Shown here piece by piece: positions 1-64,000 of a stretch of 64,000 nt of DNA. The notes beneath the pieces were generated by a model. That model was not told the DNA's origin and ran no database searches. It was given only the letters and a program-made list of their open reading frames with translations. The stretch comes from Patescibacteria group bacterium UBA7435. Lineage in GTDB: Bacteria; Patescibacteriota; Minisyncoccia; Phycocordibacterales; UBA918. The stretch spans positions 87,188-151,187 of the forward strand of contig DLQJ01000007.1 in the NCBI GenBank assembly GCA_002477545.1. The letters run 5' to 3'. Positions within the stretch are counted from its first letter, which is position 1. Every line of letters begins with the position of its first letter. The translations under genes and the position numbers were made by a program.

Positions 1-316
1 ATGTCTTCCCTACACTTCCGGTGATGGCAATGATTGTGGGTTTCTTTCGTTTGAGGAGAATTTTGGCCTCAAAGGTAAGGATAGCAACGACAATATTTTT
101 AAGGATTTGTTTCATTATAGTTTGGCAGGATTATAAGTTTATTTTAACATTTCTTAACTTAGTCTGTGAAATTTAGGACTGTATCAGTCACATCAAACGC
201 AAGAAATTCCTTTAGATACGATGCGGGTGAGGAATTGAGAGCGAGACGAACTTAATGTACGGTGAGTGCTCAATTACCGAAACCAACAAAGTAGATGAGA
301 TAATTTCTTGCATTTG

Positions 317-2035
317 TTACCTATCTGGAGGAAGGTTGTAGTAGTTGATTAAGAATTTTGTTACTTCCATAAACGGCTCAGTCAATGTCTCTGACGCATA
401 GCGAACCTCTTTTGGTTCAACAGTATACAAGAAAACTAAAAATTCAGGATCATAGCTGGGGAAATATCCGAAAAATGAGTGGAGGAACTTATCTTCATAA
501 TATCCACCATCTACTTCGTCAGCAATTTGTGCAGTTCCGGTCTTTGCTGCAACACTGTAATTCTCTAATTTTACATTCCCTCCTCGCAGTGCGTCATCTA
601 CTACAGCAGTAAGCATACGCGAAGCAGTTACACTCGCTTCTTCACTAAATACCTGTTCTCCTTCTGGATATTGCACCTCTTTGACAGTGCCGTCAAGATA
701 TTCAATACGTTTTACAATATGTGGAGTCACCAGCTTCCCTCCGTTGGCTAATGTGGAAAGCGCACGCACGGTCGCAATCGGTGTTAACGCAATTCCTTGC
801 CCAAATGATGCAGTTGCATATTCAACGTCGCGCGGTGAATCAAGGTTAGCAACAAGACCATATGCTTCGTTAGGTAAATCAATACCCGTTTCACTTCCAA
901 ATCTCAACGCTTTGAAATATGTCCGAAATTTCTCCTTCCCCATTTTATCTACAATAAACGCCACTCCGGTATTAAGTGACTGATTAAGCACCTCTTGCAT
1001 ATCCACCGTCCCCCGCCCTTTGCCGTCATAGTTACTAATGGTGTATGTGTCCAGATCAAGTGATCCAGAGTCGTAGTAAGTCGTATCTGGCGTTACAGCC
1101 CCACTATCAAGGCCAACCGCCATAGTTAATGCCTTAATAATAGAACCCATCTCATATACGTTCTCAACAAGCGGATTTTTAAAGTCATCAATGGTCGACC
1201 CGGTTCGATCATTGAGGTCAAATGTTGGAACAGCGTTAAGTGCGTAAATCTCACCATTTCGTGGATTGATAATGATTCCTCCGGTAACTTTACTGTTCCA
1301 TTGTTCCTGAGTCTTTGCTAACTCACGATCAAGCATACGCGCAACAGTGGGCTCAATGGTTGTCACGATGTCTCCGGTACGGGCATCAGTGGTATCAAAA
1401 ATAATACTTCCAAGGTTACTAAAGATCTCTGCAAAGAAGTTAACTGACAATTTACTATTATCTCGCGCAAGCACGTCTTCGTAGTACCGTTCGAGTCCAT
1501 AGCGTCCTGTTACACCAGTACCACTATCCGAAGTGAAACCGACAAAGCCAACCGTGCGAGCTGCAAGATCTTCTCCTGGGTAATATCGCCATTGATCGCG
1601 ATAGAGTTGTACTCCGTTGAGGTCGAGTGCTTCTACGTCATCAGCCTGTGCCTCTGAAAGTTCTGAGGCGATTTCATAATACGTCCGTTCCTTTTTCCCT
1701 GCGCGCAATAAAAAGGTTTCTTCATCAAGCGCGTAAACGCTATTAATTTGTTCGTATGTAAATGCTTCGTCTTCTATGCGTGTTGGATCTATTGAGAGCA
1801 GATACCCTGACTGTACAGTTGCTGCTGATACTTTTTCATCAGCTTTAGTAGAAAAATAGATACTCCCGCGAGAATAGAGATCACGTACGGTATGCACATA
1901 CTGTCGCTCTGCCTTCTCTTGGTAGATGTCATGTTGCATGATCTGTATTTGATACAGACGTACAATTAAAATAAGTGCTAAAAAAAGAACAGCACCAGTG
2001 ATGATGCGTATTCGGATAATTGCGTTCTTTCTCAT
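317..2035 (-). CDS. ftsI: class B penicillin-binding protein / peptidoglycan transpeptidase (FtsI-like)
   Basis: 572 aa with N-terminal TM anchor; SxxK (GSIIK), SxN and KTGT motifs; follows mraZ-rsmH-ftsL in dcw order. Confidence 0.85.
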   Translation of the reverse strand: MRKNAIIRIRIITGAVLFLALILIVRLYQIQIMQHDIYQEKAERQYVHTVRDLYSRGSIYFSTKADEKVSAATVQSGYLLSIDPTRIEDEAFTYEQINSVYALDEETFLLRAGKKERTYYEIASELSEAQADDVEALDLNGVQLYRDQWRYYPGEDLAARTVGFVGFTSDSGTGVTGRYGLERYYEDVLARDNSKLSVNFFAEIFSNLGSIIFDTTDARTGDIVTTIEPTVARMLDRELAKTQEQWNSKVTGGIIINPRNGEIYALNAVPTFDLNDRTGSTIDDFKNPLVENVYEMGSIIKALTMAVGLDSGAVTPDTTYYDSGSLDLDTYTISNYDGKGRGTVDMQEVLNQSLNTGVAFIVDKMGKEKFRTYFKALRFGSETGIDLPNEAYGLVANLDSPRDVEYATASFGQGIALTPIATVRALSTLANGGKLVTPHIVKRIEYLDGTVKEVQYPEGEQVFSEEASVTASRMLTAVVDDALRGGNVKLENYSVAAKTGTAQIADEVDGGYYEDKFLHSFFGYFPSYDPEFLVFLYTVEPKEVRYASETLTEPFMEVTKFLINYYNLPPDR

Positions 2036-2067
2036 ATAAGCATTGTATGTAAAATCACACTGCTACG

Positions 2068-2388
2068 CTAGCGCTGTGCACCATCTGATAACACCAAAGC
2101 TGGTGTTGTTCGATCTATAAATACCTTATGTGACGTCTGTGTATACCCTTGTAATGATGCAATATCAGAACTAACGCGGTGTTGTGCTTCAATAAATCGT
2201 CCTTCTAAAAGACTGATTTCTGAACTTCGCTTCTGTAATTCTTGATTTACCTCTGTTCGTATTACCACATGCACTATTGATGCGCTGATAAAGTAGACAT
2301 ACAACGCAAACAATGCGACGCACACAAACAACATACCTATGCAGATACGCTTCTGTAACATATGTTGTTGTTTGTTTTTAGTAGTCAT
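2068..2388 (-). CDS. ftsL: FtsL-like cell division protein
   Basis: 106 aa, single TM plus coiled coil; lies between rsmH and ftsI. Confidence 0.55.
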   Translation of the reverse strand: MTTKNKQQHMLQKRICIGMLFVCVALFALYVYFISASIVHVVIRTEVNQELQKRSSEISLLEGRFIEAQHRVSSDIASLQGYTQTSHKVFIDRTTPALVLSDGAQR

Positions 2389-2390
2389 TT

Positions 2391-3290
2391 TTATATTTTT
2401 TCGATCACTCGGTATTTCGCACTACGTGCTCTGGGGTTACTGTTTTGTTCTTCTGCACTTGGTGCCATTGGTTTTTTGAAAACTAAGACTCCTTTTTGAT
2501 CGCGTGCGTACTCCCTAAATGTTTGCTTAACGATCCGATCTTCCAAACTATGGAAAGAAATGATTCCCATGCGCCCACCGGGCTTTAGGACATCCATGCC
2601 TGAAGCTAACAGCTCCTTAAGTGCATCAAACTCATCATTTACTGCAATACGCAGTGCTTGGAATGATTTTGTTGCAGGATGGGTACGTTTTCGCCTGTAT
2701 GGAACTGGCACAGCATGATAAATGATGTCTGCAAGTTGTACGGATGAAGTAATTTCTTCTTCTTTACGCTTCTCAACGATTGCTTTTGCAATGCGTCGCG
2801 AGAAATGTTCTTCACCATATGCATAGACAACATTTGCTATGTCTTCTTCGTCCCATTCATTAACAATGTCGTGTGCAGTAAATGGGTAATCATTTGGTGA
2901 TCCAAAGGTCATGTGTAGAGGCTCATCTTCCTGAAAGGAAAATCCTCTTTTTTCACCTGAAGAACCGTCAAACTGTTCCATTCGCCAACCTAAGTCAGCT
3001 AATACTGCATCAACAGAGTTAATTCCTAGCGTCTCTAGTGTTTGTTTGATATCTCGGAAATTACTGTGTACCAGATGGATTGTTGCTTTGTACTCACTGT
3101 GGAGGTGAGTATTTGCTTCAATTGCCGTTTTGTCCGCATCAAGTCCTATATAAGTACCTTCTTTTCCGATTATCGAGAGGATTGTTTCTGCATGTCCCGC
3201 GCTACCCAAAGTACAATCCACAACAACTGAACCCTTTGACAGGTTCAGTTCATGAGTTGCTTCTTGTTGTAAGACCGTAATATGTCGCAT
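2391..3290 (-). CDS. rsmH: 16S rRNA (cytosine1402-N4)-methyltransferase RsmH/MraW
   Basis: 299 aa; N-terminal MraW signature (VVDCTLGSAGH); position after mraZ. Confidence 0.9.
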   Translation of the reverse strand: MRHITVLQQEATHELNLSKGSVVVDCTLGSAGHAETILSIIGKEGTYIGLDADKTAIEANTHLHSEYKATIHLVHSNFRDIKQTLETLGINSVDAVLADLGWRMEQFDGSSGEKRGFSFQEDEPLHMTFGSPNDYPFTAHDIVNEWDEEDIANVVYAYGEEHFSRRIAKAIVEKRKEEEITSSVQLADIIYHAVPVPYRRKRTHPATKSFQALRIAVNDEFDALKELLASGMDVLKPGGRMGIISFHSLEDRIVKQTFREYARDQKGVLVFKKPMAPSAEEQNSNPRARSAKYRVIEKI

Positions 3291-3388
3291 AGCGAATTGA
3301 TTACGTGGTCTGTAGGGTAGATGGAAGATCCATGCCCTGCCTCCAACACGACACTTCCCAATGTCGTCTGGTTGTTTCGGGCATAGAT

Positions 3389-3823
3389 CTACAGGACGCC
3401 GATATCGCCAAGTTTCTCAGCAAGCTGATCTGCCTGTGCTTCGATACGTCGTTTGTATTCCTCCCATTGCTTCTCATCCCAAATTTCTACACGATCATGG
3501 ATTCCTGCAAGCGTGACTTTACCGTCAAGATTTGCGAATTCCTTTAAAAAATCTGGAACGAGAATACGTCCAACACTATCTACCTCGACTTCAACCGCTC
3601 CTGATAAGAAGAATCGATTAAAGCTTCTCGTATCCGATTGTCCCAGTGGCAACTGTCCGATTTTCTCGGTAATCACCTGCCACTGTTTCAATGGATATAC
3701 AAAGAGACAATTATCAAGACCTCGAGTAACTACAAGTTTTCTCCCAAGTTCCTTCCGCCACTTGGACGGCATGGACAGCCGTTTCTTAGGATCCAACGTA
3801 TGTTTGTATTCACCGATTAACAT
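3389..3823 (-). CDS. mraZ: transcriptional regulator MraZ
   Basis: 144 aa; tandem MraZ/SpoVT-AbrB-like halves; first gene of the dcw cluster. Confidence 0.9.
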   Translation of the reverse strand: MLIGEYKHTLDPKKRLSMPSKWRKELGRKLVVTRGLDNCLFVYPLKQWQVITEKIGQLPLGQSDTRSFNRFFLSGAVEVEVDSVGRILVPDFLKEFANLDGKVTLAGIHDRVEIWDEKQWEEYKRRIEAQADQLAEKLGDIGVL

Positions 3824-3930
3824 GTCTTGATAGTTTTGAGTTGGTCTGAAGACCTACTGCAATTAAGTGGAGTAAATTACAGAGGGTATTCAAACCAACT
3901 CATCCCTGTATACTCTATTTCAAGAGTATA

Positions 3931-3982
3931 CCACTATCTCCCACCACGTGCACATTATATACCACTTTACCCCACTGTCTAA
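3931..3982 (-). promoter_or_regulatory. putative mraZ promoter with phased GTGG (MraZ-box-like) repeats
   Basis: On the minus strand: -35 TTAGAC (plus 3977-3982), 17-nt spacer, -10 TATAAT (plus 3954-3959). GTGG(G/T) repeats (plus-strand CCAC at about 3931, 3941/3944, 3962, 3971) lie about 10 bp apart, overlapping the promoter. Confidence 0.45.
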
Positions 3983-4054
3983 CACAGTTATACACAGTGT
4001 CCCGCCACAAGAAGCAAACAAAGGATTTATTACAGCCCTCAAACAAAGGATATT

Positions 4055-4096
4055 CGAAAACAACCACAGAAAACATGTTTTCTGTGGTTGTTTTCG
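4055..4096. terminator. 42-nt perfect palindrome (19-bp stem hairpin); likely bidirectional terminator or insulator between the mraZ promoter and the downstream small gene
   Basis: cgaaaacaaccacagaaaaca|tgttttctgtggttgttttcg is exactly self-complementary. Confidence 0.5.
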
Positions 4097-4347
4097 CACC
4101 AAAGTACGAACATCTGCCATATCCCACCGGTAAAAAAATATGGCTAAAAACAAGGTTCACTTGGACATAAAAAAACACCCAACAATTGTCAGGTATCTGT
4201 ATAGAGCATTGTGCTCAATGGTAGTGCATGCGGGGGCAAGTTTCACCTATACCCCCATCATCAAGCAAAATTTTTGATCCAACGAAAAGTTAGATCAGTA
4301 TCTGAATTCGTCATAATGAACGATTCGCATGAGTTTGGGACTCATTT

Positions 4348-4590
4348 TTATCCTCCTTTTGTTTCACCGGACATGCCGGCTGTTTTAATAATGTGCATGC
4401 CGTTGTTGAAATCGGCACTGTCTATACCTCGTAGTGTGTGCGGTTCTTGCTGACTACCTTCGATGACAAGGTCATCTCCGGCGACAAGGTGTCCGTAAAA
4501 AAACGGATCCTCCTGGGCAAGTCGTTCCCGTTCCCAATCTGGAAGACCAGTGCTAAAACCATCCGTTGATTCCTGTACTGCAGTGATCAT
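4348..4590 (-). CDS. hypothetical protein (80 aa)
   Basis: ORF with a GGAG-like SD 8 nt upstream; the overlapping plus-strand ORF has no RBS. Confidence 0.4.
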   Translation of the reverse strand: MITAVQESTDGFSTGLPDWERERLAQEDPFFYGHLVAGDDLVIEGSQQEPHTLRGIDSADFNNGMHIIKTAGMSGETKGG

Positions 4591-4710
4591 TCTTCATCTC
4601 CCCATAATTGCTAAATTCCTGATGTATTATACATGATTAATTAGTTTTGTCAATCTTTTACTAACTTAAATTTTATCCTTCCCTACTGGAAAAGGACGAC
4701 TGTGCCAAAG

Positions 4711-4747
4711 CATGAAAAAACCGCGGACAAATGTCCGCGGTTTTTGC
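4711..4747. terminator. bidirectional rho-independent terminator
   Basis: A-tract, then CCGCGGACA-AA-TGTCCGCGG hairpin, then TTTTTG. Confidence 0.8.
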
Positions 4748-4766
4748 ATTATAAACCAAAAGATTT

Positions 4767-4913
4767 TAATGCATAACCCAATGTTCGCTGATCAAAACCT
4801 CTGCCGATTGTAATCGGAATAAGAAGTGTACGTACAGCTTCAGAAAGTTCTTCTGCTTCTTTGTATGTGTAAACAACCATGACGTGCATCCTTTCACTTG
4901 TGCTTGTGTTCAT
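4767..4913 (-). CDS. possible small ORF (49 aa), unknown
   Basis: ORF below the track cutoff, between the uppS stop and the terminator; no clear RBS. Confidence 0.2.
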
Positions 4914-4939
4914 ATCAAACTGAATGACAAAACAAAAAG

Positions 4940-5668
4940 TTACACTTTCGTTCTCTGTCCTCCAAAAAGGCGTGAGCTGGGGTCAGCATAGGCGATAATT
5001 TTTTGCAGATGGTCCACTGTGAAATTTGGCCACAAAACTTCAGTTGACACACACACTGATTGAACGGACTGTAGCGGAAGAAATGCTGAACCTCGCCATT
5101 GTGACATCCCGCCACTTGCTTCAGGCATACCGGTGCGAATAATTATGTCAGGTTCGTTCCCTGCTTCTGTATCTAAATGTGATTGTACGTATTGAGCAGT
5201 AACATCATCTGGGGAAATATCATTTTGTAGTGCGTTTTTTACCATGCGGGCAACTTCGTCCACCCCGTCGTAATTCAATGCAATTTGTAATAATGTTCCA
5301 CTATTAGAAACAGATCGACGTTCAGCATCCTCGGATGCAGCAAGTACTGCATCAGGTAATCCTGACCGATCTCCAATAAGCTTAAAACGAACACCATCAT
5401 CTATGAGCCCTTTTAGATGGGTTGTTAAAAATTGTAAAAATAAAATCCAAATGCCGTCCACCTCACTCTTGTCTCTTTTCCAGTTAGCAATAGCGAAAGC
5501 AAACACACTAAGTGTTTGTACTCTGTTTTCTGGGCAAGTCTTAATAAGACCAAGTAACGCCCGAACACCTTCAGCATGACCTTCAAGACGTTCTTTTCCT
5601 TGCTGTGTCGCCCAGCGACCATTTCCGTCGAGAATAATCCCCACATGCAGTCCTTTTTTGATTTCCAT
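4940..5668 (-). CDS. uppS: undecaprenyl diphosphate synthase
   Basis: 242 aa; N-terminal GIILDGNGRWA cis-prenyltransferase motif. Confidence 0.9.
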   Translation of the reverse strand: MEIKKGLHVGIILDGNGRWATQQGKERLEGHAEGVRALLGLIKTCPENRVQTLSVFAFAIANWKRDKSEVDGIWILFLQFLTTHLKGLIDDGVRFKLIGDRSGLPDAVLAASEDAERRSVSNSGTLLQIALNYDGVDEVARMVKNALQNDISPDDVTAQYVQSHLDTEAGNEPDIIIRTGMPEASGGMSQWRGSAFLPLQSVQSVCVSTEVLWPNFTVDHLQKIIAYADPSSRLFGGQRTKV

Positions 5669-5703
5669 ATTGCTCTTATAACAAACCTATTCTTAATAAA
5701 GTT

Positions 5704-5746
5704 ATAACAAAAGTGTGTAAGGGTAGTCCTTACACACTTTTGTTAT
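5704..5746 (-). terminator. hairpin terminator downstream of lysK
   Basis: 18-bp inverted repeat taacaaaagtgtgtaagg/ccttacacacttttgtta. Confidence 0.55.
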
Positions 5747-5755
5747 TGCATGTCT

Positions 5756-7339
5756 TTAGACAACACCGCGCAATCGCTCAAGTACAAAATCTTTATCAAG
5801 TGTACTCATAAACCATCCAACTTTAGGACCACTCTCTTTTCCTAGGAATAATAGATACAGCGCAGTAAAGAATTCTTTTGGGCTCAGCTCTGACTCTTCT
5901 TTCACTTGGTGCGTGAGCTCGTGAATCGCTTGACCATCCATTGTCTCAAGACTCTCTAGCTTATCTGCAAAAAGTTTGATGGCGTTCTTCTGATCATCAG
6001 TAAGCACTAAAGCGGTTTCTGGTACTGCTTCTTGTAGTGCAAAGATAAATCGATCTTCTGCATATTGCGCAAGCCAACGCTTTGCGTATTCGCTTCGCAG
6101 ATCAATCTCAGCACGATCTTCCTCTGTTAATGGAGCTTCTTTCATTTTTTCTACCTCTTCATAGATATCCATGTGTGGCATCTGTACCAAGAATGCAATC
6201 TGTGAGAATCGTGGGAGGAACCGTTTTGGAATATTCGCCCGTTCTTCCGGTAAGTGTGCAAACCTAAATACTTGTGAGTCATCGTCTTCTACCCCACTCC
6301 ATACTTTCTGTGCAAGTCGATCGTATGTATCAAACAATACCGGCACCGCGTCACCCTCAGGATCGAAGTCCAACTGGCGATTAATTGGCGTCTTCAAAAG
6401 AAGTAACCGTAGGATGTGCGGCGGCAGTAGTTCAGTCATTTCCTTTGCCGTTGCAGCATTCCCCTTTGATGAAGACATTTTCTTCCCTCCTACTAAGAAA
6501 AACTCATTAAATACACCATATGGTGGCTGGTGCTCAAGCACTTCACGAGAAATAGCTTCAGCGACTTGCCGTGCGCCTCCCTTAGAATAATGATCCTTAC
6601 CTCCTCCTTCAAAATGCACACCGTTAGCCATGAACTTCGCAGCCCATTCTGGCTTCCATGGAAGTGATGCGTTTCCATCAAATGGAGAGATTCGTCCATT
6701 GTGACCACAGCCCTCTGCCCATTCAATCGTGTCTGAAGAACAGGTGTAGTCCACCATTTCCCCGTCCCAGCCAGTAATACGCGTCGCACTAAGATTCCCA
6801 CAGTTTTCGCACACCACATTAAGTGGGTACCAATCAGCAGCTCGTTCGCTTCCTGAAACTTCTTTATAGATCTTGTGGATGATTTCTTTCTTATCAAGTA
6901 CTGCACGGATTGCATCATTCATACGTCCACTTCTGTAAAGCTCAGTAGCTCGATACACTTCTGCGCCAAATCCGATACGTCCCACTACTTCTACATACTC
7001 CTGTCCGTAGAGTTCAGCAAAATTCTCATACCCTTCTACTGGAGATGGAATTGAATACAGAGGATGTCCCATGTACTTTTTGTACTCAGCTTCGTCCAAG
7101 TAGCCCGGGATACCATCCATCGGATCAAAATCATTAATTTCAAAAAGAAACTTCACCTTAATCCCTCGATCGTTAAGCACGTCAGCAACGATCGCGTGCA
7201 GTGCTGCACTACGAAGTGACCCAACATGTACCTGTCCTGATGCAGTCTTTTCATCTCGTACAATAATAGGTTCGCCTGTATCAATAACATGCTGATATTT
7301 TCGTACTACCTCATCTGCAATTTTATCTGCCCAAAACAT
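5756..7339 (-). CDS. lysK: class I (archaeal-type) lysyl-tRNA synthetase
   Basis: N-terminus MFWADKIADE; HIGH-like HVGSLR; KMSSSKG (KMSKS); Cys cluster. Start moved to the internal Met (MFWADK) at 7339. Confidence 0.8.
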   Translation of the reverse strand: MFWADKIADEVVRKYQHVIDTGEPIIVRDEKTASGQVHVGSLRSAALHAIVADVLNDRGIKVKFLFEINDFDPMDGIPGYLDEAEYKKYMGHPLYSIPSPVEGYENFAELYGQEYVEVVGRIGFGAEVYRATELYRSGRMNDAIRAVLDKKEIIHKIYKEVSGSERAADWYPLNVVCENCGNLSATRITGWDGEMVDYTCSSDTIEWAEGCGHNGRISPFDGNASLPWKPEWAAKFMANGVHFEGGGKDHYSKGGARQVAEAISREVLEHQPPYGVFNEFFLVGGKKMSSSKGNAATAKEMTELLPPHILRLLLLKTPINRQLDFDPEGDAVPVLFDTYDRLAQKVWSGVEDDDSQVFRFAHLPEERANIPKRFLPRFSQIAFLVQMPHMDIYEEVEKMKEAPLTEEDRAEIDLRSEYAKRWLAQYAEDRFIFALQEAVPETALVLTDDQKNAIKLFADKLESLETMDGQAIHELTHQVKEESELSPKEFFTALYLLFLGKESGPKVGWFMSTLDKDFVLERLRGVV

Positions 7340-7394
7340 AATGTCGTTAGTGTAGCTAATAATAAGGGTTTTGCAAATGTATAGAAACAATAAA

Positions 7395-7428
7395 CAAAAG
7401 AACGGCGCCAAAGGCGCCGTTCTTTTGT
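7395..7428. terminator. bidirectional terminator (greA / lysK)
   Basis: caaaagaacggcgcc-aaa-ggcgccgttcttttg perfect inverted repeat. Confidence 0.8.
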
Positions 7429-7436
7429 TCTCAGAT

Positions 7437-7904
7437 CTAGTCGATCTTCAACAATTTATATTTCTGCTTCCCTCCTGGTGTCTCAAATTCAATCTCCTCT
7501 CCCTTCTCCTTCCCCATCAATGCTTCACCAAGTGGTGAGAGATATGACAGCTTCTTTGCATGAATGTCAGCTTCTTCTGACCCTACAATTGTGTAGCAGA
7601 TGTTTCCCTTCTCTCCTGTCTTTTGGATACACACTTCGTTTCCGAGTCCTACAACATCTGACTTACTGTTAGTTACAATCTTAGCTTCTTTCATTACCTG
7701 TTCAAGATGTGTAATTCGTTCCTCGATAGCAGCCTGCATATCTCGTGCTTCTTGGTATTCTGCATTTTCAGAAAGGTCTCCCAGACTTCGTGCATACTCC
7801 AGCGATTCAGCAACTTCTTTCCGGCGTACTGTTTTTAAGTTTTCTAACTCTGTCTTAAGCTCTTCGAACTTCTCTTTGGTCAAAAATTCTTGTGTGTCAT
7901 TCAT
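7437..7904 (-). CDS. greA: transcription elongation factor GreA
   Basis: 155 aa; conserved GreA N-terminal coiled coil and C-terminal FKBP-like domain. Confidence 0.9.
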   Translation of the reverse strand: MNDTQEFLTKEKFEELKTELENLKTVRRKEVAESLEYARSLGDLSENAEYQEARDMQAAIEERITHLEQVMKEAKIVTNSKSDVVGLGNEVCIQKTGEKGNICYTIVGSEEADIHAKKLSYLSPLGEALMGKEKGEEIEFETPGGKQKYKLLKID

Positions 7905-7971
7905 ATAAATTTGTTTCGTCCATTATACGCGGAAAAAAATTCCGGTCAAACAGCGAAGTTTTCCACAGGTG

Positions 7972-9669
7972 TTATTCGGTGAGATCTTCAGTGATTTCAA
8001 GATACTCTGGAGCATTCTCGTGAATCCAATCCATAATATCTCCCGCCAAAGTAGTACCTCCAAGACTATTACTGTACGGCGCGTTCTCCATAAGTACCAC
8101 AAAAGAATACTGGGGATCTTCGTATGGCCAGAAACCAGCTGCCCACGTGTTTAAACGTGATTTAGCAGAGTCCAACTCTGCAGTCCCCGACTTTGCAGCA
8201 ATTTTTACATAATCCTTCTCAAGTGACCGAGCGGTACCTCCAGCATAGTAGGTCGTCATATGCATTCCTTCACGTACGATATCAAGTGCCCAAGGATCGA
8301 GTGCAACTTCACGATATTCACCAACCTTTCCTTTCTCTACATGTGGCACAAAAAACTTTCCACCGTTTGCCAAACCACCATAGGCAACAAGCATCTGCAA
8401 CGGTGTCACCTGCCAACCATACTGACCGATTGAGGTGAAGTAGGTGTCTCCCAGACGCCAGTCATCATCGAAATGCTCCCGCTTCCAATCCGGATTTGGA
8501 ACGGTTCCTGACTGCTCGTTTGCCAAATCAACATTTGTTCGTTCTCCAAATCCAAAGAGTGAGAAATACGTATTTATTTTCATAATACCAAGACCCTCCT
8601 GATCACGAAACCCGCCTCCAATAATATAGAAATACACATTCGACGAAAACGCGATAGCTTCTTTCATGGTCATCTTTCCGTGCGCTCGCCAGTCTCGGAA
8701 GACCGATGGGTTATTTGGATTGTATGGATTTGGAATCACAATCTCCCCAGTACTGACAATTATCTTGTTTGGACTGATGACATCTTCAACAAGTGCAGCG
8801 TATGCAACAAATGGTTTCACAATAGAACCAGGAGTGTATACACCTGCAAGTACTTTATTAAGAAATGGGAATCGTTCATCTGTATTGTATTGTGCGATGA
8901 GGTCTATATCATCTCCATCGGCCATTACTTCTGGGTCATACGATGGATAGCTTGTCATGGCGATAATTTCACCAGTGTGGATGTCCATAATAGCTGCTGC
9001 ACCACTACGAGAACCTGATTGTGCTGTAGAGGTCGCAATGATGTCGTGCATCGCTTCAGAGAGCCGTACATCAAGCGAGAGAGTTAGTTCCTTACCTGAC
9101 TTTGGTTGTTCTACAATGTGTTCCCCAATTACTTCACCTAATGCATCGGTTTCAATGAGTTGTTGTCCATTTTTACCACTAAGTAGCTCATTAAATGAGG
9201 ACTCAACTCCATTGCGCCCAATGTATTCAGTACGGTAATAAAAACCTCTTTTATCTTTCAATGGATAACTTACATACCCTATAAGTTGCCCTAATCCATT
9301 ACGATCGGTGTATGCGCGCACAGGAAAAGAATACGCTCCGTCTTTATCAGGTTCATTCCATGCGAGCAATTCTCCATTACGGTCATACACTACACCTCGC
9401 TCGGCGATAATGACTGTTTCATCAAGACTATTATTTTCACTAATGTCCCTAAACTCTGCACCTTGGGTTATCTGCAAAAGAAATAACTTACTCAAAAACC
9501 ATAACGCGATAAGTACAAAAAGGACCGCAACAACACCAACGTTGTAGCTGGTAATAGGGAGTTCTTTTTTCCCCTCCATACGTCCTTGATTAAAGGAAGG
9601 TAAATTTGAAGAATCCAATAAAATTTCTTCAAAAGAAACATCTTTTTTGTTTTTTCGTTTCCAAAACAT
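7972..9669 (-). CDS. mrdA: penicillin-binding protein 2 (elongasome transpeptidase)
   Basis: 565 aa; TM anchor; SxxK (GSIVK), SSN, KSGT; follows mreB-mreC. Confidence 0.8.
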   Translation of the reverse strand: MFWKRKNKKDVSFEEILLDSSNLPSFNQGRMEGKKELPITSYNVGVVAVLFVLIALWFLSKLFLLQITQGAEFRDISENNSLDETVIIAERGVVYDRNGELLAWNEPDKDGAYSFPVRAYTDRNGLGQLIGYVSYPLKDKRGFYYRTEYIGRNGVESSFNELLSGKNGQQLIETDALGEVIGEHIVEQPKSGKELTLSLDVRLSEAMHDIIATSTAQSGSRSGAAAIMDIHTGEIIAMTSYPSYDPEVMADGDDIDLIAQYNTDERFPFLNKVLAGVYTPGSIVKPFVAYAALVEDVISPNKIIVSTGEIVIPNPYNPNNPSVFRDWRAHGKMTMKEAIAFSSNVYFYIIGGGFRDQEGLGIMKINTYFSLFGFGERTNVDLANEQSGTVPNPDWKREHFDDDWRLGDTYFTSIGQYGWQVTPLQMLVAYGGLANGGKFFVPHVEKGKVGEYREVALDPWALDIVREGMHMTTYYAGGTARSLEKDYVKIAAKSGTAELDSAKSRLNTWAAGFWPYEDPQYSFVVLMENAPYSNSLGGTTLAGDIMDWIHENAPEYLEITEDLTE

Positions 9670-9670
9670 A

Positions 9671-9931
9671 TTATTGTTGATACATCAGCAGATACGGTTT
9701 AAGTGCTTGGATACATAGAAGTCCCACCCCAGTTACAAGCGTATACACATACATTCCACTACCGCCATATCCAAAATATGCGTCAATTATTGCAGCAAGT
9801 ACAATCAACTCAATTCCTGCATACAAAAATGCGTAGATTACAGCGGATACAACAAATACGACAACAGGGCCAGTGAGGCCAAGCACCGCCACCAAAACAA
9901 AAAGTGAAAATTGTAATGCGTTATTCTTCAT
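9671..9931 (-). CDS. small polytopic membrane protein, possibly reduced MreD
   Basis: 86 aa, 3 TM helices; sits in the mreD position between mreC and PBP2. Confidence 0.3.
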   Translation of the reverse strand: MKNNALQFSLFVLVAVLGLTGPVVVFVVSAVIYAFLYAGIELIVLAAIIDAYFGYGGSGMYVYTLVTGVGLLCIQALKPYLLMYQQ

Positions 9932-10880
9932 TTTCTTCTTCAGTTACGTCACTGGTACTCGACGTGGTTGTCCCATTTTCTAAATCAACCAAAATCGTGT
10001 CTGGCACTGGCACCGTAAACAAATCAGACTTTATCTCAGTGAGAATTGCTTGTGCTTCTTCAAAAGAAACACTCTGTATTGGTGTGATTCCAACCGACAC
10101 TAAGCGGATACTCGACAGAGGAACCTCTGGCGAAACATAACCATACTGCTCTGGACGTGATGCTTCAGATTGCACCACACTCACTTCACCATACACTCCT
10201 GAAGTGATAGACGGGAGTACCACCAAATCACCTTCTGAAATCTCAATTCCTTGTGGTACTCCCACACGTAATTGTCCACCACCGATCCCTACAGCATTAG
10301 TGTAAATGTCAGGACCTATGATGTATACCGTTGCTTCAAAGCCGGCAGTTGTTGCAAGCTCCACAAGCGCACTGTGTGCTGTGGCATGCTTCACAATTCC
10401 AATGACCGTATTTTCTCCTATAAATACTGGAGCACCGGTGACTACACCCTCTTGCGTTCCTCGATCAATCATCAGGGTGTCGTAGGGCAAAACACCTGGT
10501 CTTCCAATTACTCCTGCAAGTACCCGTTGTTCTCCATGGTCTCCCAAAAGACCTCGTAATTCTTTATTTTCTTTTACTAATGTATTGAGTGTAAAAATAT
10601 CACCCCCGACAGTAGCAAGCTCTTGTCGCAAAGTATGTATCTCATCAACTAACTCAGTTCGGTTACGTAAATACATTGGCAAACTTCCACCTGACTCTGC
10701 AACCCACGTCTTTACACCATTTATTGGTGCCACAACAACACTAAATACTACATGGAGCGCTTTAGGCACGAGAAAAAGGAGCACAAGACAAACAAGCGTA
10801 GTAACTACTATGCGTGTGAGATTCTTATTCTGAGAGGTGCGGCGATAATTCCCCCTCGTTATCGACGAGAATTTCTTCAT
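9921..10880 (-). CDS. mreC: rod shape-determining protein MreC
   Basis: 319 aa; TM, coiled coil and beta-rich MreC domain; acidic C-terminal tail. Confidence 0.8.
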   Translation of the reverse strand: MKKFSSITRGNYRRTSQNKNLTRIVVTTLVCLVLLFLVPKALHVVFSVVVAPINGVKTWVAESGGSLPMYLRNRTELVDEIHTLRQELATVGGDIFTLNTLVKENKELRGLLGDHGEQRVLAGVIGRPGVLPYDTLMIDRGTQEGVVTGAPVFIGENTVIGIVKHATAHSALVELATTAGFEATVYIIGPDIYTNAVGIGGGQLRVGVPQGIEISEGDLVVLPSITSGVYGEVSVVQSEASRPEQYGYVSPEVPLSSIRLVSVGITPIQSVSFEEAQAILTEIKSDLFTVPVPDTILVDLENGTTTSSTSDVTEEENEE

Positions 10881-11898
10881 AATTGTCCAAGTTCTCTAAT
10901 ACAATACCAGTTCCACGAACAACTGCACGCAATGGGTCAGGCACAATATATACAGGCACCTGCATAACTTCTTGCAAAAGAGATGCTAGACCAGGAATAA
11001 GCGCTCCTCCTCCGGCGATATGAATACCTCGCTGCATTACATCAGCAAGTACTTCTGGAGGTGTTTTTTCAAGCACCGAACGCACCGCCTCAACAATCGA
11101 ATCAACCGAGTGTGAAATTGCTTCTTTAATATCAGTGTCAGTAATAATTACCTCACGCGGGAGTCCTGTTACTACGTCACGCCCGCGTACCACCATTTCC
11201 TTTTCTTCATCATGACTAATAGATGCAAGCATTACCTTCGCATCTTCAGCTGTCTTGTCTCCAACGAGCACTTTAAATTGATCTCTGATGTAACTGATAA
11301 TTGCAGCACTTAAATGATCTCCCGCCACTCGAAGATTTTTTGCAACCACAATTCCATTAAGTGAGATTACTGCAATGTCTGTATTCCCACCTCCTATGTC
11401 TATAATCATGTTTCCAATAGCCTTCCCAACAGGAAGCTTTGCACCAATAGCAGCAGCCATTGGTTCTTCAATTAAAAATACTTCACGTGCCCCAGCATTA
11501 CGAGCCGCATCGCGTGCCGCCCGCATCTCTACATTCGTAATTCCCGACGGAACGCCTACAAGTACACGAGGAGCGATAATACTACGCGTGTCACTACGCA
11601 CTTTATTAATAAAGTACGCAAGCATTTCTTCGGTTACTTCAAAGTCCGAGATCACTCCATCAACCAGTGGGCGAATCACTTGAATATGGTTTGGCGTGCG
11701 CCCCATCATAACTTTCGCTTCGTTACCCACTGCAACAAGTTGCCCTGTTTTTTTATTCATTGCAACGATCGTCGGTTCATTTAACACAATGCCTTTACCC
11801 TTTACATACACAAGTGTATTTGCTGTCCCAAGGTCAATACCAATATCAGTTGATACCGCTTCCACCATTCTATCTATGTGTTTGAGTATTTTTTTCAT
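10825..11898 (-). CDS. mreB: rod shape-determining protein MreB
   Basis: Actin-fold motifs GIDLGTANT, GIVLNEPT, DIGGGTT; start chosen at MKKILKH (11898), 10 nt after the proS stop. Confidence 0.9.
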   Translation of the reverse strand: MKKILKHIDRMVEAVSTDIGIDLGTANTLVYVKGKGIVLNEPTIVAMNKKTGQLVAVGNEAKVMMGRTPNHIQVIRPLVDGVISDFEVTEEMLAYFINKVRSDTRSIIAPRVLVGVPSGITNVEMRAARDAARNAGAREVFLIEEPMAAAIGAKLPVGKAIGNMIIDIGGGNTDIAVISLNGIVVAKNLRVAGDHLSAAIISYIRDQFKVLVGDKTAEDAKVMLASISHDEEKEMVVRGRDVVTGLPREVIITDTDIKEAISHSVDSIVEAVRSVLEKTPPEVLADVMQRGIHIAGGGALIPGLASLLQEVMQVPVYIVPDPLRAVVRGTGIVLENLDNYEEILVDNEGELSPHLSE

Positions 11899-11908
11899 TA
11901 CAGTATAT

Positions 11909-13162
11909 TTACACAGCAAATTTGCTGTACAGTTCATCTTCAGTCATATAGGACACATCTCCAGTTGCGCGTGCAACCACTTCAAATTTTCCCTCCTCTT
12001 TCATTTTTTTACTTACCACTACACGATACGGCATACCAAGTAGATCCGAATCAGCAAATTTCTGCCCTGGTCGTGCATCACGATCATCATACAACGTTTC
12101 CACTCCTCGCTTTTGCAATGCACTATAAATACCATCAGCCCAATCTTTAATTTCTGAATCATCACCATTAAGACCAATGAGGTGCACTGTAAACGGAGCA
12201 ACACTTTCCGGCCAGACGATTCCTTTGTCGTCAGAAAGAAGATCAACCACCGTACCCATAGCGCGAGCAGGTCCAATACCGTATGAACCCATAATAACGG
12301 GTTGATCATTTCCTTCTTCATCTTTATACATAAGACCAATGGCTTCTGAGAATTTGGTTCCTAAAGAAAAAATATTTCCAACCTCAATACTCTTCCGTTT
12401 TTCTAAATCATCTTTAGTAACGCCAAGTTCTGAGAGGTCAGCTTCTTCAAGCACTTCTTCGTTTACTGCGATACCCTTCTCTTGATCTACATACACAATA
12501 TCTTCCCCAGCTTCAGCAAGTGTTTGAAACTCGTGGGAGAATTTTGTAAATGCACCTCCGGATGCAAATGTTTTGTATGTCACTTCTCCAATACCAATGC
12601 GGTCAAAAATCCGTGCATATGCCTGCGCACACGCTTCGTAAAATTCGTCATGCTGTTCTTGGGTTGCACAGAATGAATACAGATCTTTCATTGCAAACTC
12701 ACGGGTTCGCATGATTCCACTTTTAGCTCGCATTTCATTACGGAATTTCGTTTGAATCTGGTATGCAAAAAACGGCAGGTCTTTGTACGATGAAACATAC
12801 TGTCGCATCAGATCAGTAATCACCTCTTCATGAGTCCAAGCAAGTCCCACCTCACCACCTGCTTTAAGCTCAGACTTAAACCATACGTCAACATTCTCAT
12901 CACTCCACCGATCTGAAGTTTTCCAAAGTGCTGGATCTTGTAAAGATGGCATATGCATCTCTTGCCCTCCAATACCATTCATTTCTTCACGAATAATAGT
13001 ATTGATTTTTTCAATCACACGAAGACCTAATGGGAGAAATGAATACGCTCCAGCCATATTCTTGTAAATATATCCTCCTTGAATAAGTAACTGAGCATTT
13101 TTTGCTACCTCATCTGACGGTGCTTCTTTTTTTGTTTTACTAAAAAGTTGTGATTGTTTCAT
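11909..13162 (-). CDS. proS: prolyl-tRNA synthetase (class II, short form)
   Basis: Class II core motifs, anticodon-binding and C-terminal domains; start moved to the internal Met (MKQSQLF). Confidence 0.8.
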   Translation of the reverse strand: MKQSQLFSKTKKEAPSDEVAKNAQLLIQGGYIYKNMAGAYSFLPLGLRVIEKINTIIREEMNGIGGQEMHMPSLQDPALWKTSDRWSDENVDVWFKSELKAGGEVGLAWTHEEVITDLMRQYVSSYKDLPFFAYQIQTKFRNEMRAKSGIMRTREFAMKDLYSFCATQEQHDEFYEACAQAYARIFDRIGIGEVTYKTFASGGAFTKFSHEFQTLAEAGEDIVYVDQEKGIAVNEEVLEEADLSELGVTKDDLEKRKSIEVGNIFSLGTKFSEAIGLMYKDEEGNDQPVIMGSYGIGPARAMGTVVDLLSDDKGIVWPESVAPFTVHLIGLNGDDSEIKDWADGIYSALQKRGVETLYDDRDARPGQKFADSDLLGMPYRVVVSKKMKEEGKFEVVARATGDVSYMTEDELYSKFAV

Positions 13163-13170
13163 GTGGTTAT

Positions 13171-13209
13171 AAATTAGAGAGAGGGCCAAAAGCTGTGCTT
13201 TTGGCCCTC
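13171..13209 (-). terminator. hairpin terminator after the small membrane protein gene
   Basis: gagggccaaaagc-tgt-gcttttggccctc 13-bp stem. Confidence 0.6.
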
Positions 13210-13268
13210 TACACAGTTCCACTATAATACCCTTCCTTACCCGTTCTGACAATTTTAACGCTCGGGAG

Positions 13269-13511
13269 CTACGTCTCTTTTTTAAACGTCTTAGAAAAGG
13301 AATACGCTGAAGCGACTGCCCAGACTACATTCAAAATCAGGAACGGGACACTGTCGAGCAATATTGCATACACCACCAATATTCCAGGCCCCACAACATT
13401 CAGCAAATCATATATTCTTGATTTTGTAGAAAGAATGCCAAACTGATTGAGAACAAATCCAAAAAGCACAATTCCTGCTCCTGTTATTCCTAGTGTTGTA
13501 GTGAAATCCAT
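13269..13511 (-). CDS. small membrane protein (80 aa, 2-3 TM)
   Basis: Hydrophobic ORF directly downstream of rseP. Confidence 0.4.
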   Translation of the reverse strand: MDFTTTLGITGAGIVLFGFVLNQFGILSTKSRIYDLLNVVGPGILVVYAILLDSVPFLILNVVWAVASAYSFSKTFKKET

Positions 13512-13512
13512 A

Positions 13513-14607
13513 CTAGAAAATTTTAGTCAGGTCATTGAAAGTGACAAGAATCATCAGTAGCATAAGCAGCATGAACCCAGCAATATTCAATCGTGCAACC
13601 CACACTGGATTAATGGGCTTTCGTGTTACCACTTCAACACCCACCATGACCAAACGTCCTCCATCAAGTGCTGGGAACGGTAACATATTAATAACAGCAA
13701 GATTCAATGAGATCACTGCAGTAAACATAAGGAGTGACGTCAGACCAAACTCAGCTGCATCTCCTACTAATCCCACAATGCCAATTGGTCCTGCAACCTG
13801 TGAAAAGTCAGCAGTTCCTTGTACGCTTTGTCCGAGCAGTGTAGCAATTCCAATGGTGATCGCTTTAAGTGAAAACACAGTCGTCTTCGTTGCACTCCAA
13901 AGTGCTTCATGCACAGGCTCTTTCACCGTTTCAACAAGTGACAACGCTACTCCTACAGCAGCTCGTTCAGGATCATCAAGAATCAAACCTTTCTCTGGGG
14001 TTATTATTGCTTCTGCAGTCTGCCCATCAAGCGTGTACGCGATAGTCACTTCGTTTTCACCATTTGCCTGCGTAAATTCTGCAAACGCTGAGGGTGTAAG
14101 TTCGTCAGCAGCATCTCCATTTACTGAGAACCCTGTAACCTGTGCCCCAACAGGAAGCAGTGCAACGTCAGCAGGGCCTTCGTGCACCACGTGTACCACG
14201 GTTAATCGTGCACCATCAGTAGCAACATCTTCATCAACCGCCGTAGGAAGACCTACCATAAACACAATTGCGAACAAGAACCATGCAAAGATGATATTCA
14301 TTGTTACCCCTGCAATCAGTACTGCAGCCTGTGCCCATTTACTCTTTGCAGTAAAAGAGTCAGAAGGAATATCTCCATCGACAGTAACATCTTCAGCATT
14401 TTCACCTGCAATTCGGACAAACCCTCCAATAGGCAGCGCATTAAACGTGTACTCGGTTCCCCGCCATTTCTTACCAAATAATTTCGGTGGAAATCCAATA
14501 CCAAACTCATCTACCCGCATTCCTGTTTTCTTAGCAACAATAAAGTGCCCCCATTCATGTACTAGAATAAGTACAAAAAGTACCAGGAAGAATAATAGAA
14601 TAGTCAT
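13513..14607 (-). CDS. rseP: RIP site-2 zinc metalloprotease RseP
   Basis: HEWGH (HExxH) motif in the first TM; PDZ region; LDGG motif. Confidence 0.85.
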   Translation of the reverse strand: MTILLFFLVLFVLILVHEWGHFIVAKKTGMRVDEFGIGFPPKLFGKKWRGTEYTFNALPIGGFVRIAGENAEDVTVDGDIPSDSFTAKSKWAQAAVLIAGVTMNIIFAWFLFAIVFMVGLPTAVDEDVATDGARLTVVHVVHEGPADVALLPVGAQVTGFSVNGDAADELTPSAFAEFTQANGENEVTIAYTLDGQTAEAIITPEKGLILDDPERAAVGVALSLVETVKEPVHEALWSATKTTVFSLKAITIGIATLLGQSVQGTADFSQVAGPIGIVGLVGDAAEFGLTSLLMFTAVISLNLAVINMLPFPALDGGRLVMVGVEVVTRKPINPVWVARLNIAGFMLLMLLMILVTFNDLTKIF

Positions 14608-14609
14608 AA

Positions 14610-15158
14610 TTAGCGAGAGATTTCAATTTCTTTCTGTGTGTAGAGCGCTTCCAATTGTGTATTGATAGCTTCAACTTTCTTTTGGGCAGATTCCTTTTGT
14701 GTAAACTTCTCATCCTCACTAATATCTCCGTCTTTTTGTTGCTTCTCCAAGTCTTTCATAAACTCATCACGCACAGTACGTACTGATACACGTGCATCCT
14801 CAAGCTTACTTTTTCCAAGTTTCAATAATTGTTCACGTCGATCTGAGGTCAGTTCTGGGAAAATAACTCGCAAACCAGCAGAATCAGTCGCAACTGAAAT
14901 ACCTAAATCTGCTTCTCGTAATGCAGTTTCTATAGCAGTGATACTCCCTGCATCCCATGGAGAAATACGAAGTGTTCGTGCATCCTCAACACCCACTGAA
15001 CCAACTTGGTTTAATGGCATCATACTTCCGTAGTTCTCTACCTTAATACTATCCAAAAGTGCAGGCGTTGCCTGTCCTGTTCGAATACCAATATATGCGG
15101 TGCTTAACCACTCTAAAATTTCTTTTCCTCGTGCATCAATGTCTATCATATGTATCAA
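14610..15158 (-). CDS. frr: ribosome recycling factor
   Basis: 182 aa with full-length Frr similarity. Confidence 0.9.
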   Translation of the reverse strand: MIHMIDIDARGKEILEWLSTAYIGIRTGQATPALLDSIKVENYGSMMPLNQVGSVGVEDARTLRISPWDAGSITAIETALREADLGISVATDSAGLRVIFPELTSDRREQLLKLGKSKLEDARVSVRTVRDEFMKDLEKQQKDGDISEDEKFTQKESAQKKVEAINTQLEALYTQKEIEISR

Positions 15159-15185
15159 TTTATTTACGTATATATAGTAGCACAG

Positions 15186-15809
15186 CTACTGTTTTGGTAG
15201 TGCTAATGCTAACTCTTCACACAACATCTTCGCAGAAGCGCCCGGAGTTTTACTGTATTCTCTGATAAATAATACTGTCTTTAACAACAGTGCATTTTTT
15301 TGTGTATCTCCAGAAGCATACACTTCAGCTCCACAAAGCACATCCTCAAAAAATTGTATTTCTTTTTTCTTAGCCGCATCAGCAATGGAAGCGAGGCGTC
15401 CTGCATAATCATCTGCGACAAACATATCAAATGTATCATTGCTTAGCATTGCTATTGCACTGTCTGAGCTGATAATGGCTACACGTGATCGTAGTGTAGG
15501 AATAAGCATTCCCTCTTGTGGTATGACCAAATAAAATTGCGCGAATTCTGGTGGGTCTTCAAACAGTTTCAGTAAGGCGTTTTGTGATTCAATAGGCAAT
15601 ACTTTAACCACCAATACAAACACGCGCATATCTTGTTCAATTGGTTTTTGTAGTGCGTCAGTTGATAAGGTACGTGCATCAGCAATACTAAATCTATCAA
15701 GGACTATATGCGTAACATCACTTGATGATTTTTTATAAGCTTCAGGTACTCCAGAAGCTTCTAGGGTGGAAGCTATACAAACATTTGCGTGATGATCATC
15801 AGTAGTCAT
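15186..15809 (-). CDS. holB: DNA polymerase III delta-prime-like clamp-loader subunit (short)
   Basis: LLKLFEDPP (LLKTLEEPP box) and TLRSRVAI (SRC sensor) present; only 207 aa with no P-loop. Confidence 0.55.
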   Translation of the reverse strand: MTTDDHHANVCIASTLEASGVPEAYKKSSSDVTHIVLDRFSIADARTLSTDALQKPIEQDMRVFVLVVKVLPIESQNALLKLFEDPPEFAQFYLVIPQEGMLIPTLRSRVAIISSDSAIAMLSNDTFDMFVADDYAGRLASIADAAKKKEIQFFEDVLCGAEVYASGDTQKNALLLKTVLFIREYSKTPGASAKMLCEELALALPKQ

Positions 15810-15873
15810 GTCGATAAGTATACCAAAGGAAACCCCACAGTACGATTACTCGTACTGTGGGGTTGGTACTTAG

Positions 15874-17469
15874 TTATGCAACGGGTGTGTCGGTAAATTT
15901 TTTACCCAGAATGTGTTTAATAACGCGGCGCAGGTAATGTTCAAATGTCTCTCCATGTTCATGAAGAATTCCTTCTTCATACCGCCAGCCGTTCATATAA
16001 TCAGTGATACTGCGCTTGATTTGTGGTGTAGCTTCATCAAAACGTCCTGCGACAATCGCTGACATAGTCAGTTGTGAAAGTTTTTTATACAATGGGTGCT
16101 CAACTCCGCTTGGCCCTGTACCAAACAGTCCACTACTCTTAAACAGTCCCCATTCTGAAATAAGTTGATTCAAACCGTTTGTTACGTCAGGGGTCATCAG
16201 CGGATCAAGTGAAGCAATCTCAGCATCTTTTCGTTGCTTGTCAGTAACTGCAGCTTCTTGTTTTTGTGAAGTTAGAAGGTCCGCAATTTGTTTCTCTTTT
16301 GCAACTGACAGCATGTCTGAGGATGCATTTTCCACTTCTGGAACTACGGGGGCAACATTAGGCACGGGAGTAACTGCTAGTTTAGCAACTTCAGGGCTTG
16401 ATGCTACAGCAGGAGCAGGTGATGTCTCAACAACCGGTGATACCGTTTCTGCAACCACCTCTGGTACATGTGTTTGGTGTACCGAAGCAAAACCTGATAC
16501 CGCAGGAGCCGTAACGGGCGCCACGGGTTTCGAAGCATCGTCTGGCGCAATAGCAGCAGGTGTCGGTTCGACAATTGGTTCTGCTGGTACTTGTTCAATC
16601 TTTTTATTGGCTGAAGTTTCAGATACTGGTGCTGTTTTTTGTTCTGGGGGTACAGTATCTTGCACAATACCCTTTGAACCCACTGTTACTTGCACTGACG
16701 CAAATGCAGTCTCAAGACGCACCATTGCTGCTTCAACTTCTCCAGATGATCCGCCGTTAGTCTTCTTCATAGCGTCCAATAACGCACTCATGTACTCACG
16801 TCCAACTTCATTATTAACATCAATAAGATTTACCGGATTCCCAACCAGTGTATTAACTTCTTTTTTAATTTCTTTGATTCTATCTGCTGTTGATGTTGTT
16901 GATTCAGATCCAGAAGCCACAACTGGTTCTGGAGTAAGTACGTCAGGCACCTCTGCAGCAGGTTCATTAATAGGCTGTTCAGCTATCGGTTGCTCAGGTT
17001 CTGAAATTTCGACCTTTGTTGGTTCTACTGATTGAGCTACGGGTGCGACACGTGATGTTTGTGACGCTGTAGATATTGATGCTGGAGTAAATCGTGGTTG
17101 CATCCGAGTATTCCCCATACGATTCAAAGGTTTTTGTGTCTTCACTACTTCAGGAGTAAACACTTCCGATAATTCTTCCACAGCTGTAACGGCTTCTTCC
17201 TCTCCAAGTACCGTAAAACCATACTCAGCAAAGGTAGTCCGTAATGTGTCAGTTACTTGAGCATCAGGAACTGCGCGGAATGAAAAAATCATGTCACGCA
17301 ATTCATTTTTGGTGTCTACCGGTAGAATACTGTGGTGAATCTTTTTAAGAAGTTTGAGTACTGAAATTTCATCACGCAGGTAAAAGGCAACGCTTACTTT
17401 TTGCGTTGAAGAACCAATGGATGAAGAACCTCCTGTCATACTCGACATATCCCACACAGTATACACCAA
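15874..17469 (-). CDS. hypothetical protein with a ~250-aa Pro/Ala/Val/Glu-rich low-complexity linker
   Basis: 531 aa; structured N- and C-terminal segments; no TM; 41-nt gap to the upstream gene. Confidence 0.5.
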   Translation of the reverse strand: MVYTVWDMSSMTGGSSSIGSSTQKVSVAFYLRDEISVLKLLKKIHHSILPVDTKNELRDMIFSFRAVPDAQVTDTLRTTFAEYGFTVLGEEEAVTAVEELSEVFTPEVVKTQKPLNRMGNTRMQPRFTPASISTASQTSRVAPVAQSVEPTKVEISEPEQPIAEQPINEPAAEVPDVLTPEPVVASGSESTTSTADRIKEIKKEVNTLVGNPVNLIDVNNEVGREYMSALLDAMKKTNGGSSGEVEAAMVRLETAFASVQVTVGSKGIVQDTVPPEQKTAPVSETSANKKIEQVPAEPIVEPTPAAIAPDDASKPVAPVTAPAVSGFASVHQTHVPEVVAETVSPVVETSPAPAVASSPEVAKLAVTPVPNVAPVVPEVENASSDMLSVAKEKQIADLLTSQKQEAAVTDKQRKDAEIASLDPLMTPDVTNGLNQLISEWGLFKSSGLFGTGPSGVEHPLYKKLSQLTMSAIVAGRFDEATPQIKRSITDYMNGWRYEEGILHEHGETFEHYLRRVIKHILGKKFTDTPVA

Positions 17470-17510
17470 AGAGGTACGAGCTGTGCTCGCACCTCTTGTG
17501 GATACCTTTT

Positions 17511-17819
17511 CTAAACTCCCTGACTTTGAATACGAGAAACAAATTGTTGCATAAACGAATGCTGTTCTTCCTGCAGGATCGTGTTGAACGATGGATATGT
17601 TTGCTGAATATGGGCAAGTGTTGCATCAAAAGTGTCATACGATTCAATGGCATGTGTAAATGCATGCAGCTGATCTTCGGTTAGTGTATCCATCAAACGC
17701 ATAATGGATGCATCAAAAACTAATCCGCCAATTTTAGCCACAAATGCAGCTCGCTGTGTTGGTACATAATTCTCAATCCCAAGTACCTGTAGTTGTTCTG
17801 TTGTAAGTTGCACTGACAT
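17511..17819 (-). CDS. hypothetical protein (102 aa)
   Basis: ORF separated by 1 nt from the upstream gene. Confidence 0.45.
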   Translation of the reverse strand: MSVQLTTEQLQVLGIENYVPTQRAAFVAKIGGLVFDASIMRLMDTLTEDQLHAFTHAIESYDTFDATLAHIQQTYPSFNTILQEEQHSFMQQFVSRIQSQGV

Positions 17820-17820
17820 A

Positions 17821-19416
17821 CTATATATACTTAGTTACACTTTCAAAAAATGGCTGCAGGTTAATGCCGTTTTCATCCCCCTGAAAAACGGTGTGTATAT
17901 CTCCTGAATCAATTCCCATCTTTTTTGTAAGTTCGGTGTGTGCATTTGGATTTTTTTCTACATCAGCAATAAGTGCCCACATACCGGCAAGGAATTGTGC
18001 ATTGGAAACATCAAGGCCTTCAGCTATAGAATGGTCAGCTTTCCATGTTTCAAAAGCAGCTTCGGAAACTGTATCAATCACTTTACCTTCAGCGTTCTTT
18101 GCTCCCGAGAATACATATGAGACCTCTTGTTCACCTGGAGACATCTCAGAGGGAGCTGTATAGGTAGATGAAATACCTTCAGCTGAAACATGCGTGTTCA
18201 TTTCTGCTGCAGAAGTGAACATTGAACCGTCCAGTGTGGTAATGACGTCAGTCTGTTCTATAACCGTACCTTCTTCATTTATGGAAGATATCTGCTCTGA
18301 TTCAACTGACTGATTACCTATGTGTTTAATTCCTGAATCTGGTGTGGAAATATCATTTGTTGATGCATGTGCAGTTGGAACTTTAGGTATTGAAAAAGCT
18401 GGGTTAGACATATCTTCGTTATTAAGCATCGTTGGAAATGTCACTAAAGCAGCTAACCCTATGGCTTTGGCAGTACTCCAGAACCCCTTTCTGTCTTTTT
18501 TTATTTCACTAATTTTTTCAAAATATCCTCGTTCTGAAGCTCTTGTCTCAAGCGTAGCTTGCATCTCATTGAGTACTTCTTCAGGTTTTTCATTCTCAGA
18601 TAATTCGACCTTTTCAATAGGTTCACTTTCACTAGAAAAACCAACGAACTGATCGTCAGTCGCATCCTTAACACGCATATCGGGTGTTAACACAAGTCGT
18701 TCTGATTTTTTATTTTCCCCATCTGCTTCAGGTCCAACATTCTGAGAAAGTTCGTTAAGACGTTTAGTCTCAGACAGTTGAAATGCTTCAAACCCCTCTG
18801 CCGTATGCTTCATATCTGCATTATCATCTTCAGGAAGATCAAGATCACTTTCCACAGAAGTGACAGGTTGATCATCACTCAGGGCTAATGAGTCAGGTTC
18901 TACAATCTCTTGATTGACAGAATCTTCTTCATCTTCAGGAATAAGTGTTTCTAACTGCACTCCATTTTTTCTTGCAAAAGTTTCAACACGGTTACGCAAT
19001 TTTACCAATGCATTAAATTTAGTTTGTATATCTTGGACATCATCTTCCGTAAGAGCTGCATCACCTTGCTCTTTTGCTTTACGTGAGACTTCACCAAGCG
19101 CTTTCTTTAATTTTGCATACTGCATGCGAAGCGGGAAGTTTCCTTCCACTTCTTCTTTCGAGAGCCCCAGTCGGGGACTTTCATATCCTAAAGCAGTACG
19201 TATCTGATATCCTTCTGTAAAAAGTACAATTGCAGATTTAAACATCTCTTTTCTTCCTTCTTCAGTTTCTAAAGAGACCATTGGCATCTCAACTGCTTCT
19301 TGAGCAATTTTTGATTGCTCAGGTTTATCGCCTCCCGAACCAGAACCTTTCTCAGGTTCGTGTACCACGGAAAGATTAAACTCACCGTACCGTTTTTTGA
19401 AAGATTCTAAACCCAT
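17821..19416 (-). CDS. hypothetical acidic protein with a single central TM
   Basis: 531 aa; acidic coiled-coil-like N-terminal half; TM (GLAALVTFPTML); Ser/Thr-rich probable extracytoplasmic C-terminal half. Confidence 0.5.
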   Translation of the reverse strand: MGLESFKKRYGEFNLSVVHEPEKGSGSGGDKPEQSKIAQEAVEMPMVSLETEEGRKEMFKSAIVLFTEGYQIRTALGYESPRLGLSKEEVEGNFPLRMQYAKLKKALGEVSRKAKEQGDAALTEDDVQDIQTKFNALVKLRNRVETFARKNGVQLETLIPEDEEDSVNQEIVEPDSLALSDDQPVTSVESDLDLPEDDNADMKHTAEGFEAFQLSETKRLNELSQNVGPEADGENKKSERLVLTPDMRVKDATDDQFVGFSSESEPIEKVELSENEKPEEVLNEMQATLETRASERGYFEKISEIKKDRKGFWSTAKAIGLAALVTFPTMLNNEDMSNPAFSIPKVPTAHASTNDISTPDSGIKHIGNQSVESEQISSINEEGTVIEQTDVITTLDGSMFTSAAEMNTHVSAEGISSTYTAPSEMSPGEQEVSYVFSGAKNAEGKVIDTVSEAAFETWKADHSIAEGLDVSNAQFLAGMWALIADVEKNPNAHTELTKKMGIDSGDIHTVFQGDENGINLQPFFESVTKYI

Positions 19417-19420
19417 ATCC

Positions 19421-22195
19421 CTACATCATACCAAATGGATCGTCGATTTTGACTTCTGGTTTTTGATAACGCTGTGCGATATCTGCCTCAACCTCAGCTC
19501 TGGGCTTCCCGTACTTCTGGTAACTCATCTCGATCATTCGTGCAACTCGTGCATGATCAGTATCCTGTGGCGCATGCGTTGCCATACTAAATGGCTTTGT
19601 TGGAGTTCCATTGGCAAGTACTCGCATATACGCAGTACGATTAGGTACATTCATTAAGTCAGCACTTTCAAACGTTGGTGCAAATTGAGATTCAAGATAC
19701 TGTGCGTCCTCAGGTCCCGTACGGAACACCGCCATGGATCCAACGTTTCCAAATACTGCGTCTTTAATATCTTCATCAAGCTGTGCAATAAACTGGTGTG
19801 CAACGGTAAGACCAAGTTTATATTTTCGGGCTTCTGAGAGAATTGCGGAAATAGAATTTGTTGAAATATTCTGGAACTCATCCATGTGTAAGTAGAAGTC
19901 AGGGAAGCTCTTGGTAGGATCATCTACGCGCGAAAGAGCAGCCATAAGAATTTTTCCCACCATAATCATACCAATGAGATTCGCATTGATTTCACCAAGC
20001 CGTCCCTTTGAAAGATTTACCAACAGAATTTTCTTTTGATCCATCACCTCACGGAAATCAAACGCTGATTTCTGCTGTCCAATAATTGGACGCATGTAAT
20101 CGTTCGCGGTGAAGACATCAAATTTTGAAACAATGTAGGGCACAATATTTTCAAGTGAGGCTTCCCCTCCTGCCTTAGTTGCAATCTCCCTCCAGAACTG
20201 GACCACCACAGGGTTCTTAGCTTTCTCAAGTTTCATGCGACGGAATTTCGCATCAACCATGACGCGTGAGATGTCCATCAACGTACTTCCACTATCAGGA
20301 TCCTCCATAACCAACAATGTTGCATTACGAAAGTACTGCTCAAACATAGGACCCATGGATTCTGGATTTCCTCCATACAACTTTTGGAATATAGAAAAGA
20401 GTTCATTCACCACAAAGGTCTTCTGCTCAGGCTTATTAATATCGTATTCAAGCATATTAAACCCAACCACACGGTCCATACGTGACGGGTCAAAATAAAT
20501 CACGTCCTTCTCACGTTCAGGTGGAATTGAGCTCAAAATATCTTCAATATCCGTTCCATGAGGATCGATCATACACACCCCAGCTCCAGAAGCGATGTCT
20601 TGCGTGATCATGTTCTTCATCAATGTCGTCTTTCCTGTTCCTGTCTGTCCAATGATATAGAAGTGACGCAGTCGATCTTCTTGCGAAATGTATACAGGCC
20701 GATCAGAACCACGGTGCGAGTTGGTCCCAAGTAGCGTTCCGTCATGAGGCATCTCACTTGGTGCAGCAGCTGTCTTTGCGCGTGATTGCTTAAATTCGGG
20801 AGATGAATCAATGCCATCTGCAGGAAAGTGAACCATCGTCGCAAGCTCAATCAAAGAAAGAGGTAACGCACGCTTTGTTAAAAATTCACGAAATGAGAAG
20901 GCTTTTATTTCACGTTGCAGAGCCGTGCCTGAAAGATGTGTAAACGTAACCTTGTTTCCCCGTGTGTGCTCAAACTGATTAAAAGTAGCTTCAACCTCAC
21001 TAAGAATTTGCGTAGCTCGTGCACCATCTTTTGCCGAAACAGCAACACGAATATTTGCTTCGACAATCGGTGCAGTTCGTTTTTCTGAAAAGAGATCAAT
21101 AACGTCTTGGTCAGATTGTGCAGTAGGAAGGTGTTCGTCATTTTCTTTTTTCTTAGCACTCCCAGACACTAAGTCCTTCACACTCACAAACATGTCCCCA
21201 CTAAACGTACTACGTGCGATAGCTTCCTTAACCTTCATTCCTTTCTCAACACGCTTGATGATTCCTTCGTACTGCCCTTTGTATTTACCAGGCGCAGTTT
21301 TGATAACCACTTGTAGTGCAGCACCTCCTCCATCTTTCTCTATTTTTGAAAATGCGTTTAGAAGTACTGCAAACGGATCAGTTTCAAAATTTTCTTTTGA
21401 ACGAATTGGGTAAATTGGATGCTTAGCAAGCTTCGCCACTGCAACTTTGGAAGTCCCGCCTTCAACAAAGACATTGTAATCGTGTTTTTGTTCGGTAAGA
21501 ACCACGTCTGGGTAGAGGGAGAGAATCTGTTTTTGGAACAAGTCTATATATTGCGTTGGTATTGCCACATAAAAAATGATGTGATCACTCCCCTCTGGCG
21601 TGGCAACTTCAAGTACATAATGCTCATTTTTAGTATGTTGCCCTATAGCCTGCATTCCTGCATAAAATTGTTCCATCATGCCAAACAGCTCAGAGAGTTG
21701 TTGCTCATGTCCCTCTTTAGTGCGTATTTCAGGAAGTGCAACTTCAAAGAGTGTCATATGCAAAATATGCCATGGCGCAATGCCTTCTTTTAAATCCTGC
21801 ATTTGTGCACCTTCCTTAATAAGTTCAACTAAACGTCGATGTACCTCATCGGTTTCAAATGGGTTGTTACTCTTCTCCAGGACAGACAGTGCGTTGTGAA
21901 TTCCCTTTTCAAGTGCCAGTTGCAGCACTTCTTCAACAACATTGGTAGACGTAGTAATGTGCTCTGCGTGAGAAGTCACATCTTCGGGCTCCATTTGATG
22001 CTCAGAAGATAAAACCGTATTTGGGGTAAATGTGCCATATTCAAAAAGCTCCTGCTTTCCCACCGTTTCGAGTTCAAGTGTATCGGCCTCTGGAGCACGG
22101 TCTAAAAGCGTTCGCTCTTTCTCAGCGATCTGTTGACGTAAGTATGAAATTTCCTCCTCGGGAGAAGAAAATTGCTTGGGAACACCCTCGAGCAT
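19421..22195 (-). CDS. FtsK/HerA/TraD-VirD4-superfamily P-loop NTPase with a large novel N-terminal domain
   Basis: 924 aa; Walker A GQTGTGKTT; Walker B LHMDEFQ; ARKYKLGLTVAHQFIAQL translocase motif; ~480-aa N-terminal domain with no TM. Confidence 0.65.
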   Translation of the reverse strand: MLEGVPKQFSSPEEEISYLRQQIAEKERTLLDRAPEADTLELETVGKQELFEYGTFTPNTVLSSEHQMEPEDVTSHAEHITTSTNVVEEVLQLALEKGIHNALSVLEKSNNPFETDEVHRRLVELIKEGAQMQDLKEGIAPWHILHMTLFEVALPEIRTKEGHEQQLSELFGMMEQFYAGMQAIGQHTKNEHYVLEVATPEGSDHIIFYVAIPTQYIDLFQKQILSLYPDVVLTEQKHDYNVFVEGGTSKVAVAKLAKHPIYPIRSKENFETDPFAVLLNAFSKIEKDGGGAALQVVIKTAPGKYKGQYEGIIKRVEKGMKVKEAIARSTFSGDMFVSVKDLVSGSAKKKENDEHLPTAQSDQDVIDLFSEKRTAPIVEANIRVAVSAKDGARATQILSEVEATFNQFEHTRGNKVTFTHLSGTALQREIKAFSFREFLTKRALPLSLIELATMVHFPADGIDSSPEFKQSRAKTAAAPSEMPHDGTLLGTNSHRGSDRPVYISQEDRLRHFYIIGQTGTGKTTLMKNMITQDIASGAGVCMIDPHGTDIEDILSSIPPEREKDVIYFDPSRMDRVVGFNMLEYDINKPEQKTFVVNELFSIFQKLYGGNPESMGPMFEQYFRNATLLVMEDPDSGSTLMDISRVMVDAKFRRMKLEKAKNPVVVQFWREIATKAGGEASLENIVPYIVSKFDVFTANDYMRPIIGQQKSAFDFREVMDQKKILLVNLSKGRLGEINANLIGMIMVGKILMAALSRVDDPTKSFPDFYLHMDEFQNISTNSISAILSEARKYKLGLTVAHQFIAQLDEDIKDAVFGNVGSMAVFRTGPEDAQYLESQFAPTFESADLMNVPNRTAYMRVLANGTPTKPFSMATHAPQDTDHARVARMIEMSYQKYGKPRAEVEADIAQRYQKPEVKIDDPFGMM

Positions 22196-22198
22196 ATC

Positions 22199-22240
22199 TC
22201 CCTCTATTATAGGTGCTTAGTACGTAAATGACGTAGAGTG
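22199..22240 (-). promoter_or_regulatory. putative promoter of the ATPase operon (leaderless)
   Basis: Minus-strand TATAAT (plus 22206-22211) lies 10 nt from the ATG at 22195; weak -35 TTTACG. Confidence 0.3.
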
Positions 22241-22361
22241 TAAGTGGAAAAGAAATAACGATGCAGGATTGCGCCGTTATAATTCACAAAGATGAAGGCA
22301 TACATCATTGCGGGCGTGAGTTCAACAATCTAGCCATCATCTCACCATCAAACTCTCAATT

Positions 22362-23375
22362 TTACCGCTTCGTTAGGATTGTGCGCTTGTAGGTGTCTAG
22401 ATGTTCCAGAGCCACCCCAGTCCCCTTCGCGACACAAAACAGTGCCTGATCTGCAAGAAGTGCTTTCACTCCGGTACGGCGTCGGATCAATTCTGGAAAA
22501 TTCCGTAACTGTGACGTTCCTCCAGTCATAATAATTCCGTTGTCAATAATGTCTGCAGCAAGCTCAGGTGGTGTTTCTTGAAAAACATCCTTAATTGCCT
22601 TAACCATTTCTCGTAGTTCTCGCGAGATCGCACGCACAATTTCATTAGTTTTGATTTCTGTAGTTCGCGGTAGACCCGAAAGTAAGTCCCGTCCCTTAAT
22701 ATCCATAGTGATCTCTTCCTCAAGTGGCAACGCTGAACCCACCTTAATCTTTATGTCTTCCGCAGTTTTTTCTCCAATAGCAAGATTTCGCGTTTTCTTT
22801 ACATAATCAATGATCGCTGCGTCAATTCGGTTTCCTGCGCACTTTACTGAGTTCGCAGCCACAATACCGCCAAGTGAAATCACCGCAACATCGATTGTCC
22901 CTCCACCTATATCTACAATCATATGTCCCTGCGCTTCATATATAGGCACTCCCGCACCAATAGCAGCGAGAATTGGCTCCTTCACCACGTATGCATTTTT
23001 TGCACCAGCTTTTGCTGCTGCTTCTACTACCGCACGCTTTTCTGTAGAAGAAACTCCAGCTGGTACGGACACCATCACTTCAGGTCGAAAAATATTGTAT
23101 TTACTAAGTGTCTTCTTAAGAAAGTACCGGAGCATTGCTTCAGTCACTCGGTAGTCAGCAATCACTCCATCCTTCATAGGTCGGTACGCACGGATACTTT
23201 CCGGAGTTCGTCCAATCATACGCTTTGCTTCAGCACCTACAGCAAGCACCTGATTATCGTCAGAGACCGCCACCACTGACGGTTCGTTAAGTACCACTCC
23301 CTCACCAGGAACAAACACCAGTACATTAGTTGTACCTAAATCAATCCCAAGTTTTGGAGTAAATGATGAAAACAT
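22362..23375 (-). CDS. mreB: MreB paralog (actin-like ATPase)
   Basis: 337 aa; GIDLGTTN, DGVIADY, DIGGGT, MTGGTS motifs; second copy, 10.5 kb from the first. Confidence 0.85.
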   Translation of the reverse strand: MFSSFTPKLGIDLGTTNVLVFVPGEGVVLNEPSVVAVSDDNQVLAVGAEAKRMIGRTPESIRAYRPMKDGVIADYRVTEAMLRYFLKKTLSKYNIFRPEVMVSVPAGVSSTEKRAVVEAAAKAGAKNAYVVKEPILAAIGAGVPIYEAQGHMIVDIGGGTIDVAVISLGGIVAANSVKCAGNRIDAAIIDYVKKTRNLAIGEKTAEDIKIKVGSALPLEEEITMDIKGRDLLSGLPRTTEIKTNEIVRAISRELREMVKAIKDVFQETPPELAADIIDNGIIMTGGTSQLRNFPELIRRRTGVKALLADQALFCVAKGTGVALEHLDTYKRTILTKR

Positions 23376-23398
23376 TGAGCCTCAATAGTAGCCTGTTT

Positions 23399-23435
23399 TA
23401 GGAAAAAGAAAAGGGCGGATTAAGTATCCGCCCTT
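23399..23435 (-). terminator. rho-independent terminator
   Basis: aagggcggat-taagt-atccgccctt, T-tract on the minus strand. Confidence 0.7.
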
Positions 23436-23444
23436 ATCGTCAAA

Positions 23445-23666
23445 CTACGCAGCTTTATGTTTTCTTAAGACCTCGTCGAAGGTCCCCTTACAAACCAAAA
23501 AATTTACTGCGTCGGTTGTTTTAGAAGCAGTAAGATCAGCTGCAACTACAACACAAGCTTCTTCAGAAAATTTCCCGTTCGTATCAACAGGAAATAAATT
23601 TTTTCCGTTATTTTCATCACGCACTACACACCATATTTCCTGTGCTACATCACTACCATCATCCAT
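23445..23666 (-). CDS. hypothetical small protein (73 aa)
   Basis: ORF with its own terminator. Confidence 0.4.
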   Translation of the reverse strand: MDDGSDVAQEIWCVVRDENNGKNLFPVDTNGKFSEEACVVVAADLTASKTTDAVNFLVCKGTFDEVLRKHKAA

Positions 23667-23763
23667 TTTTCTACCTCCGAATCTGTAATGAAAAGACTAT
23701 ACCACAATATTTTTGATAGAGCAATTAATACTGTATATAGCGTTTGTGCTATAGTGCAGATAT

Positions 23764-25263
23764 ATGGATAATATTGGAAATCGAATCGCTTCCCTGCGCG
23801 AACAGGCACGCTTTACACAATCTGTCTTAGCAGAAAAAATCGGCACCACACAAAGTGCGGTGGCACGAATGGAAACAGGAAATCAAAATATCTCAACTGA
23901 AATGGTACGAAAAATAAGCAAAGCGTTAAATAAAAATCTCTTGACCGGAACACCTGGATCAGTAAATCTTCAAATTGAAGGTGGGGAGACGCTCTCGGGA
24001 ACTATCCAAACCAATACTTCGAAAAACGGTGCGGTTGGTCTTTTGTGTGCGTCATTACTAAATACAGGAACTACTACCCTACGTCGTATGCCTCGTATTG
24101 AAGAAGTATATCGCTTGATCGAAGTGCTTGAGAGTATCGATGTAAAAATCGAATGGGAGGGTGATCTAATGAAAATTACCCCACCGAAGAAATTCGATCT
24201 TTCGAAGATCAACGTAGAAGCAGCCCGCCGCACACGAAGTATCGTAATGTTTATTGGTCCACTAATGCATCACCTTAAAAAGTTCTCACTTCCACAATCG
24301 GGAGGTTGTAAACTTGGCAGTCGAACAGTGAGACCTCACTTCTACGCACTTGAACACTTTGGTGTGAATATCGAAACAACTGAGGACGCATTTGAAGTAA
24401 CTGCATCACCCGTATGTCCAAGTGAAATTATTCTCTACGAATCAGGTGATACGGTAACTGAAAATGCACTTTTTGCTGCAGCACTCTCCCCGTGCACAAC
24501 GACGATTAAATACTGTTCGGCGAACTATATGGTACAAGAAATGTGTGCCTTCCTTATTGCATGCGGGGTAAAAATTGAAGGAGTTGGAACCACAACACTT
24601 ACCATAACAGGTATACCTGAACTGGCACTGGATATTGAATACACACTGGCAGAAGATCCAACCGACTCGATGTTCTTCATTGCAACTGCGATTGTTACCA
24701 ACTCAGAACTCACTATCACACGTTGCCCTATTGATTTCCTTGAACTTGAGCTTCTGAAGCTTGGGAAGATGGGATTCAAATACACGCAATCAGAACCGTA
24801 TCTCAGTGATAATGGACTAACGCGTTTAGTAGACCTTGTAACCAAACCCTCTAAACTCACCTCACTGCACGAAAAAGTGTACGCTCGACCTTACCCAGGT
24901 CTGAATATCGATAACCTTCCCTTCTTTGCAGTTATTGCAACCCAAGCGGATGGGCAAACGCTCATCCATGATTGGGTATATGAAAAACGAGCAATTTACT
25001 TCACTGAACTTGATAAGCTCGGAGCTGAAACCATGCTTGCTGATCCACATCGCATCTACATCACCGGACCAACAAAACTACGAGCAAACGAGCTCGTATG
25101 CCCTCCTGCACTACGTCCTGCAACCATTCTGCTTATCGGAATGCTTGGCGCAACCGGAACATCAGTACTGCGTAATATCTATAGTATCAATCGAGGATAT
25201 GAAAATCTTGTAGAGCGCTTGCAGTCACTTGGTGCGAAGGTGTCGTATCTTGAGGAATTTTAA
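23764..25263 (+). CDS. murA: XRE-family HTH domain fused to UDP-N-acetylglucosamine 1-carboxyvinyltransferase
   Basis: N-terminal ~60 aa is a Cro/C1 HTH; remainder aligns to full MurA including the catalytic Cys (GGCKLGSR) and C-terminal RGYENL. Confidence 0.85.
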   Translation: MDNIGNRIASLREQARFTQSVLAEKIGTTQSAVARMETGNQNISTEMVRKISKALNKNLLTGTPGSVNLQIEGGETLSGTIQTNTSKNGAVGLLCASLLNTGTTTLRRMPRIEEVYRLIEVLESIDVKIEWEGDLMKITPPKKFDLSKINVEAARRTRSIVMFIGPLMHHLKKFSLPQSGGCKLGSRTVRPHFYALEHFGVNIETTEDAFEVTASPVCPSEIILYESGDTVTENALFAAALSPCTTTIKYCSANYMVQEMCAFLIACGVKIEGVGTTTLTITGIPELALDIEYTLAEDPTDSMFFIATAIVTNSELTITRCPIDFLELELLKLGKMGFKYTQSEPYLSDNGLTRLVDLVTKPSKLTSLHEKVYARPYPGLNIDNLPFFAVIATQADGQTLIHDWVYEKRAIYFTELDKLGAETMLADPHRIYITGPTKLRANELVCPPALRPATILLIGMLGATGTSVLRNIYSINRGYENLVERLQSLGAKVSYLEEF

Positions 25264-25287
25264 GAAATTGATGGCAACACAACAACA

Positions 25288-25325
25288 AAAGACCCGAAAG
25301 TCGAAGACTTTCGGGTCTTTTGTTA
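25288..25325 (+). terminator. rho-independent terminator
   Basis: gacccgaaagtc-gaa-gactttcgggtc then TTTTGTT. Confidence 0.8.
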
Positions 25326-25338
25326 TACTACCTATATT

Positions 25339-27225
25339 ATGTTTATTATCGAAGTGATTCCCCTATCTCGTGCTGGCATGATCGAATCACTTTCGTACTA
25401 CTGCGCTACAGCCTATCCTATAGGATCGTTCATCAGTGTCCCTGTGCGCAAAAAAGAAATCCAAGGTGTAGTTATTGGCACCAAACCTGTGTCTGCAGCA
25501 AAAACTGCCATCCGTGCAGCGACTTTTTCACTAAAAAAAATAGCTACTGTAGAAAACCCACCAGCGCTCCCAAAGAGCCTTATGGAAACCGCGCAAGAAC
25601 TCGCAAAAAATACCCCTGCACATATAGGAAGCATTCTCTTTGCATTACTGCCCCCTGATGTACGTTCTGGTGTACGCGAATACCCATACAGCACTAACTA
25701 CAGCAACAACGAAAGTTACACTCCATCGATTCTCACCGGAGTATCTAATGATCGTTTCATCTCGTATCGTAGCCATATACGTCAATGTTTTGCACATCGT
25801 GGATCAGTACTATTTGTTGTACCAACCTCAGCCTCCGTACACAGCGCAAAGGCAGCACTTGAAAACGGCATCGAAAAACGGGTGGTTACCTTCTCGAGCA
25901 CTCACACAAAGAAACAGATTGAAAAATCCTATGAAGCGTTCTCTGATTTAAGTACCGCAAAACTTATTATCACCACACCAAATTTTGCATTCTTAGACCG
26001 TCATGACATCACCAGTATTATTGTTGAAGAATGTGGATCTAATCATTACAAAACACGAACGCGCCCTTATCTAGATGCACGCGAGATCCTTAAGACGTAT
26101 GCCAAGGTAACAAAGCGGACTATCTTAATGGGAGATATACTACCTCGCACTGAAGAAGAAGCACTACGCCGCGATGACGTATACGAAACTCATGATGAAC
26201 ACCCCAAGCGATTAAGTATTGAAAGTTCCTTTACTGTTAGTGAACACGAAAAAACGGAAAGGGTAAAAGAATTTGCAATCTTTACACCTGAGCTTATTGA
26301 TTCTGTTAATCGAACTATCAAGGCCAAAGGAAGTGTATTCCTTTTTGCCGCTCGAAAAGGCCTTGCTCCATTGATAACCTGCTATGACTGTAGTCACATT
26401 TTCCGGTGCCCTGATTCAGGAGCTCCATACTCACTACTGCAGACCTATGAAAAAGGCGAAGAAAAACGTTGGTTCTTCTCATCTACCTCAGGAAAGAAAG
26501 TACGTGCTGACGATACTTGCCCGAAGTGTGGCTCGTGGCGCTTGCGTGAGCAAGGTATCGGCATTCAACAAGTAGTCATGCAAGCTCGAAAGTACTTTAA
26601 GGATGTGCCGTTGACCATCTTCGACCACACTTCAGCAACTACACATGTAAAAGCTAAGAGACTCACGAAACAATTTTATGAAGAGAAAGGTGCAATCATG
26701 ATTGGTACCACTATGGCGTTACCGTATCTCACCAAACCCGTAACTATCACCGCAGTTACATCATACGAAGCAGCACGCGCAATACCTACTTGGCGTGCAG
26801 AAGAAACATTGCTCAGTCTTCTGTTGACCTTGCGAGAAAAAACAACTAACGAATGTTTTGTACAAACGCGAACTGATCCTGATCAGCTTCTAAAATATGC
26901 AGGACGTGGATTAATTGACGAGTTCTATACCGAAGAGATCATGATGCGTCAGGTTCTTTCCTACCCTCCCTATGCCGTTTTCATTCTCCTTACGTGGGTA
27001 GGTACCCCAGAACAAATTCGTGAAGCAGAGGGATATATACAAACACAAATTCTCGGACATGAGATGCAGTGTTACAACGCACCTACTGTAACTACCAAGG
27101 GAATCACACGCTACGGGTTGATCCGTATTGCAAAAGAAGACTATCCTGACGCAAAACTTATCGATCAGTTGCGTCAACTTCCTCCTTCGGTAAAAATTGA
27201 GATTAATCCTGATAAAATTATTTAA
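25339..27225 (+). CDS. priA: PriA-like primosomal protein with degenerate helicase motifs
   Basis: PriA 3'-DNA-binding N-terminus and C-terminal domain present. Walker A absent, Walker B is EECG, no Arg finger; priA-def-fmt synteny. Confidence 0.6.
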   Translation: MFIIEVIPLSRAGMIESLSYYCATAYPIGSFISVPVRKKEIQGVVIGTKPVSAAKTAIRAATFSLKKIATVENPPALPKSLMETAQELAKNTPAHIGSILFALLPPDVRSGVREYPYSTNYSNNESYTPSILTGVSNDRFISYRSHIRQCFAHRGSVLFVVPTSASVHSAKAALENGIEKRVVTFSSTHTKKQIEKSYEAFSDLSTAKLIITTPNFAFLDRHDITSIIVEECGSNHYKTRTRPYLDAREILKTYAKVTKRTILMGDILPRTEEEALRRDDVYETHDEHPKRLSIESSFTVSEHEKTERVKEFAIFTPELIDSVNRTIKAKGSVFLFAARKGLAPLITCYDCSHIFRCPDSGAPYSLLQTYEKGEEKRWFFSSTSGKKVRADDTCPKCGSWRLREQGIGIQQVVMQARKYFKDVPLTIFDHTSATTHVKAKRLTKQFYEEKGAIMIGTTMALPYLTKPVTITAVTSYEAARAIPTWRAEETLLSLLLTLREKTTNECFVQTRTDPDQLLKYAGRGLIDEFYTEEIMMRQVLSYPPYAVFILLTWVGTPEQIREAEGYIQTQILGHEMQCYNAPTVTTKGITRYGLIRIAKEDYPDAKLIDQLRQLPPSVKIEINPDKII

Positions 27226-27287
27226 TTATTGACATACCAACTAATTAGTGTTTAATTATGCTAGTAGAAGAAAGTTAGGAGAATGCA

Positions 27288-27653
27288 GTGCAGTTTGAAA
27301 AATTTCGTCTCGAAATAATCGTTCCTTATCACGGTGAAATGAAAGGCATCAAAAAAGCTATCTTCGTCGGCTTGGTGGACTTATATGTTACCCAAATACC
27401 GCGTATCGGAGAATTAATTAACACTGAAAATCTTACTTTCCCTGGATTTTCTGGTGATTTGATTGTGACAACAATTGAACACACCCCACTTTTGGCTGAA
27501 TCTAAATTAAGTATTGATAGGCCTCATATCTGGGTTACAGCACAACTCGAGAATGAAGAAAGGGCAGACACGAAGGAGATTTACGACTACTTAGAAAAAA
27601 ACGATAAATCTACCGAGAAAGATCGTCATTGGGAGTATTCAGGTGACCAATAG
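27288..27653 (+). CDS. hypothetical protein (121 aa), GTG start
   Basis: AGGAG SD 9 nt upstream of the GTG. Confidence 0.45.
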   Translation: MQFEKFRLEIIVPYHGEMKGIKKAIFVGLVDLYVTQIPRIGELINTENLTFPGFSGDLIVTTIEHTPLLAESKLSIDRPHIWVTAQLENEERADTKEIYDYLEKNDKSTEKDRHWEYSGDQ

Positions 27654-27665
27654 GTTGTGTCAGTC

Positions 27666-27698
27666 AGAAAAGGCTGTTCACAGCCTTTTCTTTTTTAT
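27666..27698 (+). terminator. rho-independent terminator
   Basis: aggctg-ttca-cagcct then TTTCTTTTTT. Confidence 0.75.
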
Positions 27699-27725
27699 AT
27701 TAAAACGTTATAGTACCAATCATAT

Positions 27726-28256
27726 ATGGCTACACTCGTCCCAGAAAATCACCCAGTACTACATGCTATTGCGGAAGAAGTAACGCAGAAGGAAATTGAG
27801 AATGGTTTTGTAGACAAGTTGATTAAAGACATGAAAAAGGCACTCAAAAGTTACAGTGTCGATGGTTTTACTGCGGTTGCAATTGCTGCGCCCCAAATTG
27901 GCGTATCAAAGCGCGTATTTATTATCGAAGATCAGAGCAATGATCGCGATGCACTTCCCTCTTTTGCTGCAATAAATCCTCAGATTATAAAGACCTCAAA
28001 GAAAACACACATCGTTGGGGAAGGATGTCTGTCACTGCCTGAAATGTACGGAGAGGTAAAACGGCACAAGAATGTCACCATGCGGGCACTGGATGAAAAC
28101 GGAAACGTCTTTGAACGTGGTGCTGGTGGACTACTCGCTCAAATCATCCAACACGAAAACAATCACCTGGACGGAATTCTCTTTATCGACATTGCCGAAA
28201 AGGTGTATTCAAAAGAAGAGATGAAAAAACGTGGGTTAAGTGAAGCTAAAGGATAA
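27726..28256 (+). CDS. def: peptide deformylase
   Basis: GIAAPQIG-like, EGCLS, QHENNHL (HExxH) motifs. Confidence 0.9.
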   Translation: MATLVPENHPVLHAIAEEVTQKEIENGFVDKLIKDMKKALKSYSVDGFTAVAIAAPQIGVSKRVFIIEDQSNDRDALPSFAAINPQIIKTSKKTHIVGEGCLSLPEMYGEVKRHKNVTMRALDENGNVFERGAGGLLAQIIQHENNHLDGILFIDIAEKVYSKEEMKKRGLSEAKG

Positions 28257-29143
28257 TGTCAGAACAATCACCAAACTTTGTATACTTCGGAGGTGAACCT
28301 ATTGGTGTACCTGTATTAAACGAACTTGAAGCATGTGGCTTGGTTCCCTCACTGATTGTTTGTAATCCTGACCGACCTGTTGGACGTAAACAAGTCTTCA
28401 CTGCCCCGCCGGTTAAACAATGGGCTCTGGAACGAAATATCGAAGTACTGCAACCTGAGACACTCAAAGAAAAAGAGGCCTTAAGTGCAGTCACAGAAAG
28501 ACAATTCGATTTGTTTGTTGTGGTCGCATACAATAAAATAATGCCCAAGTGGCTGATCGATAGCCCTACTCGTGGAACGCTTAACGTACACCCTTCTCTA
28601 TTACCACTACTTCGTGGCGCAAGTCCAATCCGCTCTACGATCCTTGGCGACATGCGGCAACAGTGTGGCGTGAGTATCATGCAAATGGATGAAAAAATGG
28701 ACCACGGGCCGATTGTGGCCCAACAGATCATGGATATAGAAGAAGCACAGTGGCCAATACACGGCAATGAACTTGATATTGCACTGGCAAATATCGGTGG
28801 AGCACTCCTTGCAAGCATTATCCCTCAGTGGATGGCGGGTGATATCGATCCGCAGGAACAGGATCACGATCAAGCAACGTTTTGTGGAAAACTCGATCGC
28901 TCCTCCGGCGAACTTGAATTAGATCCATGCAATCTCCCTACTGGCAAGGAAGCATACCAAACACTGTTGAAAATACGTGCATTTGAAGGATACCCAGGGA
29001 CATTTTTTATATATGAAAACAAGCGCGTTAAGGTAATTGATGCAGTACTCAGTGAGAGTGGCACACTGGAAATAAACCAGGTAGTTCCTGAGGGTAAAAA
29101 ACAAATAGCGTTCCAATTATATTTGGACGGGCTAGCTAGATAA
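28256..29143 (+). CDS. fmt: methionyl-tRNA formyltransferase
   Basis: Formyltransferase N-terminal (HPSLLP) and C-terminal domains; overlaps the def stop. Confidence 0.9.
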   Translation: MSEQSPNFVYFGGEPIGVPVLNELEACGLVPSLIVCNPDRPVGRKQVFTAPPVKQWALERNIEVLQPETLKEKEALSAVTERQFDLFVVVAYNKIMPKWLIDSPTRGTLNVHPSLLPLLRGASPIRSTILGDMRQQCGVSIMQMDEKMDHGPIVAQQIMDIEEAQWPIHGNELDIALANIGGALLASIIPQWMAGDIDPQEQDHDQATFCGKLDRSSGELELDPCNLPTGKEAYQTLLKIRAFEGYPGTFFIYENKRVKVIDAVLSESGTLEINQVVPEGKKQIAFQLYLDGLAR

Positions 29144-29145
29144 AC

Positions 29146-29622
29146 CTATTGTACAAATAATTCACTGAAATACCCCCTATGGACTTCTTGTTGCATATAT
29201 TTTACTTTATCAACGTCAGAAAAGTATTCCTTGCTCATTGTCCGTCGTAACTCACTGCGGACTTGAGAAATTGCACGTGAAAAACGATGTGAATTTGAAA
29301 CAGCATAGTACGTTTGTGTATCAGTCTCCAGACGCACTAAGACACAATATACGACACCACTCCATGTACGAGTGATTTTACGAATAACAACATCACACAC
29401 AGCCCCCCTGCCTCCATTAACCAGACGTGTTAACGGGGTTAGCTTTTTAATAATTTGAAGATTTTGATCATCAGTAAGCTCTACGTTTATTACTTTTATG
29501 TGCACCTTTTGAGATAGCATAGGCAATAAACTTATTCTACTAATGCGAAACGAATCGGAATGATACGTAAAGGGAGTGGTAGTCAAGATCAGGTCGAGAC
29601 GTTTGTACCTAAAGTATGACAC
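29146..29622 (-). CDS. hypothetical protein
   Basis: 158-aa ORF; real start may be the internal MLSQK. Confidence 0.35.
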   Translation of the reverse strand: MSYFRYKRLDLILTTTPFTYHSDSFRISRISLLPMLSQKVHIKVINVELTDDQNLQIIKKLTPLTRLVNGGRGAVCDVVIRKITRTWSGVVYCVLVRLETDTQTYYAVSNSHRFSRAISQVRSELRRTMSKEYFSDVDKVKYMQQEVHRGYFSELFVQ

Positions 29623-29667
29623 ATTTTATTTCTAAATAAAACTTTGAAATACTTTTTGTCATATGTC

Positions 29668-29700
29668 AAAAAAAGACGGGTTGGAAACCCATCTTTTCTA
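29668..29700 (-). terminator. probable terminator downstream of hpf
   Basis: aagacgggtt-ggaa-acccatctttt, imperfect stem. Confidence 0.4.
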
Positions 29701-29706
29701 TTTAGA

Positions 29707-30078
29707 CTACTGAGAGCCAAATCGCATCATTTCTTTGATTCTTCGACCCCCACGCTTGAGCATCGTTTCTTTCTTCTTATTAGAACGGCGGAGTTCTTTA
29801 TCAAGTTCGTTACGTACTTCATCAATTGCTTCTTCAAATGTCGTTTCAGTTGATTCTGCTCGGTAGAGCGTACCATCGATATAGAGATTCACCTCAATAC
29901 GGTATATTTTACCTGAAGTTTGCGCAGTCACTTTTTCAAACTCAGCTTGGCAAGTGAGATCAGTCTGATCTTCAGCAATATATTTTGTAAGTGAATGAAG
30001 TTTTTGCTCTAGAATATCTTGCAACTCTCCGATTAGTTCAGTATTGGTTGCTTTAAATTGAATCATTGGAAATGACAT
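29707..30078 (-). CDS. hpf: ribosome hibernation promoting factor (short HPF/RaiA)
   Basis: 123 aa; beta-alpha-beta-beta-beta-alpha HPF pattern with basic C-terminus. Confidence 0.8.
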   Translation of the reverse strand: MSFPMIQFKATNTELIGELQDILEQKLHSLTKYIAEDQTDLTCQAEFEKVTAQTSGKIYRIEVNLYIDGTLYRAESTETTFEEAIDEVRNELDKELRRSNKKKETMLKRGGRRIKEMMRFGSQ

Positions 30079-30107
30079 AATCTATATATTATTGTAGTAA
30101 TCTGCTT

Positions 30108-30416
30108 CTACTGGCATGTATCGCACGCCTCCTCACTCTTGTGCACCTTCACACCGTTAAAGTCATCAGAGCTCGTTCCGTCTTTGTAGTGCTCTTGCAA
30201 ATATGTGACGATATCTCCCGATTCATACATTCCAACATTACGATCGGAATCAACTAAATACGGCACCATGCGCTTTCCTCCACGCTCAATCAATTCATTA
30301 GCAAGAGCTGGATCTGCTGAAATATCTTTTAAGTCAAATTTAACACCCAAGTCTTCAGCTTCGCCTAATACGCGCTGGCAGAAAGGACAAGTGGGTTTAA
30401 AATATAATGTAAGCAT
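30108..30416 (-). CDS. glutaredoxin-like protein
   Basis: CPFC active site near the N-terminus; thioredoxin fold length. Confidence 0.75.
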   Translation of the reverse strand: MLTLYFKPTCPFCQRVLGEAEDLGVKFDLKDISADPALANELIERGGKRMVPYLVDSDRNVGMYESGDIVTYLQEHYKDGTSSDDFNGVKVHKSEEACDTCQ

Positions 30417-30471
30417 ACGTTGTGTAGTTATCTTGATAAGTACCTATACAGTATACTACGCATCACAAAAA

Positions 30472-31107
30472 TTATTGTGTCATGCGCGTATAGTACCCGA
30501 CAAGTTCAGCGTTTTGAAGCATATGTTGTTTTGCACGATCTTCAACCTCATCAAGCGTTGGTGTTTTATCAAACATAAGCATTTTTGACAACGCATATAC
30601 ACGAAAAACATATGCGTGTGTCTTTGGTTCGTATTGTGGAGGAGGACACGGGCCTGAGTATTTCTCTTCCCCACGTGAATTTTTTCCTGCAATACCAATA
30701 GGCTCAATCTCAGGATTGTTATAGTAATTCTCAGGCAATAATTCCCCGTCTTCAGTGATAGGAATGTTGTACTCAACCCAGTGGTTGAATTTAGTAATAC
30801 CCATGGTGTTTTTTATCTCTTGTGGGAGATCAGAATCGTCCATGACTACCACAAACGATTTAGTTCCTTCAGGAACATCACTGACTGAAAGTGGCGGGTT
30901 GGAACCCTCACCGTCACAGGTGTATTTAGATGGAATAGTAGCTCCGTGCTCAAACGCTGTCGATGTAAGTTTCATTGGCATAGTATTTTCAATTACCCCT
31001 AATAACTCCTCATCCACCGTGGGAGCATGTGCTTGGTTAAGCAGTACAAACGCACCACCAAATACAAACAAAAATGTCATTCCCAACAGTGTGTACGCAT
31101 TTTTCAT
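30472..31107 (-). CDS. PEBP/YbhB-YbcL family protein, secreted
   Basis: Signal/TM N-terminus; CDGE..PPL, HW..YNIP and GPCPP..YEP..H.Y.F.VYAL motifs. Confidence 0.75.
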   Translation of the reverse strand: MKNAYTLLGMTFLFVFGGAFVLLNQAHAPTVDEELLGVIENTMPMKLTSTAFEHGATIPSKYTCDGEGSNPPLSVSDVPEGTKSFVVVMDDSDLPQEIKNTMGITKFNHWVEYNIPITEDGELLPENYYNNPEIEPIGIAGKNSRGEEKYSGPCPPPQYEPKTHAYVFRVYALSKMLMFDKTPTLDEVEDRAKQHMLQNAELVGYYTRMTQ

Positions 31108-31159
31108 ACCTATTTAGTATACACAAAATAAGCGAACATAATATAAAAACCCACCAAGC

Positions 31160-31597
31160 TTAGCTTGGCGGGATTTTCTTCATAAAGTCTTCATCAAAAA
31201 TTCGATGAGAGACATACACGTTGATCAGAATATATATACAATTCATAATTGCCTGCGCAAAAGTTGTATTCATATGATAATACGCAATCAACACATGCAA
31301 TCCCGCAAAAGTGAGGAATTGGTTTGATAGGTGTAGTGTTACGTGTTGAAGCATCTCTTTTCGTAGTTCACCTTCACTTCTAAACGCTACATATCTAATG
31401 AAAACAAAATTCACTATCCAGTAGCAGACAAAAGCCACAGCTGATGAAATCATGTAATGAGCGCCGGTAGCATCCATATACAGAAAAACAATCCAAAAGG
31501 TAAAAAACGGTGGAATTCCTGAAAGAACATAGCGGGTCAACCGATATGCACTAACTTTAGTTATATGCATATCGCTCTCCTGTTTAAAACTAGGCAT
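31160..31597 (-). CDS. GtrA-like 4-TM membrane protein
   Basis: 145 aa, 4 TM helices; LTRYVLSG motif. Confidence 0.45.
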   Translation of the reverse strand: MPSFKQESDMHITKVSAYRLTRYVLSGIPPFFTFWIVFLYMDATGAHYMISSAVAFVCYWIVNFVFIRYVAFRSEGELRKEMLQHVTLHLSNQFLTFAGLHVLIAYYHMNTTFAQAIMNCIYILINVYVSHRIFDEDFMKKIPPS

Positions 31598-31653
31598 ACA
31601 CTACCTTATTAGCTTTAGTTTTCCTAACAAAAACAAGCAATGAACACACCCAG

Positions 31654-31681
31654 TTGAAAAAATAACAAAACGCTGTACAAT
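31654..31681 (+). promoter_or_regulatory. sigma70-type promoter for tRNA-Asn
   Basis: TTGAAA, 16 nt, TACAAT, about 50 nt upstream of the tRNA. Confidence 0.5.
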
Positions 31682-31730
31682 ACCACTACTCAATTACCGG
31701 TGGTCATTGAGCACCAAGAAAACCACACAT

Positions 31731-31803
31731 TCCGGCGTAGCTCAGCTGGTAGAGCAGTTGACTGTTAATCAATTTGTCGCAGGTTCGAGTCCTGCCGCCG
31801 GAG
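31731..31803 (+). tRNA. tRNA-Asn (GTT)
   Basis: Cloverleaf with 7-bp acceptor, D-arm GCTCAGCTGGTAGAGC, anticodon loop CTGTTAA, T-arm GCAGGTTCGAGTCCTGC; CCA not encoded. Confidence 0.9.
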
Positions 31804-31810
31804 CAACGAA

Positions 31811-31840
31811 AATGAGCCCCAATTACAGGGCTCATTTTTA
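31811..31840 (+). terminator. rho-independent terminator after the tRNA
   Basis: aatgagccc-caattaca-gggctcatt then TTTTA. Confidence 0.7.
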
Positions 31841-31860
31841 GTAGGATAGTTGGTGGTTCG

Positions 31861-31901
31861 AACCTAAATGTATTGACATACGTTTAGGTTATATGTACAG
31901 T
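31861..31901 (+). promoter_or_regulatory. promoter with flanking 8-bp inverted repeat (possible operator)
   Basis: AACCTAAA...TTTAGGTT brackets TTGACA (31873-31878); 17 nt; TACAGT (31896-31901). Confidence 0.4.
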
Positions 31902-31958
31902 CTTGTTAGATTCAGCGATTTGCTGATGGAATACCGTTCAACAACAGGGGAATATACC

Positions 31959-32462
31959 ATGTTCAGATTTAGTCGTGACAAACGATTTTATTCCAGAATC
32001 TCATTCGAAGAGTTCTTTCAGGTGGCAACTACACTCGTAGCAATGGTCAAGAAAGCGAGGTCAAGTGCAATCGTAGAAATCCTTACGACCGAGGACACTC
32101 ACACCCACCTGTACTCGCAGGTCACCTTCATGGCAGACGAGGTCACTGAGGCGCTCAAGGGACGAAAGTCTTACTCACTCGAAGAATTCACCAATGAAGT
32201 CTATAGTCGTTCGATGAGTGTGCAATTGACACTCAAGGATGAAGCTGACTCGAAACCTTTTATGATTTGTCTTTCGCTGGACAAGGATGAGTCACGGAGT
32301 ATGAAGTTCTACGGACAAGCTGTTGAACAGGAACTCGTCAACCTCATCCACGACTCCTTCTCCAGCCCAAGCTTCTTCTACAAGGTTGGCGACGGCTATT
32401 CGAAGCCCTCGGCTTTCAACTTTGCTTTCGGTCAGAGACTCACAGGTATTCGCTTGAAGTAA
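31959..32462 (+). CDS. hypothetical protein
   Basis: ORF open from 31893; start chosen at the ATG with an AGGGG SD 8 nt upstream, because the -10 overlaps 31893. Confidence 0.45.
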   Translation: MFRFSRDKRFYSRISFEEFFQVATTLVAMVKKARSSAIVEILTTEDTHTHLYSQVTFMADEVTEALKGRKSYSLEEFTNEVYSRSMSVQLTLKDEADSKPFMICLSLDKDESRSMKFYGQAVEQELVNLIHDSFSSPSFFYKVGDGYSKPSAFNFAFGQRLTGIRLK

Positions 32463-32603
32463 GTCTCATAACATTATCCTCATCGCTCAGGCGGTGGGGT
32501 TTTTTACACCAGAACTCCATCATCTTGCAGGTCAGGAAGCATCACATTGATATCATTTTGAGCATAAAAAGTTCGAACAGCCTCAAAGGTCCGGAGCAAT
32601 ATA

Positions 32604-32628
32604 AAAGTCCCCTTTTGGGGGCTTTTTT
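32604..32628 (+). terminator. rho-independent terminator
   Basis: agtcccc-tttt-gggggct (one G.U) then TTTTTAC. Confidence 0.55.
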
Positions 32629-32645
32629 ACTTGTTCCGGCGGAGA

Positions 32646-32679
32646 AAGTGACTAAACGTCAGTTTCGCCAGGACTCGAA
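32646..32679 (+). repeat. bipartite motif copy 1 (AAGTGACTAAAC-N14-GACTCGAA)
   Basis: Identical 12-nt and 8-nt blocks with identical 14-nt spacing recur at 32985-33018; about 27 nt upstream of the small ORF. Confidence 0.6.
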
Positions 32680-32706
32680 AAGGTTGCCTGGCATTTTCTT
32701 TAGAAA

Positions 32707-32937
32707 ATGGCGACAACCTATACTGCGCCTGTGAAGCGAGAACCCTGCCCCCCATCGAAACAAGTAAAAGTAAAACATAGCCAGAAATCACAATTAATGT
32801 ATACTGCTGGCATGGCAAAACGATCAACAAAATTAACGCAAACATATGGGTCACGACATTCCCATAAAACAAAGAAGCGTCTAGAAACAAAATACGAAAT
32901 GCTTGCTGAAAAAGCGAGTAAAGGAAGCAAGAAGTAA
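32707..32937 (+). CDS. small Lys-rich basic protein (76 aa; or 46 aa from the internal ATG at 32799), unknown
   Basis: ORF with terminators on both sides; motif copy 1 upstream; no SD. Confidence 0.3.
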   Translation: MATTYTAPVKREPCPPSKQVKVKHSQKSQLMYTAGMAKRSTKLTQTYGSRHSHKTKKRLETKYEMLAEKASKGSKK

Positions 32938-32938
32938 G

Positions 32939-32972
32939 CTAAAACCACCGTTAGGGTGGTTTTTTCGTTTTG
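32939..32972 (+). terminator. rho-independent terminator
   Basis: aaccacc-gttag-ggtggtt then TTTTCGTTTT. Confidence 0.7.
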
Positions 32973-32984
32973 GATCCAGTGGAA

Positions 32985-33018
32985 AAGTGACTAAACACCA
33001 CCTTGACTAAGACTCGAA
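32985..33018 (+). repeat. bipartite motif copy 2 (AAGTGACTAAAC-N14-GACTCGAA)
   Basis: Second copy of the motif; no ORF follows before the terminator at 33071. Confidence 0.6.
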
Positions 33019-33070
33019 CCGACAATGAATGATACCGGCGAATACCCTGTACATAAATCATTGAAATAGT

Positions 33071-33108
33071 AAAAAGGGCTGCACATGTGCAGCCCTTTCT
33101 GTTTTTTA
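33071..33108. terminator. bidirectional terminator (phoH2 / putative short + strand transcript)
   Basis: agggctgcaca|tgtgcagccct perfect palindrome with T-tracts on both sides. Confidence 0.75.
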
Positions 33109-34638
33109 TAGACGCTCTTCTGCCAAAGTAGCAAACGCACTGCGTTCACCGCTTTGGAGCGTAACGTGTCCCGTAATCATTGCAGTGCGCAATGTACGGA
33201 TGTATACCGACAAACCACAGGTATGTTCTGTCAGATACGGGTCATCAATCTGGGCTACGTTGCCTAGAAAAACTATTTTTGAATCCATTCCTACACGCGT
33301 TGAGATCATTTTCAACTTCTTGACGGTGAGATCTTGTGTCTCATCAACAATAATCAGCGTGTTGGCGATACTGCGACCCTTCATGAAATTCAGGGCCTTG
33401 ATTTGAATAAGCTTTCTGATTGCTTCGTCTGAAGCATTCTGCTCACCTTCACCACGCAGTTCTAACAAAGACTCTAGATTGTCATAGAGTCCACCCATCC
33501 AAGGAGCAAGCTTCTCTTCTTCAGTTCCGGGTAAAAATCCAATGTCTTCATCAGACCCAAACATGGAACGAGTAAAAATGATTCGCTTGTACACTCCTCT
33601 CCTTAGTAGATGTAGACCAGCAGCAAGTGTCAAAAATGTTTTACCACTACCAGCCTTACCTGCGAGTGACACTGCAGGCAAATTTATATCAAGTAACAGT
33701 TGCAATGCAATTGCCTGCTCAATATTCCTAGGAACAACATTAATCTCCTTAAGGTCAGAGTGATGAGAGAATGTCTGCGCAACCACATTTGTCGTGCTAT
33801 TTTTTGAGATAACACGAAGTGGCTCTTGCTCAGGAATGAGCAAGAACTCATTACAGGTAACCTTAGCCAAATCAGGATGCTCAAATGTGTATTGAGAAAC
33901 ACCCTTGGCACTTTCAGGATTACCAACATTGCTGTCGAAGAAATCTGACGGCATAGTATGGAAACCTGGAGTGAGATCTTCCTCACCCTCAACAAGACCT
34001 ACCGTGTCACTAAGATACTCCTCAGCATCTAAGCCAACAACACTTGCCTTAATCCGGCAGCTACCATCGTTTGATACCAAGACAACTCGTTTTCCTTCTT
34101 CCTTAAGCGCCAAACAAATCAGAATAATCCGATTGTCTGGATGATTAAGATCCAGATCGAACTCCTTGTGAGCCACCGGTTTAGTGAAATCAAAGTGAAG
34201 TGTCCCAGTGTGTGGCTTCCCATTGATCAACTCAGATGGGGGTACTAGTTGTACTCCTTTCTGAATATCTTGCGTGGACTTGCCTTCAAGCAGTGTGCCG
34301 ATTGCTCGGATTGCTTGCCGGACATTCCATGCTTCTGGGGTGTGACCTTTCTTATGTGTATCAAGCTCCTCAAGAACCTGACTTACAATACACACATCAT
34401 GTTCTTCGAACTTAAACAGCGAATCCCATGCAGACATGATCACGTTCGTATCAAGTACGTAAGTAATTACGCTCTTTGTGTCAACTGATATGCGACGAAA
34501 CTTAGCTGGGATACTTTGCTTTGTATGCCAGCTTTCTGCCTGAGTCTGCCTCTTACTCACTTTATGGTGAGGTGGTTTTCCATTTCCTTTGCCCCGAGGT
34601 GAACCGCCCGGGTTCTTCATTCCATTTGTGTGTGGCAT
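33106..34638 (-). CDS. PhoH2: PIN-domain plus PhoH-like P-loop ATPase
   Basis: N-terminal PIN (VLDTNVI); C-terminal Walker A AGKAGSGKT; PhoH family length. Confidence 0.8.
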   Translation of the reverse strand: MPHTNGMKNPGGSPRGKGNGKPPHHKVSKRQTQAESWHTKQSIPAKFRRISVDTKSVITYVLDTNVIMSAWDSLFKFEEHDVCIVSQVLEELDTHKKGHTPEAWNVRQAIRAIGTLLEGKSTQDIQKGVQLVPPSELINGKPHTGTLHFDFTKPVAHKEFDLDLNHPDNRIILICLALKEEGKRVVLVSNDGSCRIKASVVGLDAEEYLSDTVGLVEGEEDLTPGFHTMPSDFFDSNVGNPESAKGVSQYTFEHPDLAKVTCNEFLLIPEQEPLRVISKNSTTNVVAQTFSHHSDLKEINVVPRNIEQAIALQLLLDINLPAVSLAGKAGSGKTFLTLAAGLHLLRRGVYKRIIFTRSMFGSDEDIGFLPGTEEEKLAPWMGGLYDNLESLLELRGEGEQNASDEAIRKLIQIKALNFMKGRSIANTLIIVDETQDLTVKKLKMISTRVGMDSKIVFLGNVAQIDDPYLTEHTCGLSVYIRTLRTAMITGHVTLQSGERSAFATLAEERL

Positions 34639-34774
34639 TTGTACTCCCTTTCAAAATTGCAGTCTGCATCCACAGTACCCCCAGTGGGAAGTATTGGCAA
34701 GAGCCAGCAATAAATGTTGTATCCATTTGCTCACCATTTCTATGGACCGCATGATGCATGTAGTGCATTTATAT

Positions 34775-34802
34775 TTGACAAAGTGTTAATACGTGCTATA
34801 GT
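34775..34802 (+). promoter_or_regulatory. cspA promoter with extended -10
   Basis: TTGACA, 16 nt, TGcTATAGT; about 80-nt 5'UTR, as typical for csp genes. Confidence 0.5.
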
Positions 34803-34881
34803 GTGTCTAATCAGATACAAGCTGAGTTTGACGGCACAGTATTCAATGTTTGATAACTTAGTAAACTAATTTCTAATTAAT

Positions 34882-35082
34882 ATGCAATCAGGAAAAATCG
34901 CAAATGTAACAGACCGAGGTTTTGGTTTTATCTCTCAAGAAGGTGAGGAGAAAGAACTTTTCTTCCACTCAAACGAGCTTAAGAACGTACAGTTCGACGA
35001 GCTACGTGAAGGTGACGAAGTTACATTTGAAGTTGCTGAAGGTCCAAAAGGGCTAAACGCAATCAACGTAAACAAGGCGTAA
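34882..35082 (+). CDS. cspA: cold-shock protein (CSD)
   Basis: 66 aa; RNP1 GFGFI and RNP2-like motifs. Confidence 0.9.
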   Translation: MQSGKIANVTDRGFGFISQEGEEKELFFHSNELKNVQFDELREGDEVTFEVAEGPKGLNAINVNKA

Positions 35083-35087
35083 GCCTA

Positions 35088-35127
35088 AAAATAAAACCCC
35101 TGCCATTGGCAGGGGTTTTATTTTATT
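35088..35127. terminator. bidirectional terminator (cspA / phnA-like)
   Basis: aaaacccctgcc-attg-gcaggggtttt with flanking A- and T-tracts. Confidence 0.8.
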
Positions 35128-35143
35128 GATTTCCCTCACTCAC

Positions 35144-35386
35144 CTAGGCCTTCTTTACATATTCTGGCTTGATATAAATTCCCTTCATGCCGTCGATTTT
35201 CCCCGTAAGTCCTTCTAATTCATCAGTCAGGCGTATATTCTTTACTTTCGTCCCACGTTTTAACCCTGAAGAACTCCCTTTGACCTTCAAATCCTTGATT
35301 ACCAGAACCGTATCTCCATTTTTTAGAATGTTTCCATTGCCATCTTTCACCCCTAACTCCCCTATTCCTTCATTTTCATCTTCCAT
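35144..35386 (-). CDS. PhnA-like protein, C-terminal domain only
   Basis: 80 aa; [41 protein letters not shown] matches the PhnA C-terminal domain; N-terminal zinc ribbon absent. Confidence 0.75.
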
Positions 35387-35493
35387 ATATAATTCTAGAT
35401 TATTCGTAATTGTGTGCAGTATATACCAATTACACTTTATATTAATGCTAGTATAAATGGAGTAGAGCGTTATAAGTTTAGATATCACATTTT

Positions 35494-35655
35494 ATGTCTA
35501 CATTATTTATGCTGTTTAATATTGCGGTGTTGCTCATTGGTTTGATGATGGTTCTGAAGCACAGCTCCAGAGGATGGATGACCCCACCTGTACTTAGCGG
35601 AATCGCTTTTATACTCATTGCACTTCCCAGTGTCCTGATGTATTTAGGATTGTAG
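35494..35655 (+). CDS. small two-TM membrane protein (54 aa), not in the ORF track
   Basis: [25 protein letters not shown]...; strong terminator downstream; opposite-strand track ORF judged spurious. Confidence 0.4.
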   Translation: MSTLFMLFNIAVLLIGLMMVLKHSSRGWMTPPVLSGIAFILIALPSVLMYLGL

Positions 35656-35671
35656 AAGATCATACGTCACA

Positions 35672-35712
35672 TCAAAAAAACACCGGCAGGTTCCTGACGG
35701 TGTTTTTGTTTT
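35672..35712 (+). terminator. rho-independent terminator
   Basis: aacaccg...cggtgtt stem with inner cagg/cctg, then TTTTGTTTTATTTT. Confidence 0.7.
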
Positions 35713-35798
35713 ATTTTAAAAGTAGTGAATTCTCTCCAAGCTACAGAAAATACAACTCAGCACACTCAGAAAATAACGAGTGCTGGTATACTTAAACC

Positions 35799-36197
35799 AT
35801 GAACGATACATACAACTGGTACCAAACGCTTATGAAGCCTGAATGGGCACCTCCCTCTTGGTTATTCGGACCGGTATGGAGTGTATTGTACACCATCATT
35901 GGTATTTCTTTTGGATATGTAGCATACATATATTTCAAAGGCGGTATTCCTTTTATTGTACTCCTACCTTTTATTCTCAACCTTATTTTTAACGCTGCGT
36001 TCACACCACTTCAATTTGGACTACAGAACAATCTACTTGCCTCATTGGACATCCTATTGGTTCTGGGAACATTAATCTGGGCGCTGTATGCAATATATCC
36101 ATACATTCCCTTGGTTACATACGTGAATATCCCCTACCTTTTATGGGTTTCATTCGCGTCTGTCCTACAGCTAACTATCACCTATTTAAATCTATAA
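35799..36197 (+). CDS. tspO: TspO/MBR family protein
   Basis: WY..LMKPEWAPPSWLFGPVWSVLY N-terminal signature; 132 aa (short). Confidence 0.7.
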   Translation: MNDTYNWYQTLMKPEWAPPSWLFGPVWSVLYTIIGISFGYVAYIYFKGGIPFIVLLPFILNLIFNAAFTPLQFGLQNNLLASLDILLVLGTLIWALYAIYPYIPLVTYVNIPYLLWVSFASVLQLTITYLNL

Positions 36198-36200
36198 TAT

Positions 36201-36608
36201 ATGTCATCACTTCATTTCGTCTATCTCTATCTACTGACTATTCCAATATTAGCGCTACTTGATATTCTTTGGCTTGGTTTTATAGCAAATGATTTTTATC
36301 AAACTCGACTAATGCATTTACTTGGTCCGGTACAATGGCCTGCTGCAATTGCTTTTTATTTTATATTTATTGCTGGGTTACTGTTCTTTGCAGTGGCCCC
36401 TGCACTAGATGGACAATCACTTAGTAAAGCAATAATTTTAGGCACTCTCTTTGGATTCTTTACCTACGCAACCTACGACCTTACTAATCTTGCAACACTT
36501 ACAGACTGGTCGTTATCGGTAGTATTTGTAGACATTATTTGGGGAGCGATACTTTCAGGCTCTATTGCAGCAATAAGTTACAGTATTGGTAAATGGTTAT
36601 TCCTCTAG
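36201..36608 (+). CDS. integral membrane protein (4 TM), DUF-type
   Basis: 135-aa hydrophobic ORF, 3 nt after tspO. Confidence 0.5.
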   Translation: MSSLHFVYLYLLTIPILALLDILWLGFIANDFYQTRLMHLLGPVQWPAAIAFYFIFIAGLLFFAVAPALDGQSLSKAIILGTLFGFFTYATYDLTNLATLTDWSLSVVFVDIIWGAILSGSIAAISYSIGKWLFL

Positions 36609-36618
36609 TAAAAGTGCG

Positions 36619-37122
36619 ATGAAGACCATAATTGTCACAGACGCGATGCAATCACACTACACATACACCCGAACAGAAAAAGTTGGGAAGAATTTTCATA
36701 CTGATTTCAAACCGCACCTTACCCCACAAGAAATGCTCTCTATGGGTATTTTTGGCGGCCTGTATTTTAGTGACACACCTGATGAATTCCCGAAAGCTTG
36801 GTTTGCAAAAGCACCGCTTTCCCCAGACAAGAAAGTCCACAAGGAACTTAACTACTACAAAGTAAACGCCAGTCAAGATCTCTCTATCTGGAAAGTGAAG
36901 GGTTGGATCCATACAGATGATCCCCGGGGATGGTTTCAGTGGTACTGTAGATACTACCTCGGGCGTCGACATGAGGACGATGCACGTCAAATTAAACGGT
37001 GGAAAGCTATCACCCGACATGCTTCACAGATAGTGCACAACTGCCGTCCTGGAGATCAGCACTGCCGTCCCAGACAACGTCAAGCCATACTGCACTGGTC
37101 GTATGATGCGCGCAATCTATAA
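36619..37122 (+). CDS. hypothetical protein (Trp/Arg-rich C-terminus)
   Basis: ORF; start moved to MKTIIV to avoid overlap. Confidence 0.4.
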   Translation: MKTIIVTDAMQSHYTYTRTEKVGKNFHTDFKPHLTPQEMLSMGIFGGLYFSDTPDEFPKAWFAKAPLSPDKKVHKELNYYKVNASQDLSIWKVKGWIHTDDPRGWFQWYCRYYLGRRHEDDARQIKRWKAITRHASQIVHNCRPGDQHCRPRQRQAILHWSYDARNL

Positions 37123-37181
37123 CTATGCGTGATGGCGCTAGTTTGGTATATTTGAAAGATATTGGTTAACCCACTAACACT

Positions 37182-37388
37182 ATGAAAACTATGAAATGTG
37201 ATCTATGTGATCACACTGCACAAGGAGAGACGTTTGAAGAATGGATGAACGCACTAAAGCCACACTACATGACTGCTCATGCAGATGTGATGGCACAGCA
37301 CGCTGGGAATCCTGAAGAGATGAAAGCAAAAATGGGGGCATGGATGAAAGAGAATCAAGAACGATTCAATGCAGCTATAACGACATAA
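37182..37388 (+). CDS. DUF1059-like small metal-binding protein
   Basis: KCDLCDHTAQGETFEE..H..AH pattern. Confidence 0.55.
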   Translation: MKTMKCDLCDHTAQGETFEEWMNALKPHYMTAHADVMAQHAGNPEEMKAKMGAWMKENQERFNAAITT

Positions 37389-37398
37389 ATGCTAGTTG

Positions 37399-37424
37399 AA
37401 AAGACACCCGAAGGGTGTTTTTTG
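37399..37424 (+). terminator. rho-independent terminator
   Basis: gacaccc-gaa-gggtgtt then TTTTGA. Confidence 0.65.
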
Positions 37425-37492
37425 ATAGTTACAGAATAAACTTGACACAATAATTAATAGTGTTATTGTACCTTTAGTACATGTTCTAACTT

Positions 37493-38488
37493 ATGGAGGT
37501 ACCTATGAAAGGTATAGCTTTACAAACACTAAACAGTTCCCTTCATGCCGTGTCTGAAGCAAACAATGCAAAGCCCTCAAATGAGGTTCCGGATCTCATT
37601 TGCCGCCTGCGACGGTGGCGCAGCGCTTCTGAATATGGCGAACTGATTGATCAAAAACTTCGTGAGGAGTATCATCGATTCCCTCTTGACGCATTCGCTG
37701 CATTCTCATTTGATGAACTATGCAAACTGAAATATTCGACCATTATGATGATGTCTCGAAGTGTCGATGAGTTGTTTGGCAACCCAAAGGAGGATGCCGA
37801 TTTCGCTGAACATGAGGTAGTCCGAAAAGTTGAAAACTCAATGTGGCGATACTCATTTGCCGGCGACAACTGGAATGAGGTGGTGGAAGCACACACAGCA
37901 ATTCGCAATTTTTCACTTGATTTTGGTTCTGAATTTGAGATTCGTCTGGATTATACAACGGGATGTAATCAGTTTGGTTACTCTCAATTCAGCCGAACAT
38001 TTCTCGATGGTGTGTTTGGTTTTCTGGTACACCATAAGGGTGTTCACGTGATGACTATTGGTTTTTCAGTCCTCGCAGACAGAAAAATTCTACTACAACA
38101 GGTACAGTTGAAGGAAAGGCTGGGGAATCGCTGGTTATACAAACTATCAAAACCACGTCTTGAACTTGTAGTGGGTGCATTCTTGCAGAGTTTCCCTAAG
38201 CATAAGGTATATCTGGTTGATGGTCGCTCACTACACTCAAAAACAATAGGCGACTACCGAGATGCACTGCATCGCACTGAAGAAAAACGTCGTCGTAGTC
38301 CGCATGACAAGGATTACGTGGAAGAATGTCGTCTACTGAATGAATGTCTTTCCCATTTAAGTGAATCAAAGGAGCGAATAACGCGTTTCTATGCGGACGC
38401 AGGCCGGTTCCATCTTGGAGAGATGCTTGAGTCAATTGCTGGGCTACGGTACTATAAAATCGAAAACAACGTAGCAATAGCTGCCTAA
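37493..38488 (+). CDS. hypothetical protein (331 aa)
   Basis: ORF with a TTGACA-type promoter upstream; no recognisable motif. Confidence 0.5.
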   Translation: MEVPMKGIALQTLNSSLHAVSEANNAKPSNEVPDLICRLRRWRSASEYGELIDQKLREEYHRFPLDAFAAFSFDELCKLKYSTIMMMSRSVDELFGNPKEDADFAEHEVVRKVENSMWRYSFAGDNWNEVVEAHTAIRNFSLDFGSEFEIRLDYTTGCNQFGYSQFSRTFLDGVFGFLVHHKGVHVMTIGFSVLADRKILLQQVQLKERLGNRWLYKLSKPRLELVVGAFLQSFPKHKVYLVDGRSLHSKTIGDYRDALHRTEEKRRRSPHDKDYVEECRLLNECLSHLSESKERITRFYADAGRFHLGEMLESIAGLRYYKIENNVAIAA

Positions 38489-38563
38489 GCAACTAAAACC
38501 GTTCATACTATGGGCGGTTTTTTTGATGATATACTAAAATCATAATAACTAACAAGTAACGAT

Positions 38564-38947
38564 ATGGAAGAAATTATCGCAAACGTCAACTGGATTGCAG
38601 TTGTTGTAGGTGCCGTGGTCTCCTTCGCACTTGGATGGCTGTGGTACTCTCCAAAAATGTTTGGAGAAAAATGGTTGCACGGTATCGGTATCTCATTTGA
38701 TGATCAAACATCAATGATGCCGGCAATGATCACCCAAATAGTAGGAACATTTCTCTTTGCATGGGTTATTGGATTAACGGCCACAACTGATTCATTACTC
38801 ACGGCAATACTTATCACGCTCACTATTGCAGTGCTTATTAAGGCAAATGGCTTATTTAGCAAAAAAAGTCACTATGCAATTAAGGTTGAGGTTGGATTTA
38901 TTATTGTTATGGCAATTATTATGATCGCGACACACGCAGTCATTTAA
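38564..38947 (+). CDS. membrane protein (4 TM), DUF-type
   Basis: 127-aa hydrophobic ORF. Confidence 0.5.
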   Translation: MEEIIANVNWIAVVVGAVVSFALGWLWYSPKMFGEKWLHGIGISFDDQTSMMPAMITQIVGTFLFAWVIGLTATTDSLLTAILITLTIAVLIKANGLFSKKSHYAIKVEVGFIIVMAIIMIATHAVI

Positions 38948-38955
38948 TAATTTCA

Positions 38956-38998
38956 TATATGACAAAAAGAACGCCTTTGGCGTTCTTTTTGTCATATA
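38956..38998 (+). terminator. strong hairpin terminator
   Basis: 20-bp perfect stem tatatgacaaaaagaacgcc-ttt-ggcgttctttttgtcatata. Confidence 0.8.
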
Positions 38999-39028
38999 TA
39001 GAGAAACACTAGATGCTATACTGAAATT

Positions 39029-39541
39029 ATGAACACACTATGGAATTCAGTAACAAAACTATCCCAAATACTTGCGATAGTTTTAGGACTCTGTATTTTT
39101 GCACTTGGTTTCTATCTGGGACAACAATCAAACAAAGTTGTTGAATCAGAAATTGAAGGTGCTTTATACAATGCACAAATTGATGAGCTGGAGAACCAAT
39201 ACGTTGGGAAAATCACTACACTTAAGGAACGTGCTGATGCACCAACCGAATATCCAGAAACGTCTTCAGAAAGTACCGGCACCATTGCGGTCTCTGCATC
39301 AAATACAACGAGCGTTGCAGTCACAATTATCGGTGAAAATCAAACCAACCCTGCAGAACTTGTTGCAACGGTAGTACATGGAACAGTGACCGAAATTCAT
39401 ATTATCAGCGGAGGATCTGGTTACACACAGAAACCAACGCTTGAAATACCCGGTCTTGGAATACTCGGTGCTGACATCACTCTTTTATCATCCGGAGATG
39501 CTGACCTAGACGGATCGATTGAAAGCGTTACGCTAAAGTAA
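39029..39541 (+). CDS. membrane-anchored hypothetical protein
   Basis: N-terminal TM, coiled coil, Thr/Ser-rich beta segment. Confidence 0.5.
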   Translation: MNTLWNSVTKLSQILAIVLGLCIFALGFYLGQQSNKVVESEIEGALYNAQIDELENQYVGKITTLKERADAPTEYPETSSESTGTIAVSASNTTSVAVTIIGENQTNPAELVATVVHGTVTEIHIISGGSGYTQKPTLEIPGLGILGADITLLSSGDADLDGSIESVTLK

Positions 39542-39959
39542 CTACTTCTCTTCCCCATCCGGTGGTACTCCACATCCTCTCGTGTACATAATACAGTGAT
39601 AGTTTCGTCACTACTTCAACACTTCCAATGGAAGCAGCTATTCCTACATCACCGGTAACAATGATTGCCAATGTCATAGTGTCTAATGCACCCAGCAAAC
39701 GCCATGTTATCGCTTTAAATGCACCGGTGCTCCACAACGGTACCTTAGGAGCCTTCTTCTGCCATATCCGTGGGATACGCACCCAAGCTCGTTCGTGTAC
39801 GTAATAGAGCGCTGATTTAGTAATCAACTCAAGTGAAGCAATGGTAAGTGCAGCAGTAATACTTCCAGTAAAAATCCATGAGAGCAGCAACGTGTCGGTG
39901 CTTGCGATACATCGCCACGTAATTCCTTTTAGGAGACTTCGTCTTTTCGTGTCTTGCAT
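39528..39959 (-). CDS. DUF2061-like membrane protein (internal tandem duplication)
   Basis: Two repeats of K.ITWR....DT..L....TG....A...S.E...K..LYYVHER.W. Confidence 0.55.
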   Translation of the reverse strand: MQDTKRRSLLKGITWRCIASTDTLLLSWIFTGSITAALTIASLELITKSALYYVHERAWVRIPRIWQKKAPKVPLWSTGAFKAITWRLLGALDTMTLAIIVTGDVGIAASIGSVEVVTKLSLYYVHERMWSTTGWGREVVTLA

Positions 39960-40018
39960 AGAGATTTACTGAAAGTAGTAAGGCTCCATAGTACCATGAT
40001 GAAGTCATTTCAATTTAT

Positions 40019-40051
40019 TAAAAACCGTCGGATTTCTCCGACGATTTTTCT
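40019..40051. terminator. bidirectional terminator
   Basis: aaaaac-cgtcgga-tttc-tccgacg-atttttc. Confidence 0.7.
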
Positions 40052-40061
40052 TTCATTCTAC

Positions 40062-42095
40062 CTACAGCCCACTTTGCCCTGCCGGGAATGATGTCGTTGG
40101 TGGACCAACTCGAATCATCTGTCCATCTTCATGATCTTCTGTAGGTTCAACGTAGTTAGGATCTTGCACGATTCGAATCTCAACCTCACCTACCTTACCA
40201 AACCCACAACCATTGGGAGCCGGGTCAGGCGTTGGATAACCCATAGTATTAACTGCAGCACCAGCACCGGGATGATAATGATCACCGTCACAGTTTGGTG
40301 CGTGCCCCGTAACAACGTCAAGATTACCCAAGGGAATTTCATAATCCATATACATCAACACTTGAATCTCTCCAGGTAATAATGAGATATAATCTTCTTC
40401 TTTAGTAATAGATAGACAAATGTTTCGTCCATCCTCGCCGTCTTTACCATCGTCTGCACCACCTTGGCCGCCTTTACCTCCCTTTCCTTCAGTACATCCA
40501 TCACCCCCGTTTCCACCATTTCCTCCATCATCTCCAATTATCCCACCGTCGGGAGCACGTCCATTTTTACCAAAGCCACCTTTACCGTCTTTACCATTAC
40601 TATCACCACCTTTGCCTCCATCGCCACCTTTTGCAGTCTCGTCACACGACCCACCGGTACCTCCAATTCCACCATAGGAATCAACTAACCCTCCAGCACC
40701 ACCAATATCATTAGCCACATCCATTCGTCGTGCACCGCCGGAAACAGTCAGCCTAGCGTCTCCACCGTCGCCACCTTTAGCTACAGCTTTACCACCAGGT
40801 CCACCAGCAACACCACACGTATCAGCGTCACCACCAGCACCCCCTTCAGCTATGGCTGTACCACCAAGTCCACCAACTGCGTCACCAAACTGTACATTAC
40901 TAGTACCTGCAACTGTTCCACTTACCGTTAACTTCTTTTTATTATCTGAACCTTCTCCTCCTGTTGCGTTTGCGTCACCTCCTTTTTCGCTAGGTTCACC
41001 AACTTTTCCTTTAGCGGTTGCACTCCCTCCTGCCCCTCCCCATCCTGGATGAATAATAAATGCACCCGTGATAGAGAAATTCTGACTTCCGACCATCCGG
41101 AAGTTTCCAGGTTTTCCACCTTTACCACCCTTAGCTTTCGCATCATCACACCCATCACCTGTAACTGCCTCACCCCCCTCTCCACCATCACCAAGAATCA
41201 GTGTAAAGTTGTTAACCTCTAGGTTCGGTGCAAAGGCGTTAAATCGAAATGCATCTTCACCGTCTTTTCCTATTACATCACATGAACCAGTATCAGCATC
41301 TCCAGCACGTCCCTTCGGACCTTCTAATTCAAAGTCTTGCACGATTACCTCAGGAGTATTTGGAAAATCAAAAACTACTATTCGACGTGATCCCTGTGGT
41401 GGTGTATCAACTTTAATTTTCCCGCTGACCCGGATCGGTTCGCCAGTAAGATTTACCGTGGTTGTACCATTATCTACCTGAGCATGCGCCACATTCACAA
41501 ATGGGAACATCCAAGATACCGCTTCATTAGTACTGGGATCATCAGCTTCCTCCGGAATAGTGTCAGATGAGCCATCATCAGCCAACAACGGCCCCACTGA
41601 AACACCAGTATCTGATACTGTCTCTGTTTGATCATACAAAGCATCTAATTCTTCATTGGAACGTACAGATGAAAGACTATCGACAATCTGTACATTACCC
41701 GTAGCAATAATTTCTGCGTCCGGCGCCATAGTAAGTCCGCCAGTAGCCACAATAGTCACATCTCCACCTTCTTCAGACTCGCATACAACCAGATCATTGA
41801 TAGTGAGTGCTCCGCTTGTGACCACCGTGAGTGACCCATCACGACAACCAAGCGCACCATCAATAATAAGGTCAGCTTGACTGGTTAACTGTGCACCGCC
41901 AATTAGCACAGTAGCTTCCCCGGCAATAATCGTTGTATCTACAGTTAACTCGGCATCAGCTGCATACACCACTGTTTCAGTATATGCAGTAAGCGCCAGT
42001 TCTTTGACCTCTTCTGATTTCTTATTAAAAGATAAATACCCACCTAATAACACCAAAAGTGCTATTACAACAAAAAGAATATGTTTAAGATTCAT
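40062..42095 (-). CDS. large glycine-rich repeat surface protein (beta-helix-like N-terminal region plus GGxGG repeat region)
   Basis: Start at MNLKHILFVVIALLVLLGG (signal/anchor). About 300 aa of GG[A/D/K/N/T]GG repeats, then a Cys-containing C-terminal domain. Confidence 0.65.
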   Translation of the reverse strand: MNLKHILFVVIALLVLLGGYLSFNKKSEEVKELALTAYTETVVYAADAELTVDTTIIAGEATVLIGGAQLTSQADLIIDGALGCRDGSLTVVTSGALTINDLVVCESEEGGDVTIVATGGLTMAPDAEIIATGNVQIVDSLSSVRSNEELDALYDQTETVSDTGVSVGPLLADDGSSDTIPEEADDPSTNEAVSWMFPFVNVAHAQVDNGTTTVNLTGEPIRVSGKIKVDTPPQGSRRIVVFDFPNTPEVIVQDFELEGPKGRAGDADTGSCDVIGKDGEDAFRFNAFAPNLEVNNFTLILGDGGEGGEAVTGDGCDDAKAKGGKGGKPGNFRMVGSQNFSITGAFIIHPGWGGAGGSATAKGKVGEPSEKGGDANATGGEGSDNKKKLTVSGTVAGTSNVQFGDAVGGLGGTAIAEGGAGGDADTCGVAGGPGGKAVAKGGDGGDARLTVSGGARRMDVANDIGGAGGLVDSYGGIGGTGGSCDETAKGGDGGKGGDSNGKDGKGGFGKNGRAPDGGIIGDDGGNGGNGGDGCTEGKGGKGGQGGADDGKDGEDGRNICLSITKEEDYISLLPGEIQVLMYMDYEIPLGNLDVVTGHAPNCDGDHYHPGAGAAVNTMGYPTPDPAPNGCGFGKVGEVEIRIVQDPNYVEPTEDHEDGQMIRVGPPTTSFPAGQSGL

Positions 42096-42188
42096 ACGTA
42101 CACGAATGTTAACAAGTAATAGTCTTACCCTACTCCTCAGACAGCATATTGGCAATGGTGACAGAATACTTGGTATACTGTATTTATT

Positions 42189-42509
42189 ATGGCTGGTTTA
42201 TTTTCTCAACGTGTCACCGAATTAGCACTTTCTATTCCCGAAGGCAGGATCACTACATACGGTGCCCTAGCTAAAGCTGCCGGAGGTGGAGGTCAGGCTG
42301 CGCGGAGTGTGAGCAGTATTCTCAGCAAGTATCCAAACCAAGGCGTTATTCCATGGCACCGTATTGTATACGCAGGAGGGAAAGTGTGGATCACTCCAGA
42401 ACGTGAAGCGCGAAGAAAAGAACTCTATGAGCTGGAGGGTATTTTCATAAACGAAAAAGGCATTATTCAAAATTTTGAAGATGTCTTTTACGATTGCACT
42501 GGTGACTAA
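42189..42509 (+). CDS. alkyltransferase-like protein (ATL; MGMT fold lacking the acceptor Cys)
   Basis: 106 aa; HTH of the MGMT DNA-binding domain; motif IPWHRIV with Trp in place of Cys in PCHRV. Confidence 0.75.
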   Translation: MAGLFSQRVTELALSIPEGRITTYGALAKAAGGGGQAARSVSSILSKYPNQGVIPWHRIVYAGGKVWITPEREARRKELYELEGIFINEKGIIQNFEDVFYDCTGD

Positions 42510-42524
42510 GTTAAGAGTTTGGTG

Positions 42525-43733
42525 TTATCCTGGCACACAGGCTAATGCACTACTATTCGGAGGCATTTTGCACGTACCAGAGAGCGTCCCCTGTGGCGTG
42601 GTAACTGTGCAGCTGCTATTTGATGATTTACCAGAACATGCAGTAATTGCTTCAGCTGGAGGTCCGTCGTTGCTTGAGGAACCAGTCTGTCCTTCTGGCG
42701 CAAGAGCTGAACCGCCTGCTTGTCCGCCAGTATCAGGACCTTTCTGGAAAGTGCTATCAAGCGTACCGTGTACGCACCGTGTAATACGTGGGAACGAGTC
42801 AGTCATAATATATACGTATTCCCCATCGATGTATGTCCCATTACACTCATCAAGATTACCCAACCCTTTCACATATTCATAATCTTGAGTATATTTTCCA
42901 TCATATACTCCTCCGGGCCCACTTGGTCGAGTTCCGGACTTAACCTGATAGCTCGCACTATACGCATTGGATTGCGAGTAGTACATCGGGAACCCATCAG
43001 CAGCCCACGCGAGATGAATCATGTCTCCCGACTGATCGGTAAGTGCCGTCTCGAGTAGACCTTCAGGTGTTGCGTGATAATGATAGGTACCACCTGGTTG
43101 CACGTGCGCATTTGACCAGTCGATACCAAGCCCTGCAACTCCGTTATAGAAAGCTTCTTCATTCCAGCCTGAAGTTCGGTCGTTGTTGTAGAATTCTCCT
43201 GTTCCAGCCTCAAGCGGAATTCCATTAAGTGCTACTCCTGCAAGTTGTGCATTGGTGACTGTTGATTTGTACACTGGTACCATTGGCACCTTATAGTCAT
43301 GATCTTGGGCACTTATTGCATTAGGATTGCCACTATTAGGAAATGTGCCTGGCTCATGTTCTGGAATACCGTCTGAGGTAATGTACCGATAGATGCCATC
43401 AGTAGTAATAACTGCAGACCCATATCCACCATTTTTTATAAACAATGAAGGAGTAACTGCCGGTTCTGGAACGACATCTTGAATATCTTCAGCTTGTACC
43501 TCAGGTGTCGTTTCATTTGGTGTTGATTGAGTAGTTACCTCCTGTTGCAACACCCTATCTTTCACAGCGATATACTCACTATGAGGATGTTCATGTGTAT
43601 CCTCATAATCTTCATGCACAGCTTGATGATCATAGGCATCTTCATTTTTTTCAGCAATTAGTTCGTAATAAGCGAGTGCCCCGACTGCTCCAATAAGAAG
43701 TACGAGAATATACACAAGAATTTTTGTAATCAT
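42525..43733 (-). CDS. YHYH-motif secreted protein
   Basis: N-terminal TM/signal; GTYHYHATPEG motif. Confidence 0.65.
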   Translation of the reverse strand: MITKILVYILVLLIGAVGALAYYELIAEKNEDAYDHQAVHEDYEDTHEHPHSEYIAVKDRVLQQEVTTQSTPNETTPEVQAEDIQDVVPEPAVTPSLFIKNGGYGSAVITTDGIYRYITSDGIPEHEPGTFPNSGNPNAISAQDHDYKVPMVPVYKSTVTNAQLAGVALNGIPLEAGTGEFYNNDRTSGWNEEAFYNGVAGLGIDWSNAHVQPGGTYHYHATPEGLLETALTDQSGDMIHLAWAADGFPMYYSQSNAYSASYQVKSGTRPSGPGGVYDGKYTQDYEYVKGLGNLDECNGTYIDGEYVYIMTDSFPRITRCVHGTLDSTFQKGPDTGGQAGGSALAPEGQTGSSSNDGPPAEAITACSGKSSNSSCTVTTPQGTLSGTCKMPPNSSALACVPG

Positions 43734-44021
43734 ATACAGGTAATAGTACCATTCCAGTCATCACAACATTGACATCCATGTATATATACTAGATACTGCT
43801 TTTGAAACAGAAGGAGAAACAGGCAGATGAAAACAACTAGTGTACCAACTGATGACGGCGTCGGGTATTGTATACACAAAGAAGAAAGAGGACATTCTCG
43901 GGCCACCCAGAGGTTCTTAAGTATTCTGTTTCTTTTCACTGTACCTTTATGTATATGTGCAGAGGAAATATACGAATATTTCAAGAAAAAGTAACTTAAA
44001 TAGGCTCACCACTTGGTGTGT

Positions 44022-45170
44022 CTATTCTTTTATTTCAAAATCTAGCGATTCATGCTGTACACCGTTTATCTGCAGAGTTAATCTATGCTTCCCTGGATAT
44101 AATGTAAATGTTGTTGCGTTAGCAAGCAAACGGTGATTCTTACTAATCTCGACACATTCCCCTTTTTGTATATCAATTTTCTTAAGTTTAAATACTTTTG
44201 GTTTTGTCTGCCCATTAGCCTTCACAAAATCAATCACGTAGTCAATCATCAGTTTTTCATTCTTTTGTGCCGTTACTGTAAACGAAAAAGTGAGGGGATC
44301 CCCGGGAACGATCTTCTTTGAGTCAGAACTTAAAGAAAATTGTTCTACTGTAATCTTAGGCTTTGTGTGATATCCCAATAATTCTAATGCCCCACTGTGA
44401 CCCTGCTTAAGTAATGTACGCAGCGAATGTCGAGTCATCCAATCAAGCTCCATTACATCTTGCTTTTCTTCCTTTTTCCACCGCAACAGTGTCTGGACAA
44501 CCAAATCTGATTCAATTTTTGCGATGTCGTTCATATGATTCGCAATCGATCGGGTGACGTATCGGGTACCATCCGCGTGGAGTGCATCGAGAAATGGCAA
44601 CGGTACGCTAACGGGAATATTCAAGCGCCCCGACCAAGGTAACAAGGGTCGTGTTCCTTCACTTACCAAACGTCGTACGTGATAGCTTGTGTGTCCTATC
44701 CATGATTCCAATTCTTGAAGTGTATCTTCTTCAAATGTATTGATAAAGTAACGAATAGAATCTTCCATCGAAAACCGCTGGGTAATCTCCTGCAGTGTTG
44801 CAAGTGAAGTGGCGACATTATTTTTCCGCAATCCATTACGCACAACATACTCTCCAAGTGGGGCAAATATAAAATCACCAAAATCGTCATCAGTTTTTGT
44901 CGGATCAAGAGGTGGTGGTAATGCTTTAATGATGATTTTGCTTGCTTTTTTAAAATCTTTTGGTAACTGTGCCTCAAGACCTTCGGTAATACATACAACC
45001 CTTTGCTTAAGTTCAAGTACAGGTAATGTAGTCATCACTTTTTCTACAAATATTTCAGCGTTAAAATTTACGTCTACCGCAGCAAAGCGATCCCCCAGTC
45101 CCCGAACTTTTTGTTCATTAAAAAGATGATCCTTGAGACTAAATCCCTTTCCGTTTGTATTACGAGCCAT
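44022..45170 (-). CDS. putative DNA alkylation repair protein (AlkC/AlkD-like HEAT repeats plus Ig-like C-terminal domain)
   Basis: Helical repeat architecture with a VRR-containing helix; beta-rich C-terminal ~110 aa; start at MARNT. Confidence 0.4.
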   Translation of the reverse strand: MARNTNGKGFSLKDHLFNEQKVRGLGDRFAAVDVNFNAEIFVEKVMTTLPVLELKQRVVCITEGLEAQLPKDFKKASKIIIKALPPPLDPTKTDDDFGDFIFAPLGEYVVRNGLRKNNVATSLATLQEITQRFSMEDSIRYFINTFEEDTLQELESWIGHTSYHVRRLVSEGTRPLLPWSGRLNIPVSVPLPFLDALHADGTRYVTRSIANHMNDIAKIESDLVVQTLLRWKKEEKQDVMELDWMTRHSLRTLLKQGHSGALELLGYHTKPKITVEQFSLSSDSKKIVPGDPLTFSFTVTAQKNEKLMIDYVIDFVKANGQTKPKVFKLKKIDIQKGECVEISKNHRLLANATTFTLYPGKHRLTLQINGVQHESLDFEIKE

Positions 45171-45282
45171 AATTACTACAGTATACAGAAATGTGTAAGA
45201 AATGTGATTCTCATGCGTCATAGATGTCGGCCAGAGAACATCTCTGGAAACAGTTCAACAACATCGACAAGGAATTTACGTA

Positions 45283-45750
45283 ATGACGAAGACTATTTTA
45301 GGTGCACTCTTGGTTTCCCTGCTGTGCATTTCTTCAGGAAAAGCACACGCTGAAGCTCAGTATGCACACCTCTATGCAGATCCAGACGCGCAAACTGCGT
45401 TTATGAAAGAAAAAATCCGCATAACGTTCCAAAAATATGGGGAGCGTGTCGTCCGGCAAGCTATACGCGTCGCTTCATGTGAAACAAGTGGCGTGCCAAA
45501 TGGACACATACTCCAATGGGATGCAAAGGGTAACCTTCTTCCAAACAAGAAAGGTGGACAAGCTCGGGCATCTTTTCAAGTAATGAGCAGACTACACAAA
45601 CCAGACTTTGACCGCAAAGGTCTCAAGATTGAAGTACTTGCTGATTACCTCGTTTTTGTTGAATATCTTTTCAACAGAAATAAAAATAGTTTTCAAGACT
45701 GGTACCCATCTAAACATTGCTGGCGCAACGTACAAGTTGCGCAAAAATAA
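45283..45750 (+). CDS. secreted hypothetical protein
   Basis: Signal peptide MTKTILGALLVSLLCISSGKAHA. Confidence 0.5.
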   Translation: MTKTILGALLVSLLCISSGKAHAEAQYAHLYADPDAQTAFMKEKIRITFQKYGERVVRQAIRVASCETSGVPNGHILQWDAKGNLLPNKKGGQARASFQVMSRLHKPDFDRKGLKIEVLADYLVFVEYLFNRNKNSFQDWYPSKHCWRNVQVAQK

Positions 45751-45753
45751 AAT

Positions 45754-45784
45754 AAAGGCGGCGAGAATTTCTCGTCGCCTTTTC
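45754..45784 (+). terminator. rho-independent terminator
   Basis: aggcggcgag-aattt-ctcgtcgcct then TTT. Confidence 0.65.
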
Positions 45785-45842
45785 CTGTTACCCTCCTCAA
45801 ACTGCTGAAAGACATATGGTACTATGCGCGTAGTAACATAAT

Positions 45843-47216
45843 ATGCATATCATCAAATCAAATGTCCTGGTGCTGGGAAGCGGTACTGCAGGAAGTAACG
45901 CGGCTCGTGCGGCTGTTAAAGCAGGAGCTGAAAAGGTAATAATTATACAACCTCGAGGTCTTATTAACACCTGTGTGGAGGAAGGTTGTATGCCCAGCAA
46001 GAGCATTCTTGCTGGAGCACACCAAAATCTCTCTTTAGAACAAGTGCTTAAGGATCGTGATGCTCATATTACTCGTCTGAAAAAGGCTTTAACTGACGGC
46101 TTGGAAAGCGAAGCATTTGAAATAGTTCTTGGTACTGCAGTATTCATTGATAATCATACTGTTGCAGTCACTGACCAAAAAAATGTACAACACTACACCG
46201 CAGACAGTATTATCATTGCAACAGGATCTCGTCCATTTGTTCCAGTAATCGAAGGACTTGATAGTATCGGAAGCTCTCTTCTAATAAGTGACGACGTTGT
46301 TTCAAACAAAGCGCAATTTACTGCAGTACCCAAAAAGGTACTCACTATTGGTGGCGGGCCTATCGGTCTTGAGCTTTCAACATTCTTTCACGATATGGGA
46401 TCGCAGGTACGCGTACTACAACGTAAAGCTGCACTTGGTCTGTTTGACCCAGAATTTGGGGATGAACGAGTGCGTGCATCAAAAGACTCCACAAGCTTCC
46501 CTATTGATCTTAATGCTAATTTAGTAAAAGTAGAAAAACACGATGGTGCGGTCTTTTGTCATATTCAATGTAATGAAGATATACGTGTTGAGCAATATGA
46601 TGCTGTCTTAGTGGCAACAGGACGGCGAGCGAACACGGACACATTGAACCTCGAAAAAACTGGTGTCTCATTGGATGCACGTGGAAATATTGAACACAAT
46701 GAACAAATGCAAACATCGGTTCCTTCTATATATATTGCAGGTGACGTAACAGGACATCACCAGATCCTTCACTTCGCTGCGGAGATGGGCAAGATCGCAG
46801 GATATAATGCAACAAATCCAGAAGATCCTATCAGCATGGACTACGATCGGCATATGCTTGCAGTTTCATTCGACCAATTCCCTTCAGCGTTAATTGGTTT
46901 AACCGAACAAGAAGCAATTAAACGTGGGATGGATGTCATAAGCGCGAGCAAGGAATTTAAAAGTATTGGTCTTGGAATTCTTAAGCGGCAGGAGTACGGT
47001 CTGTGGAAAGTAGTAGCCGACGCTAAGACGGGTGAAATTCTTGGTTCACAAATTCTTGGACCAGACAGTTCGGGTGAGCTTATCCAAATTCTGGTACCAA
47101 TTCTCGCAAATGCAAACACGTATGAAGATATTCTGCACATGACCTGGTATCACCCCACGTATGCAGAAATATTAAAATCAATCGCACGTGACCTTGAGAA
47201 GAAACACGTTACATAA
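45843..47216 (+). CDS. class I pyridine nucleotide-disulfide oxidoreductase (Lpd/Gor/MerA family)
   Basis: GSGTAG FAD motif; redox CVEEGC (CxxxxC); second Rossmann GGGPIG; dimerisation domain with HP. Confidence 0.8.
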   Translation: MHIIKSNVLVLGSGTAGSNAARAAVKAGAEKVIIIQPRGLINTCVEEGCMPSKSILAGAHQNLSLEQVLKDRDAHITRLKKALTDGLESEAFEIVLGTAVFIDNHTVAVTDQKNVQHYTADSIIIATGSRPFVPVIEGLDSIGSSLLISDDVVSNKAQFTAVPKKVLTIGGGPIGLELSTFFHDMGSQVRVLQRKAALGLFDPEFGDERVRASKDSTSFPIDLNANLVKVEKHDGAVFCHIQCNEDIRVEQYDAVLVATGRRANTDTLNLEKTGVSLDARGNIEHNEQMQTSVPSIYIAGDVTGHHQILHFAAEMGKIAGYNATNPEDPISMDYDRHMLAVSFDQFPSALIGLTEQEAIKRGMDVISASKEFKSIGLGILKRQEYGLWKVVADAKTGEILGSQILGPDSSGELIQILVPILANANTYEDILHMTWYHPTYAEILKSIARDLEKKHVT

Positions 47217-47249
47217 CAAAAGACCATGCGCATGCGCATGGTCTTTTGT
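47216..47249. terminator. bidirectional terminator
   Basis: aaaagaccatgcgcatgcgcatggtctttt. Confidence 0.8.
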
Positions 47250-47266
47250 TATAAACTCTTCCTATA

Positions 47267-47725
47267 TTACATCTGTTCATTCATGTGCTGTGGAGCTTCG
47301 GGGGTTTCTGGTACTGGTCGCGCAGTGACCACTGTTTCAGGAACCTCAGCGTGCGATTTGATCATGAGTGCAGCACCAATCATTGCCATCGCCACAAAAA
47401 ATTCTCGTACATCAAAGTATGAACTCATGACATTTGAAAAAATCGCCATGGCAAGCCACACAAGAGCAATAGCAGTCGCGCTTCGAGAGACCGCCTTGTT
47501 TACTGCGATACCGAACCCAGCGCCCGTGAAAATACATCCAACAAGAACCACCAGCAATGGTGCCAGCATATCAGGCACAAAACTGGGAGCCCAGCTGGCA
47601 AATGATTTTGCGTTAAGAATACTGTACAGCCCCAGCGCAAGAAAAGAAATACCAAACATCACTCTTCCCTGTACCATACTCGAGCCGAAGTCCTGTTTCA
47701 TTGCTTCATTAATTACGTCTTTCAT
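47267..47725 (-). CDS. DoxX-like membrane protein
   Basis: 4-TM 152-aa ORF. Confidence 0.5.
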   Translation of the reverse strand: MKDVINEAMKQDFGSSMVQGRVMFGISFLALGLYSILNAKSFASWAPSFVPDMLAPLLVVLVGCIFTGAGFGIAVNKAVSRSATAIALVWLAMAIFSNVMSSYFDVREFFVAMAMIGAALMIKSHAEVPETVVTARPVPETPEAPQHMNEQM

Positions 47726-47947
47726 AGAGAATATAATTAACTAATAACTCTCTATACCCTACTCCAATACATGGGTATTGCAAGGCATCTTCTGACCCAA
47801 TGTGCCGTATACTAAATATATGAAACAAGTCATTATTGCAGTAGGTTTGTTTATTGCATTACTCATCGTCAATGCATATCTTTCGTAGACACTACAAAAG
47901 AAATAATGTGTGATACTATAGCCGCCTAATAACAATAACTACCTACA

Positions 47948-48913
47948 ATGGACGAATACGCCATATCCCTTCTACTGATATTACTCTCTGCCCTTTTCTC
48001 GGGTCTTACCCTCGGGTATTTCACCCTCAACACGCAAAACCTTAAACGTCAGGCGAAACTTGGTAATGCAGAAGCTATTGCGATCCTTCCAGTGCGCACA
48101 AAAGGCAACCAGCTTCTTACCACCCTCCTTCTTGGAAATGTTGCGGTAAACGCAGCTCTTTCGGTTTATCTATCTTCATTGGCAAGTGGCCTTGTAGCGG
48201 CTCTTTCGGCGACTGTACTCATCTTCCTCTTTGGGGAAATTATTCCACAGGCGGTGCTCTCACGTCATGCCATGTGGTTTGGTTCTCGAGCTGCACCGTT
48301 TATTAAAATAGTGATGTTCATAACCGCTCCTGTGACACTCCCCATTGCTTGGGCACTTGACCGTCTCCTTGGTGAAGAAATGCAAACAACATACAGTGCT
48401 CACGAACTTATGGAAATTGTTTCTGAGCACGAAGATTCAGAACATAGCACGATTGATGAAGACGAAGAACGAATCGTGCATGGCGCACTACAATTCTCAC
48501 ACCGTACGGTACGTGAAGTGATGACATCCAAAGAAAAGGTTATTTCTTTTGAAATTAATCAGCGTCTTACTGAAAATTTTTTTGAGCTCGTTACTGATCA
48601 TGGTCACTCTCGGTATCCTATATATAGCGGAAATACCGAAAATATAACTGGTATGCTCTTCACTAAGGAACTCCTTACTGAAGACGACGGTATAACCATC
48701 GAAGAAACTGACGAAGCATACGAGGACACGTACATCACTGCACGTCCAAACGAAAAACTTGATGTGGTCCTAGCGCGCATGCTTAAAAAACATCAGCACA
48801 TGTGCATTGTGAAGAACAAGAACGACATGTTTATGGGAGTTATCACCCTTGAGGACATCATTGAAGAGATCATACAACAGGAAATTACCGATGAAGATGA
48901 TGAACCAAAATAA
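47948..48913 (+). CDS. CNNM/CorC-family protein (DUF21 TM domain plus CBS pair)
   Basis: N-terminal 4-TM DUF21; two CBS domains; acidic tail. Confidence 0.8.
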   Translation: MDEYAISLLLILLSALFSGLTLGYFTLNTQNLKRQAKLGNAEAIAILPVRTKGNQLLTTLLLGNVAVNAALSVYLSSLASGLVAALSATVLIFLFGEIIPQAVLSRHAMWFGSRAAPFIKIVMFITAPVTLPIAWALDRLLGEEMQTTYSAHELMEIVSEHEDSEHSTIDEDEERIVHGALQFSHRTVREVMTSKEKVISFEINQRLTENFFELVTDHGHSRYPIYSGNTENITGMLFTKELLTEDDGITIEETDEAYEDTYITARPNEKLDVVLARMLKKHQHMCIVKNKNDMFMGVITLEDIIEEIIQQEITDEDDEPK

Positions 48914-48948
48914 CAAAAAGGCCACTCTCTGAGAGTGGCCTTTTTTAC
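48914..48948. terminator. bidirectional terminator
   Basis: aaaaaggccactctc-t-gagagtggccttttttt. Confidence 0.8.
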
Positions 48949-49421
48949 TATCGGAGATTATCTTTTTCAAACTCCTTCTGTGAGTCTTTCTTTGACTTCA
49001 CAAACGTTTCGTACTTAAAGGCATACACCGCCACCAAACCAAGAGCCAGGCCAGCAAGGACCATCTGCATGTGTTCAGTGTAGGTCACAGAGTTGAAGAG
49101 TAACTCAAGGATACACGCGATGATACCGATTTCAAGCATAAACTTCATATCTATATGTCGAAACCTCATGTACTCAACGAGAATCCGATACGCCTTCATC
49201 AAGACAATCAAGACCGCAACGTTGTGAAGAAAATCTCCGTTAATAGTGTTAAAGATAGCCTGTCTCTCAGATGGTTCTAGGAAAACCGTATCAAACATTA
49301 ATAACGACACATCGAACATTCCTGATACGAATGCAATTAACATATAAACTACAAGAGCAAGTGCGGTGACAAATGCCACAAACGAAATACATCCGTTCAA
49401 AAAAGGTACTGTTCTTTCCAT
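48948..49421 (-). CDS. PsiE-like membrane protein
   Basis: 4-TM protein with a PsiE-like amphipathic central region. Confidence 0.45.
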   Translation of the reverse strand: MERTVPFLNGCISFVAFVTALALVVYMLIAFVSGMFDVSLLMFDTVFLEPSERQAIFNTINGDFLHNVAVLIVLMKAYRILVEYMRFRHIDMKFMLEIGIIACILELLFNSVTYTEHMQMVLAGLALGLVAVYAFKYETFVKSKKDSQKEFEKDNLR

Positions 49422-49510
49422 ATGTGTACTATCCTATCACGAGGTGATCCCTGTACGTCTTATTTTTTCCACGGTACACTTATAGTATATTATTTAACTA
49501 TATAAAAGTT

Positions 49511-49996
49511 ATGAAAGAGATTGCATCGTGGCGTCGAAATAAAAAGTCTCGACTCGGAATCATTGTTGGTCTATTGGTACTTGTAGCAATCATCGGTTTC
49601 TTCTTTGAAGCCACAAGAATCTGGATGATTGGAGTTGGCCTAGTGCTCTTAGTTGCACTTGGATTTGAGGCTGCTAATACTGATGTTGATCTTAACTCAG
49701 TAATGCAGGGCGAATCAATTTCTGACTCAGTTATTGAGCGGGATATTGATGGAAATCTAAAAGCATCAGAAGATGGTGGTTTCTTAACACGAGTATTGCG
49801 AGACAGAGAAGGTAACGTCGTAACTGAGGGTTCTGCAAATGCAAAGTACACGGATGAATACAACTGTGACGACTTCAATACACAACCTGAAGCACAACGC
49901 TTTTATGAAAAAGCCGGCGGTGTTGAAGGAGATGTAAATAGACTCGACGGCAACAAAGACGGGGTTGCCTGTCAAGCACTTCCAGCAGGAACATAA
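49511..49996 (+). CDS. membrane-anchored protein with C-terminal Excalibur Ca-binding domain
   Basis: [36 protein letters not shown] motif. Confidence 0.65.
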
Positions 49997-50001
49997 ACAC
50001 A

Positions 50002-50036
50002 TTAAAAACCGCCTCATCACGAGGTGGTTTTTCTGA
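50002..50036 (+). terminator. rho-independent terminator
   Basis: aaccgcctc-atcac-gaggtggtt then TTTTCTG. Confidence 0.7.
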
Positions 50037-50071
50037 TACAATAGATTTCTATCAAAATAGTAATACAAGCT

Positions 50072-50479
50072 ATGTCATATTCAATTGAAGAAGTTGAAGG
50101 AATTGGACCAGAATTTGGTCAAAAACTACGAGCTGTAGACATCCAGACTACAGAGGATTTACTACGACGTTGTGGAGACAAAAAAGGACGAGAGGGGGTT
50201 TCCACAGAAACGGGTATCAGTGAAAAGCATTTACTGGAATGGGTAAACCTTTCCGACCTTATGCGCATCAATGGTGTTGGTGAAGAATTTGCTGACCTAC
50301 TTGAAGAAGCAGGTGTAGATACGGTAAAAGAACTCGCTACGCGTAATGCAGAAAATCTAGCAGTTGCACTGGCGGAGTGTAACGAAAAGAAGAATCTGAC
50401 TAATCGTGTACCTTCTGCTGAAACAGTTCAGAAGTGGATTGATGAGGCCGGAACTATGGATGCTGTTGTGAGTCACTAG
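50072..50479 (+). CDS. HhH-repeat (DUF4332-like) protein
   Basis: Two VEGIGPEFGQKL / INGVGEEFADLL helix-hairpin-helix-like repeats. Confidence 0.45.
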   Translation: MSYSIEEVEGIGPEFGQKLRAVDIQTTEDLLRRCGDKKGREGVSTETGISEKHLLEWVNLSDLMRINGVGEEFADLLEEAGVDTVKELATRNAENLAVALAECNEKKNLTNRVPSAETVQKWIDEAGTMDAVVSH

Positions 50480-50491
50480 TTCAAACAGACA

Positions 50492-50535
50492 AAAGTAAAT
50501 GGCTGAGAGTTTCACTCTCAGCCATTTACTTTTGG
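50492..50535 (+). terminator. rho-independent terminator
   Basis: 18-bp stem aaagtaaatggctgagag / ctctcagccatttacttt. Confidence 0.8.
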
Positions 50536-50602
50536 TATTAAATATGTTATAATACTTTCGGAAAGCTGGTACGAAAATCAGCTAAAAAGAGAGGCAGCTC
50601 CA

Positions 50603-50995
50603 ATGATTAATGTATTATCACTAGGCACAATCGTGGCTCTACAGTGCTTATGTCCAGAATGGGATGGTGTGACTACTTATCCCTATGTTGAGGATGTTAT
50701 CTATCCTGATGACGGACTTGAGTATCGTGAGTTGCAAAAACCCGTGATTACAGGTGTACACCCAAAGTTCGTTGAAACTATTGGTGACACCGACTACATC
50801 ACCTGCGAACTAGAGATCGATTATCGAGTTCTTGAAAAGGGTGAGGGTATCTACACTGAAGGAGATAGTTTCGGTGAAGTGGAGTATCTTGGAATTTTTC
50901 ATCACCCTGATGACATTCCGGCATATGTCGCAACCTACGGATGTGAACTTACGGAAACCCCTGATCTTGAAGGACAGGATGTCTCACAAGAATAA
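50603..50995 (+). CDS. hypothetical protein (130 aa)
   Basis: ORF with an SD-like aagagagg upstream. Confidence 0.45.
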   Translation: MINVLSLGTIVALQCLCPEWDGVTTYPYVEDVIYPDDGLEYRELQKPVITGVHPKFVETIGDTDYITCELEIDYRVLEKGEGIYTEGDSFGEVEYLGIFHHPDDIPAYVATYGCELTETPDLEGQDVSQE

Positions 50996-50996
50996 C

Positions 50997-51028
50997 GAAA
51001 AAGGCGCTCCGATTTGAGCGCCTTTTCC
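50997..51028 (+). terminator. rho-independent terminator
   Basis: aaaaggcgctc-cgattt-gagcgcctttt. Confidence 0.75.
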
Positions 51029-51098
51029 ATTAATTTTAAAGAAATCAACTGTACAAGAAAATGGATCTGTGAGAAGGTTCAACTAAGGAGGATTTGAA

Positions 51099-51374
51099 AT
51101 GAAAAATATTATTGTAATACTTGCGTTGTTGTTCACAGTGAACATGGCACATGCGGATATCATTTTTGTGAAAATATCTGGTGTTTCAGTTACACGAGTA
51201 GAGTTATATGATATAAAAAGCTACCATGGCAACCACTGTTTAGCTCAGCTTGCTTTTCCCAAAGAGAAGACACTAGACCATAAAATATACAGAGGCGAAG
51301 TGGCCTACACGAGCAAGCAACAAATCATTAACGCAATAGATGCAGAATCGTGTAAAATGAAAGACGGTTCATGA
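51099..51374 (+). CDS. small secreted protein
   Basis: Strong SD AAGGAGG; signal peptide MKNIIVILALLFTVNMAHA. Confidence 0.55.
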   Translation: MKNIIVILALLFTVNMAHADIIFVKISGVSVTRVELYDIKSYHGNHCLAQLAFPKEKTLDHKIYRGEVAYTSKQQIINAIDAESCKMKDGS

Positions 51375-51378
51375 TACT

Positions 51379-51406
51379 AAGAGCGACCCCTGGGTCGCTC
51401 TTTTAT
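51379..51406 (+). terminator. rho-independent terminator
   Basis: gagcgacc-cctg-ggtcgctc then TTTTAT. Confidence 0.75.
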
Positions 51407-51426
51407 ATATATGGTACGCTACACGC

Positions 51427-52242
51427 ATGCAAAAGTATTTATCTCTAGAAAAAAAAGTCGGACAGACTCCCCTGCAATGTGTTGAACTATACAAATCTAC
51501 ACACCCAGAACTACAAGGTGTGTCTATGTCGTATGCGGGACGTCTAGACCCAATGGCTTCAGGAACACTTCTTATTCTATTGGGTGAGGAATGTAAGAAT
51601 CAAAAGGAGTATCATAATCTTGATAAAGAATACGAATTCGAAATTCTTTTTGGCCTTTCTTCTGACACCGCTGATGTACTTGGTCGACTTACTGAAAATA
51701 CTGAGCTTCCTACAATCACTCAGGAACAAATCAAAAAAGTGACCAAAGGACTTATTGGTGAGCTAGACCTTCCCTACCCACACTTCTCTTCCAAGACGGT
51801 ACAGGGGAAACCATTACACACATGGACACTTGAGGGTCGTATTGATGAAATAGAAATCCCTACGAAAAAATCACAGATTCACACACTAACATGCACTAAT
51901 CTATACAAAGAGACACGAAAGCAGGTGTACACATATGCAAGTACTAAAATTGAAACAATTCCTCCAGTTACTGAACTACGTAAAGCTATTGGTAACGACT
52001 TCCGCAGAGTTGACGTCCGTAAGGATTGGGAGACATTTATTGAAAATGGTTCCTTTGAAGATATCTTTTATGTTGCAACGTTTACCTGTACCGCTTCTTC
52101 AGGTACATACATGCGCACGTTAGCTGAGGTCATCGCAAAAGCGTGTGACACTACGGGACTCGCATATGCTATCCACCGAAATACCGTAGGTACATACAAG
52201 AAACTTCCCTTGCTTGGTGGAATTTGGACTAAGAAATATTAA
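51427..52242 (+). CDS. truB: tRNA pseudouridine(55) synthase TruB-like
   Basis: GRLDPMASGTLLILLGE catalytic Asp motif; TruB length. Confidence 0.7.
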   Translation: MQKYLSLEKKVGQTPLQCVELYKSTHPELQGVSMSYAGRLDPMASGTLLILLGEECKNQKEYHNLDKEYEFEILFGLSSDTADVLGRLTENTELPTITQEQIKKVTKGLIGELDLPYPHFSSKTVQGKPLHTWTLEGRIDEIEIPTKKSQIHTLTCTNLYKETRKQVYTYASTKIETIPPVTELRKAIGNDFRRVDVRKDWETFIENGSFEDIFYVATFTCTASSGTYMRTLAEVIAKACDTTGLAYAIHRNTVGTYKKLPLLGGIWTKKY

Positions 52243-52994
52243 TACGGACGATCACCATTGTTGCCCGATGGATTGTACTGACAGACCCACATTTGAGTTA
52301 AGCGATCACCATCATCGCACACTGACACTCCACATCCAACTTGTGTTGTTTCTTTCCAAACTGCCTGAGTGTAATGTCCACATTGCTCACCTGCCTGACA
52401 GGTGTTTTTGCTGTAATTGTAATACTGCTCTTCATCAAGCCACCAGAAAACAGCTTGGGTTGGGTCGAGTGTCTGAGTCTTTGCGGTAGTCCAACTGAAA
52501 TACAAGTTTTCTCCATACGGCCCATCACTGTGCTCAAGAATACAACCTCGACCAGCTAGATTATCAGCCCATGCTTGGGCACTTTTAGCCACTGAAGGTG
52601 CATAGGTCAATGGAGACAGGCCTTTGCCTGCACGAGTAGTGTTATGTCCAGCAAGGATGCTCTGAATATGTACCGAAGTGACTCCAGACATCGAAGGAGT
52701 AGGTACAGGGGATGGTGGCACAATCTCCTCCTTCTCTTGGTTTGGTGTAACGGGAACCACCATAGGGACAACCGCAGACTCAGTCTCCTGTGTCTCTAAA
52801 TCAAGCACAGAACTTGATGCCGAACTATGTATAGCATCAGTTGTTGTAGTCAGAGATGTTTGATCCTCAATCTTGTCAGAATCGGAGATAACGGCAGTTG
52901 TATCAGTTGTATTTTTACCAAAAATAAATATAAGCACCATACACAATACTGCAAGGACAATAAGTATTTCCCAAATATATTTTGATACCTTCAT
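52239..52994 (-). CDS. CAP/SCP/PR1-domain secreted protein
   Basis: TM anchor, Thr-rich linker; CAP motifs HNTTR, GHYTQAVW, CGHY. Confidence 0.8.
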   Translation of the reverse strand: MKVSKYIWEILIVLAVLCMVLIFIFGKNTTDTTAVISDSDKIEDQTSLTTTTDAIHSSASSSVLDLETQETESAVVPMVVPVTPNQEKEEIVPPSPVPTPSMSGVTSVHIQSILAGHNTTRAGKGLSPLTYAPSVAKSAQAWADNLAGRGCILEHSDGPYGENLYFSWTTAKTQTLDPTQAVFWWLDEEQYYNYSKNTCQAGEQCGHYTQAVWKETTQVGCGVSVCDDGDRLTQMWVCQYNPSGNNGDRPY

Positions 52995-53034
52995 ATCTTT
53001 CTAAAATACCACAACTGGTACCTCTTGGTAAGAA

Positions 53035-55011
53035 CTATTTTTTTTCTGAAAGCTCAGCATGTTTCTTCAAATACTCGTCAACAGTAATAACAAACTCAGC
53101 ATGACTCCACGTCAACGGTGCAGTAGAAAGATGTTCGCCGGTGTGCGGGTGCATCTGCTCAGCAAGTACGCCACTTTCAGTTGCATGCTCGCATGTCCAT
53201 TCTAAAATCTGGTACGCTTGCTCTAAGCCTTTAAGACTCTCTGCGGCCATAATGCAGTACTGTGCCATCCATAAGGTTGTAATCACCCAAGGGTTTGGAG
53301 TCCCCGTGTCTTGCAGAGTGTAGTAGGTATCATTTTCATACCGTACATATCCGATGCTTTTGGCATCTACTCGTAATCGGTCTTCAACGGTCTGTAGTGC
53401 TTTACGTACACGCGGATCATGTGGCTCTACTACTCCGAAGTACACGGGGCCAAAGAAACTACTCATATCAACCGTCGTGTCTCGAACATCGTCTTTATCA
53501 TCATATGCACGAATCTGCTTAATGAACATCCCCTGCTCTTCATCATATAAATGTTCCATGATCGCACCTTGGATTCGCTGTGCCACAGCACTATAGGTAC
53601 GTGCAGCTTCTTCTTTACCAAGCATATTTGCAAACTGTGCTGCGCTACTTAACGCAGCGTACACGGACGATGCTGTATAGGTTGAAATACCAAACTTTTC
53701 TTCCCAGAGATCAAATGAATTATTTGGAAGACCCAGACGTGACTCTACAAATTCGGTCATGAAGTCTGCTGCTTTTTCGATAAACGGATTATAGAGTGAT
53801 TCAATATATTCCAAGTCTTTAGCGATCTCATAGTGCTTCCAAAGCATATGAAGCACCAACGCAGTTTCGTCTTCTTGAATTGGAAACTCTGGTTCACCTT
53901 CAATAATCCACGGATGCCAAGAACTTCCTAGACATCCATCAGAACGATACTTGTGCATGAAATATCCACCGCGCTCCAACTTGTCCGTCATAAACGTAAA
54001 GAAGCGTCGAGCGACATCAGAGTGTCCTGTGCGATCAAGTGAGTTAGCAATCAAAGCAGCATCGCGTGGCCACACATAACTATATGTGTCTCGGCCATGA
54101 TGCAACATATCGGTGTCACTTGAGGCAATGATTCCCCCTCGGTTATCAGTATGTACACGAATAGTGGTGAGCGAACGTTTATAGAGTGTTTGCAACGGTA
54201 CAGATAAGAGCGAGAGATCACGCTCGTCAGCATCCACCCACGCCTTCCAATAGTTTTCCGTTGATCGCAACAAACGTTTTGGTGTTTCTTCTAACACATA
54301 CGCATTAAGGTCGTGTGCTTCTGCCATATCTTCAGCGCACACAATCCAATAATCAATATCAGCAGATTTTTTTGCGTTTAGTTTAACTTCAACGCCGATA
54401 ACTGAATCAACCGACCCATGTTCAATAGGATTCTTTTCAAGAATGCCATCATTGGCGTCAAAATAGGTACCTTCTCTTCCTTCAATACCAAACAGTCCAA
54501 TATTGTATTCAGTGAATTGCTTTCCCTCATGCATGGCGTTCATAAGAAACGTATGCTTTCCTTTATAGTGAATTACCGCATTTACTCGAGGATCATAAAA
54601 ACCAGTGTCTCCCCTGCGCGATTCTGAAATACGAAACTGCTGTGAGAAAAATACTTTCACCGCGCGCGTATCTTTAGTCATATTTGTGACCGTAAATGAG
54701 CGGATAAAAACGTTCTTTTCATTATGTACAATATCAACACTTGAAAGCGTAATACCTAGTTCGTTGTTTACCGCACTCATAGTACCCACCACTGTCTCAG
54801 CGTCACACCCTACGGTGATCTGCCACTGTGGGTCATCTAACCATGAAATAGTATCATCAACGTAAATACCGATACGGTGTACAAAACTTCCACTTGCTCC
54901 ACTGATATGGTTGCTAAACCCGACAAACGGATAGTACAGATCACGAACCTGCCCACGGTAATCTAACCCGACAAGTATGTTTCCGTTTCCTAATGTGACT
55001 GCTCGTGACAT
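53035..55011 (-). CDS. glycoside hydrolase family 15 (glucoamylase / glucodextranase / trehalase-like)
   Basis: 658 aa; (alpha/alpha)6 core with YSYVWPRDAA, DLWEE and LTWSHAE. Confidence 0.8.
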   Translation of the reverse strand: MSRAVTLGNGNILVGLDYRGQVRDLYYPFVGFSNHISGASGSFVHRIGIYVDDTISWLDDPQWQITVGCDAETVVGTMSAVNNELGITLSSVDIVHNEKNVFIRSFTVTNMTKDTRAVKVFFSQQFRISESRRGDTGFYDPRVNAVIHYKGKHTFLMNAMHEGKQFTEYNIGLFGIEGREGTYFDANDGILEKNPIEHGSVDSVIGVEVKLNAKKSADIDYWIVCAEDMAEAHDLNAYVLEETPKRLLRSTENYWKAWVDADERDLSLLSVPLQTLYKRSLTTIRVHTDNRGGIIASSDTDMLHHGRDTYSYVWPRDAALIANSLDRTGHSDVARRFFTFMTDKLERGGYFMHKYRSDGCLGSSWHPWIIEGEPEFPIQEDETALVLHMLWKHYEIAKDLEYIESLYNPFIEKAADFMTEFVESRLGLPNNSFDLWEEKFGISTYTASSVYAALSSAAQFANMLGKEEAARTYSAVAQRIQGAIMEHLYDEEQGMFIKQIRAYDDKDDVRDTTVDMSSFFGPVYFGVVEPHDPRVRKALQTVEDRLRVDAKSIGYVRYENDTYYTLQDTGTPNPWVITTLWMAQYCIMAAESLKGLEQAYQILEWTCEHATESGVLAEQMHPHTGEHLSTAPLTWSHAEFVITVDEYLKKHAELSEKK

Positions 55012-55014
55012 ATA

Positions 55015-55479
55015 TTAAAAACTGTAATTACGTAAGGTGCGTACTATGACTGTTCGCGCTGAAGATGGCTTGCGACTTCGACGTAGCTCATCGGCACAAG
55101 TTTCATCTTTAAGAATATGCTCTACCCAATCTGCGAAGTCATTTTTTTCTTTAGTTACATGGTGCAGAAACACTTCCTCCTGCATAGATCCAAACGCCAT
55201 CTGTAGATGATTAAGATCTTCCAAAACTTTTCCGTCAGTTGTCCAGAAGCAATGTTCAGGGTCGGCACACACTAGAGCTCGCACTTGTTTCTTATTTCCG
55301 GATACCTTCTTTGCAGGTGCCTTCTTTGCTGCTTTTTTGACAGCTTTTTTAGGAGTTGATTTCTTCACAGTTTTCTTAGCTACTTTTTTTACAGCTGTTT
55401 TTTTCACTGCTTTTGAAGCAGTTTTTTTAGGAGCGATTTTCTCTCCCACTTTTTTTGAAACTTTTTTAAATATAGACAT
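55015..55479 (-). CDS. histone H1-like Lys/Ala-repeat protein with Cys/His-containing C-terminal domain
   Basis: N-terminal (A/T/V)KK(A/T/V) repeats over ~65 aa; C-terminal VCADPEHCFW...H..H domain; lies between the GH15 and GH57 genes. Confidence 0.55.
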   Translation of the reverse strand: MSIFKKVSKKVGEKIAPKKTASKAVKKTAVKKVAKKTVKKSTPKKAVKKAAKKAPAKKVSGNKKQVRALVCADPEHCFWTTDGKVLEDLNHLQMAFGSMQEEVFLHHVTKEKNDFADWVEHILKDETCADELRRSRKPSSARTVIVRTLRNYSF

Positions 55480-55484
55480 AAGAA

Positions 55485-56816
55485 CTAATTAGAAAACTTG
55501 ATAAAGAGTAACGCGCGCGTCACGAGGTGTTTCAGATACTGCACGATACGTTCGTACCATGGCATCATCACCTCCTGAGAATCCTCTGCATTAATCATCT
55601 CTTCTTGTTGCTTTTGAGCAACTGCATGTTGTACTCGTAATTGTAAGTCACTTAAGGCATTCATGAAAGCGACATACGCATCATATGGGGATTCGTATGG
55701 AGAGAAATACGCATGCACATCTCCATCATCTGACCACTTTGTACACATATAGTAGAAATGATCGGAAGTTTGTAACTTACGCCAGACTTCAACAAGTTCG
55801 GTATCTCCCGTAGACATCACATCTTTCTCCATTCCATAGATTGCCGCTATGGCATCTTTTTGAATGTCGTTACCTGTCCATGCAGTTAAATCGCGGTCAG
55901 TATCTGCCCACGTAAGAATATCTGGTACATCAATCTCCCCTACTGAATCATAGCTTTCAATGGTTTCTGATGGAGTTTTAAATGAAGTGTCTGGGTGACG
56001 TAATAAAATTTCGGGTAATGCACTAATGAAATTAAAAATTCCTGTGTCCTCCCACTGGTGTTCACCAAAGGTCTCATAATCCATAAAGAGGTTAATTGTA
56101 TTCCCATCCCCATGATGTGCATGAATCCAGTCAGCGTACGTCTCAGCGGTTAGAGGATGACTTGCCCATCCTTTATTACCAAAACGAAAGGCTACGTCAT
56201 CAGAGAGCTTATAGTTCTTAAGCAGTACCTTGATACGATTACATCCAACCGGTGAGTACACATGATTAGGACTACGCCATCCTAAGACCGGGTCCCAACC
56301 CTCAGCCATGATCCCTAGGTACCCATTGTCTTCACACCATTTAGCCAGATCGTTACGATACGACAGCTCTGTATTGCGGAACACACGCGGTGACACTCCA
56401 AACAACTCATGTACACGCTTTGCGTGTTGCGCTACTTGTCGTTCAAATTCAGGTACTGAGTAGAAGAATGCAAGTGAGTGATGATAGGTATCTGCAAGAA
56501 TTTCAACACGTCCGGTTGCTACTAGCTTTTGAAAACTTTCCAAAACATCAGGTGCATACGCCTCAAACTGGTCGAGTACAGTTCCAGAAAATGAAAGTGC
56601 GAAACAAAACTCGGGATGCTTCTCGAGAAGTTCCATAAGCTTTGCGTTCATTGGACGGTATGACTTATGTGCCACTTTCTCTATAATCTTCCGATTATTC
56701 AAATCAGCTTCAGAAGAATCATTAAAATACTCGTTATCGTTACCTATATCAAAAACCCGGAATTTCTTAATCCGATACGGTTGATGTACATGAAAATAAG
56801 GACAGACAGTTAACAT
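55485..56816 (-). CDS. glycoside hydrolase family 57 alpha-glucan enzyme
   Basis: N-terminal HQP motif; FMDYETFGEH catalytic region. Confidence 0.75.
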   Translation of the reverse strand: MLTVCPYFHVHQPYRIKKFRVFDIGNDNEYFNDSSEADLNNRKIIEKVAHKSYRPMNAKLMELLEKHPEFCFALSFSGTVLDQFEAYAPDVLESFQKLVATGRVEILADTYHHSLAFFYSVPEFERQVAQHAKRVHELFGVSPRVFRNTELSYRNDLAKWCEDNGYLGIMAEGWDPVLGWRSPNHVYSPVGCNRIKVLLKNYKLSDDVAFRFGNKGWASHPLTAETYADWIHAHHGDGNTINLFMDYETFGEHQWEDTGIFNFISALPEILLRHPDTSFKTPSETIESYDSVGEIDVPDILTWADTDRDLTAWTGNDIQKDAIAAIYGMEKDVMSTGDTELVEVWRKLQTSDHFYYMCTKWSDDGDVHAYFSPYESPYDAYVAFMNALSDLQLRVQHAVAQKQQEEMINAEDSQEVMMPWYERIVQYLKHLVTRALLFIKFSN

Positions 56817-56817
56817 A

Positions 56818-58029
56818 TTATTTTACCCATTCTAACAGATGCTGATATAAGTCACGGACTTTGCTTGCTACGCCTTTCCAAGAAAGTCGTTTCACTTCAC
56901 GTTGACCTTCCCGAACCAATTGTTGATGCATTACCGGATACCGCATTGTGGCAAGAATTTTATTAGCCATATCCTCAACATCCCAAAAATCAACTTTTAG
57001 TACATGGGTTACCACCTCAGCAACACCGGACTGTTTGGAAATAAGCGACGGTGCACCGTGTTGAATTGCTTCCAGTGGCACCAAACCAAACGGTTCAGAT
57101 ACTGATGGCATCACCACCAAATCGACACTCTGATACATTTGATCACGTTCTTCGTACCAAAGTGCCCCTGCAAACAAAATATGTTGTGAAAGACCCAGTG
57201 CCCCCACCTGTCGCATGATCTGTGCAGTCATGTCCCCTTTGCCTGAAATGACAAAGATAATATTTGGATCATGCTCAATTACTTTCTGTGCAGCTTGGAC
57301 AAAATAATCCACCCCTTTTTGAATCGTGATTCGTCCGTGATACAGAACAATCTTTTTGCCTTGTGCTCGCAGTTCTTGTAGCGTTGGTTCATGTCGCTTT
57401 GGCTCTTGGACATGTACCCCGTTATGCATAACCTGCACTTTCTCTGGATCAGTACCGTACTTATCAACGATAATATTTTTAGTAAATTGACTTACTGCAA
57501 TAACTCGATCGGCCGCATTAAATGCTTCCTGCTCTATACCAAACACCGTTGGGTCAACACTGTTTCCGGCAGCCTGATCAAATGATGTCGCGTGTACGTG
57601 GAGAATCAATGGTCTTCCTGTAGCAACTTTTGCTGCAACTCCAGCAAGATACGAAGTCCAATCGTGTGCATGAATAAGATCAAATGTTTCATTTTTTGCA
57701 ATCTCTGATGCTTTATGAGCAAACGCATGCACTTCAGCAATAAGAGTACTCTGGTACATGCGCCGCACCCCATACTCATCATATACATCCATGCGCGTTT
57801 CTGAGCCTAAATACGGTGCAATAGAAGAGTTAACCTCGTGCACACGGACCATGTGTTCAATGTCAGCAAAAATGAAACGGCCTGACCCTTCTACTGCTTG
57901 TGTTTTTGGCAATACAAAAATAACCTCAACGCCTTGTTCGGCGAGTTCACGTGTCAGACCTTGGCATGCTACGCCGAGTCCTCCTGTTGTGTGTGGCGGG
58001 AAATCCCAACCAAAAGTAAGAACTTTCAT
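56818..58029 (-). CDS. GT-B glycosyltransferase (GT4/GT5), glycogen/alpha-glucan synthase-like
   Basis: 403 aa with N- and C-terminal Rossmann halves; 1 nt from GH57. Confidence 0.65.
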   Translation of the reverse strand: MKVLTFGWDFPPHTTGGLGVACQGLTRELAEQGVEVIFVLPKTQAVEGSGRFIFADIEHMVRVHEVNSSIAPYLGSETRMDVYDEYGVRRMYQSTLIAEVHAFAHKASEIAKNETFDLIHAHDWTSYLAGVAAKVATGRPLILHVHATSFDQAAGNSVDPTVFGIEQEAFNAADRVIAVSQFTKNIIVDKYGTDPEKVQVMHNGVHVQEPKRHEPTLQELRAQGKKIVLYHGRITIQKGVDYFVQAAQKVIEHDPNIIFVISGKGDMTAQIMRQVGALGLSQHILFAGALWYEERDQMYQSVDLVVMPSVSEPFGLVPLEAIQHGAPSLISKQSGVAEVVTHVLKVDFWDVEDMANKILATMRYPVMHQQLVREGQREVKRLSWKGVASKVRDLYQHLLEWVK

Positions 58030-58147
58030 TGCACTAATACACAGATATCACCTTATATAAATTATACATAAAGCGGCCGTCTCAGACGACGCTGTAAGCA
58101 CATTTTAGCATGTACACAGTCTTTATATATTCTCCTTAGTGCGCGTA

Positions 58148-58176
58148 TTGACTCTGGCCACCCACTCTGGTAGTAT
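58148..58176 (+). promoter_or_regulatory. sigma70-type promoter of rpmG (leaderless)
   Basis: TTGACT, 17 nt, TAGTAT; ATG begins 9 nt after the -10. Confidence 0.55.
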
Positions 58177-58185
58177 TTCGCCACT

Positions 58186-58365
58186 ATGTCACAAGATAGA
58201 CTCATTAAGATGATAACAAAGGGAGACGCCAAAGGCGTTGGTAAAGGTCACGTGTACTACACAGTTTTCAATAATAAAAATAAAAAGGATCCAGGAGCGA
58301 AGCACACAGAACGAAAATACAATCCAGTAGCTAAAGCGCATACAGACTACACACAGAAAAAATAA
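58186..58365 (+). CDS. rpmG: 50S ribosomal protein bL33 (Cys-free form), not in the ORF track
   Basis: 59 aa MSQDRLIKMITKGDAKGVGKGHVYYTVFNNKNKK...RKYNPVAKAHTDYTQKK matches the L33 pattern; promoter and terminator present. Confidence 0.7.
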   Translation: MSQDRLIKMITKGDAKGVGKGHVYYTVFNNKNKKDPGAKHTERKYNPVAKAHTDYTQKK

Positions 58366-58367
58366 AT

Positions 58368-58398
58368 AAAGGCCCGCAAGGGCCTATTATTTATTTTG
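58368..58398 (+). terminator. terminator after rpmG
   Basis: aggccc-gcaa-gggcct plus T-rich tail. Confidence 0.55.
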
Positions 58399-58610
58399 CT
58401 CCCGATTTGTACCATCCTAGGACAAATCGCTGGAACCGGAAGTGCAAAATTACGATGAAGATCCATTTACTAACCACAAAGAAGGCCACAAATACAATGA
58501 TAACCAAAAGAAAAGACTCATAGTTGTGTGTCTTTTTTTTGGTTATTTCTTTTGCATTCTTTCATATATTTTGCTATTGTTCAAAATAGAAATTGACCGA
58601 AGGATGAACT

Positions 58611-58964
58611 ATGCATATAGTAAAAAAAGTATCCCCCAGTGGCGTTTGGTGTGAATTTCGCTTTCCCTTCAGAATCGGAAAAATTGAGGAGAACCGATAC
58701 TGGCAACGTTTTTCCACAACATCGCTTACCGGTGGACTGACGAAAAATGAAGATCAACTGATGGCCATCGAAAAACTTAAGATTTTTGGGGAATTGCTCA
58801 AAATATCAAGATTGCCTGTTGACAGAGTCGATATTTGTAATCAGTTCGATAATGCTCTCGAAGTAAAAATTGAAGATGGTCCCAATGCAACTGCCGTAAT
58901 CATATTCAGTGCCGTGGATAAACTTTTAGAACAAGCTTTCCAGCTGGAGGTTACGGTTAAGTAA
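58611..58964 (+). CDS. hypothetical protein (117 aa)
   Basis: ORF with SD aaggatg. Confidence 0.45.
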   Translation: MHIVKKVSPSGVWCEFRFPFRIGKIEENRYWQRFSTTSLTGGLTKNEDQLMAIEKLKIFGELLKISRLPVDRVDICNQFDNALEVKIEDGPNATAVIIFSAVDKLLEQAFQLEVTVK

Positions 58965-58981
58965 CTGTTTTATATTGGCAC

Positions 58982-59009
58982 GATACATAGCAAAAAGGCC
59001 TCCTTGGAG
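58982..59009. terminator. bidirectional terminator
   Basis: aaaaaggcctcc-tt-ggaggcctttttt. Confidence 0.8.
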
Positions 59010-59024
59010 GCCTTTTTTAGAATC

Positions 59025-60053
59025 TTATGCTTCCATCGATGGGTCGTATGTTCCCTGATCCGCCATACTATTCAATCGTAATCGTTTAAGCAAGGCTTCT
59101 TGTGCTGCAGGGATATTTTCATCTTTCCCCATCCAGGCTTGCTGTACCGGCTGTTCGATTCCTCGTGAGAATGAAAATGCGAGCTCCCATGGTAATCCTC
59201 CCATCTGTTCCTCTTGCTCAGCTAATGCGTCAAGATTCTCTGTAGCTCGCTGTGGTGTCTGTCCTCCTGAAAGAAAGACAATTCCCGGTACTGTATCTGG
59301 CACAGTCTTCTGAAAGGTTCGGATAGAGGCTTCAGCGACACCTTTAGGGCTGGTTTGATCTGGATGTTCACTTCCGGCAAGTACCATACTTGATTTAAGG
59401 ATCACTCCTCGTAAATCAACCTTGTACCAAGACATAATTTCAAAAAGTTTCTTCAGTACCTGTGTAGTCACTTCTTCAGCCCGTTCCAATGAATGAGGTC
59501 CGCTAAAGATAATCTCAGGCTCTACAATTGGCACAATACCAACTTCGTGACACAGTGCTGAATATCGCGCTAATGTCATACAGTCGAACAGTGTATTTTG
59601 CTCTGTTGGTGTCGTGTCTGAGATATTAAATACTGTACGGAATTTTGCACCGCGTGCACCCATATCATAATATTCCTGTAAACGATCCTGCAGTCCATCA
59701 AGTCCTTGAGTAACCACCTCCCCTTCAAATCCGTGATGTGGGACTGTTCCCGTATCTACCTTGATGATTGGAATAATTCCTTTAGCAACAAGTAGGTCAG
59801 AAAATTGAACCTGGTCATCAGTGTGGTTACGAATGGTTCCATCATGCAAAATAACACCAGTAACAAATTCTTCGATACCTGGAGTGGTAAACATTAATTG
59901 TCGATACTTCCGTCGGAGCTCAGCTTCAGGTGGTAGCCCTAGGGCTTCAAGTTGTTTATTCATCGTTCGTGGACTCTGGTCCGCTGCTAAAATACCTTTG
60001 TGTGGCGACACGAGCTGCAATGCGATCTCATGGAGTTTTTCTATGTTTGACAT
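59025..60053 (-). CDS. fba: fructose-bisphosphate aldolase, class I
   Basis: GILAADQSPRTMNKQL signature; Schiff-base Lys region; 342 aa. Confidence 0.8.
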   Translation of the reverse strand: MSNIEKLHEIALQLVSPHKGILAADQSPRTMNKQLEALGLPPEAELRRKYRQLMFTTPGIEEFVTGVILHDGTIRNHTDDQVQFSDLLVAKGIIPIIKVDTGTVPHHGFEGEVVTQGLDGLQDRLQEYYDMGARGAKFRTVFNISDTTPTEQNTLFDCMTLARYSALCHEVGIVPIVEPEIIFSGPHSLERAEEVTTQVLKKLFEIMSWYKVDLRGVILKSSMVLAGSEHPDQTSPKGVAEASIRTFQKTVPDTVPGIVFLSGGQTPQRATENLDALAEQEEQMGGLPWELAFSFSRGIEQPVQQAWMGKDENIPAAQEALLKRLRLNSMADQGTYDPSMEA

Positions 60054-60321
60054 GCTTATAGTGTATCAGTAGAACCCTCTCTCGTTAGGACTCCCTGTGG
60101 GTACAAAATCTAACGGGCCAAGTTTCTAATTCATTATATTCATAAGAACTTCCTTTCTTACAGAAACTGTTTAGGTTGTCGCTCTGAAGATCTGGCAACC
60201 TCTTGCGAAAGTATTTTGATACTTTCTCACCCGGCCTCGACTGTTTTTATATTGTGAATAATAAAAACATGTCTCCGACTGTCAAAAGAGTCCAAAAGCA
60301 AAACTGTTTGCTTTCTAGAAT

Positions 60322-60351
60322 AAAACCTGAATTCGTATGAATTCAGGTTTT
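60322..60351. terminator. bidirectional terminator
   Basis: aaaacctgaattc-gtat-gaattcaggtttt. Confidence 0.75.
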
Positions 60352-60360
60352 ATTCTACTC

Positions 60361-61122
60361 TTACGACCTAATCTTCCATCCAATCTTAAATAGATGATTG
60401 ACCAGCGATGCCAGCCCAACAACCAATCCAATGATCAAGAATGCACCAAACGTAGTATCCGCTTCACTTACACCGATCATACTGCTACGAATACCATCTG
60501 CAAAGTAGAAAAATGGATTCCAAAGTGTAATTGTCTGAGCGACCTCTGGAAGCATTGTAATTGAGTAGAAAATACCACCTAAGTATGTCAGCGGTGTAAT
60601 TACAAACGTATTGAGTACTGTCAGCTGTTCAAAACTCTCAGCCCATAATGCGACGATCAATCCCAGCATAGAAAAGATCGCAGCAATTGCAGACACGTAG
60701 AGAATAAAGGCAATTGGGTTAACGAGTGTAACCGCGCCAAAGAAAAGTCCCGTGATAAGAATCAAGAATGCCACCATTAGTGAACGAGCGATTGATCCCG
60801 CAACAAATCCAAAGATCATCTCAAGATATGAAAATGGCGCGATCAAAATCTCCTCAAGTCCTCGTGTAAAGCGCATAAAGTACAGCGAAGATGATGCACT
60901 AGAGAATGATGCATTAATAATTGAGAGCATCAAAACCCCCGGAAATACAAAGGAGATGTATGGCACTCCCGCAATACTATCAATTTTTGATCCAATAACT
61001 GTTCCAAAAATAAAAATGTACAGCGCTGCTGAGATTACCGGTGCAATCAATGTTTGTACAACCACACGGAATGTCCTTTGTACCTCACGTCGAATCATCG
61101 TGTATAAGCCTATTCCATTCAT
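60361..61122 (-). CDS. ABC-2 type transporter permease
   Basis: 253 aa, 6 TM; 2 nt after the ATPase gene. Confidence 0.7.
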   Translation of the reverse strand: MNGIGLYTMIRREVQRTFRVVVQTLIAPVISAALYIFIFGTVIGSKIDSIAGVPYISFVFPGVLMLSIINASFSSASSSLYFMRFTRGLEEILIAPFSYLEMIFGFVAGSIARSLMVAFLILITGLFFGAVTLVNPIAFILYVSAIAAIFSMLGLIVALWAESFEQLTVLNTFVITPLTYLGGIFYSITMLPEVAQTITLWNPFFYFADGIRSSMIGVSEADTTFGAFLIIGLVVGLASLVNHLFKIGWKIRS

Positions 61123-61124
61123 AA

Positions 61125-61877
61125 TTACGATTTTTTATTATCTTCGCGAGTAATTGCAAGGTATGCATCTTCAACTGATTTACCGTCTTTCATAAAGCTT
61201 TCCTTAGTCCCCTGTGCCACAATCCGTCCATGATTGATAATCGCAATGTCCTTACATAGATACTGAATCTCTTCCAAATAGTGTGAGGTAAGAATAATGG
61301 TCTTCCCTCGTTCGTTCATTTCCTTCAGGTATTCCCAGAGATCATGCCGTTGCTCAACATCAACTCCAGCAGTAGGCTCATCAAGAATCAGTAGGTCGGG
61401 TGTATGAATAAGTGCGCGCCCGAGCATTGCTCGCCGTTTCAACCCTCCTGAGAGTTTTTGAAACTTCATATGACGATGATCCTGAAGGTCAAATCGTTCA
61501 ATCATTTCATCAATACGTTCCTGTCGTTCCTTTGCAGGCACACCATAGTATCCGCCCATATAATCCATGAGTTGTTCTGGTGTTGCGAAAATATCCACAT
61601 TGAATTCCTGTGGTGAAAGTCCAACTTTTGTTCGTGCTTCCTTGTAGTCCTTGACTACATCCGTTCCATCAATAGTGATCGTTCCTGAAGTAGGTTGTGC
61701 AATTCCTGTAATACAATGAATTGTCGTGCTCTTCCCTGCCCCATTGGGACCAAGGAGTCCAAAGAAACTCCCCTTTGGAATAGACAATGAAACATTATCT
61801 ACCGCCGTCTTCTCATCCTTCCCCTTCCCATATTTCTTCACGAGATTAGTAATCTCAAGCATTGGTATATCTGACAT
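61125..61877 (-). CDS. ABC transporter ATP-binding protein
   Basis: Walker A GPNGAGKST, LSGG signature, Walker B ILDEPT; start at MSDIPMLEITNL. Confidence 0.85.
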   Translation of the reverse strand: MSDIPMLEITNLVKKYGKGKDEKTAVDNVSLSIPKGSFFGLLGPNGAGKSTTIHCITGIAQPTSGTITIDGTDVVKDYKEARTKVGLSPQEFNVDIFATPEQLMDYMGGYYGVPAKERQERIDEMIERFDLQDHRHMKFQKLSGGLKRRAMLGRALIHTPDLLILDEPTAGVDVEQRHDLWEYLKEMNERGKTIILTSHYLEEIQYLCKDIAIINHGRIVAQGTKESFMKDGKSVEDAYLAITREDNKKS

Positions 61878-61984
61878 GGTAGTAGTATAGCAAAAAAGTA
61901 TCTGGGCGCATCTATGGAGAATTTCTACAGTGATTAGTTTGTTTGATTGACTTTCATTCACTTAAAACGCATAGTTCCTAGACT

Positions 61985-62710
61985 ATGGATCAAGAAGAAC
62001 AGTGGCTACTTACTGAAAAGTACAAAGGCATGGAAAGCGAAGCTTTCCATGCCGACCTGACGCGTCTGCGCGATGGTGAACCGCTTGGGTATGTTATTGG
62101 CTCTGTTCCATTTATAAACTGTGATATCGCTCTTGATTCACACCCGCTGATCCCACGAGTAGAGACTGAATATTGGACTGAAAAAGCCATTACTGAAATA
62201 CAAAAAACAAAAAACTCTACAATGCTCGATCTTTGTGCTGGTTCTGGAGCTATCGGGACGGCGGTTGCTAAAGCAATTCCCGATGTACACGTCACCTTTG
62301 GTGAAATTGATCCTGTACACCTCCCTACTATAATCAGAAATGCTGAGCTCAACGAAATCACACCTGAACGTCTCACTGTAACTGAAAGTAATCTCTTTAA
62401 AAACATTTCGGGGACTTTTGATTTTATCCTGACCAACCCGCCATACATAGACCCCGCGGTTGATCGTGCGGAAGACTCGGTAAAAATGCACGAACCGCAC
62501 CTTGCGCTGTATGGAGGAACTGGTGGGATGGAATGTATTACTCGTATTATCGAGGAAGCTCCGCAGTATCTAAATAAAGACGGACAGCTTTGGATTGAAC
62601 ACGAACCGGAGCAATCAGAAGCCATTACCGCCCTTGCAAACAAAGCTGGATTCCACTGCATTACACACAAAGATCAATACCGTATAGAGCGTTATTCGGT
62701 GCTACAATAA
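61985..62710 (+). CDS. prmC: HemK/PrmC-family SAM-dependent methyltransferase
   Basis: DLCAGSGAIG SAM motif; NPPY motif. Confidence 0.6.
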   Translation: MDQEEQWLLTEKYKGMESEAFHADLTRLRDGEPLGYVIGSVPFINCDIALDSHPLIPRVETEYWTEKAITEIQKTKNSTMLDLCAGSGAIGTAVAKAIPDVHVTFGEIDPVHLPTIIRNAELNEITPERLTVTESNLFKNISGTFDFILTNPPYIDPAVDRAEDSVKMHEPHLALYGGTGGMECITRIIEEAPQYLNKDGQLWIEHEPEQSEAITALANKAGFHCITHKDQYRIERYSVLQ

Positions 62711-62714
62711 ACCC

Positions 62715-62933
62715 ATGATAGACAACACATTTATTACCGATATGCTTCCTATGTTATTTGAAGGAAGTTTTTTTGTGGTTATGCTTGTATTTGTAGGGTT
62801 TTCTTTAAGTATCGCCTATCACTGGTTTTCATACAGTTCAAGTAAATCAACAACAATGATCGCATTATGTGTATACCTCGCAGTCAGTGCAGTATTGTTT
62901 CTTACCATGGCAATAACACTTAACACACTATAG
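62715..62933 (+). CDS. small membrane protein (72 aa)
   Basis: Two TM helices. Confidence 0.4.
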   Translation: MIDNTFITDMLPMLFEGSFFVVMLVFVGFSLSIAYHWFSYSSSKSTTMIALCVYLAVSAVLFLTMAITLNTL

Positions 62934-62935
62934 GT

Positions 62936-63505
62936 ATGTTATACGAAAAAATTCAATTAGAGCGTGATGAAAAAATCATTAAAATTGCACACCGTCACTG
63001 GTTTATATTTTTCACCATAACGTTTAACATTGCCGTTGTATCACTTGCTCCACTACTGGCATGGTTCGCACTGAGTATGCTGACACAAAGTTACGATGCG
63101 ACCATCCACATAGATCTATCTCTATACACCAACTATTTTGTATATTTCTATAGCTTCTGGCTGTTGCTTAACTGGATGACTCTCGCGCATTTATGGACCA
63201 CGCATCATCTAGATATTTGGGTGATTACAGACCGTCGTCTTATCCTTATCGAGCAGATTTCTCTCTTTAAGCGACAGATAGGGAGTTTCCGACTTGAAAA
63301 ACTACAAGACGTTAATATAGAAGTAAACGGTATTATTGCCACCTTCCTTGGGTTCGGAACTATTGAGGCACAAACTGCTGGTGGAAGTGAGACTGAATTT
63401 AGAACCAAACATCTCCCCCGCCCTCGAGAACTTAAGTCGGTCATTCTAAAAGCAGCTGATGAACGCATGAACACACAAAGTGACGTTGACCGAAATGGTG
63501 AATAG
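62936..63505 (+). CDS. membrane protein with bacterial PH (bPH_2/YdbT-like) domain
   Basis: Two N-terminal TM helices then a PH-like domain (WVITDRRLILIEQ). Confidence 0.55.
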   Translation: MLYEKIQLERDEKIIKIAHRHWFIFFTITFNIAVVSLAPLLAWFALSMLTQSYDATIHIDLSLYTNYFVYFYSFWLLLNWMTLAHLWTTHHLDIWVITDRRLILIEQISLFKRQIGSFRLEKLQDVNIEVNGIIATFLGFGTIEAQTAGGSETEFRTKHLPRPRELKSVILKAADERMNTQSDVDRNGE

Positions 63506-63541
63506 TTTGCAATACTAATCTTACTCAACTAAAATCTATAC

Positions 63542-64000
63542 ATGACTAAACTAACAACCAATCCGTATAAAGGCGTACGAGATTTCTATCCTGAAGATAT
63601 GGCAGCACAGCGATACATGTTTGATGTATGGCGAATGACTGCTGAGCATTTTGGTTTTGAACAATACGATGCGTCTATTCTTGAACCTTCAGAGCTCTAC
63701 AAGAGCAAAGGTGCAGTAAATGAGGAAATGGTTAACGAACAAACGTATACATTTACCGATCGTGGGGACCGTGAAGTGACACTACGTCCTGAGATGACAC
63801 CGACTGTCGCGCGGATGGTTGCACACAAACGCCGTGACCTACACTTCCCCGTTCGTTGGTACTCAATTCCAAACCTCTTCCGATACGAACGTATGCAGAG
63901 AGGACGCCTTCGTGAACACTGGCAGTTGAACTGTGATATTTTTGGTGTGGATGATGTTTCTGCTGATATTGAAATCATCTTGCTTGCGAACGAAATCTTC
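63542..64000 (+). CDS. hisS: histidyl-tRNA synthetase, 5' partial (runs off the window)
   Basis: GVRDFYPEDMAA, TLRPEMTPTVAR, FRYERMQRGRLREHWQLNCDIFG class II HisRS motifs. Confidence 0.8.
   Translation, partial: MTKLTTNPYKGVRDFYPEDMAAQRYMFDVWRMTAEHFGFEQYDASILEPSELYKSKGAVNEEMVNEQTYTFTDRGDREVTLRPEMTPTVARMVAHKRRDLHFPVRWYSIPNLFRYERMQRGRLREHWQLNCDIFGVDDVSADIEIILLANEIF

Follow-up and report, generated by a model that had tools for sequence, protein, structure and literature searches.

The window (the whole 64-kb stretch of DNA that was analysed) carries a tRNA-Asn(GTT) gene followed by its native terminator and by a variable gene island (Table 1). ORF189 occupies the space between the tRNA and two copies of a short two-block motif. 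It matched no Pfam family and is absent from the equivalent place in the related locus L008. A small Lys-rich ORF separates the two motif copies, and a PIN-PhoH gene is found beyond the second. In a phage similarity search of the region, the tRNA-Asn was the sole match.

Table 1. Positions in the window of the tRNA-Asn island features and of the arm-less relative Z.
Feature	Position	Strand	Evidence or remark
tRNA-Asn(GTT)	31731..31804	+	ARAGORN; Rfam tRNA 72 bits
Native tRNA-Asn terminator, 'empty' state	31812..31840	+	Sequence; homology to L008 249-311
ORF189 (189 aa), accessory island gene between tRNA and modules	31893..32462	+	
Degenerate tRNA-3'-end-like remnant GTTCGAAC...CCGGAGCA	32571..32598	+	Sequence, fold
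Terminator hairpin, centre of remnant/antisense-arm palindrome	32603..32626	+	
X1, whole unit	32636..32760	+	Covariance model 105.4 bits, E = 4e-25
X1 antisense arm B TTCCGGCGG, complement of tRNA-Asn acceptor 3' strand	32634..32642	+	
X1 hairpin P1	32644..32666	+	RNAalifold, covariation
X1 antisense arm A CCAGGACTCGAA, complement of T-loop and T-stem 3' strand	32668..32679	+	
X1 hairpin P2	32681..32719	+	Fold, compensatory changes
X1 junction (T)ATACTG and small hairpin P3	32719..32738	+	Compensatory P3 pairs
X1 decayed direct copy of tRNA-Asn 3' end GAGAACCCTGCCCCCCATCG, 3' arm/att-like remnant	32738..32757	+	
41-aa Lys-rich leaderless ORF	32812..32937	+	Own TATACT box at 32800
Terminator 5' of X2	32941..32963	+	
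X2, decayed unit	32975..33060	+	Sequence; covariance model only 8.6 bits, E = 2
Bidirectional terminator	33073..33098	.	Ends PIN-PhoH gene (- strand)
Z, arm-less relative (P1-P2-P3 core only)	60135..60234	-	Covariance model 34.6 bits, E = 5e-7

The repeated two-block motif

The motif AAGTGACTAAAC-N14-GACTCGAA occurs exactly, with 0 mismatches, at 32646-32679 and 32985-33018 of the + strand. A search of the 64 kb for further copies returned the same two matches only, even with up to three mismatches allowed. The chance expectation was 0.01 (100 dinucleotide shuffles), and none of the shuffles held two matches. Block 1 alone, with up to two mismatches, was found elsewhere in the window at chance level (9 matches, 8 expected). 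Both copies lie just 3' of intrinsic-terminator-like hairpins, as originally noticed, and the terminator hairpin after copy 2 is likewise present. The two copies have unrelated 14-nt spacers; that of copy 1 forms the 3' arm of a hairpin, P1, and the same arm has been lost in copy 2.

The key to the structure was the resemblance between the reverse complement of block 2 and the T-loop of the adjacent tRNA-Asn. The original prediction was correct on this point: the two antisense arms of copy 1, joined and reverse-complemented, match the tRNA-Asn 3' end at 19/21 nt. The accompanying remark on att-like remnants was likewise correct. Direct repeats of the tRNA 3' end, 17-21 nt long, flank inserted DNA.

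Modules built on the adjacent tRNA end

The motif copies are the left parts of two structured modules of ~125 nt, one good (X1) and one decayed (X2), both within the island behind tRNA-Asn. They belong to a repeat family, X, of Kaiserbacteria/Pacebacteria-like CPR genomes. Full-text literature searches found no description of the arrangement. A full X unit directly follows a tRNA gene, on its strand, and the order is tRNA 3' end (S), terminator hairpin, antisense S (S*), core, direct S copy and native flank. S comprises the T-loop and the 3' strands of the T-stem and acceptor; the tRNA-Asn segment that is copied antisense in the modules is TTCGAGTCCTGCCGCCGGAGCA. S* is divided by P1 into arms B and A. 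The core consists of P2, a junction nnAC(T/A)G and P3 with the loop TGTAA, and the direct S copy on the 3' side is 17-21 nt long. Block 1 corresponds to the P1 5' arm and loop, block 2 to the antisense T-loop.

In X1, block 1 (32646-32657) supplies the 5' arm of P1 and the loop TAAAC, and block 2 (32672-32679) lies within arm A. Its P3 loop reads TGTGA, compared with TGTAA in most units, and a -10-like TATACT is found at 32719. The degenerate remnant upstream, conserved in L008 and L005, makes up the left arm of a palindrome whose centre is the terminator between the remnant and X1. X2 retains block 1 (32985-32996) and block 2 (33011-33018) intact, together with an arm B' (TCCAGTGG) that agrees with X1 at 6/8 positions, and its P2, junction and P3 are vestigial (ATACCCTGTACA).

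Motif scans and the covariance model placed X units beside tRNA-Asn, Arg, Gln, Ser and Gly genes, in a sample of ~22 units partly selected through the motif itself. The core is alike among the units compared, while the arms are those of the local tRNA. The reverse complements of A and B together agreed with the T-loop-to-3'-end segment of the adjacent tRNA at 18-21 of 19-21 nt in 8/10 units, including the unusual Gly T-loop TCCGATT. In seven of the 10 units the arms fitted the tRNA better than they fitted the 3' arm of the same unit, and in the other three the fit was equally good. Distances from the tRNA end are fixed, with B at +36 to +46, A at +70 to +77 and the direct S copy at +147 to +175; this geometry was absent at phage tRNAs and at empty sites. 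The blocks themselves vary in homologous units. Block 1 is swapped for unrelated sequences that keep the hairpin (AACAGTC-TGGGA-GACTGTT, AGTGCC-CTAC-GGCACT, AGCTTTGC-GTTA-GCAAAGC and others), and the sequence of block 2 follows that of the neighbouring tRNA's T-loop (ACTCGAA, ATTCGAA, AATCGGA, AATCGAA).

S and S* are arranged around the terminator as palindromes, nearly perfect and up to 39 bp long, in which differences between lineages are mirrored on both arms. The tRNA 3' end, terminator and B-P1-A are predicted to fold into giant hairpins, with -85.8 kcal/mol at L003-Arg and -86.9 kcal/mol at L043, each with 38-39 uninterrupted Watson-Crick pairs.

The predicted secondary structure of the module has 34 pairs, and compensatory changes were detected in 21 of them (RNAalifold, covariation). 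By hairpin, these amount to 5/9 pairs in P1, 9/13 in P2 and 5/5 in P3. Paired cells made up 91.5% compared with 72.1% in shuffles, and 0/500 shuffles reached the observed value. When the partners were slid by 1-3 columns as a control, at most eight compensatory pairs appeared. Counted on the + strand of an alignment that was fitted to the model, there are 598 Watson-Crick, 17 G-T and 8 A-C pairs. The C/T position in GGAYTCGAA of arm A covaries with G/A on the 3' arm (CG in four units, UA in three).

Scans against Rfam 15 at gathering and permissive thresholds, covering the window and L001, L003, L008 and L018, returned no family for X or Z. ARAGORN and the Rfam tRNA model recognised true tRNAs only, and no cloverleaf in the X units. 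In one weak model alignment, P1 resembled the tRNA-Asn anticodon arm. P1 and P3 were nevertheless rejected as anticodon-arm relics, P1 being part of the shared core whatever the tRNA and the loop-closing pairs of P3 covarying.

The junction of several units carries the -10-like TATACT, which is the -10 box of this lineage, and an outward promoter was considered as the function of GGTATACTG. Many other junctions (GTGTAC, AAACAG, GCACAG) lack the second-position A or the final T of a -10 box. Promoter activity is therefore not the conserved feature, although the TATACT-bearing junctions, as read from their sequence, may possibly have some.

Filled, empty and tandem sites

Comparison of filled, empty and tandem sites drew on a few related genomes. 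Among the tRNA-Arg sites, those of L042 and L045 are empty, and L001, L003, L043 and L044 carry a unit there. At tRNA-Asn, the window represents the empty state and L008 the filled one; in L008 the homologous 3' end and flank are preceded by a new tRNA-Asn with a terminator and an X core. L044 holds a perfect tandem pair of a 171-nt unit, and at L043-Gly 21-nt perfect direct repeats surround a different core. The cargo between units varies and includes ORF189, an APH kinase, and an alcohol dehydrogenase with a 75-aa protein. Z sits in a hairpin mosaic between two genes; homologous mosaics are found elsewhere, and the site of Z is empty in L042 and L044.

No recombinase was found near the window units, and none was consistently linked to X among the loci. 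In L018, a large serine recombinase with ParB lies ~290 nt from a unit. It was rejected as a general partner of the modules, as it is absent from the other loci and gave a self-match only in viral contigs. L008 carries a Y1_Tnp (IS200-like) gene between two X units. This gene and a second, truncated copy of it have flanking repeats of another kind (GGGGACAGGGACAAT), and the sequence common to the two copies starts there; the Y1 gene is absent from the other loci and from the window.

The exact motif had no match in viral contigs. The core pattern gave one true unit there (L018) and one chance match (L017), and the 23 loci matching the junction/P3 pattern were chance matches except L018. The metagenome matches L006, L009 and L010 lie inside unrelated sequence and were put down to chance.

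Insertion module, RNA or by-product

The reading we favour is that X is a DNA-level insertion or recombination module and small-cassette boundary, which inserts at tRNA 3' ends and duplicates S. Its probability is put at roughly one half. In its favour are the homologues at five kinds of tRNA, the compensatory changes, the arms that track the local tRNA, the fixed distances, the giant hairpins, the filled, empty and tandem sites, the variable cargo and the serine recombinase of L018. In single-stranded DNA, S and S* would pair to give a long hairpin with the terminator as its cap. Such a hairpin may mimic the duplex target with P1 as the central branch (compare folded CTX phage attP and integron attC), and a recombinase supplied in trans would perform the exchange. 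Repeated insertion and decay could then have produced the variable island behind tRNA-Asn. X1 and X2 would be non-autonomous relics that start neither a small-ORF transcript nor a 70-90-nt RNA. Several points were counted against the insertion module: it has no consistently linked recombinase, no excised, circular or single-stranded form was observed, it does not account for the way in which the arms come to match a new tRNA around a near-constant core, the mild excess of G-T over A-C pairs (17 vs 8) and the conserved loops are features that an RNA could show as well, the TATACT in the junction of several units may confer some promoter activity, and the sample of units is small and partly motif-selected.

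A wider version of this proposal is tentative and rather doubtful. It holds that CPR carry recombinase-less mini-cassettes that insert at tRNA 3' ends via a single-stranded sense/antisense hairpin, with the P1 branch as the exchange point and the arms re-templated for each tRNA, and that accessory islands are built in this way. By analogy, such mini-cassettes might be the tRNA-directed counterpart of CTX attP and integron attC. The genomes of CPR/Patescibacteria are tiny; to our knowledge, little has been reported on their mobile DNA, and their gain of accessory genes is poorly understood. If the insertion module is real, X, which copies the adjacent tRNA end, comes and goes among relatives, occurs in tandem and borders small genes, would be a candidate vehicle of gene flux and would add a new case to those in which folded DNA mimics a target.

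Known systems share parts of this arrangement. As with tRNA-targeting integrative elements, direct repeats of the tRNA 3' end (17-21 nt, from the T-loop) flank the insert, the tRNA is left intact, remnants and accessory genes accumulate downstream, and a large serine recombinase stands beside one unit (L018). X differs from them in an insert as short as ~150-170 nt, in an antisense repeat copy split by a hairpin, in a conserved folded core and in arms that vary by tRNA around that constant core. Most units also have no integrase: in the window island and at most loci, no element was found to carry one beside an att site.

CTX attP (IMEX) and integron attC resemble X in having inverted target-like copies that can fold into a duplex-mimicking hairpin, a variable branched centre with compensatory change that keeps the stems, cassette-like arrays of small genes, and most units without a recombinase gene. 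In X, however, the target would be a tRNA gene rather than dif or attI, no IntI or Xer link was seen, and the single-stranded intermediate is purely conjectural. An integron attC was rejected because the R-box consensus RYYYAAC/GTTRRRY is absent (ACTAAAC fails RYYYAAC, and there is no GTTRRRY at the 3' end), and direct reading of the sequence revealed no dif-like XerC/D arms. TIGR arrays consist of tandem ~36-nt units with box C/D motifs and two 9-nt spacers, beside a Nop-domain Tas gene (PMC12045711). X units have no such periodicity or boxes, and no Nop-domain match was obtained in the neighbours scanned, so TIGR-Tas was rejected. T-box, H/ACA-like guide, IS110 bridge RNA and group II intron were set aside on an informal reading of the sequence.

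A DNA-level module is favoured over structured RNA. That X is instead a tRNA-minihelix-like non-coding RNA is possible but doubtful. Such an RNA would have acceptor- and T-like stems, with P1 replacing the D and anticodon arms and P2/P3 replacing the T-loop. It could arise by readthrough from the tRNA gene, be a substrate of tRNA-processing enzymes or have a cis-acting role at the 3' end or trailer of the tRNA. The likeness to tRNA minihelices and tRNA-like RNAs lies in the outer helices, which are the acceptor and T stems of the neighbouring tRNA, and in the hairpin at the place of the D and anticodon arms. Four strongly covarying helices, conserved loops and junction, the surplus of G-T pairs on the + strand and the recurrence of the same architecture in MFE folds of most of the 11 units folded are all consistent with it. 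Nevertheless, a strong intrinsic terminator lies ~8-20 nt before most units examined and insulates them from the tRNA promoter, with no recurrent promoter in between. The T-loop is present in antisense, and the antisense arms fit the tRNA across the terminator better than they fit their own 3' arm. The tRNA trailer is included in the complementarity, giving perfect palindromes of 38-39 bp that contain no wobble pairs, neither ARAGORN nor Rfam recognises the units, and presence/absence, tandem copies and variable cores indicate DNA rearrangement. Were X an RNA after all, it would be a new tRNA-linked class outside Rfam.

We consider it unlikely that X is a functionless by-product of replication template switching, inherited and then decaying. 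Terminator hairpins behind tRNA genes would in that case grow outward as palindromes, take up the tRNA 3' end as an antisense copy and give sense/antisense/sense triplications of the tandem-inversion-duplication type. The sense-antisense-sense order fits, as do the long perfect palindromes centred on terminators and the differences mirrored on both arms. Passages in two reports describe inverted-repeat arms that are reportedly homogenised and expanded by template switching between them (PMC8604942, PMC13100816), which is also in its favour. Template switching does not account for a homologous core behind five tRNA species and in arm-less copies, for the compensatory changes, for the fixed geometry, or for P1 always splitting the antisense copy near the acceptor/T-stem boundary.

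Mobilisation by a RAYT (IS200-like Y1 transposase), with X and Z as REP/REPIN-like palindromes, is very improbable. X and Z are interspersed intergenic hairpin elements, they occur in hairpin mosaics, and the Y1_Tnp gene of L008 lies between two units. X further resembles REP/BIME and MITE-type repeats such as Correia in being short, non-coding and multi-copy, with hairpin mosaics after terminators, promoter-like boxes in some copies and insertion/deletion polymorphism. The L008 gene and its truncated copy have repeats of their own, though, and the other loci and the window have no such gene. At ~125 nt, with its three or four helices and arms specific to a tRNA, the X unit is also unlike a tagged palindrome of 20-40 nt, and GTAG or CGTC tags are missing. 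In contrast to MITEs, its terminal inverted repeats are not constant, being copied from the neighbouring tRNA, and it shows no fixed-length target duplication, the duplicated segment measuring 17-21 nt.

Originally, the two blocks were proposed to be the -35 and -10 elements of an alternative sigma factor, or else a bipartite transcription-factor site, with the small ORF and a 70-90-nt RNA under their control. This promoter reading can scarcely be upheld: although both blocks and their spacing are exactly kept around differing spacers and terminators precede both copies, there are a mere two copies in 64 kb, neither block is constant among homologues, where block 1 varies freely as one arm of a hairpin and block 2 in step with the local T-loop, and real genes of this genome are preceded by a TATACT box 6-9 nt before the start codon and have leaderless mRNAs. 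The terminator after copy 2 belongs to no motif-started transcript and ends the PIN-PhoH gene instead.

The Lys-rich ORF described between the motif copies stands, in a shorter form. The 76-aa frame first given for it (32707-32937) starts inside X1 and overlaps the P2/P3 part; the better model is the 41-aa frame with its TATACT-N6-ATG start. This promoter and start are conserved in L007, where no motif is adjacent, and its annotated length in other assemblies is 76 aa in some and 41 aa in others. The ORF forms a small cassette of its own and is not driven by the motif. For annotation, the false promoter and small-RNA call are removed, the tRNA-like fragments of this region are flagged as parts of X modules, and the 76-aa ORF is corrected to a 41-aa leaderless gene.

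Structure of a module behind tRNA genes

The two blocks of the repeated motif are parts of a structured, tRNA-linked module with a sense–antisense–sense arrangement. The window motif scan found AAGTGACTAAAC-N14-GACTCGAA twice as an exact match, in agreement with the original observation. The search for further copies, run on the window, returned only these two, with no third at up to three mismatches (0.01 predicted from shuffles). Block 1 on its own occurred elsewhere in the window at chance level, and an Rfam search of the motif region gave no match.

The motif was also scanned in three collections, comprising one genome per species, metagenome contigs and viral contigs. It was present on three contigs of the first; the metagenome contigs held four true relatives, representing two sequences, and three chance matches besides, while the viral contigs held one true unit. 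In most relatives, and at all tRNA-bearing loci, the motif directly follows a tRNA gene and its terminator and is on the tRNA strand. Homologs of the neighboring CCA-adding enzyme carry the source labels Candidatus Kaiserbacteria or Pacebacteria, and the lineage is therefore that of the candidate phyla radiation (CPR). Genes on the related contigs L001 (JBLIMJ010000004.1) and L003 (JBLHQB010000031.1) are 85-100% identical to the CCA-adding enzyme family with these labels; the assignment of the two contigs to Acidimicrobiales and Patiriisocius MAGs is probably due to binning errors.

A MAFFT alignment of eight units gave a consensus fold of 34 pairs, with compensatory changes in 21. Paired cells amounted to 91.5% compared with 72.1% in shuffles, and the observed values were reached by 0/500 shuffles. 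A control with partners slid by 1-3 columns gave at most eight compensatory pairs. The helices are P1 (9 bp), P4 (long-range), P2 (long) and P3 (5 bp, loop TGTAA); block 1 makes up the P1 loop and its 5′ arm, and block 2 the 5′ strand of P4. Other units have the P1 variants AACAGTC-TGGGA-GACTGTT, AGATGC-TGGGA-GCAT(G/T)T, AGTGCC-CTAC-GGCACT, AGCTTTGC-GTTA-GCAAAGC, ACAAGC-TGAG-AGCTTGT and AGTAT-CAAA-ATACT. Across the roughly 196 kb of sequence collected, a covariance model built on the eight units detected 22. In the window, copy 1 (X1) scored 105 bits and copy 2 (X2) only 8.6 bits, so that the latter is a decayed unit. Both blocks are intact in both copies; X2 has kept little of the core and none of the 3′ arm of P1.

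Features of the module and its surroundings in the window
Feature	Position	Strand	Remark
tRNA-Asn	31731-31804		sole tRNA of the window
tRNA-end remnant	32571-32598		followed by a terminator
Terminator-like hairpin	32603-32626		
X1	32636-32760		3′ arm decayed
Motif, copy 1	32646-32679	+	
Small Lys-rich ORF	32707-32937 or 32812-32937		76 aa in some assemblies, 41 aa in others
Terminator-like hairpin	32941-32963		
X2	about 32975-33060		decayed
Motif, copy 2	32985-33018	+	
Terminator-like hairpin	33073-33098		
Arm-less relative	60135-60234	-	covariance model, 34.6 bits

Arms matching the adjacent tRNA

The antisense (S*) of the tRNA 3′ end (S) is split by P1 into arm B, which precedes the hairpin, and arm A, which follows it and contains block 2. 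When the reverse complements of A and B are joined, they give the sequence of the adjacent tRNA from its T-loop up to the end of the acceptor stem. The match was 19/19 in the Ser unit (L018, on a viral contig), 18/19 in the Gly unit of L003 and 21/21 in the Arg units of L001, L003 and L043. In L044, it was 21/21 for the unit of the 5′-end tRNA and 18/21 for the Arg unit. The arms of X1 matched tRNA-Asn at 19/21, bearing out the suspected likeness of the reverse complement of block 2 to its T-loop. Block 2 reads ACTCGAA with the T-loop TTCGAGT, ATTCGAA with TTCGAAT, AATCGAA with TTCGATT and AATCGGA with the unusual Gly T-loop TCCGATT, and is therefore no fixed motif.

P3 is followed by 17-21 nt that repeat this tRNA segment in direct orientation, beginning within the T-loop. 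The antisense arms matched the tRNA at least as well as this downstream copy in 10/10 units and better in 7/10 (19 vs 8 in X1, 21 vs 6 in L043). Counted from the tRNA end, the geometry is constant: arm B lies at +36 to +46, arm A at +70 to +77 and the downstream copy at +147 to +175. Neither phage tRNAs nor unoccupied tRNAs, those with no unit behind them, showed this layout.

The terminator between tRNA and unit is the center of a far longer inverted repeat, in which the tRNA 3′ end and trailer make up the left arm and the spacer with B, then A past the P1 branch, the right arm. The stretch from T-loop to A is predicted to form a single giant hairpin with 38-39 unbroken Watson–Crick pairs (-85.8 kcal/mol in L003-Arg, -86.9 kcal/mol in L043). 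Several positions differ between orthologous Arg units, and each difference is mirrored on both arms. The helices of 21 distinct units comprised 598 Watson–Crick, 17 G-T, 8 A-C and 18 other pairs.

Occupied and empty sites in related genomes

Four more genomes (L042-L045) were examined around the CCA-enzyme gene. The tRNA-Arg site is unoccupied in L042 and L045, and occupied in L043 and L044 (two units) and likewise in L001 and L003. At the start of L044, a 171-nt unit occurs as a perfect tandem pair, and the tRNA-Gly of L043 has an S-terminator-S*(P1)-S layout with perfect 21-nt direct repeats and a different core. The tRNA-Arg (around 9460-9900 in L042-L045) faces the CCA-adding enzyme gene in L042 and L044 and faces away in L043, L045, L001 and L003, a change of orientation that is a small inversion or a replacement of the tRNA gene among related genomes. 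Between these two genes, L001 encodes a 352-aa protein with five 'integrase repeat unit' (PF14882) repeats (645-1703, +), absent from that place in L003.

In the window, no unit lies directly beside tRNA-Asn. The related locus L008 has a divergent tRNA-Asn with terminator and X core ahead of a remnant and flank homologous to the window tRNA-Asn 3′ end and terminator. The arm-less core is present in L003 and the window, whereas the corresponding site in L042 and L044 is empty (CGGGGAG^GAAGTTCTTA). The intergenic hairpin mosaic at 60135-60400 (-) of the window consists of a terminator, AAGCAAAC..GTTTTGCTT, TGTTTTTAT..ATAAAAACA, the arm-less P1-P2-P3 core and TTAGAAACTTGG, and is homologous to the flanks that follow tRNA genes in L003, L042 and L044; in the latter two, the same mosaic is without the core. 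Genes between units vary. The window has ORF189, and L008 encodes, among others, a 495-aa protein and an APH-type kinase; in L007, the unit is separated from the small-ORF cassette by genes for an alcohol dehydrogenase and a membrane protein of 75 aa. In L002, the intact tRNA-Gln is immediately preceded by a truncated extra copy (3790-3880, -), which has an insert in the region of the anticodon and stops within the T-loop.

Possible role, promoters and neighboring genes

A role of the module at the DNA level is favored, with a probability of about one half, because a strong terminator parts the tRNA from the unit with no promoter recurring between them, and because the best-kept complementarity crosses the terminator and the trailer outside the tRNA in palindromes that are perfect and free of wobble pairs. 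In addition, units appear and disappear, duplicate in tandem and swap cores among the related genomes sampled, and direct repeats of the tRNA 3′ end around inserted DNA are a classical sign of site-specific insertion. The hairpin of S and S* would mimic a duplex target, by analogy with CTX attP or integron attC; a recombining enzyme would act on this folded hairpin, and the arms would be re-matched to each tRNA in turn. The compensated fold could instead be that of a structured RNA, an unlikely reading beside the interposed terminator. That palindromes centered on terminator hairpins are a by-product of template switching there is more doubtful still. The promoter or transcription-factor site originally proposed is very unlikely, as block 1 is a hairpin arm and loop and block 2 varies with the local T-loop.

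The module has direct repeats in common with att remnants of tRNA-targeting integrative elements but is without an integrase. It shares putative target mimicry and a branched variable center with folded-hairpin recombination sites but has no R boxes, and the interspersed hairpin-mosaic character of REP/MITE repeats but no constant ends or tags. It fails defining features of all three. No Rfam family matched the module, and a literature search found no description of it.

The junction is GGTATACTG in many units and may have promoter activity; it is GTGTAC, AAACAG or GCACAG in many others, so promoter activity is not the conserved feature. TATACT lies 6-9 nt before the start codon in at least nine real window genes, for example at 25324, 35787, 39017 and 42174 (+) and at 61889, 45185, 41984, 31121, 17463 and 15822 (-). 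This position before ATG leaves no room for a ribosome-binding site, indicating leaderless mRNAs, which appear to be widely used in this organism. The 76-aa frame of the small basic ORF starts within P2, and a TATACT box at 32800 gives a 41-aa product, with promoter and start conserved in L007. A 457-aa NCBI protein (P0009) falls into one 90% cluster with the 41-aa sequence, apparently through an oddity of annotation. The variable island behind tRNA-Asn comprises, in order, ORF189, the tRNA-end remnant with terminator, X1, the 41-aa cassette, X2 and a bidirectional terminator shared with the PIN-PhoH gene.

No recombinase consistently adjoining the units was found among the loci examined. In L008, an IS200-like (Y1_Tnp) gene flanked by inverted GGGGACAGGGACAAT-type repeats occurs at 5100-5950 and 7000-7450, the second copy truncated after 30 codons; it sits between two X units, yet is unrelated to them and was rejected as their partner. 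In L018, ParB and large serine recombinase genes (8112-10618) adjoin a second tRNA-Ser-like gene, whose anticodon, ACT, is odd. At about 10420-10468, a tRNA 3′ remnant with a terminal CCA precedes an antisense T-loop, and a 17-nt tRNA-Ser 5′ fragment lies at about 11020-11036. The same IMG/VR contig carries a LOOT RNA match at 4313-4434 (-), with 56.3 bits vs the Rfam gathering score of 46.4.

What the first reader, a model, noticed from the sequence alone, without database searches (positions are those of the whole stretch)
53035..58029. Alpha-glucan gene cluster (GT, GH57, GH15) with an embedded histone-H1-like Lys/Ala-repeat protein
Four minus-strand genes sit 1-6 nt apart: a GT-B glycogen-synthase-like transferase, a GH57 enzyme (HQP, FMDYETFGEH), a 154-aa protein and a GH15 glucoamylase/trehalase-like enzyme (YSYVWPRDAA, DLWEE). 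The 154-aa protein has an N-terminal half of (A/T/V)KK(A/T/V) repeats like histone H1, Hc1 or AlgP tails, and a conserved-looking Cys/His C-terminal domain. A polycationic repeat protein inside a glycogen operon is unexpected. It could be a nucleoid-associated protein co-transcribed by accident, or a polyanion (glucan-phosphate or nucleic acid) binding factor.
Basis: partly seen in the sequence, partly recalled or inferred. Interest (0 to 1): 0.5.

Follow-up and report, generated by a model that had tools for sequence, protein, structure and literature searches.

The report
Lysine-tailed OrfY-like protein in glycogen operon
A small protein with a histone-H1-like lysine tail and a domain related to the uncharacterised archaeal protein OrfY is a fixed fourth gene of the glycogen-type gene cluster of ultra-small (CPR) bacteria and some DPANN archaea, so it is probably an unrecognised accessory factor of storage-glucan metabolism, not an accidental passenger.

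Summary
Four minus-strand genes lie 1, 5 and 3 nt apart: a GlgA/GlgM-like GT-B transferase, a GH57 enzyme, a 154-aa protein and a GH15 enzyme.

The 154-aa protein has two parts. Residues 1-66 form a disordered tail with 26 Lys and net charge +25. Residues 67-154 form a mildly acidic domain of a beta-hairpin and five helices.

The gene is not accidental. GT-GH57-small-GH15 recurs in about 21 Patescibacteria loci, down to 42% identity. It is also present in 7 of 7 loci chosen through GH57 alone. GT-GH57-small occurs in three DPANN archaeal loci.

Function is untested. My best inference (about 0.4) is a non-catalytic adaptor, analogous to PhaM and PhaF. In this reading the module docks on the glucosyltransferase or the glucan, and the tail binds DNA or another polyanion. 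It is a new variant of a known but uncharacterised family.

The parts
56818..58029 (-). GT-B glucosyltransferase, GlgA/GlgM-like (403 aa). It is the first gene of the cluster.
   Evidence: Pfam hits: Glycos_transf_1 3e-30, Glyco_transf_4 1.4e-27, Glyco_transf_5 2e-17. NCBIfam: TIGR02149 glgA_Coryne at 134 bits, below its cutoff. Best PDB relatives: maltose-1-phosphate synthase GlgM 6tvp at 1.6e-19 and Pyrococcus GlgA at 4e-17. A TTGGLG motif is visible near the N-terminus. No signal peptide is visible.
55485..56816 (-). GH57 enzyme (443 aa), of the type annotated 'alpha-amylase'. It starts 1 nt after the GT stop codon.
   Evidence: Pfam Glyco_hydro_57 at 1.7e-66. The motifs HQP, NTEL and MDYETFGEH are visible in the sequence. 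The only PDB sequence relative is a 4-alpha-glucanotransferase at 1e-5; no solved branching enzyme is hit. More than 8000 homologues reach E<=1e-20; JGI names them alpha-amylase.
55282..55479 (-). Small protein, residues 1-66: polycationic, disordered tail of K/A/T/V composition.
   Evidence: 26 K, 0 R, 1 E, net charge +25, pI 11.1. AF2 pLDDT is below 50 for residues 15-54. Tail sequence and length vary between homologues while the composition is kept.
55018..55281 (-). Small protein, residues 67-154: a single OrfY/DUF5752-type module with a beta-hairpin, five helices and the HHV...KNDFADWV motif.
55015..55479 (-). Whole small gene (154 aa plus stop). It lies 5 nt after the GH57 stop and 3 nt before the GH15 start.
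   Evidence: The identical protein occurs on 24 public contigs. There are 222 or more homologues. 4,295 clusters at 50% identity carry the module.
53035..55011 (-). GH15 enzyme (658 aa), of the glucoamylase / oligosaccharide-amylase type. It is the last gene of the cluster.
   Evidence: Pfam Glyco_hydro_15 at 2.3e-36. NCBIfam TIGR01577 at 354 bits, below its cutoff; the trehalase models score weaker. PDB relatives: dextran dextrinase, glucoamylase 1lf6, glucodextranase. The motifs YSYVWPRDAA and DLWEE are present.
58370..58385 (.). Terminator-like GC-rich hairpin that reads on both strands. It probably marks the upstream boundary of the transcription unit, between the aldolase gene and the GT gene.
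   Evidence: This is a consensus scan only, not evidence of function.
59025..60053 (-). Class I fructose-bisphosphate aldolase, a conserved upstream neighbour of the cluster.
   Evidence: Pfam Glycolytic at 1.8e-106. It lies upstream of GT in 19 of the first 20 Patescibacteria loci (L014 has too little upstream DNA) and in 6 of the 7 GH57-anchored loci.

Best explanation
**Shown.** The 154-aa gene is a real, conserved fourth component of a cytoplasmic alpha-glucan (glycogen-type) cluster, GT-GH57-X-GH15. The protein has two parts:
- A C-terminal folded module that is a single copy of the repeat making up OrfY/DUF5752. That family is of unknown function, and its full-length members are translationally coupled to the GT4 trehalose synthase TreT.
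- An N-terminal disordered polylysine tail whose composition, but not sequence, is conserved.

**Inferred.** The protein is a non-catalytic adaptor or organiser of the glucan machinery. The OrfY-type module docks on the NDP-glucose glucosyltransferase, or on the enzyme-glucan particle. The polycationic tail binds a polyanionic scaffold, most likely chromosomal DNA (the nucleoid).

This would tether, space or activate glycogen synthesis. PhaM and PhaF do this for PHB granules, and AlgP does it for polyphosphate granules, all through histone-like tails. In very small CPR cells such tethering would also ensure that the carbon store is inherited at division.
For: **Synteny.**
- The order FBA-GT-GH57-small-GH15 holds in L001-L020, apart from L014 and L017, which are cut upstream. 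The small protein falls to 42% identity across these loci. The cluster is also present in L021, L023, L026 and L030.
- GT-GH57-small occurs in the Woesearchaeota loci L033, L037 and L039.
- In 7 of 7 loci selected through GH57 only, a gene with tail and module lies between GH57 and GH15.

**Tight gene spacing.**
- The window genes are 1 to 5 nt apart.
- orfY and treT overlap by 4 nt.
- Such spacing is typical of stoichiometric partners.

**Homology to OrfY.**

**OrfY-TreT linkage.** It is demonstrated in L057-L064. Two branches of the module family therefore sit beside NDP-glucose alpha-glucosyltransferase genes.

**The tail.**
- Net charge is +25 and the tail is predicted disordered.
- A basic tail is present in 78 of 106 small family representatives, with almost no acidic residues.
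- Short basic tails are also present in the archaeal cluster-linked members L037 and L039.

**No catalytic or transport signature.** No enzyme, HTH, CBM or phasin family is detected in Pfam. No signal peptide is visible on any of the four proteins.

**Precedent.** PhaM, PhaF and AlgP bind DNA through histone-like domains and bind the granule through their other part. PhaM also activates the synthase PhaC (review PMC13052382).
Against: - There is no experimental datum for any member of the family. The depositors of 4CSO call OrfY a 'transcription factor'.
- No interaction with GT, GH57 or GH15 has been shown or modelled here.
- The module also occurs in DPANN proteins with no sugar enzymes nearby: coiled-coil proteins, HerA-type membrane ATPases, a TrxB fusion and a kinase-S1 fusion. 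Its binding partner may therefore be generic and not a glucosyltransferase.
- Some cluster-linked members lack the tail (L023, L026, L030, L033), so tethering cannot be the core conserved function.
- The tail is N-terminal, whereas in PhaM and PhaF it is C-terminal. The PhaM comparison is analogy only.
- It is not known whether these organisms form glycogen granules.
Confidence: 0.4

Rival explanations
1. It is a transcriptional regulator of the operon. The basic tail, perhaps with the basic last helix (LRRSRKPSSARTVIVRTLRNY), binds DNA. The OrfY module senses a sugar or sugar-nucleotide and so adjusts expression of the glucan genes.
For: The PDB depositors name OrfY 'transcription factor'. 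The tail is H1/AlgP-like, and AlgP was first described as a regulator (reference list of PMC13052382). Small regulators are often encoded inside the operons they control.
Against: - The folded domain is acidic, pI 5.9.
- The gene sits mid-operon with 3-5 nt gaps, which implies enzyme-like expression levels.
- A homopolymer-like Lys tail gives non-specific, not operator-specific, binding.
- The module occurs at the ends of coiled-coil proteins and membrane ATPases.
Confidence: 0.2
2. The OrfY-type module is itself a new carbohydrate- or ligand-binding module for alpha-glucan, trehalose, glucose or NDP-glucose. The protein coats or marks the glucan. The tail has a secondary role, such as binding phosphorylated glucan, RNA or polyphosphate, or acting as an entropic spacer.
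For: The family-wide conserved residues are aromatic or polar: F78, H107, N113, D114, F115, W118. This is the kind of set seen in sugar-binding sites. Both gene contexts, GlgA-like/GH57/GH15 and TreT, concern alpha-glucosides.
Against: - There is no similarity to any CBM family.
- The conserved aromatic residues may simply be helical-bundle core.
- Many DPANN contexts show no sugar genes.
- The N113, F115 and W118 counts were forced by the motif I used to collect the modules.
Confidence: 0.15
3. It is a membrane-targeting adaptor. The polybasic tail binds anionic phospholipids and recruits the glucan enzymes to the cytoplasmic membrane.
For: Polybasic stretches commonly bind acidic lipids (general knowledge). 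One archaeal cluster-linked homologue, L033, has a C-terminal transmembrane helix in place of a basic tail. The second paralogue in L037 also has a transmembrane helix. Both suggest a link between localisation and the membrane.
Against: The tail has no hydrophobic or aromatic anchor residues. The established analogues with the same composition (H1, Hc1, AlgP, PhaM, PhaF) bind DNA or polyphosphate.
Confidence: 0.1
4. It is a general nucleoid-associated (histone-H1-like) protein that merely sits in the operon and has no role in glucan metabolism.
For: The tail composition resembles H1, Hc1 and AlgP. Four of 28 relatives give weak Pfam HC2 hits, driven by composition.
Against: - The gene keeps the same position between GH57 and GH15 across deep divergence and in two domains of life.
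- The conserved part is the OrfY module, not the tail.
- The OrfY family is independently linked to TreT.
Confidence: 0.05

Closest known systems
OrfY of Thermoproteus tenax (PDB 4CSO) / Pfam DUF5752 (PF19027)
   Same: - Same signature, hHh...(K/T)NDF(A/S)xW followed by an acidic helix and L-A: profile E 0.0069 and hhalign 93%.
- The gene lies beside an NDP-glucose-dependent GT-B alpha-glucosyltransferase gene with tight spacing.
- Function is unknown in both.
   Different: - OrfY/DUF5752 is about 200 aa with two tandem modules and no basic tail. The window protein has one module and a 66-aa polylysine tail.
- The window protein scores below the Pfam threshold (16.5 against 23 bits).
- The partner genes differ: TreT and the trehalose locus for OrfY, against GlgA-like, GH57 and GH15 here.
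- That orfY was described as an ORF upstream of treT (Kouril et al. 2008, Arch Microbiol 190:355) is from my memory. The paper could not be retrieved.
PhaM (Cupriavidus necator) and PhaF (Pseudomonas putida), nucleoid tethers of PHB/PHA granules
   Same: Both combine a Lys/Ala-rich histone-like DNA-binding region with a part that binds the storage-polymer machinery. They are encoded with, or act on, the polymer synthase, and PhaM activates PhaC (PMC13052382). This is the functional analogy I propose.
   Different: There is no sequence or fold relationship; no phasin or PhaM family is detected. Their histone-like region is C-terminal, whereas here it is N-terminal. The polymer is a polyester, not a glucan. 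No comparable factor is known for glycogen.
Histone-H1-like bacterial proteins: AlgP (Pseudomonas) and Hc1/Hc2 (Chlamydia)
   Same: The low-complexity K/A/(P/T/V) repeat composition and extreme positive charge are shared. AlgP associates with a storage granule, polyphosphate.
   Different: The resemblance is in composition only. The window protein gives no HC2 hit, and 4 of 28 relatives give weak HC2 hits. The conserved, defining part of this protein is the OrfY module, which those proteins lack.
Archaeal glycogen gene clusters with glycogen synthase, GH57 'amylase' and GH15 glucoamylase (e.g. Sulfolobus acidocaldarius)
   Same: The enzyme set is the same: glycogen synthase-type GT, GH57 and GH15. 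In S. acidocaldarius, mutant phenotypes place the synthase and GH57 on the synthesis side and GH15 on the degradation side (review PMC11046441).
   Different: The Sulfolobus synthase is GT5, and a GH133 debranching enzyme is also involved. Whether an OrfY-like gene lies in those clusters was not tested here. The review treats non-glycogen genes in clusters only as 'unrelated' white arrows.

Membership tests
DUF5752 / OrfY (PF19027) | Score above the Pfam gathering threshold (23 bits) | tested here: not met
   The window protein scores 16.5 bits, E 0.0055, matching residues 109-133 to profile positions 54-78. 26 of 28 close relatives hit weakly, best E 8e-5. Archaeal homologues pass the threshold: L037 28.9, L051 32.9, L036 29.6, L024 24.6, L046 26.2 bits.
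DUF5752 / OrfY (PF19027) | Fold of the solved member (4CSO) | tested here: met
   [not shown]
DUF5752 / OrfY (PF19027) | Profile-level sequence homology, including the NDF(A/S)xW motif | tested here: met
   hhalign of A2 against OrfY-like alignment A3: 93% probability, E 3e-7. hmmsearch of the A2 profile against PDB: 4cso E 0.0069, with a second NDFSRW repeat seen in OrfY.
DUF5752 / OrfY (PF19027) | Two tandem modules in a protein of about 200 aa | tested here: not met
   The window protein has a single module at residues 67-154. All matches are to the first half of the 208-position profile. Bona fide OrfY-like proteins cover positions 9-207.
DUF5752 / OrfY (PF19027) | Gene neighbourhood with a GT-B NDP-glucose glucosyltransferase | tested here: met
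   OrfY-like genes overlap treT by 4 nt in L061, L062 and L064. The window gene lies in one tight cluster with a GlgA/GlgM-like GT, separated from it by GH57.
Histone H1-like / Hc1-Hc2 / AlgP | Homology beyond composition (H1 globular domain, Hc1 N-domain, HC2 repeats, AlgP KPAA repeats) | tested here: not met
   The window protein gives no such Pfam hit. Four of 28 relatives give low-complexity HC2 hits. TRF finds only a weak 12-13 nt repeat at 55384-55429.
Histone H1-like / Hc1-Hc2 / AlgP | Polycationic Lys/Ala-rich disordered region | tested here: met
   26 Lys in 66 residues, net charge +25, pI 11.1. pLDDT is below 50.
Histone H1-like / Hc1-Hc2 / AlgP | DNA (or polyphosphate) binding | not testable with these tools
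   Needs EMSA or anisotropy measurements with purified protein.
PhaM/PhaF-type storage-granule tethers | Granule- or synthase-binding domain homologous to phasins or PhaM | tested here: not met
   No phasin or PhaM family appears in the Pfam scans. The resemblance is functional analogy only.
PhaM/PhaF-type storage-granule tethers | Physical binding to the polymer synthase or granule, and to the nucleoid | not testable with these tools
   Needs pull-downs and localisation experiments. The tools available here accept only single chains, so no complex could be modelled.
   C71, C77 and C128 are present in only 12, 21 and 16 of 73 modules. They are absent from archaeal members and from OrfY. Only H107 is conserved.
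Carbohydrate-binding modules (CBM20/21/48 etc.) | Sequence or fold match to a CBM family | tested here: not met
   No CBM appears in the Pfam scans. The fold is helical, not a beta-sandwich.
Helix-turn-helix transcription factors | HTH, wHTH or RHH DNA-binding domain | tested here: inconclusive
   [not shown]
Glycogen (alpha-glucan) metabolism cluster | A glycogen-synthase-type GT together with alpha-glucan-active hydrolases or transferases, all cytoplasmic | tested here: met
   Catalytic motifs are visible in the sequence. The exact activities (GlgA versus GlgM; GH57 amylase versus branching enzyme; GH15 glucoamylase versus trehalase) are not resolved: all NCBIfam equivalog scores are below their cutoffs.

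The most novel reading that the evidence does not exclude
The OrfY-type module is a previously unrecognised, widespread docking module for GT-B alpha-glucosyltransferases such as GlgA-like enzymes and TreT. Its lysine-tailed single-module form would be the first known organiser of glycogen: a PhaM-like factor that activates the synthase and tethers glycogen particles to the nucleoid. That would give ultra-small CPR bacteria and DPANN archaea a way to position and inherit their only carbon store.
Probability: 0.25. Interest if true: 0.75.

Novelty: new variant of a known kind. Interest (0 to 1): 0.55.

Why it matters
Prokaryotic glycogen metabolism is described purely in terms of enzymes. No structural or organising protein comparable to the phasins, PhaM or PhaF of PHB granules, or to AlgP of polyphosphate granules, is known for it.

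Here a non-enzymatic gene is a constant member of the minimal glucan operon of a large part of the Patescibacteria and of some DPANN archaea. These organisms have tiny genomes and keep few dispensable genes.

The finding also gives a first functional handle on the OrfY/DUF5752 module. Thousands of sequence clusters carry it and a crystal structure exists, but no function is known. Two separate branches of the family sit beside NDP-glucose glucosyltransferase genes.

The hypothesis can be tested directly with four recombinant proteins and an E. coli glycogen-null host.

Tried and rejected
- **Foldseek against PDB:** no match with E <= 0.001. The AFDB libraries were not available.
- **Single-sequence phmmer against PDB:** only chance-level TIR and sigma-factor hits. 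I rejected these because they are short, have E > 0.2 and lack structural support.
- **Zinc or Cys/His domain:** rejected, because the Cys residues are clade-specific.
- **Histone or HC2 membership:** rejected as compositional.
- **Defence-system reading of the 'GT4-conflict' Pfam hit on the GT:** not pursued. It is one of many overlapping GT4-family hits, and the neighbours are GH57, GH15 and aldolase.
- **Retrieving OrfY through a 39-41-aa fragment:** failed twice and cost one capped protein search. A degenerate DNA pattern in metagenomes solved it.
- **Literature on OrfY, DUF5752 and 4CSO:** nothing is held in the library. Statements about Kouril et al. 2008 are therefore from memory.
- **Tail as a proteome-wide feature of this organism:** rejected for this window. 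No other ORF of at least 80 aa has 10 or more Lys per 30 residues.
- **Second module copy in the window:** none found by six-frame hmmsearch.
- **NDP-glucose pyrophosphorylase (GlgC/GalU):** none among the 20 large window ORFs scanned or the called neighbour genes listed with Pfam hits. The rest of the genome was not examined.


Full report
**1. The observation**

- 56818-58029 (403 aa)
- 55485-56816 (443 aa)
- 55015-55479 (154 aa)
- 53035-55011 (658 aa)

The gaps between stop and next start are 1, 5 and 3 nt.

Pfam and NCBIfam confirm the enzyme assignments.
- The first protein is a GT-B transferase. It hits Glycos_transf_1, Glyco_transf_4 and the starch-synthase N-domain Glyco_transf_5. Its nearest solved relatives are the maltose-1-phosphate synthase GlgM and Pyrococcus glycogen synthase.
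- The second is GH57 (E 1.7e-66). The motifs HQP, NTEL and MDYETFGEH are visible. It has no close solved relative.
- The fourth is GH15 (E 2.3e-36) and contains YSYVWPRDAA and DLWEE. It is closest to the 'oligosaccharide amylase' and glucoamylase models, and less close to the trehalase models.
- All NCBIfam equivalog scores are below their cutoffs, so the exact activities remain open.
- None of the four proteins shows an N-terminal signal peptide. This is a cytoplasmic alpha-glucan system.
- A terminator-like hairpin at 58370-58385 separates the cluster from the upstream class I aldolase gene.

**2. Anatomy of the small protein**

- Residues 1-66 contain 26 Lys, no Arg and one Glu. Net charge is +25 and pI is 11.1. 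KK pairs recur every 4-5 residues.
- Residues 67-154 are mildly acidic (pI 5.9).
- It is the only ORF of at least 80 aa in the 64-kb window with such a Lys-rich stretch. The tail is therefore not a general habit of this proteome, as far as the window shows.
- AlphaFold2 with 85 homologues gives a disordered tail, with pLDDT below 50 for residues 15-54. The C-terminal domain is confident, with pLDDT about 90 or higher for residues ~95-150. It consists of a beta-hairpin (68-71, 77-80) followed by five helices.

**3. Is it a real, conserved gene, and is it part of the cluster?**

The gene is real and widely conserved.
- The identical protein occurs on 24 public contigs.
- At least 222 homologues were found.
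- A profile of the domain alone finds 4,295 clusters at 50% identity with E <= 1e-3, and 1,913 with E <= 1e-10, among 1.84 billion representatives.
- Alignments show a strongly conserved C-terminal domain. The consensus is ...CFWTxDGxVLxxLxxLxxAFGSMxDEVFxHHVxKEKNDFADWVExVLxDxxCAxxLR.... The tail in front of it varies freely in length and sequence but keeps its K/A/T/V composition.

The gene is part of the cluster.
- Among 56 genome loci recovered through the small protein, the order aldolase-GT-GH57-small-GH15 holds across L001-L020. L014 and L017 are cut upstream. The small protein falls to 42% identity over these loci.
- The cluster also appears in more distant bacterial loci (L021, L023, L026, L030).
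- GT-GH57-small occurs in three Woesearchaeota loci (L033, L037, L039).
- That sample was chosen through the small gene, so I made an independent one. Seven GH57 homologues on long contigs were looked up without reference to the small gene. They included MAGs labelled Nomurabacteria and Kaiserbacteria.
- All seven have a 120-158-aa gene between GH57 and GH15. Each encodes a basic tail and the module.
- The 'accidental co-transcription' option is therefore rejected.

**4. What the domain is**

- The window protein gives only a sub-threshold Pfam hit to DUF5752 (16.5 bits against a cutoff of 23).
- 26 of 28 relatives give the same weak hit.
- Archaeal homologues, including the cluster-linked L037 protein, score above threshold. 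They always match the first half of the 208-position model.
- A family profile finds 4CSO by sequence (E 0.0069). The alignment shows that OrfY carries the NDF(A/S)RW motif twice.

I then retrieved OrfY-like genes from hot-spring-type metagenome contigs with a degenerate DNA pattern.
- They are 191-201 aa (some ORFs were truncated to 167 aa by my start-codon choice) and match DUF5752 over its full length, up to 206 bits.
- They align to the window family with 93% hhalign probability, E 3e-7.
- The window domain is therefore one copy of the repeat that is duplicated in OrfY/DUF5752.

The 'Cys/His' impression does not survive.
- C71, C77 and C128 occur in 12, 21 and 16 of 73 modules.
- The positions conserved across the family are G83, L92, H107, N113, D114, F115 and W118.
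- The N, F and W counts were partly forced by the motif I used to collect the modules.

**5. Context of the closest known relative**

- In the metagenome loci, the OrfY-like gene overlaps the start of the next gene by 4 nt.
- That gene is TreT, the GT4 trehalose glycosyltransferring synthase (Pfam TreT_GT1 at 3e-57; NCBIfam TreT at 449 bits).
[quoted passage not shown] This is the trehalose locus described for T. tenax in PMC3634074.
- Two branches of this module family thus sit in tight gene arrangements with NDP-glucose-using GT-B alpha-glucosyltransferases. One branch is with TreT, the other with a GlgA/GlgM-like enzyme.
- From memory, Kouril et al. 2008 (Arch Microbiol 190:355) named orfY as an ORF of unknown function upstream of treT. 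I could not retrieve that paper or anything on 4CSO.

**6. Other contexts of the module**

In DPANN archaea the module also appears in several other settings:
- near the N-terminus of long coiled-coil proteins
- once or twice at the C-terminus of membrane proteins of about 1,300 aa that carry a HerA/DUF87 ATPase domain
- fused to a thioredoxin-reductase-like enzyme

One bacterial MAG (Abditibacteriaceae, L054) has it fused to a Ser/Thr kinase with S1 domains.

It is therefore a mobile binding module, not a catalytic domain. Its partner may not always be a glucosyltransferase.

Among the 150 best family representatives, 106 are small proteins. Of those, 78 carry a basic tail of at least 15 residues with at least 25% K+R and almost no acidic residues. 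The archaeal cluster-linked proteins L037 and L039 also have short Lys-rich N-termini. A few cluster-linked members (L023, L026, L030, L033) lack the tail. Tail plus module is thus the dominant but not universal form.

**7. How it most likely works**

What is shown:
- constant membership of the cluster
- operon-like spacing
- a two-part architecture
- homology of the module to OrfY
- no enzyme, HTH, CBM or phasin signature

What is inferred: the protein is a non-catalytic adaptor.
- The module would bind the glucosyltransferase or the enzyme-glucan particle.
- The polycationic, disordered tail would bind a polyanion, most plausibly DNA.

The best precedent is functional, not evolutionary. PhaM and PhaF bind PHB granules with one part and DNA with a histone-like Lys/Ala-rich part. 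They control granule number, spacing and inheritance, and PhaM also activates the synthase. AlgP does something similar for polyphosphate granules (PMC13052382).

I put about 0.4 on this adaptor/tether model. I put about 0.8 on the weaker statement that the protein works with the glucan enzymes.

Rivals:
- operon regulator, 0.2. The depositors' label for OrfY favours it. The lack of an HTH, the acidic domain, the mid-operon position and the module's other architectures argue against it.
- the module as a new sugar- or glucan-binding domain, 0.15
- membrane targeting through the basic tail, 0.1
- a hitch-hiking nucleoid protein, 0.05

**8. Comparison with what is known, and novelty**

- The enzyme trio is already noted in surveys of Patescibacteria and Woesearchaeota, but only as enzymes.
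- The archaeal glycogen literature likewise treats clusters as sets of enzymes (PMC11046441).
- I found no description of the small protein. Its database entries are 'hypothetical protein'.
- The domain belongs to a catalogued but uncharacterised family. The window protein is a single-module, Lys-tailed form that falls below the Pfam threshold.
- I therefore rate it a new variant of a known kind, not categorically new.
- Interest is moderate, about 0.55. A conserved non-enzymatic fourth member of a minimal glycogen operon in genome-reduced organisms is unexpected, and it gives a testable lead on the function of the OrfY module. Everything about mechanism is still inference.

**9. Limits**

- No protein-protein modelling was possible with the tools.
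- MAG taxon labels in the locus titles are unreliable (for example 'Acidimicrobiales' and 'Patiriisocius' for obviously patescibacterial contigs).
- The GH57-anchored sample covers only GH57 proteins at least 73% identical to the window's. Constancy of the small gene is therefore demonstrated for this clade, and only sampled outside it.

Noticed in passing
L022 5421-7034 and 7012-9252; L024 9866-11386 and 11383-12411; L029 8183-9718 and 9767-10888; also L025, L027, L028, L032, L041, L043, L044, L050, L052: DPANN archaea encode long coiled-coil proteins (340-1070 aa) with one OrfY-like module near the N-terminus. They share a C-terminal motif (...YY.I.EL.TDI.LA.L). Often two paralogues lie side by side. 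Function is unknown, and no sugar enzymes were detected nearby by tblastn with the window's enzymes.
   Followed up: partly
L046 6305-10216; also L031, L038 (minus strand), L045, L049, L051 (minus strand), L053: DPANN membrane proteins of about 775-1,350 aa (most about 1,250-1,350). In the one scanned with Pfam (L046) they combine a CarboxypepD_reg-like extracellular region, a HerA/DUF87 ATPase domain and a coiled coil. One or two OrfY-like modules sit at the extreme C-terminus, which is the position of the DNA-binding gamma domain in FtsK.
   Followed up: partly
L047 9444-10625; L054 7538-10258: The module is fused to a thioredoxin-reductase-like flavoenzyme in a Nanoarchaeota MAG. In an Abditibacteriaceae MAG it is fused to a Ser/Thr protein kinase with S1 RNA-binding domains.
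   Followed up: partly
L062 371-6106; same arrangement in L061 and L057; in L064 only the orfY-treT pair was seen: Thermoproteales-like metagenome contigs carry orfY-treT (4-nt overlap). Divergent from this pair are a 198-aa unknown protein, a GT4 gene and a fused TPS/TPP gene. The TreT and TPSP trehalose routes therefore lie in one locus.
   Followed up: partly
window 52239-52994 (-): A CAP/cysteine-rich secretory family protein with an N-terminal transmembrane or signal segment lies between GH15 and truB. In most related loci GH15 is followed directly by truB. The CAP gene was seen only here (and on the contigs that carry the identical small protein) and in L007, so it looks like a lineage-specific insertion.
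   Followed up: partly
window 59025-62000 and related loci L066, L070-L075: A wider conserved synteny surrounds the cluster: MTS-type methyltransferase, ABC ATPase, ABC-2 permease, class I aldolase, (ribosomal protein L33), GT, GH57, small gene, GH15, TruB, CNNM/CBS transporter.
   Followed up: partly
window 19421-22195 (-): A 924-aa protein with HerA/DUF87 and TrwB/T4SS coupling-protein-like ATPase signatures. It is flanked by two 531-aa ORFs with no Pfam hit (15874-17469 and 17821-19416). It carries no OrfY-like module.
   Followed up: no
window 23764-25263 (+): An EPSP-synthase-fold (MurA/AroA-type) enzyme with an N-terminal HTH_3 (XRE-type) domain fused to it. This is an unusual architecture.
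   Followed up: no
window 58611-58964 (+): A 117-aa ORF with no Pfam hit lies in the spacer between the aldolase gene and the GT gene. It is called as a gene on the public contig (L066). Related genomes have a ribosomal protein L33 gene in this spacer instead.
   Followed up: no
L001, L002, L009, L026 record titles: Several public MAG records carrying this patescibacterial cluster are labelled Patiriisocius, Acidimicrobiales, Azotimanducaceae or Pseudomonadales. This probably reflects mis-binning or mislabelling.
   Followed up: no
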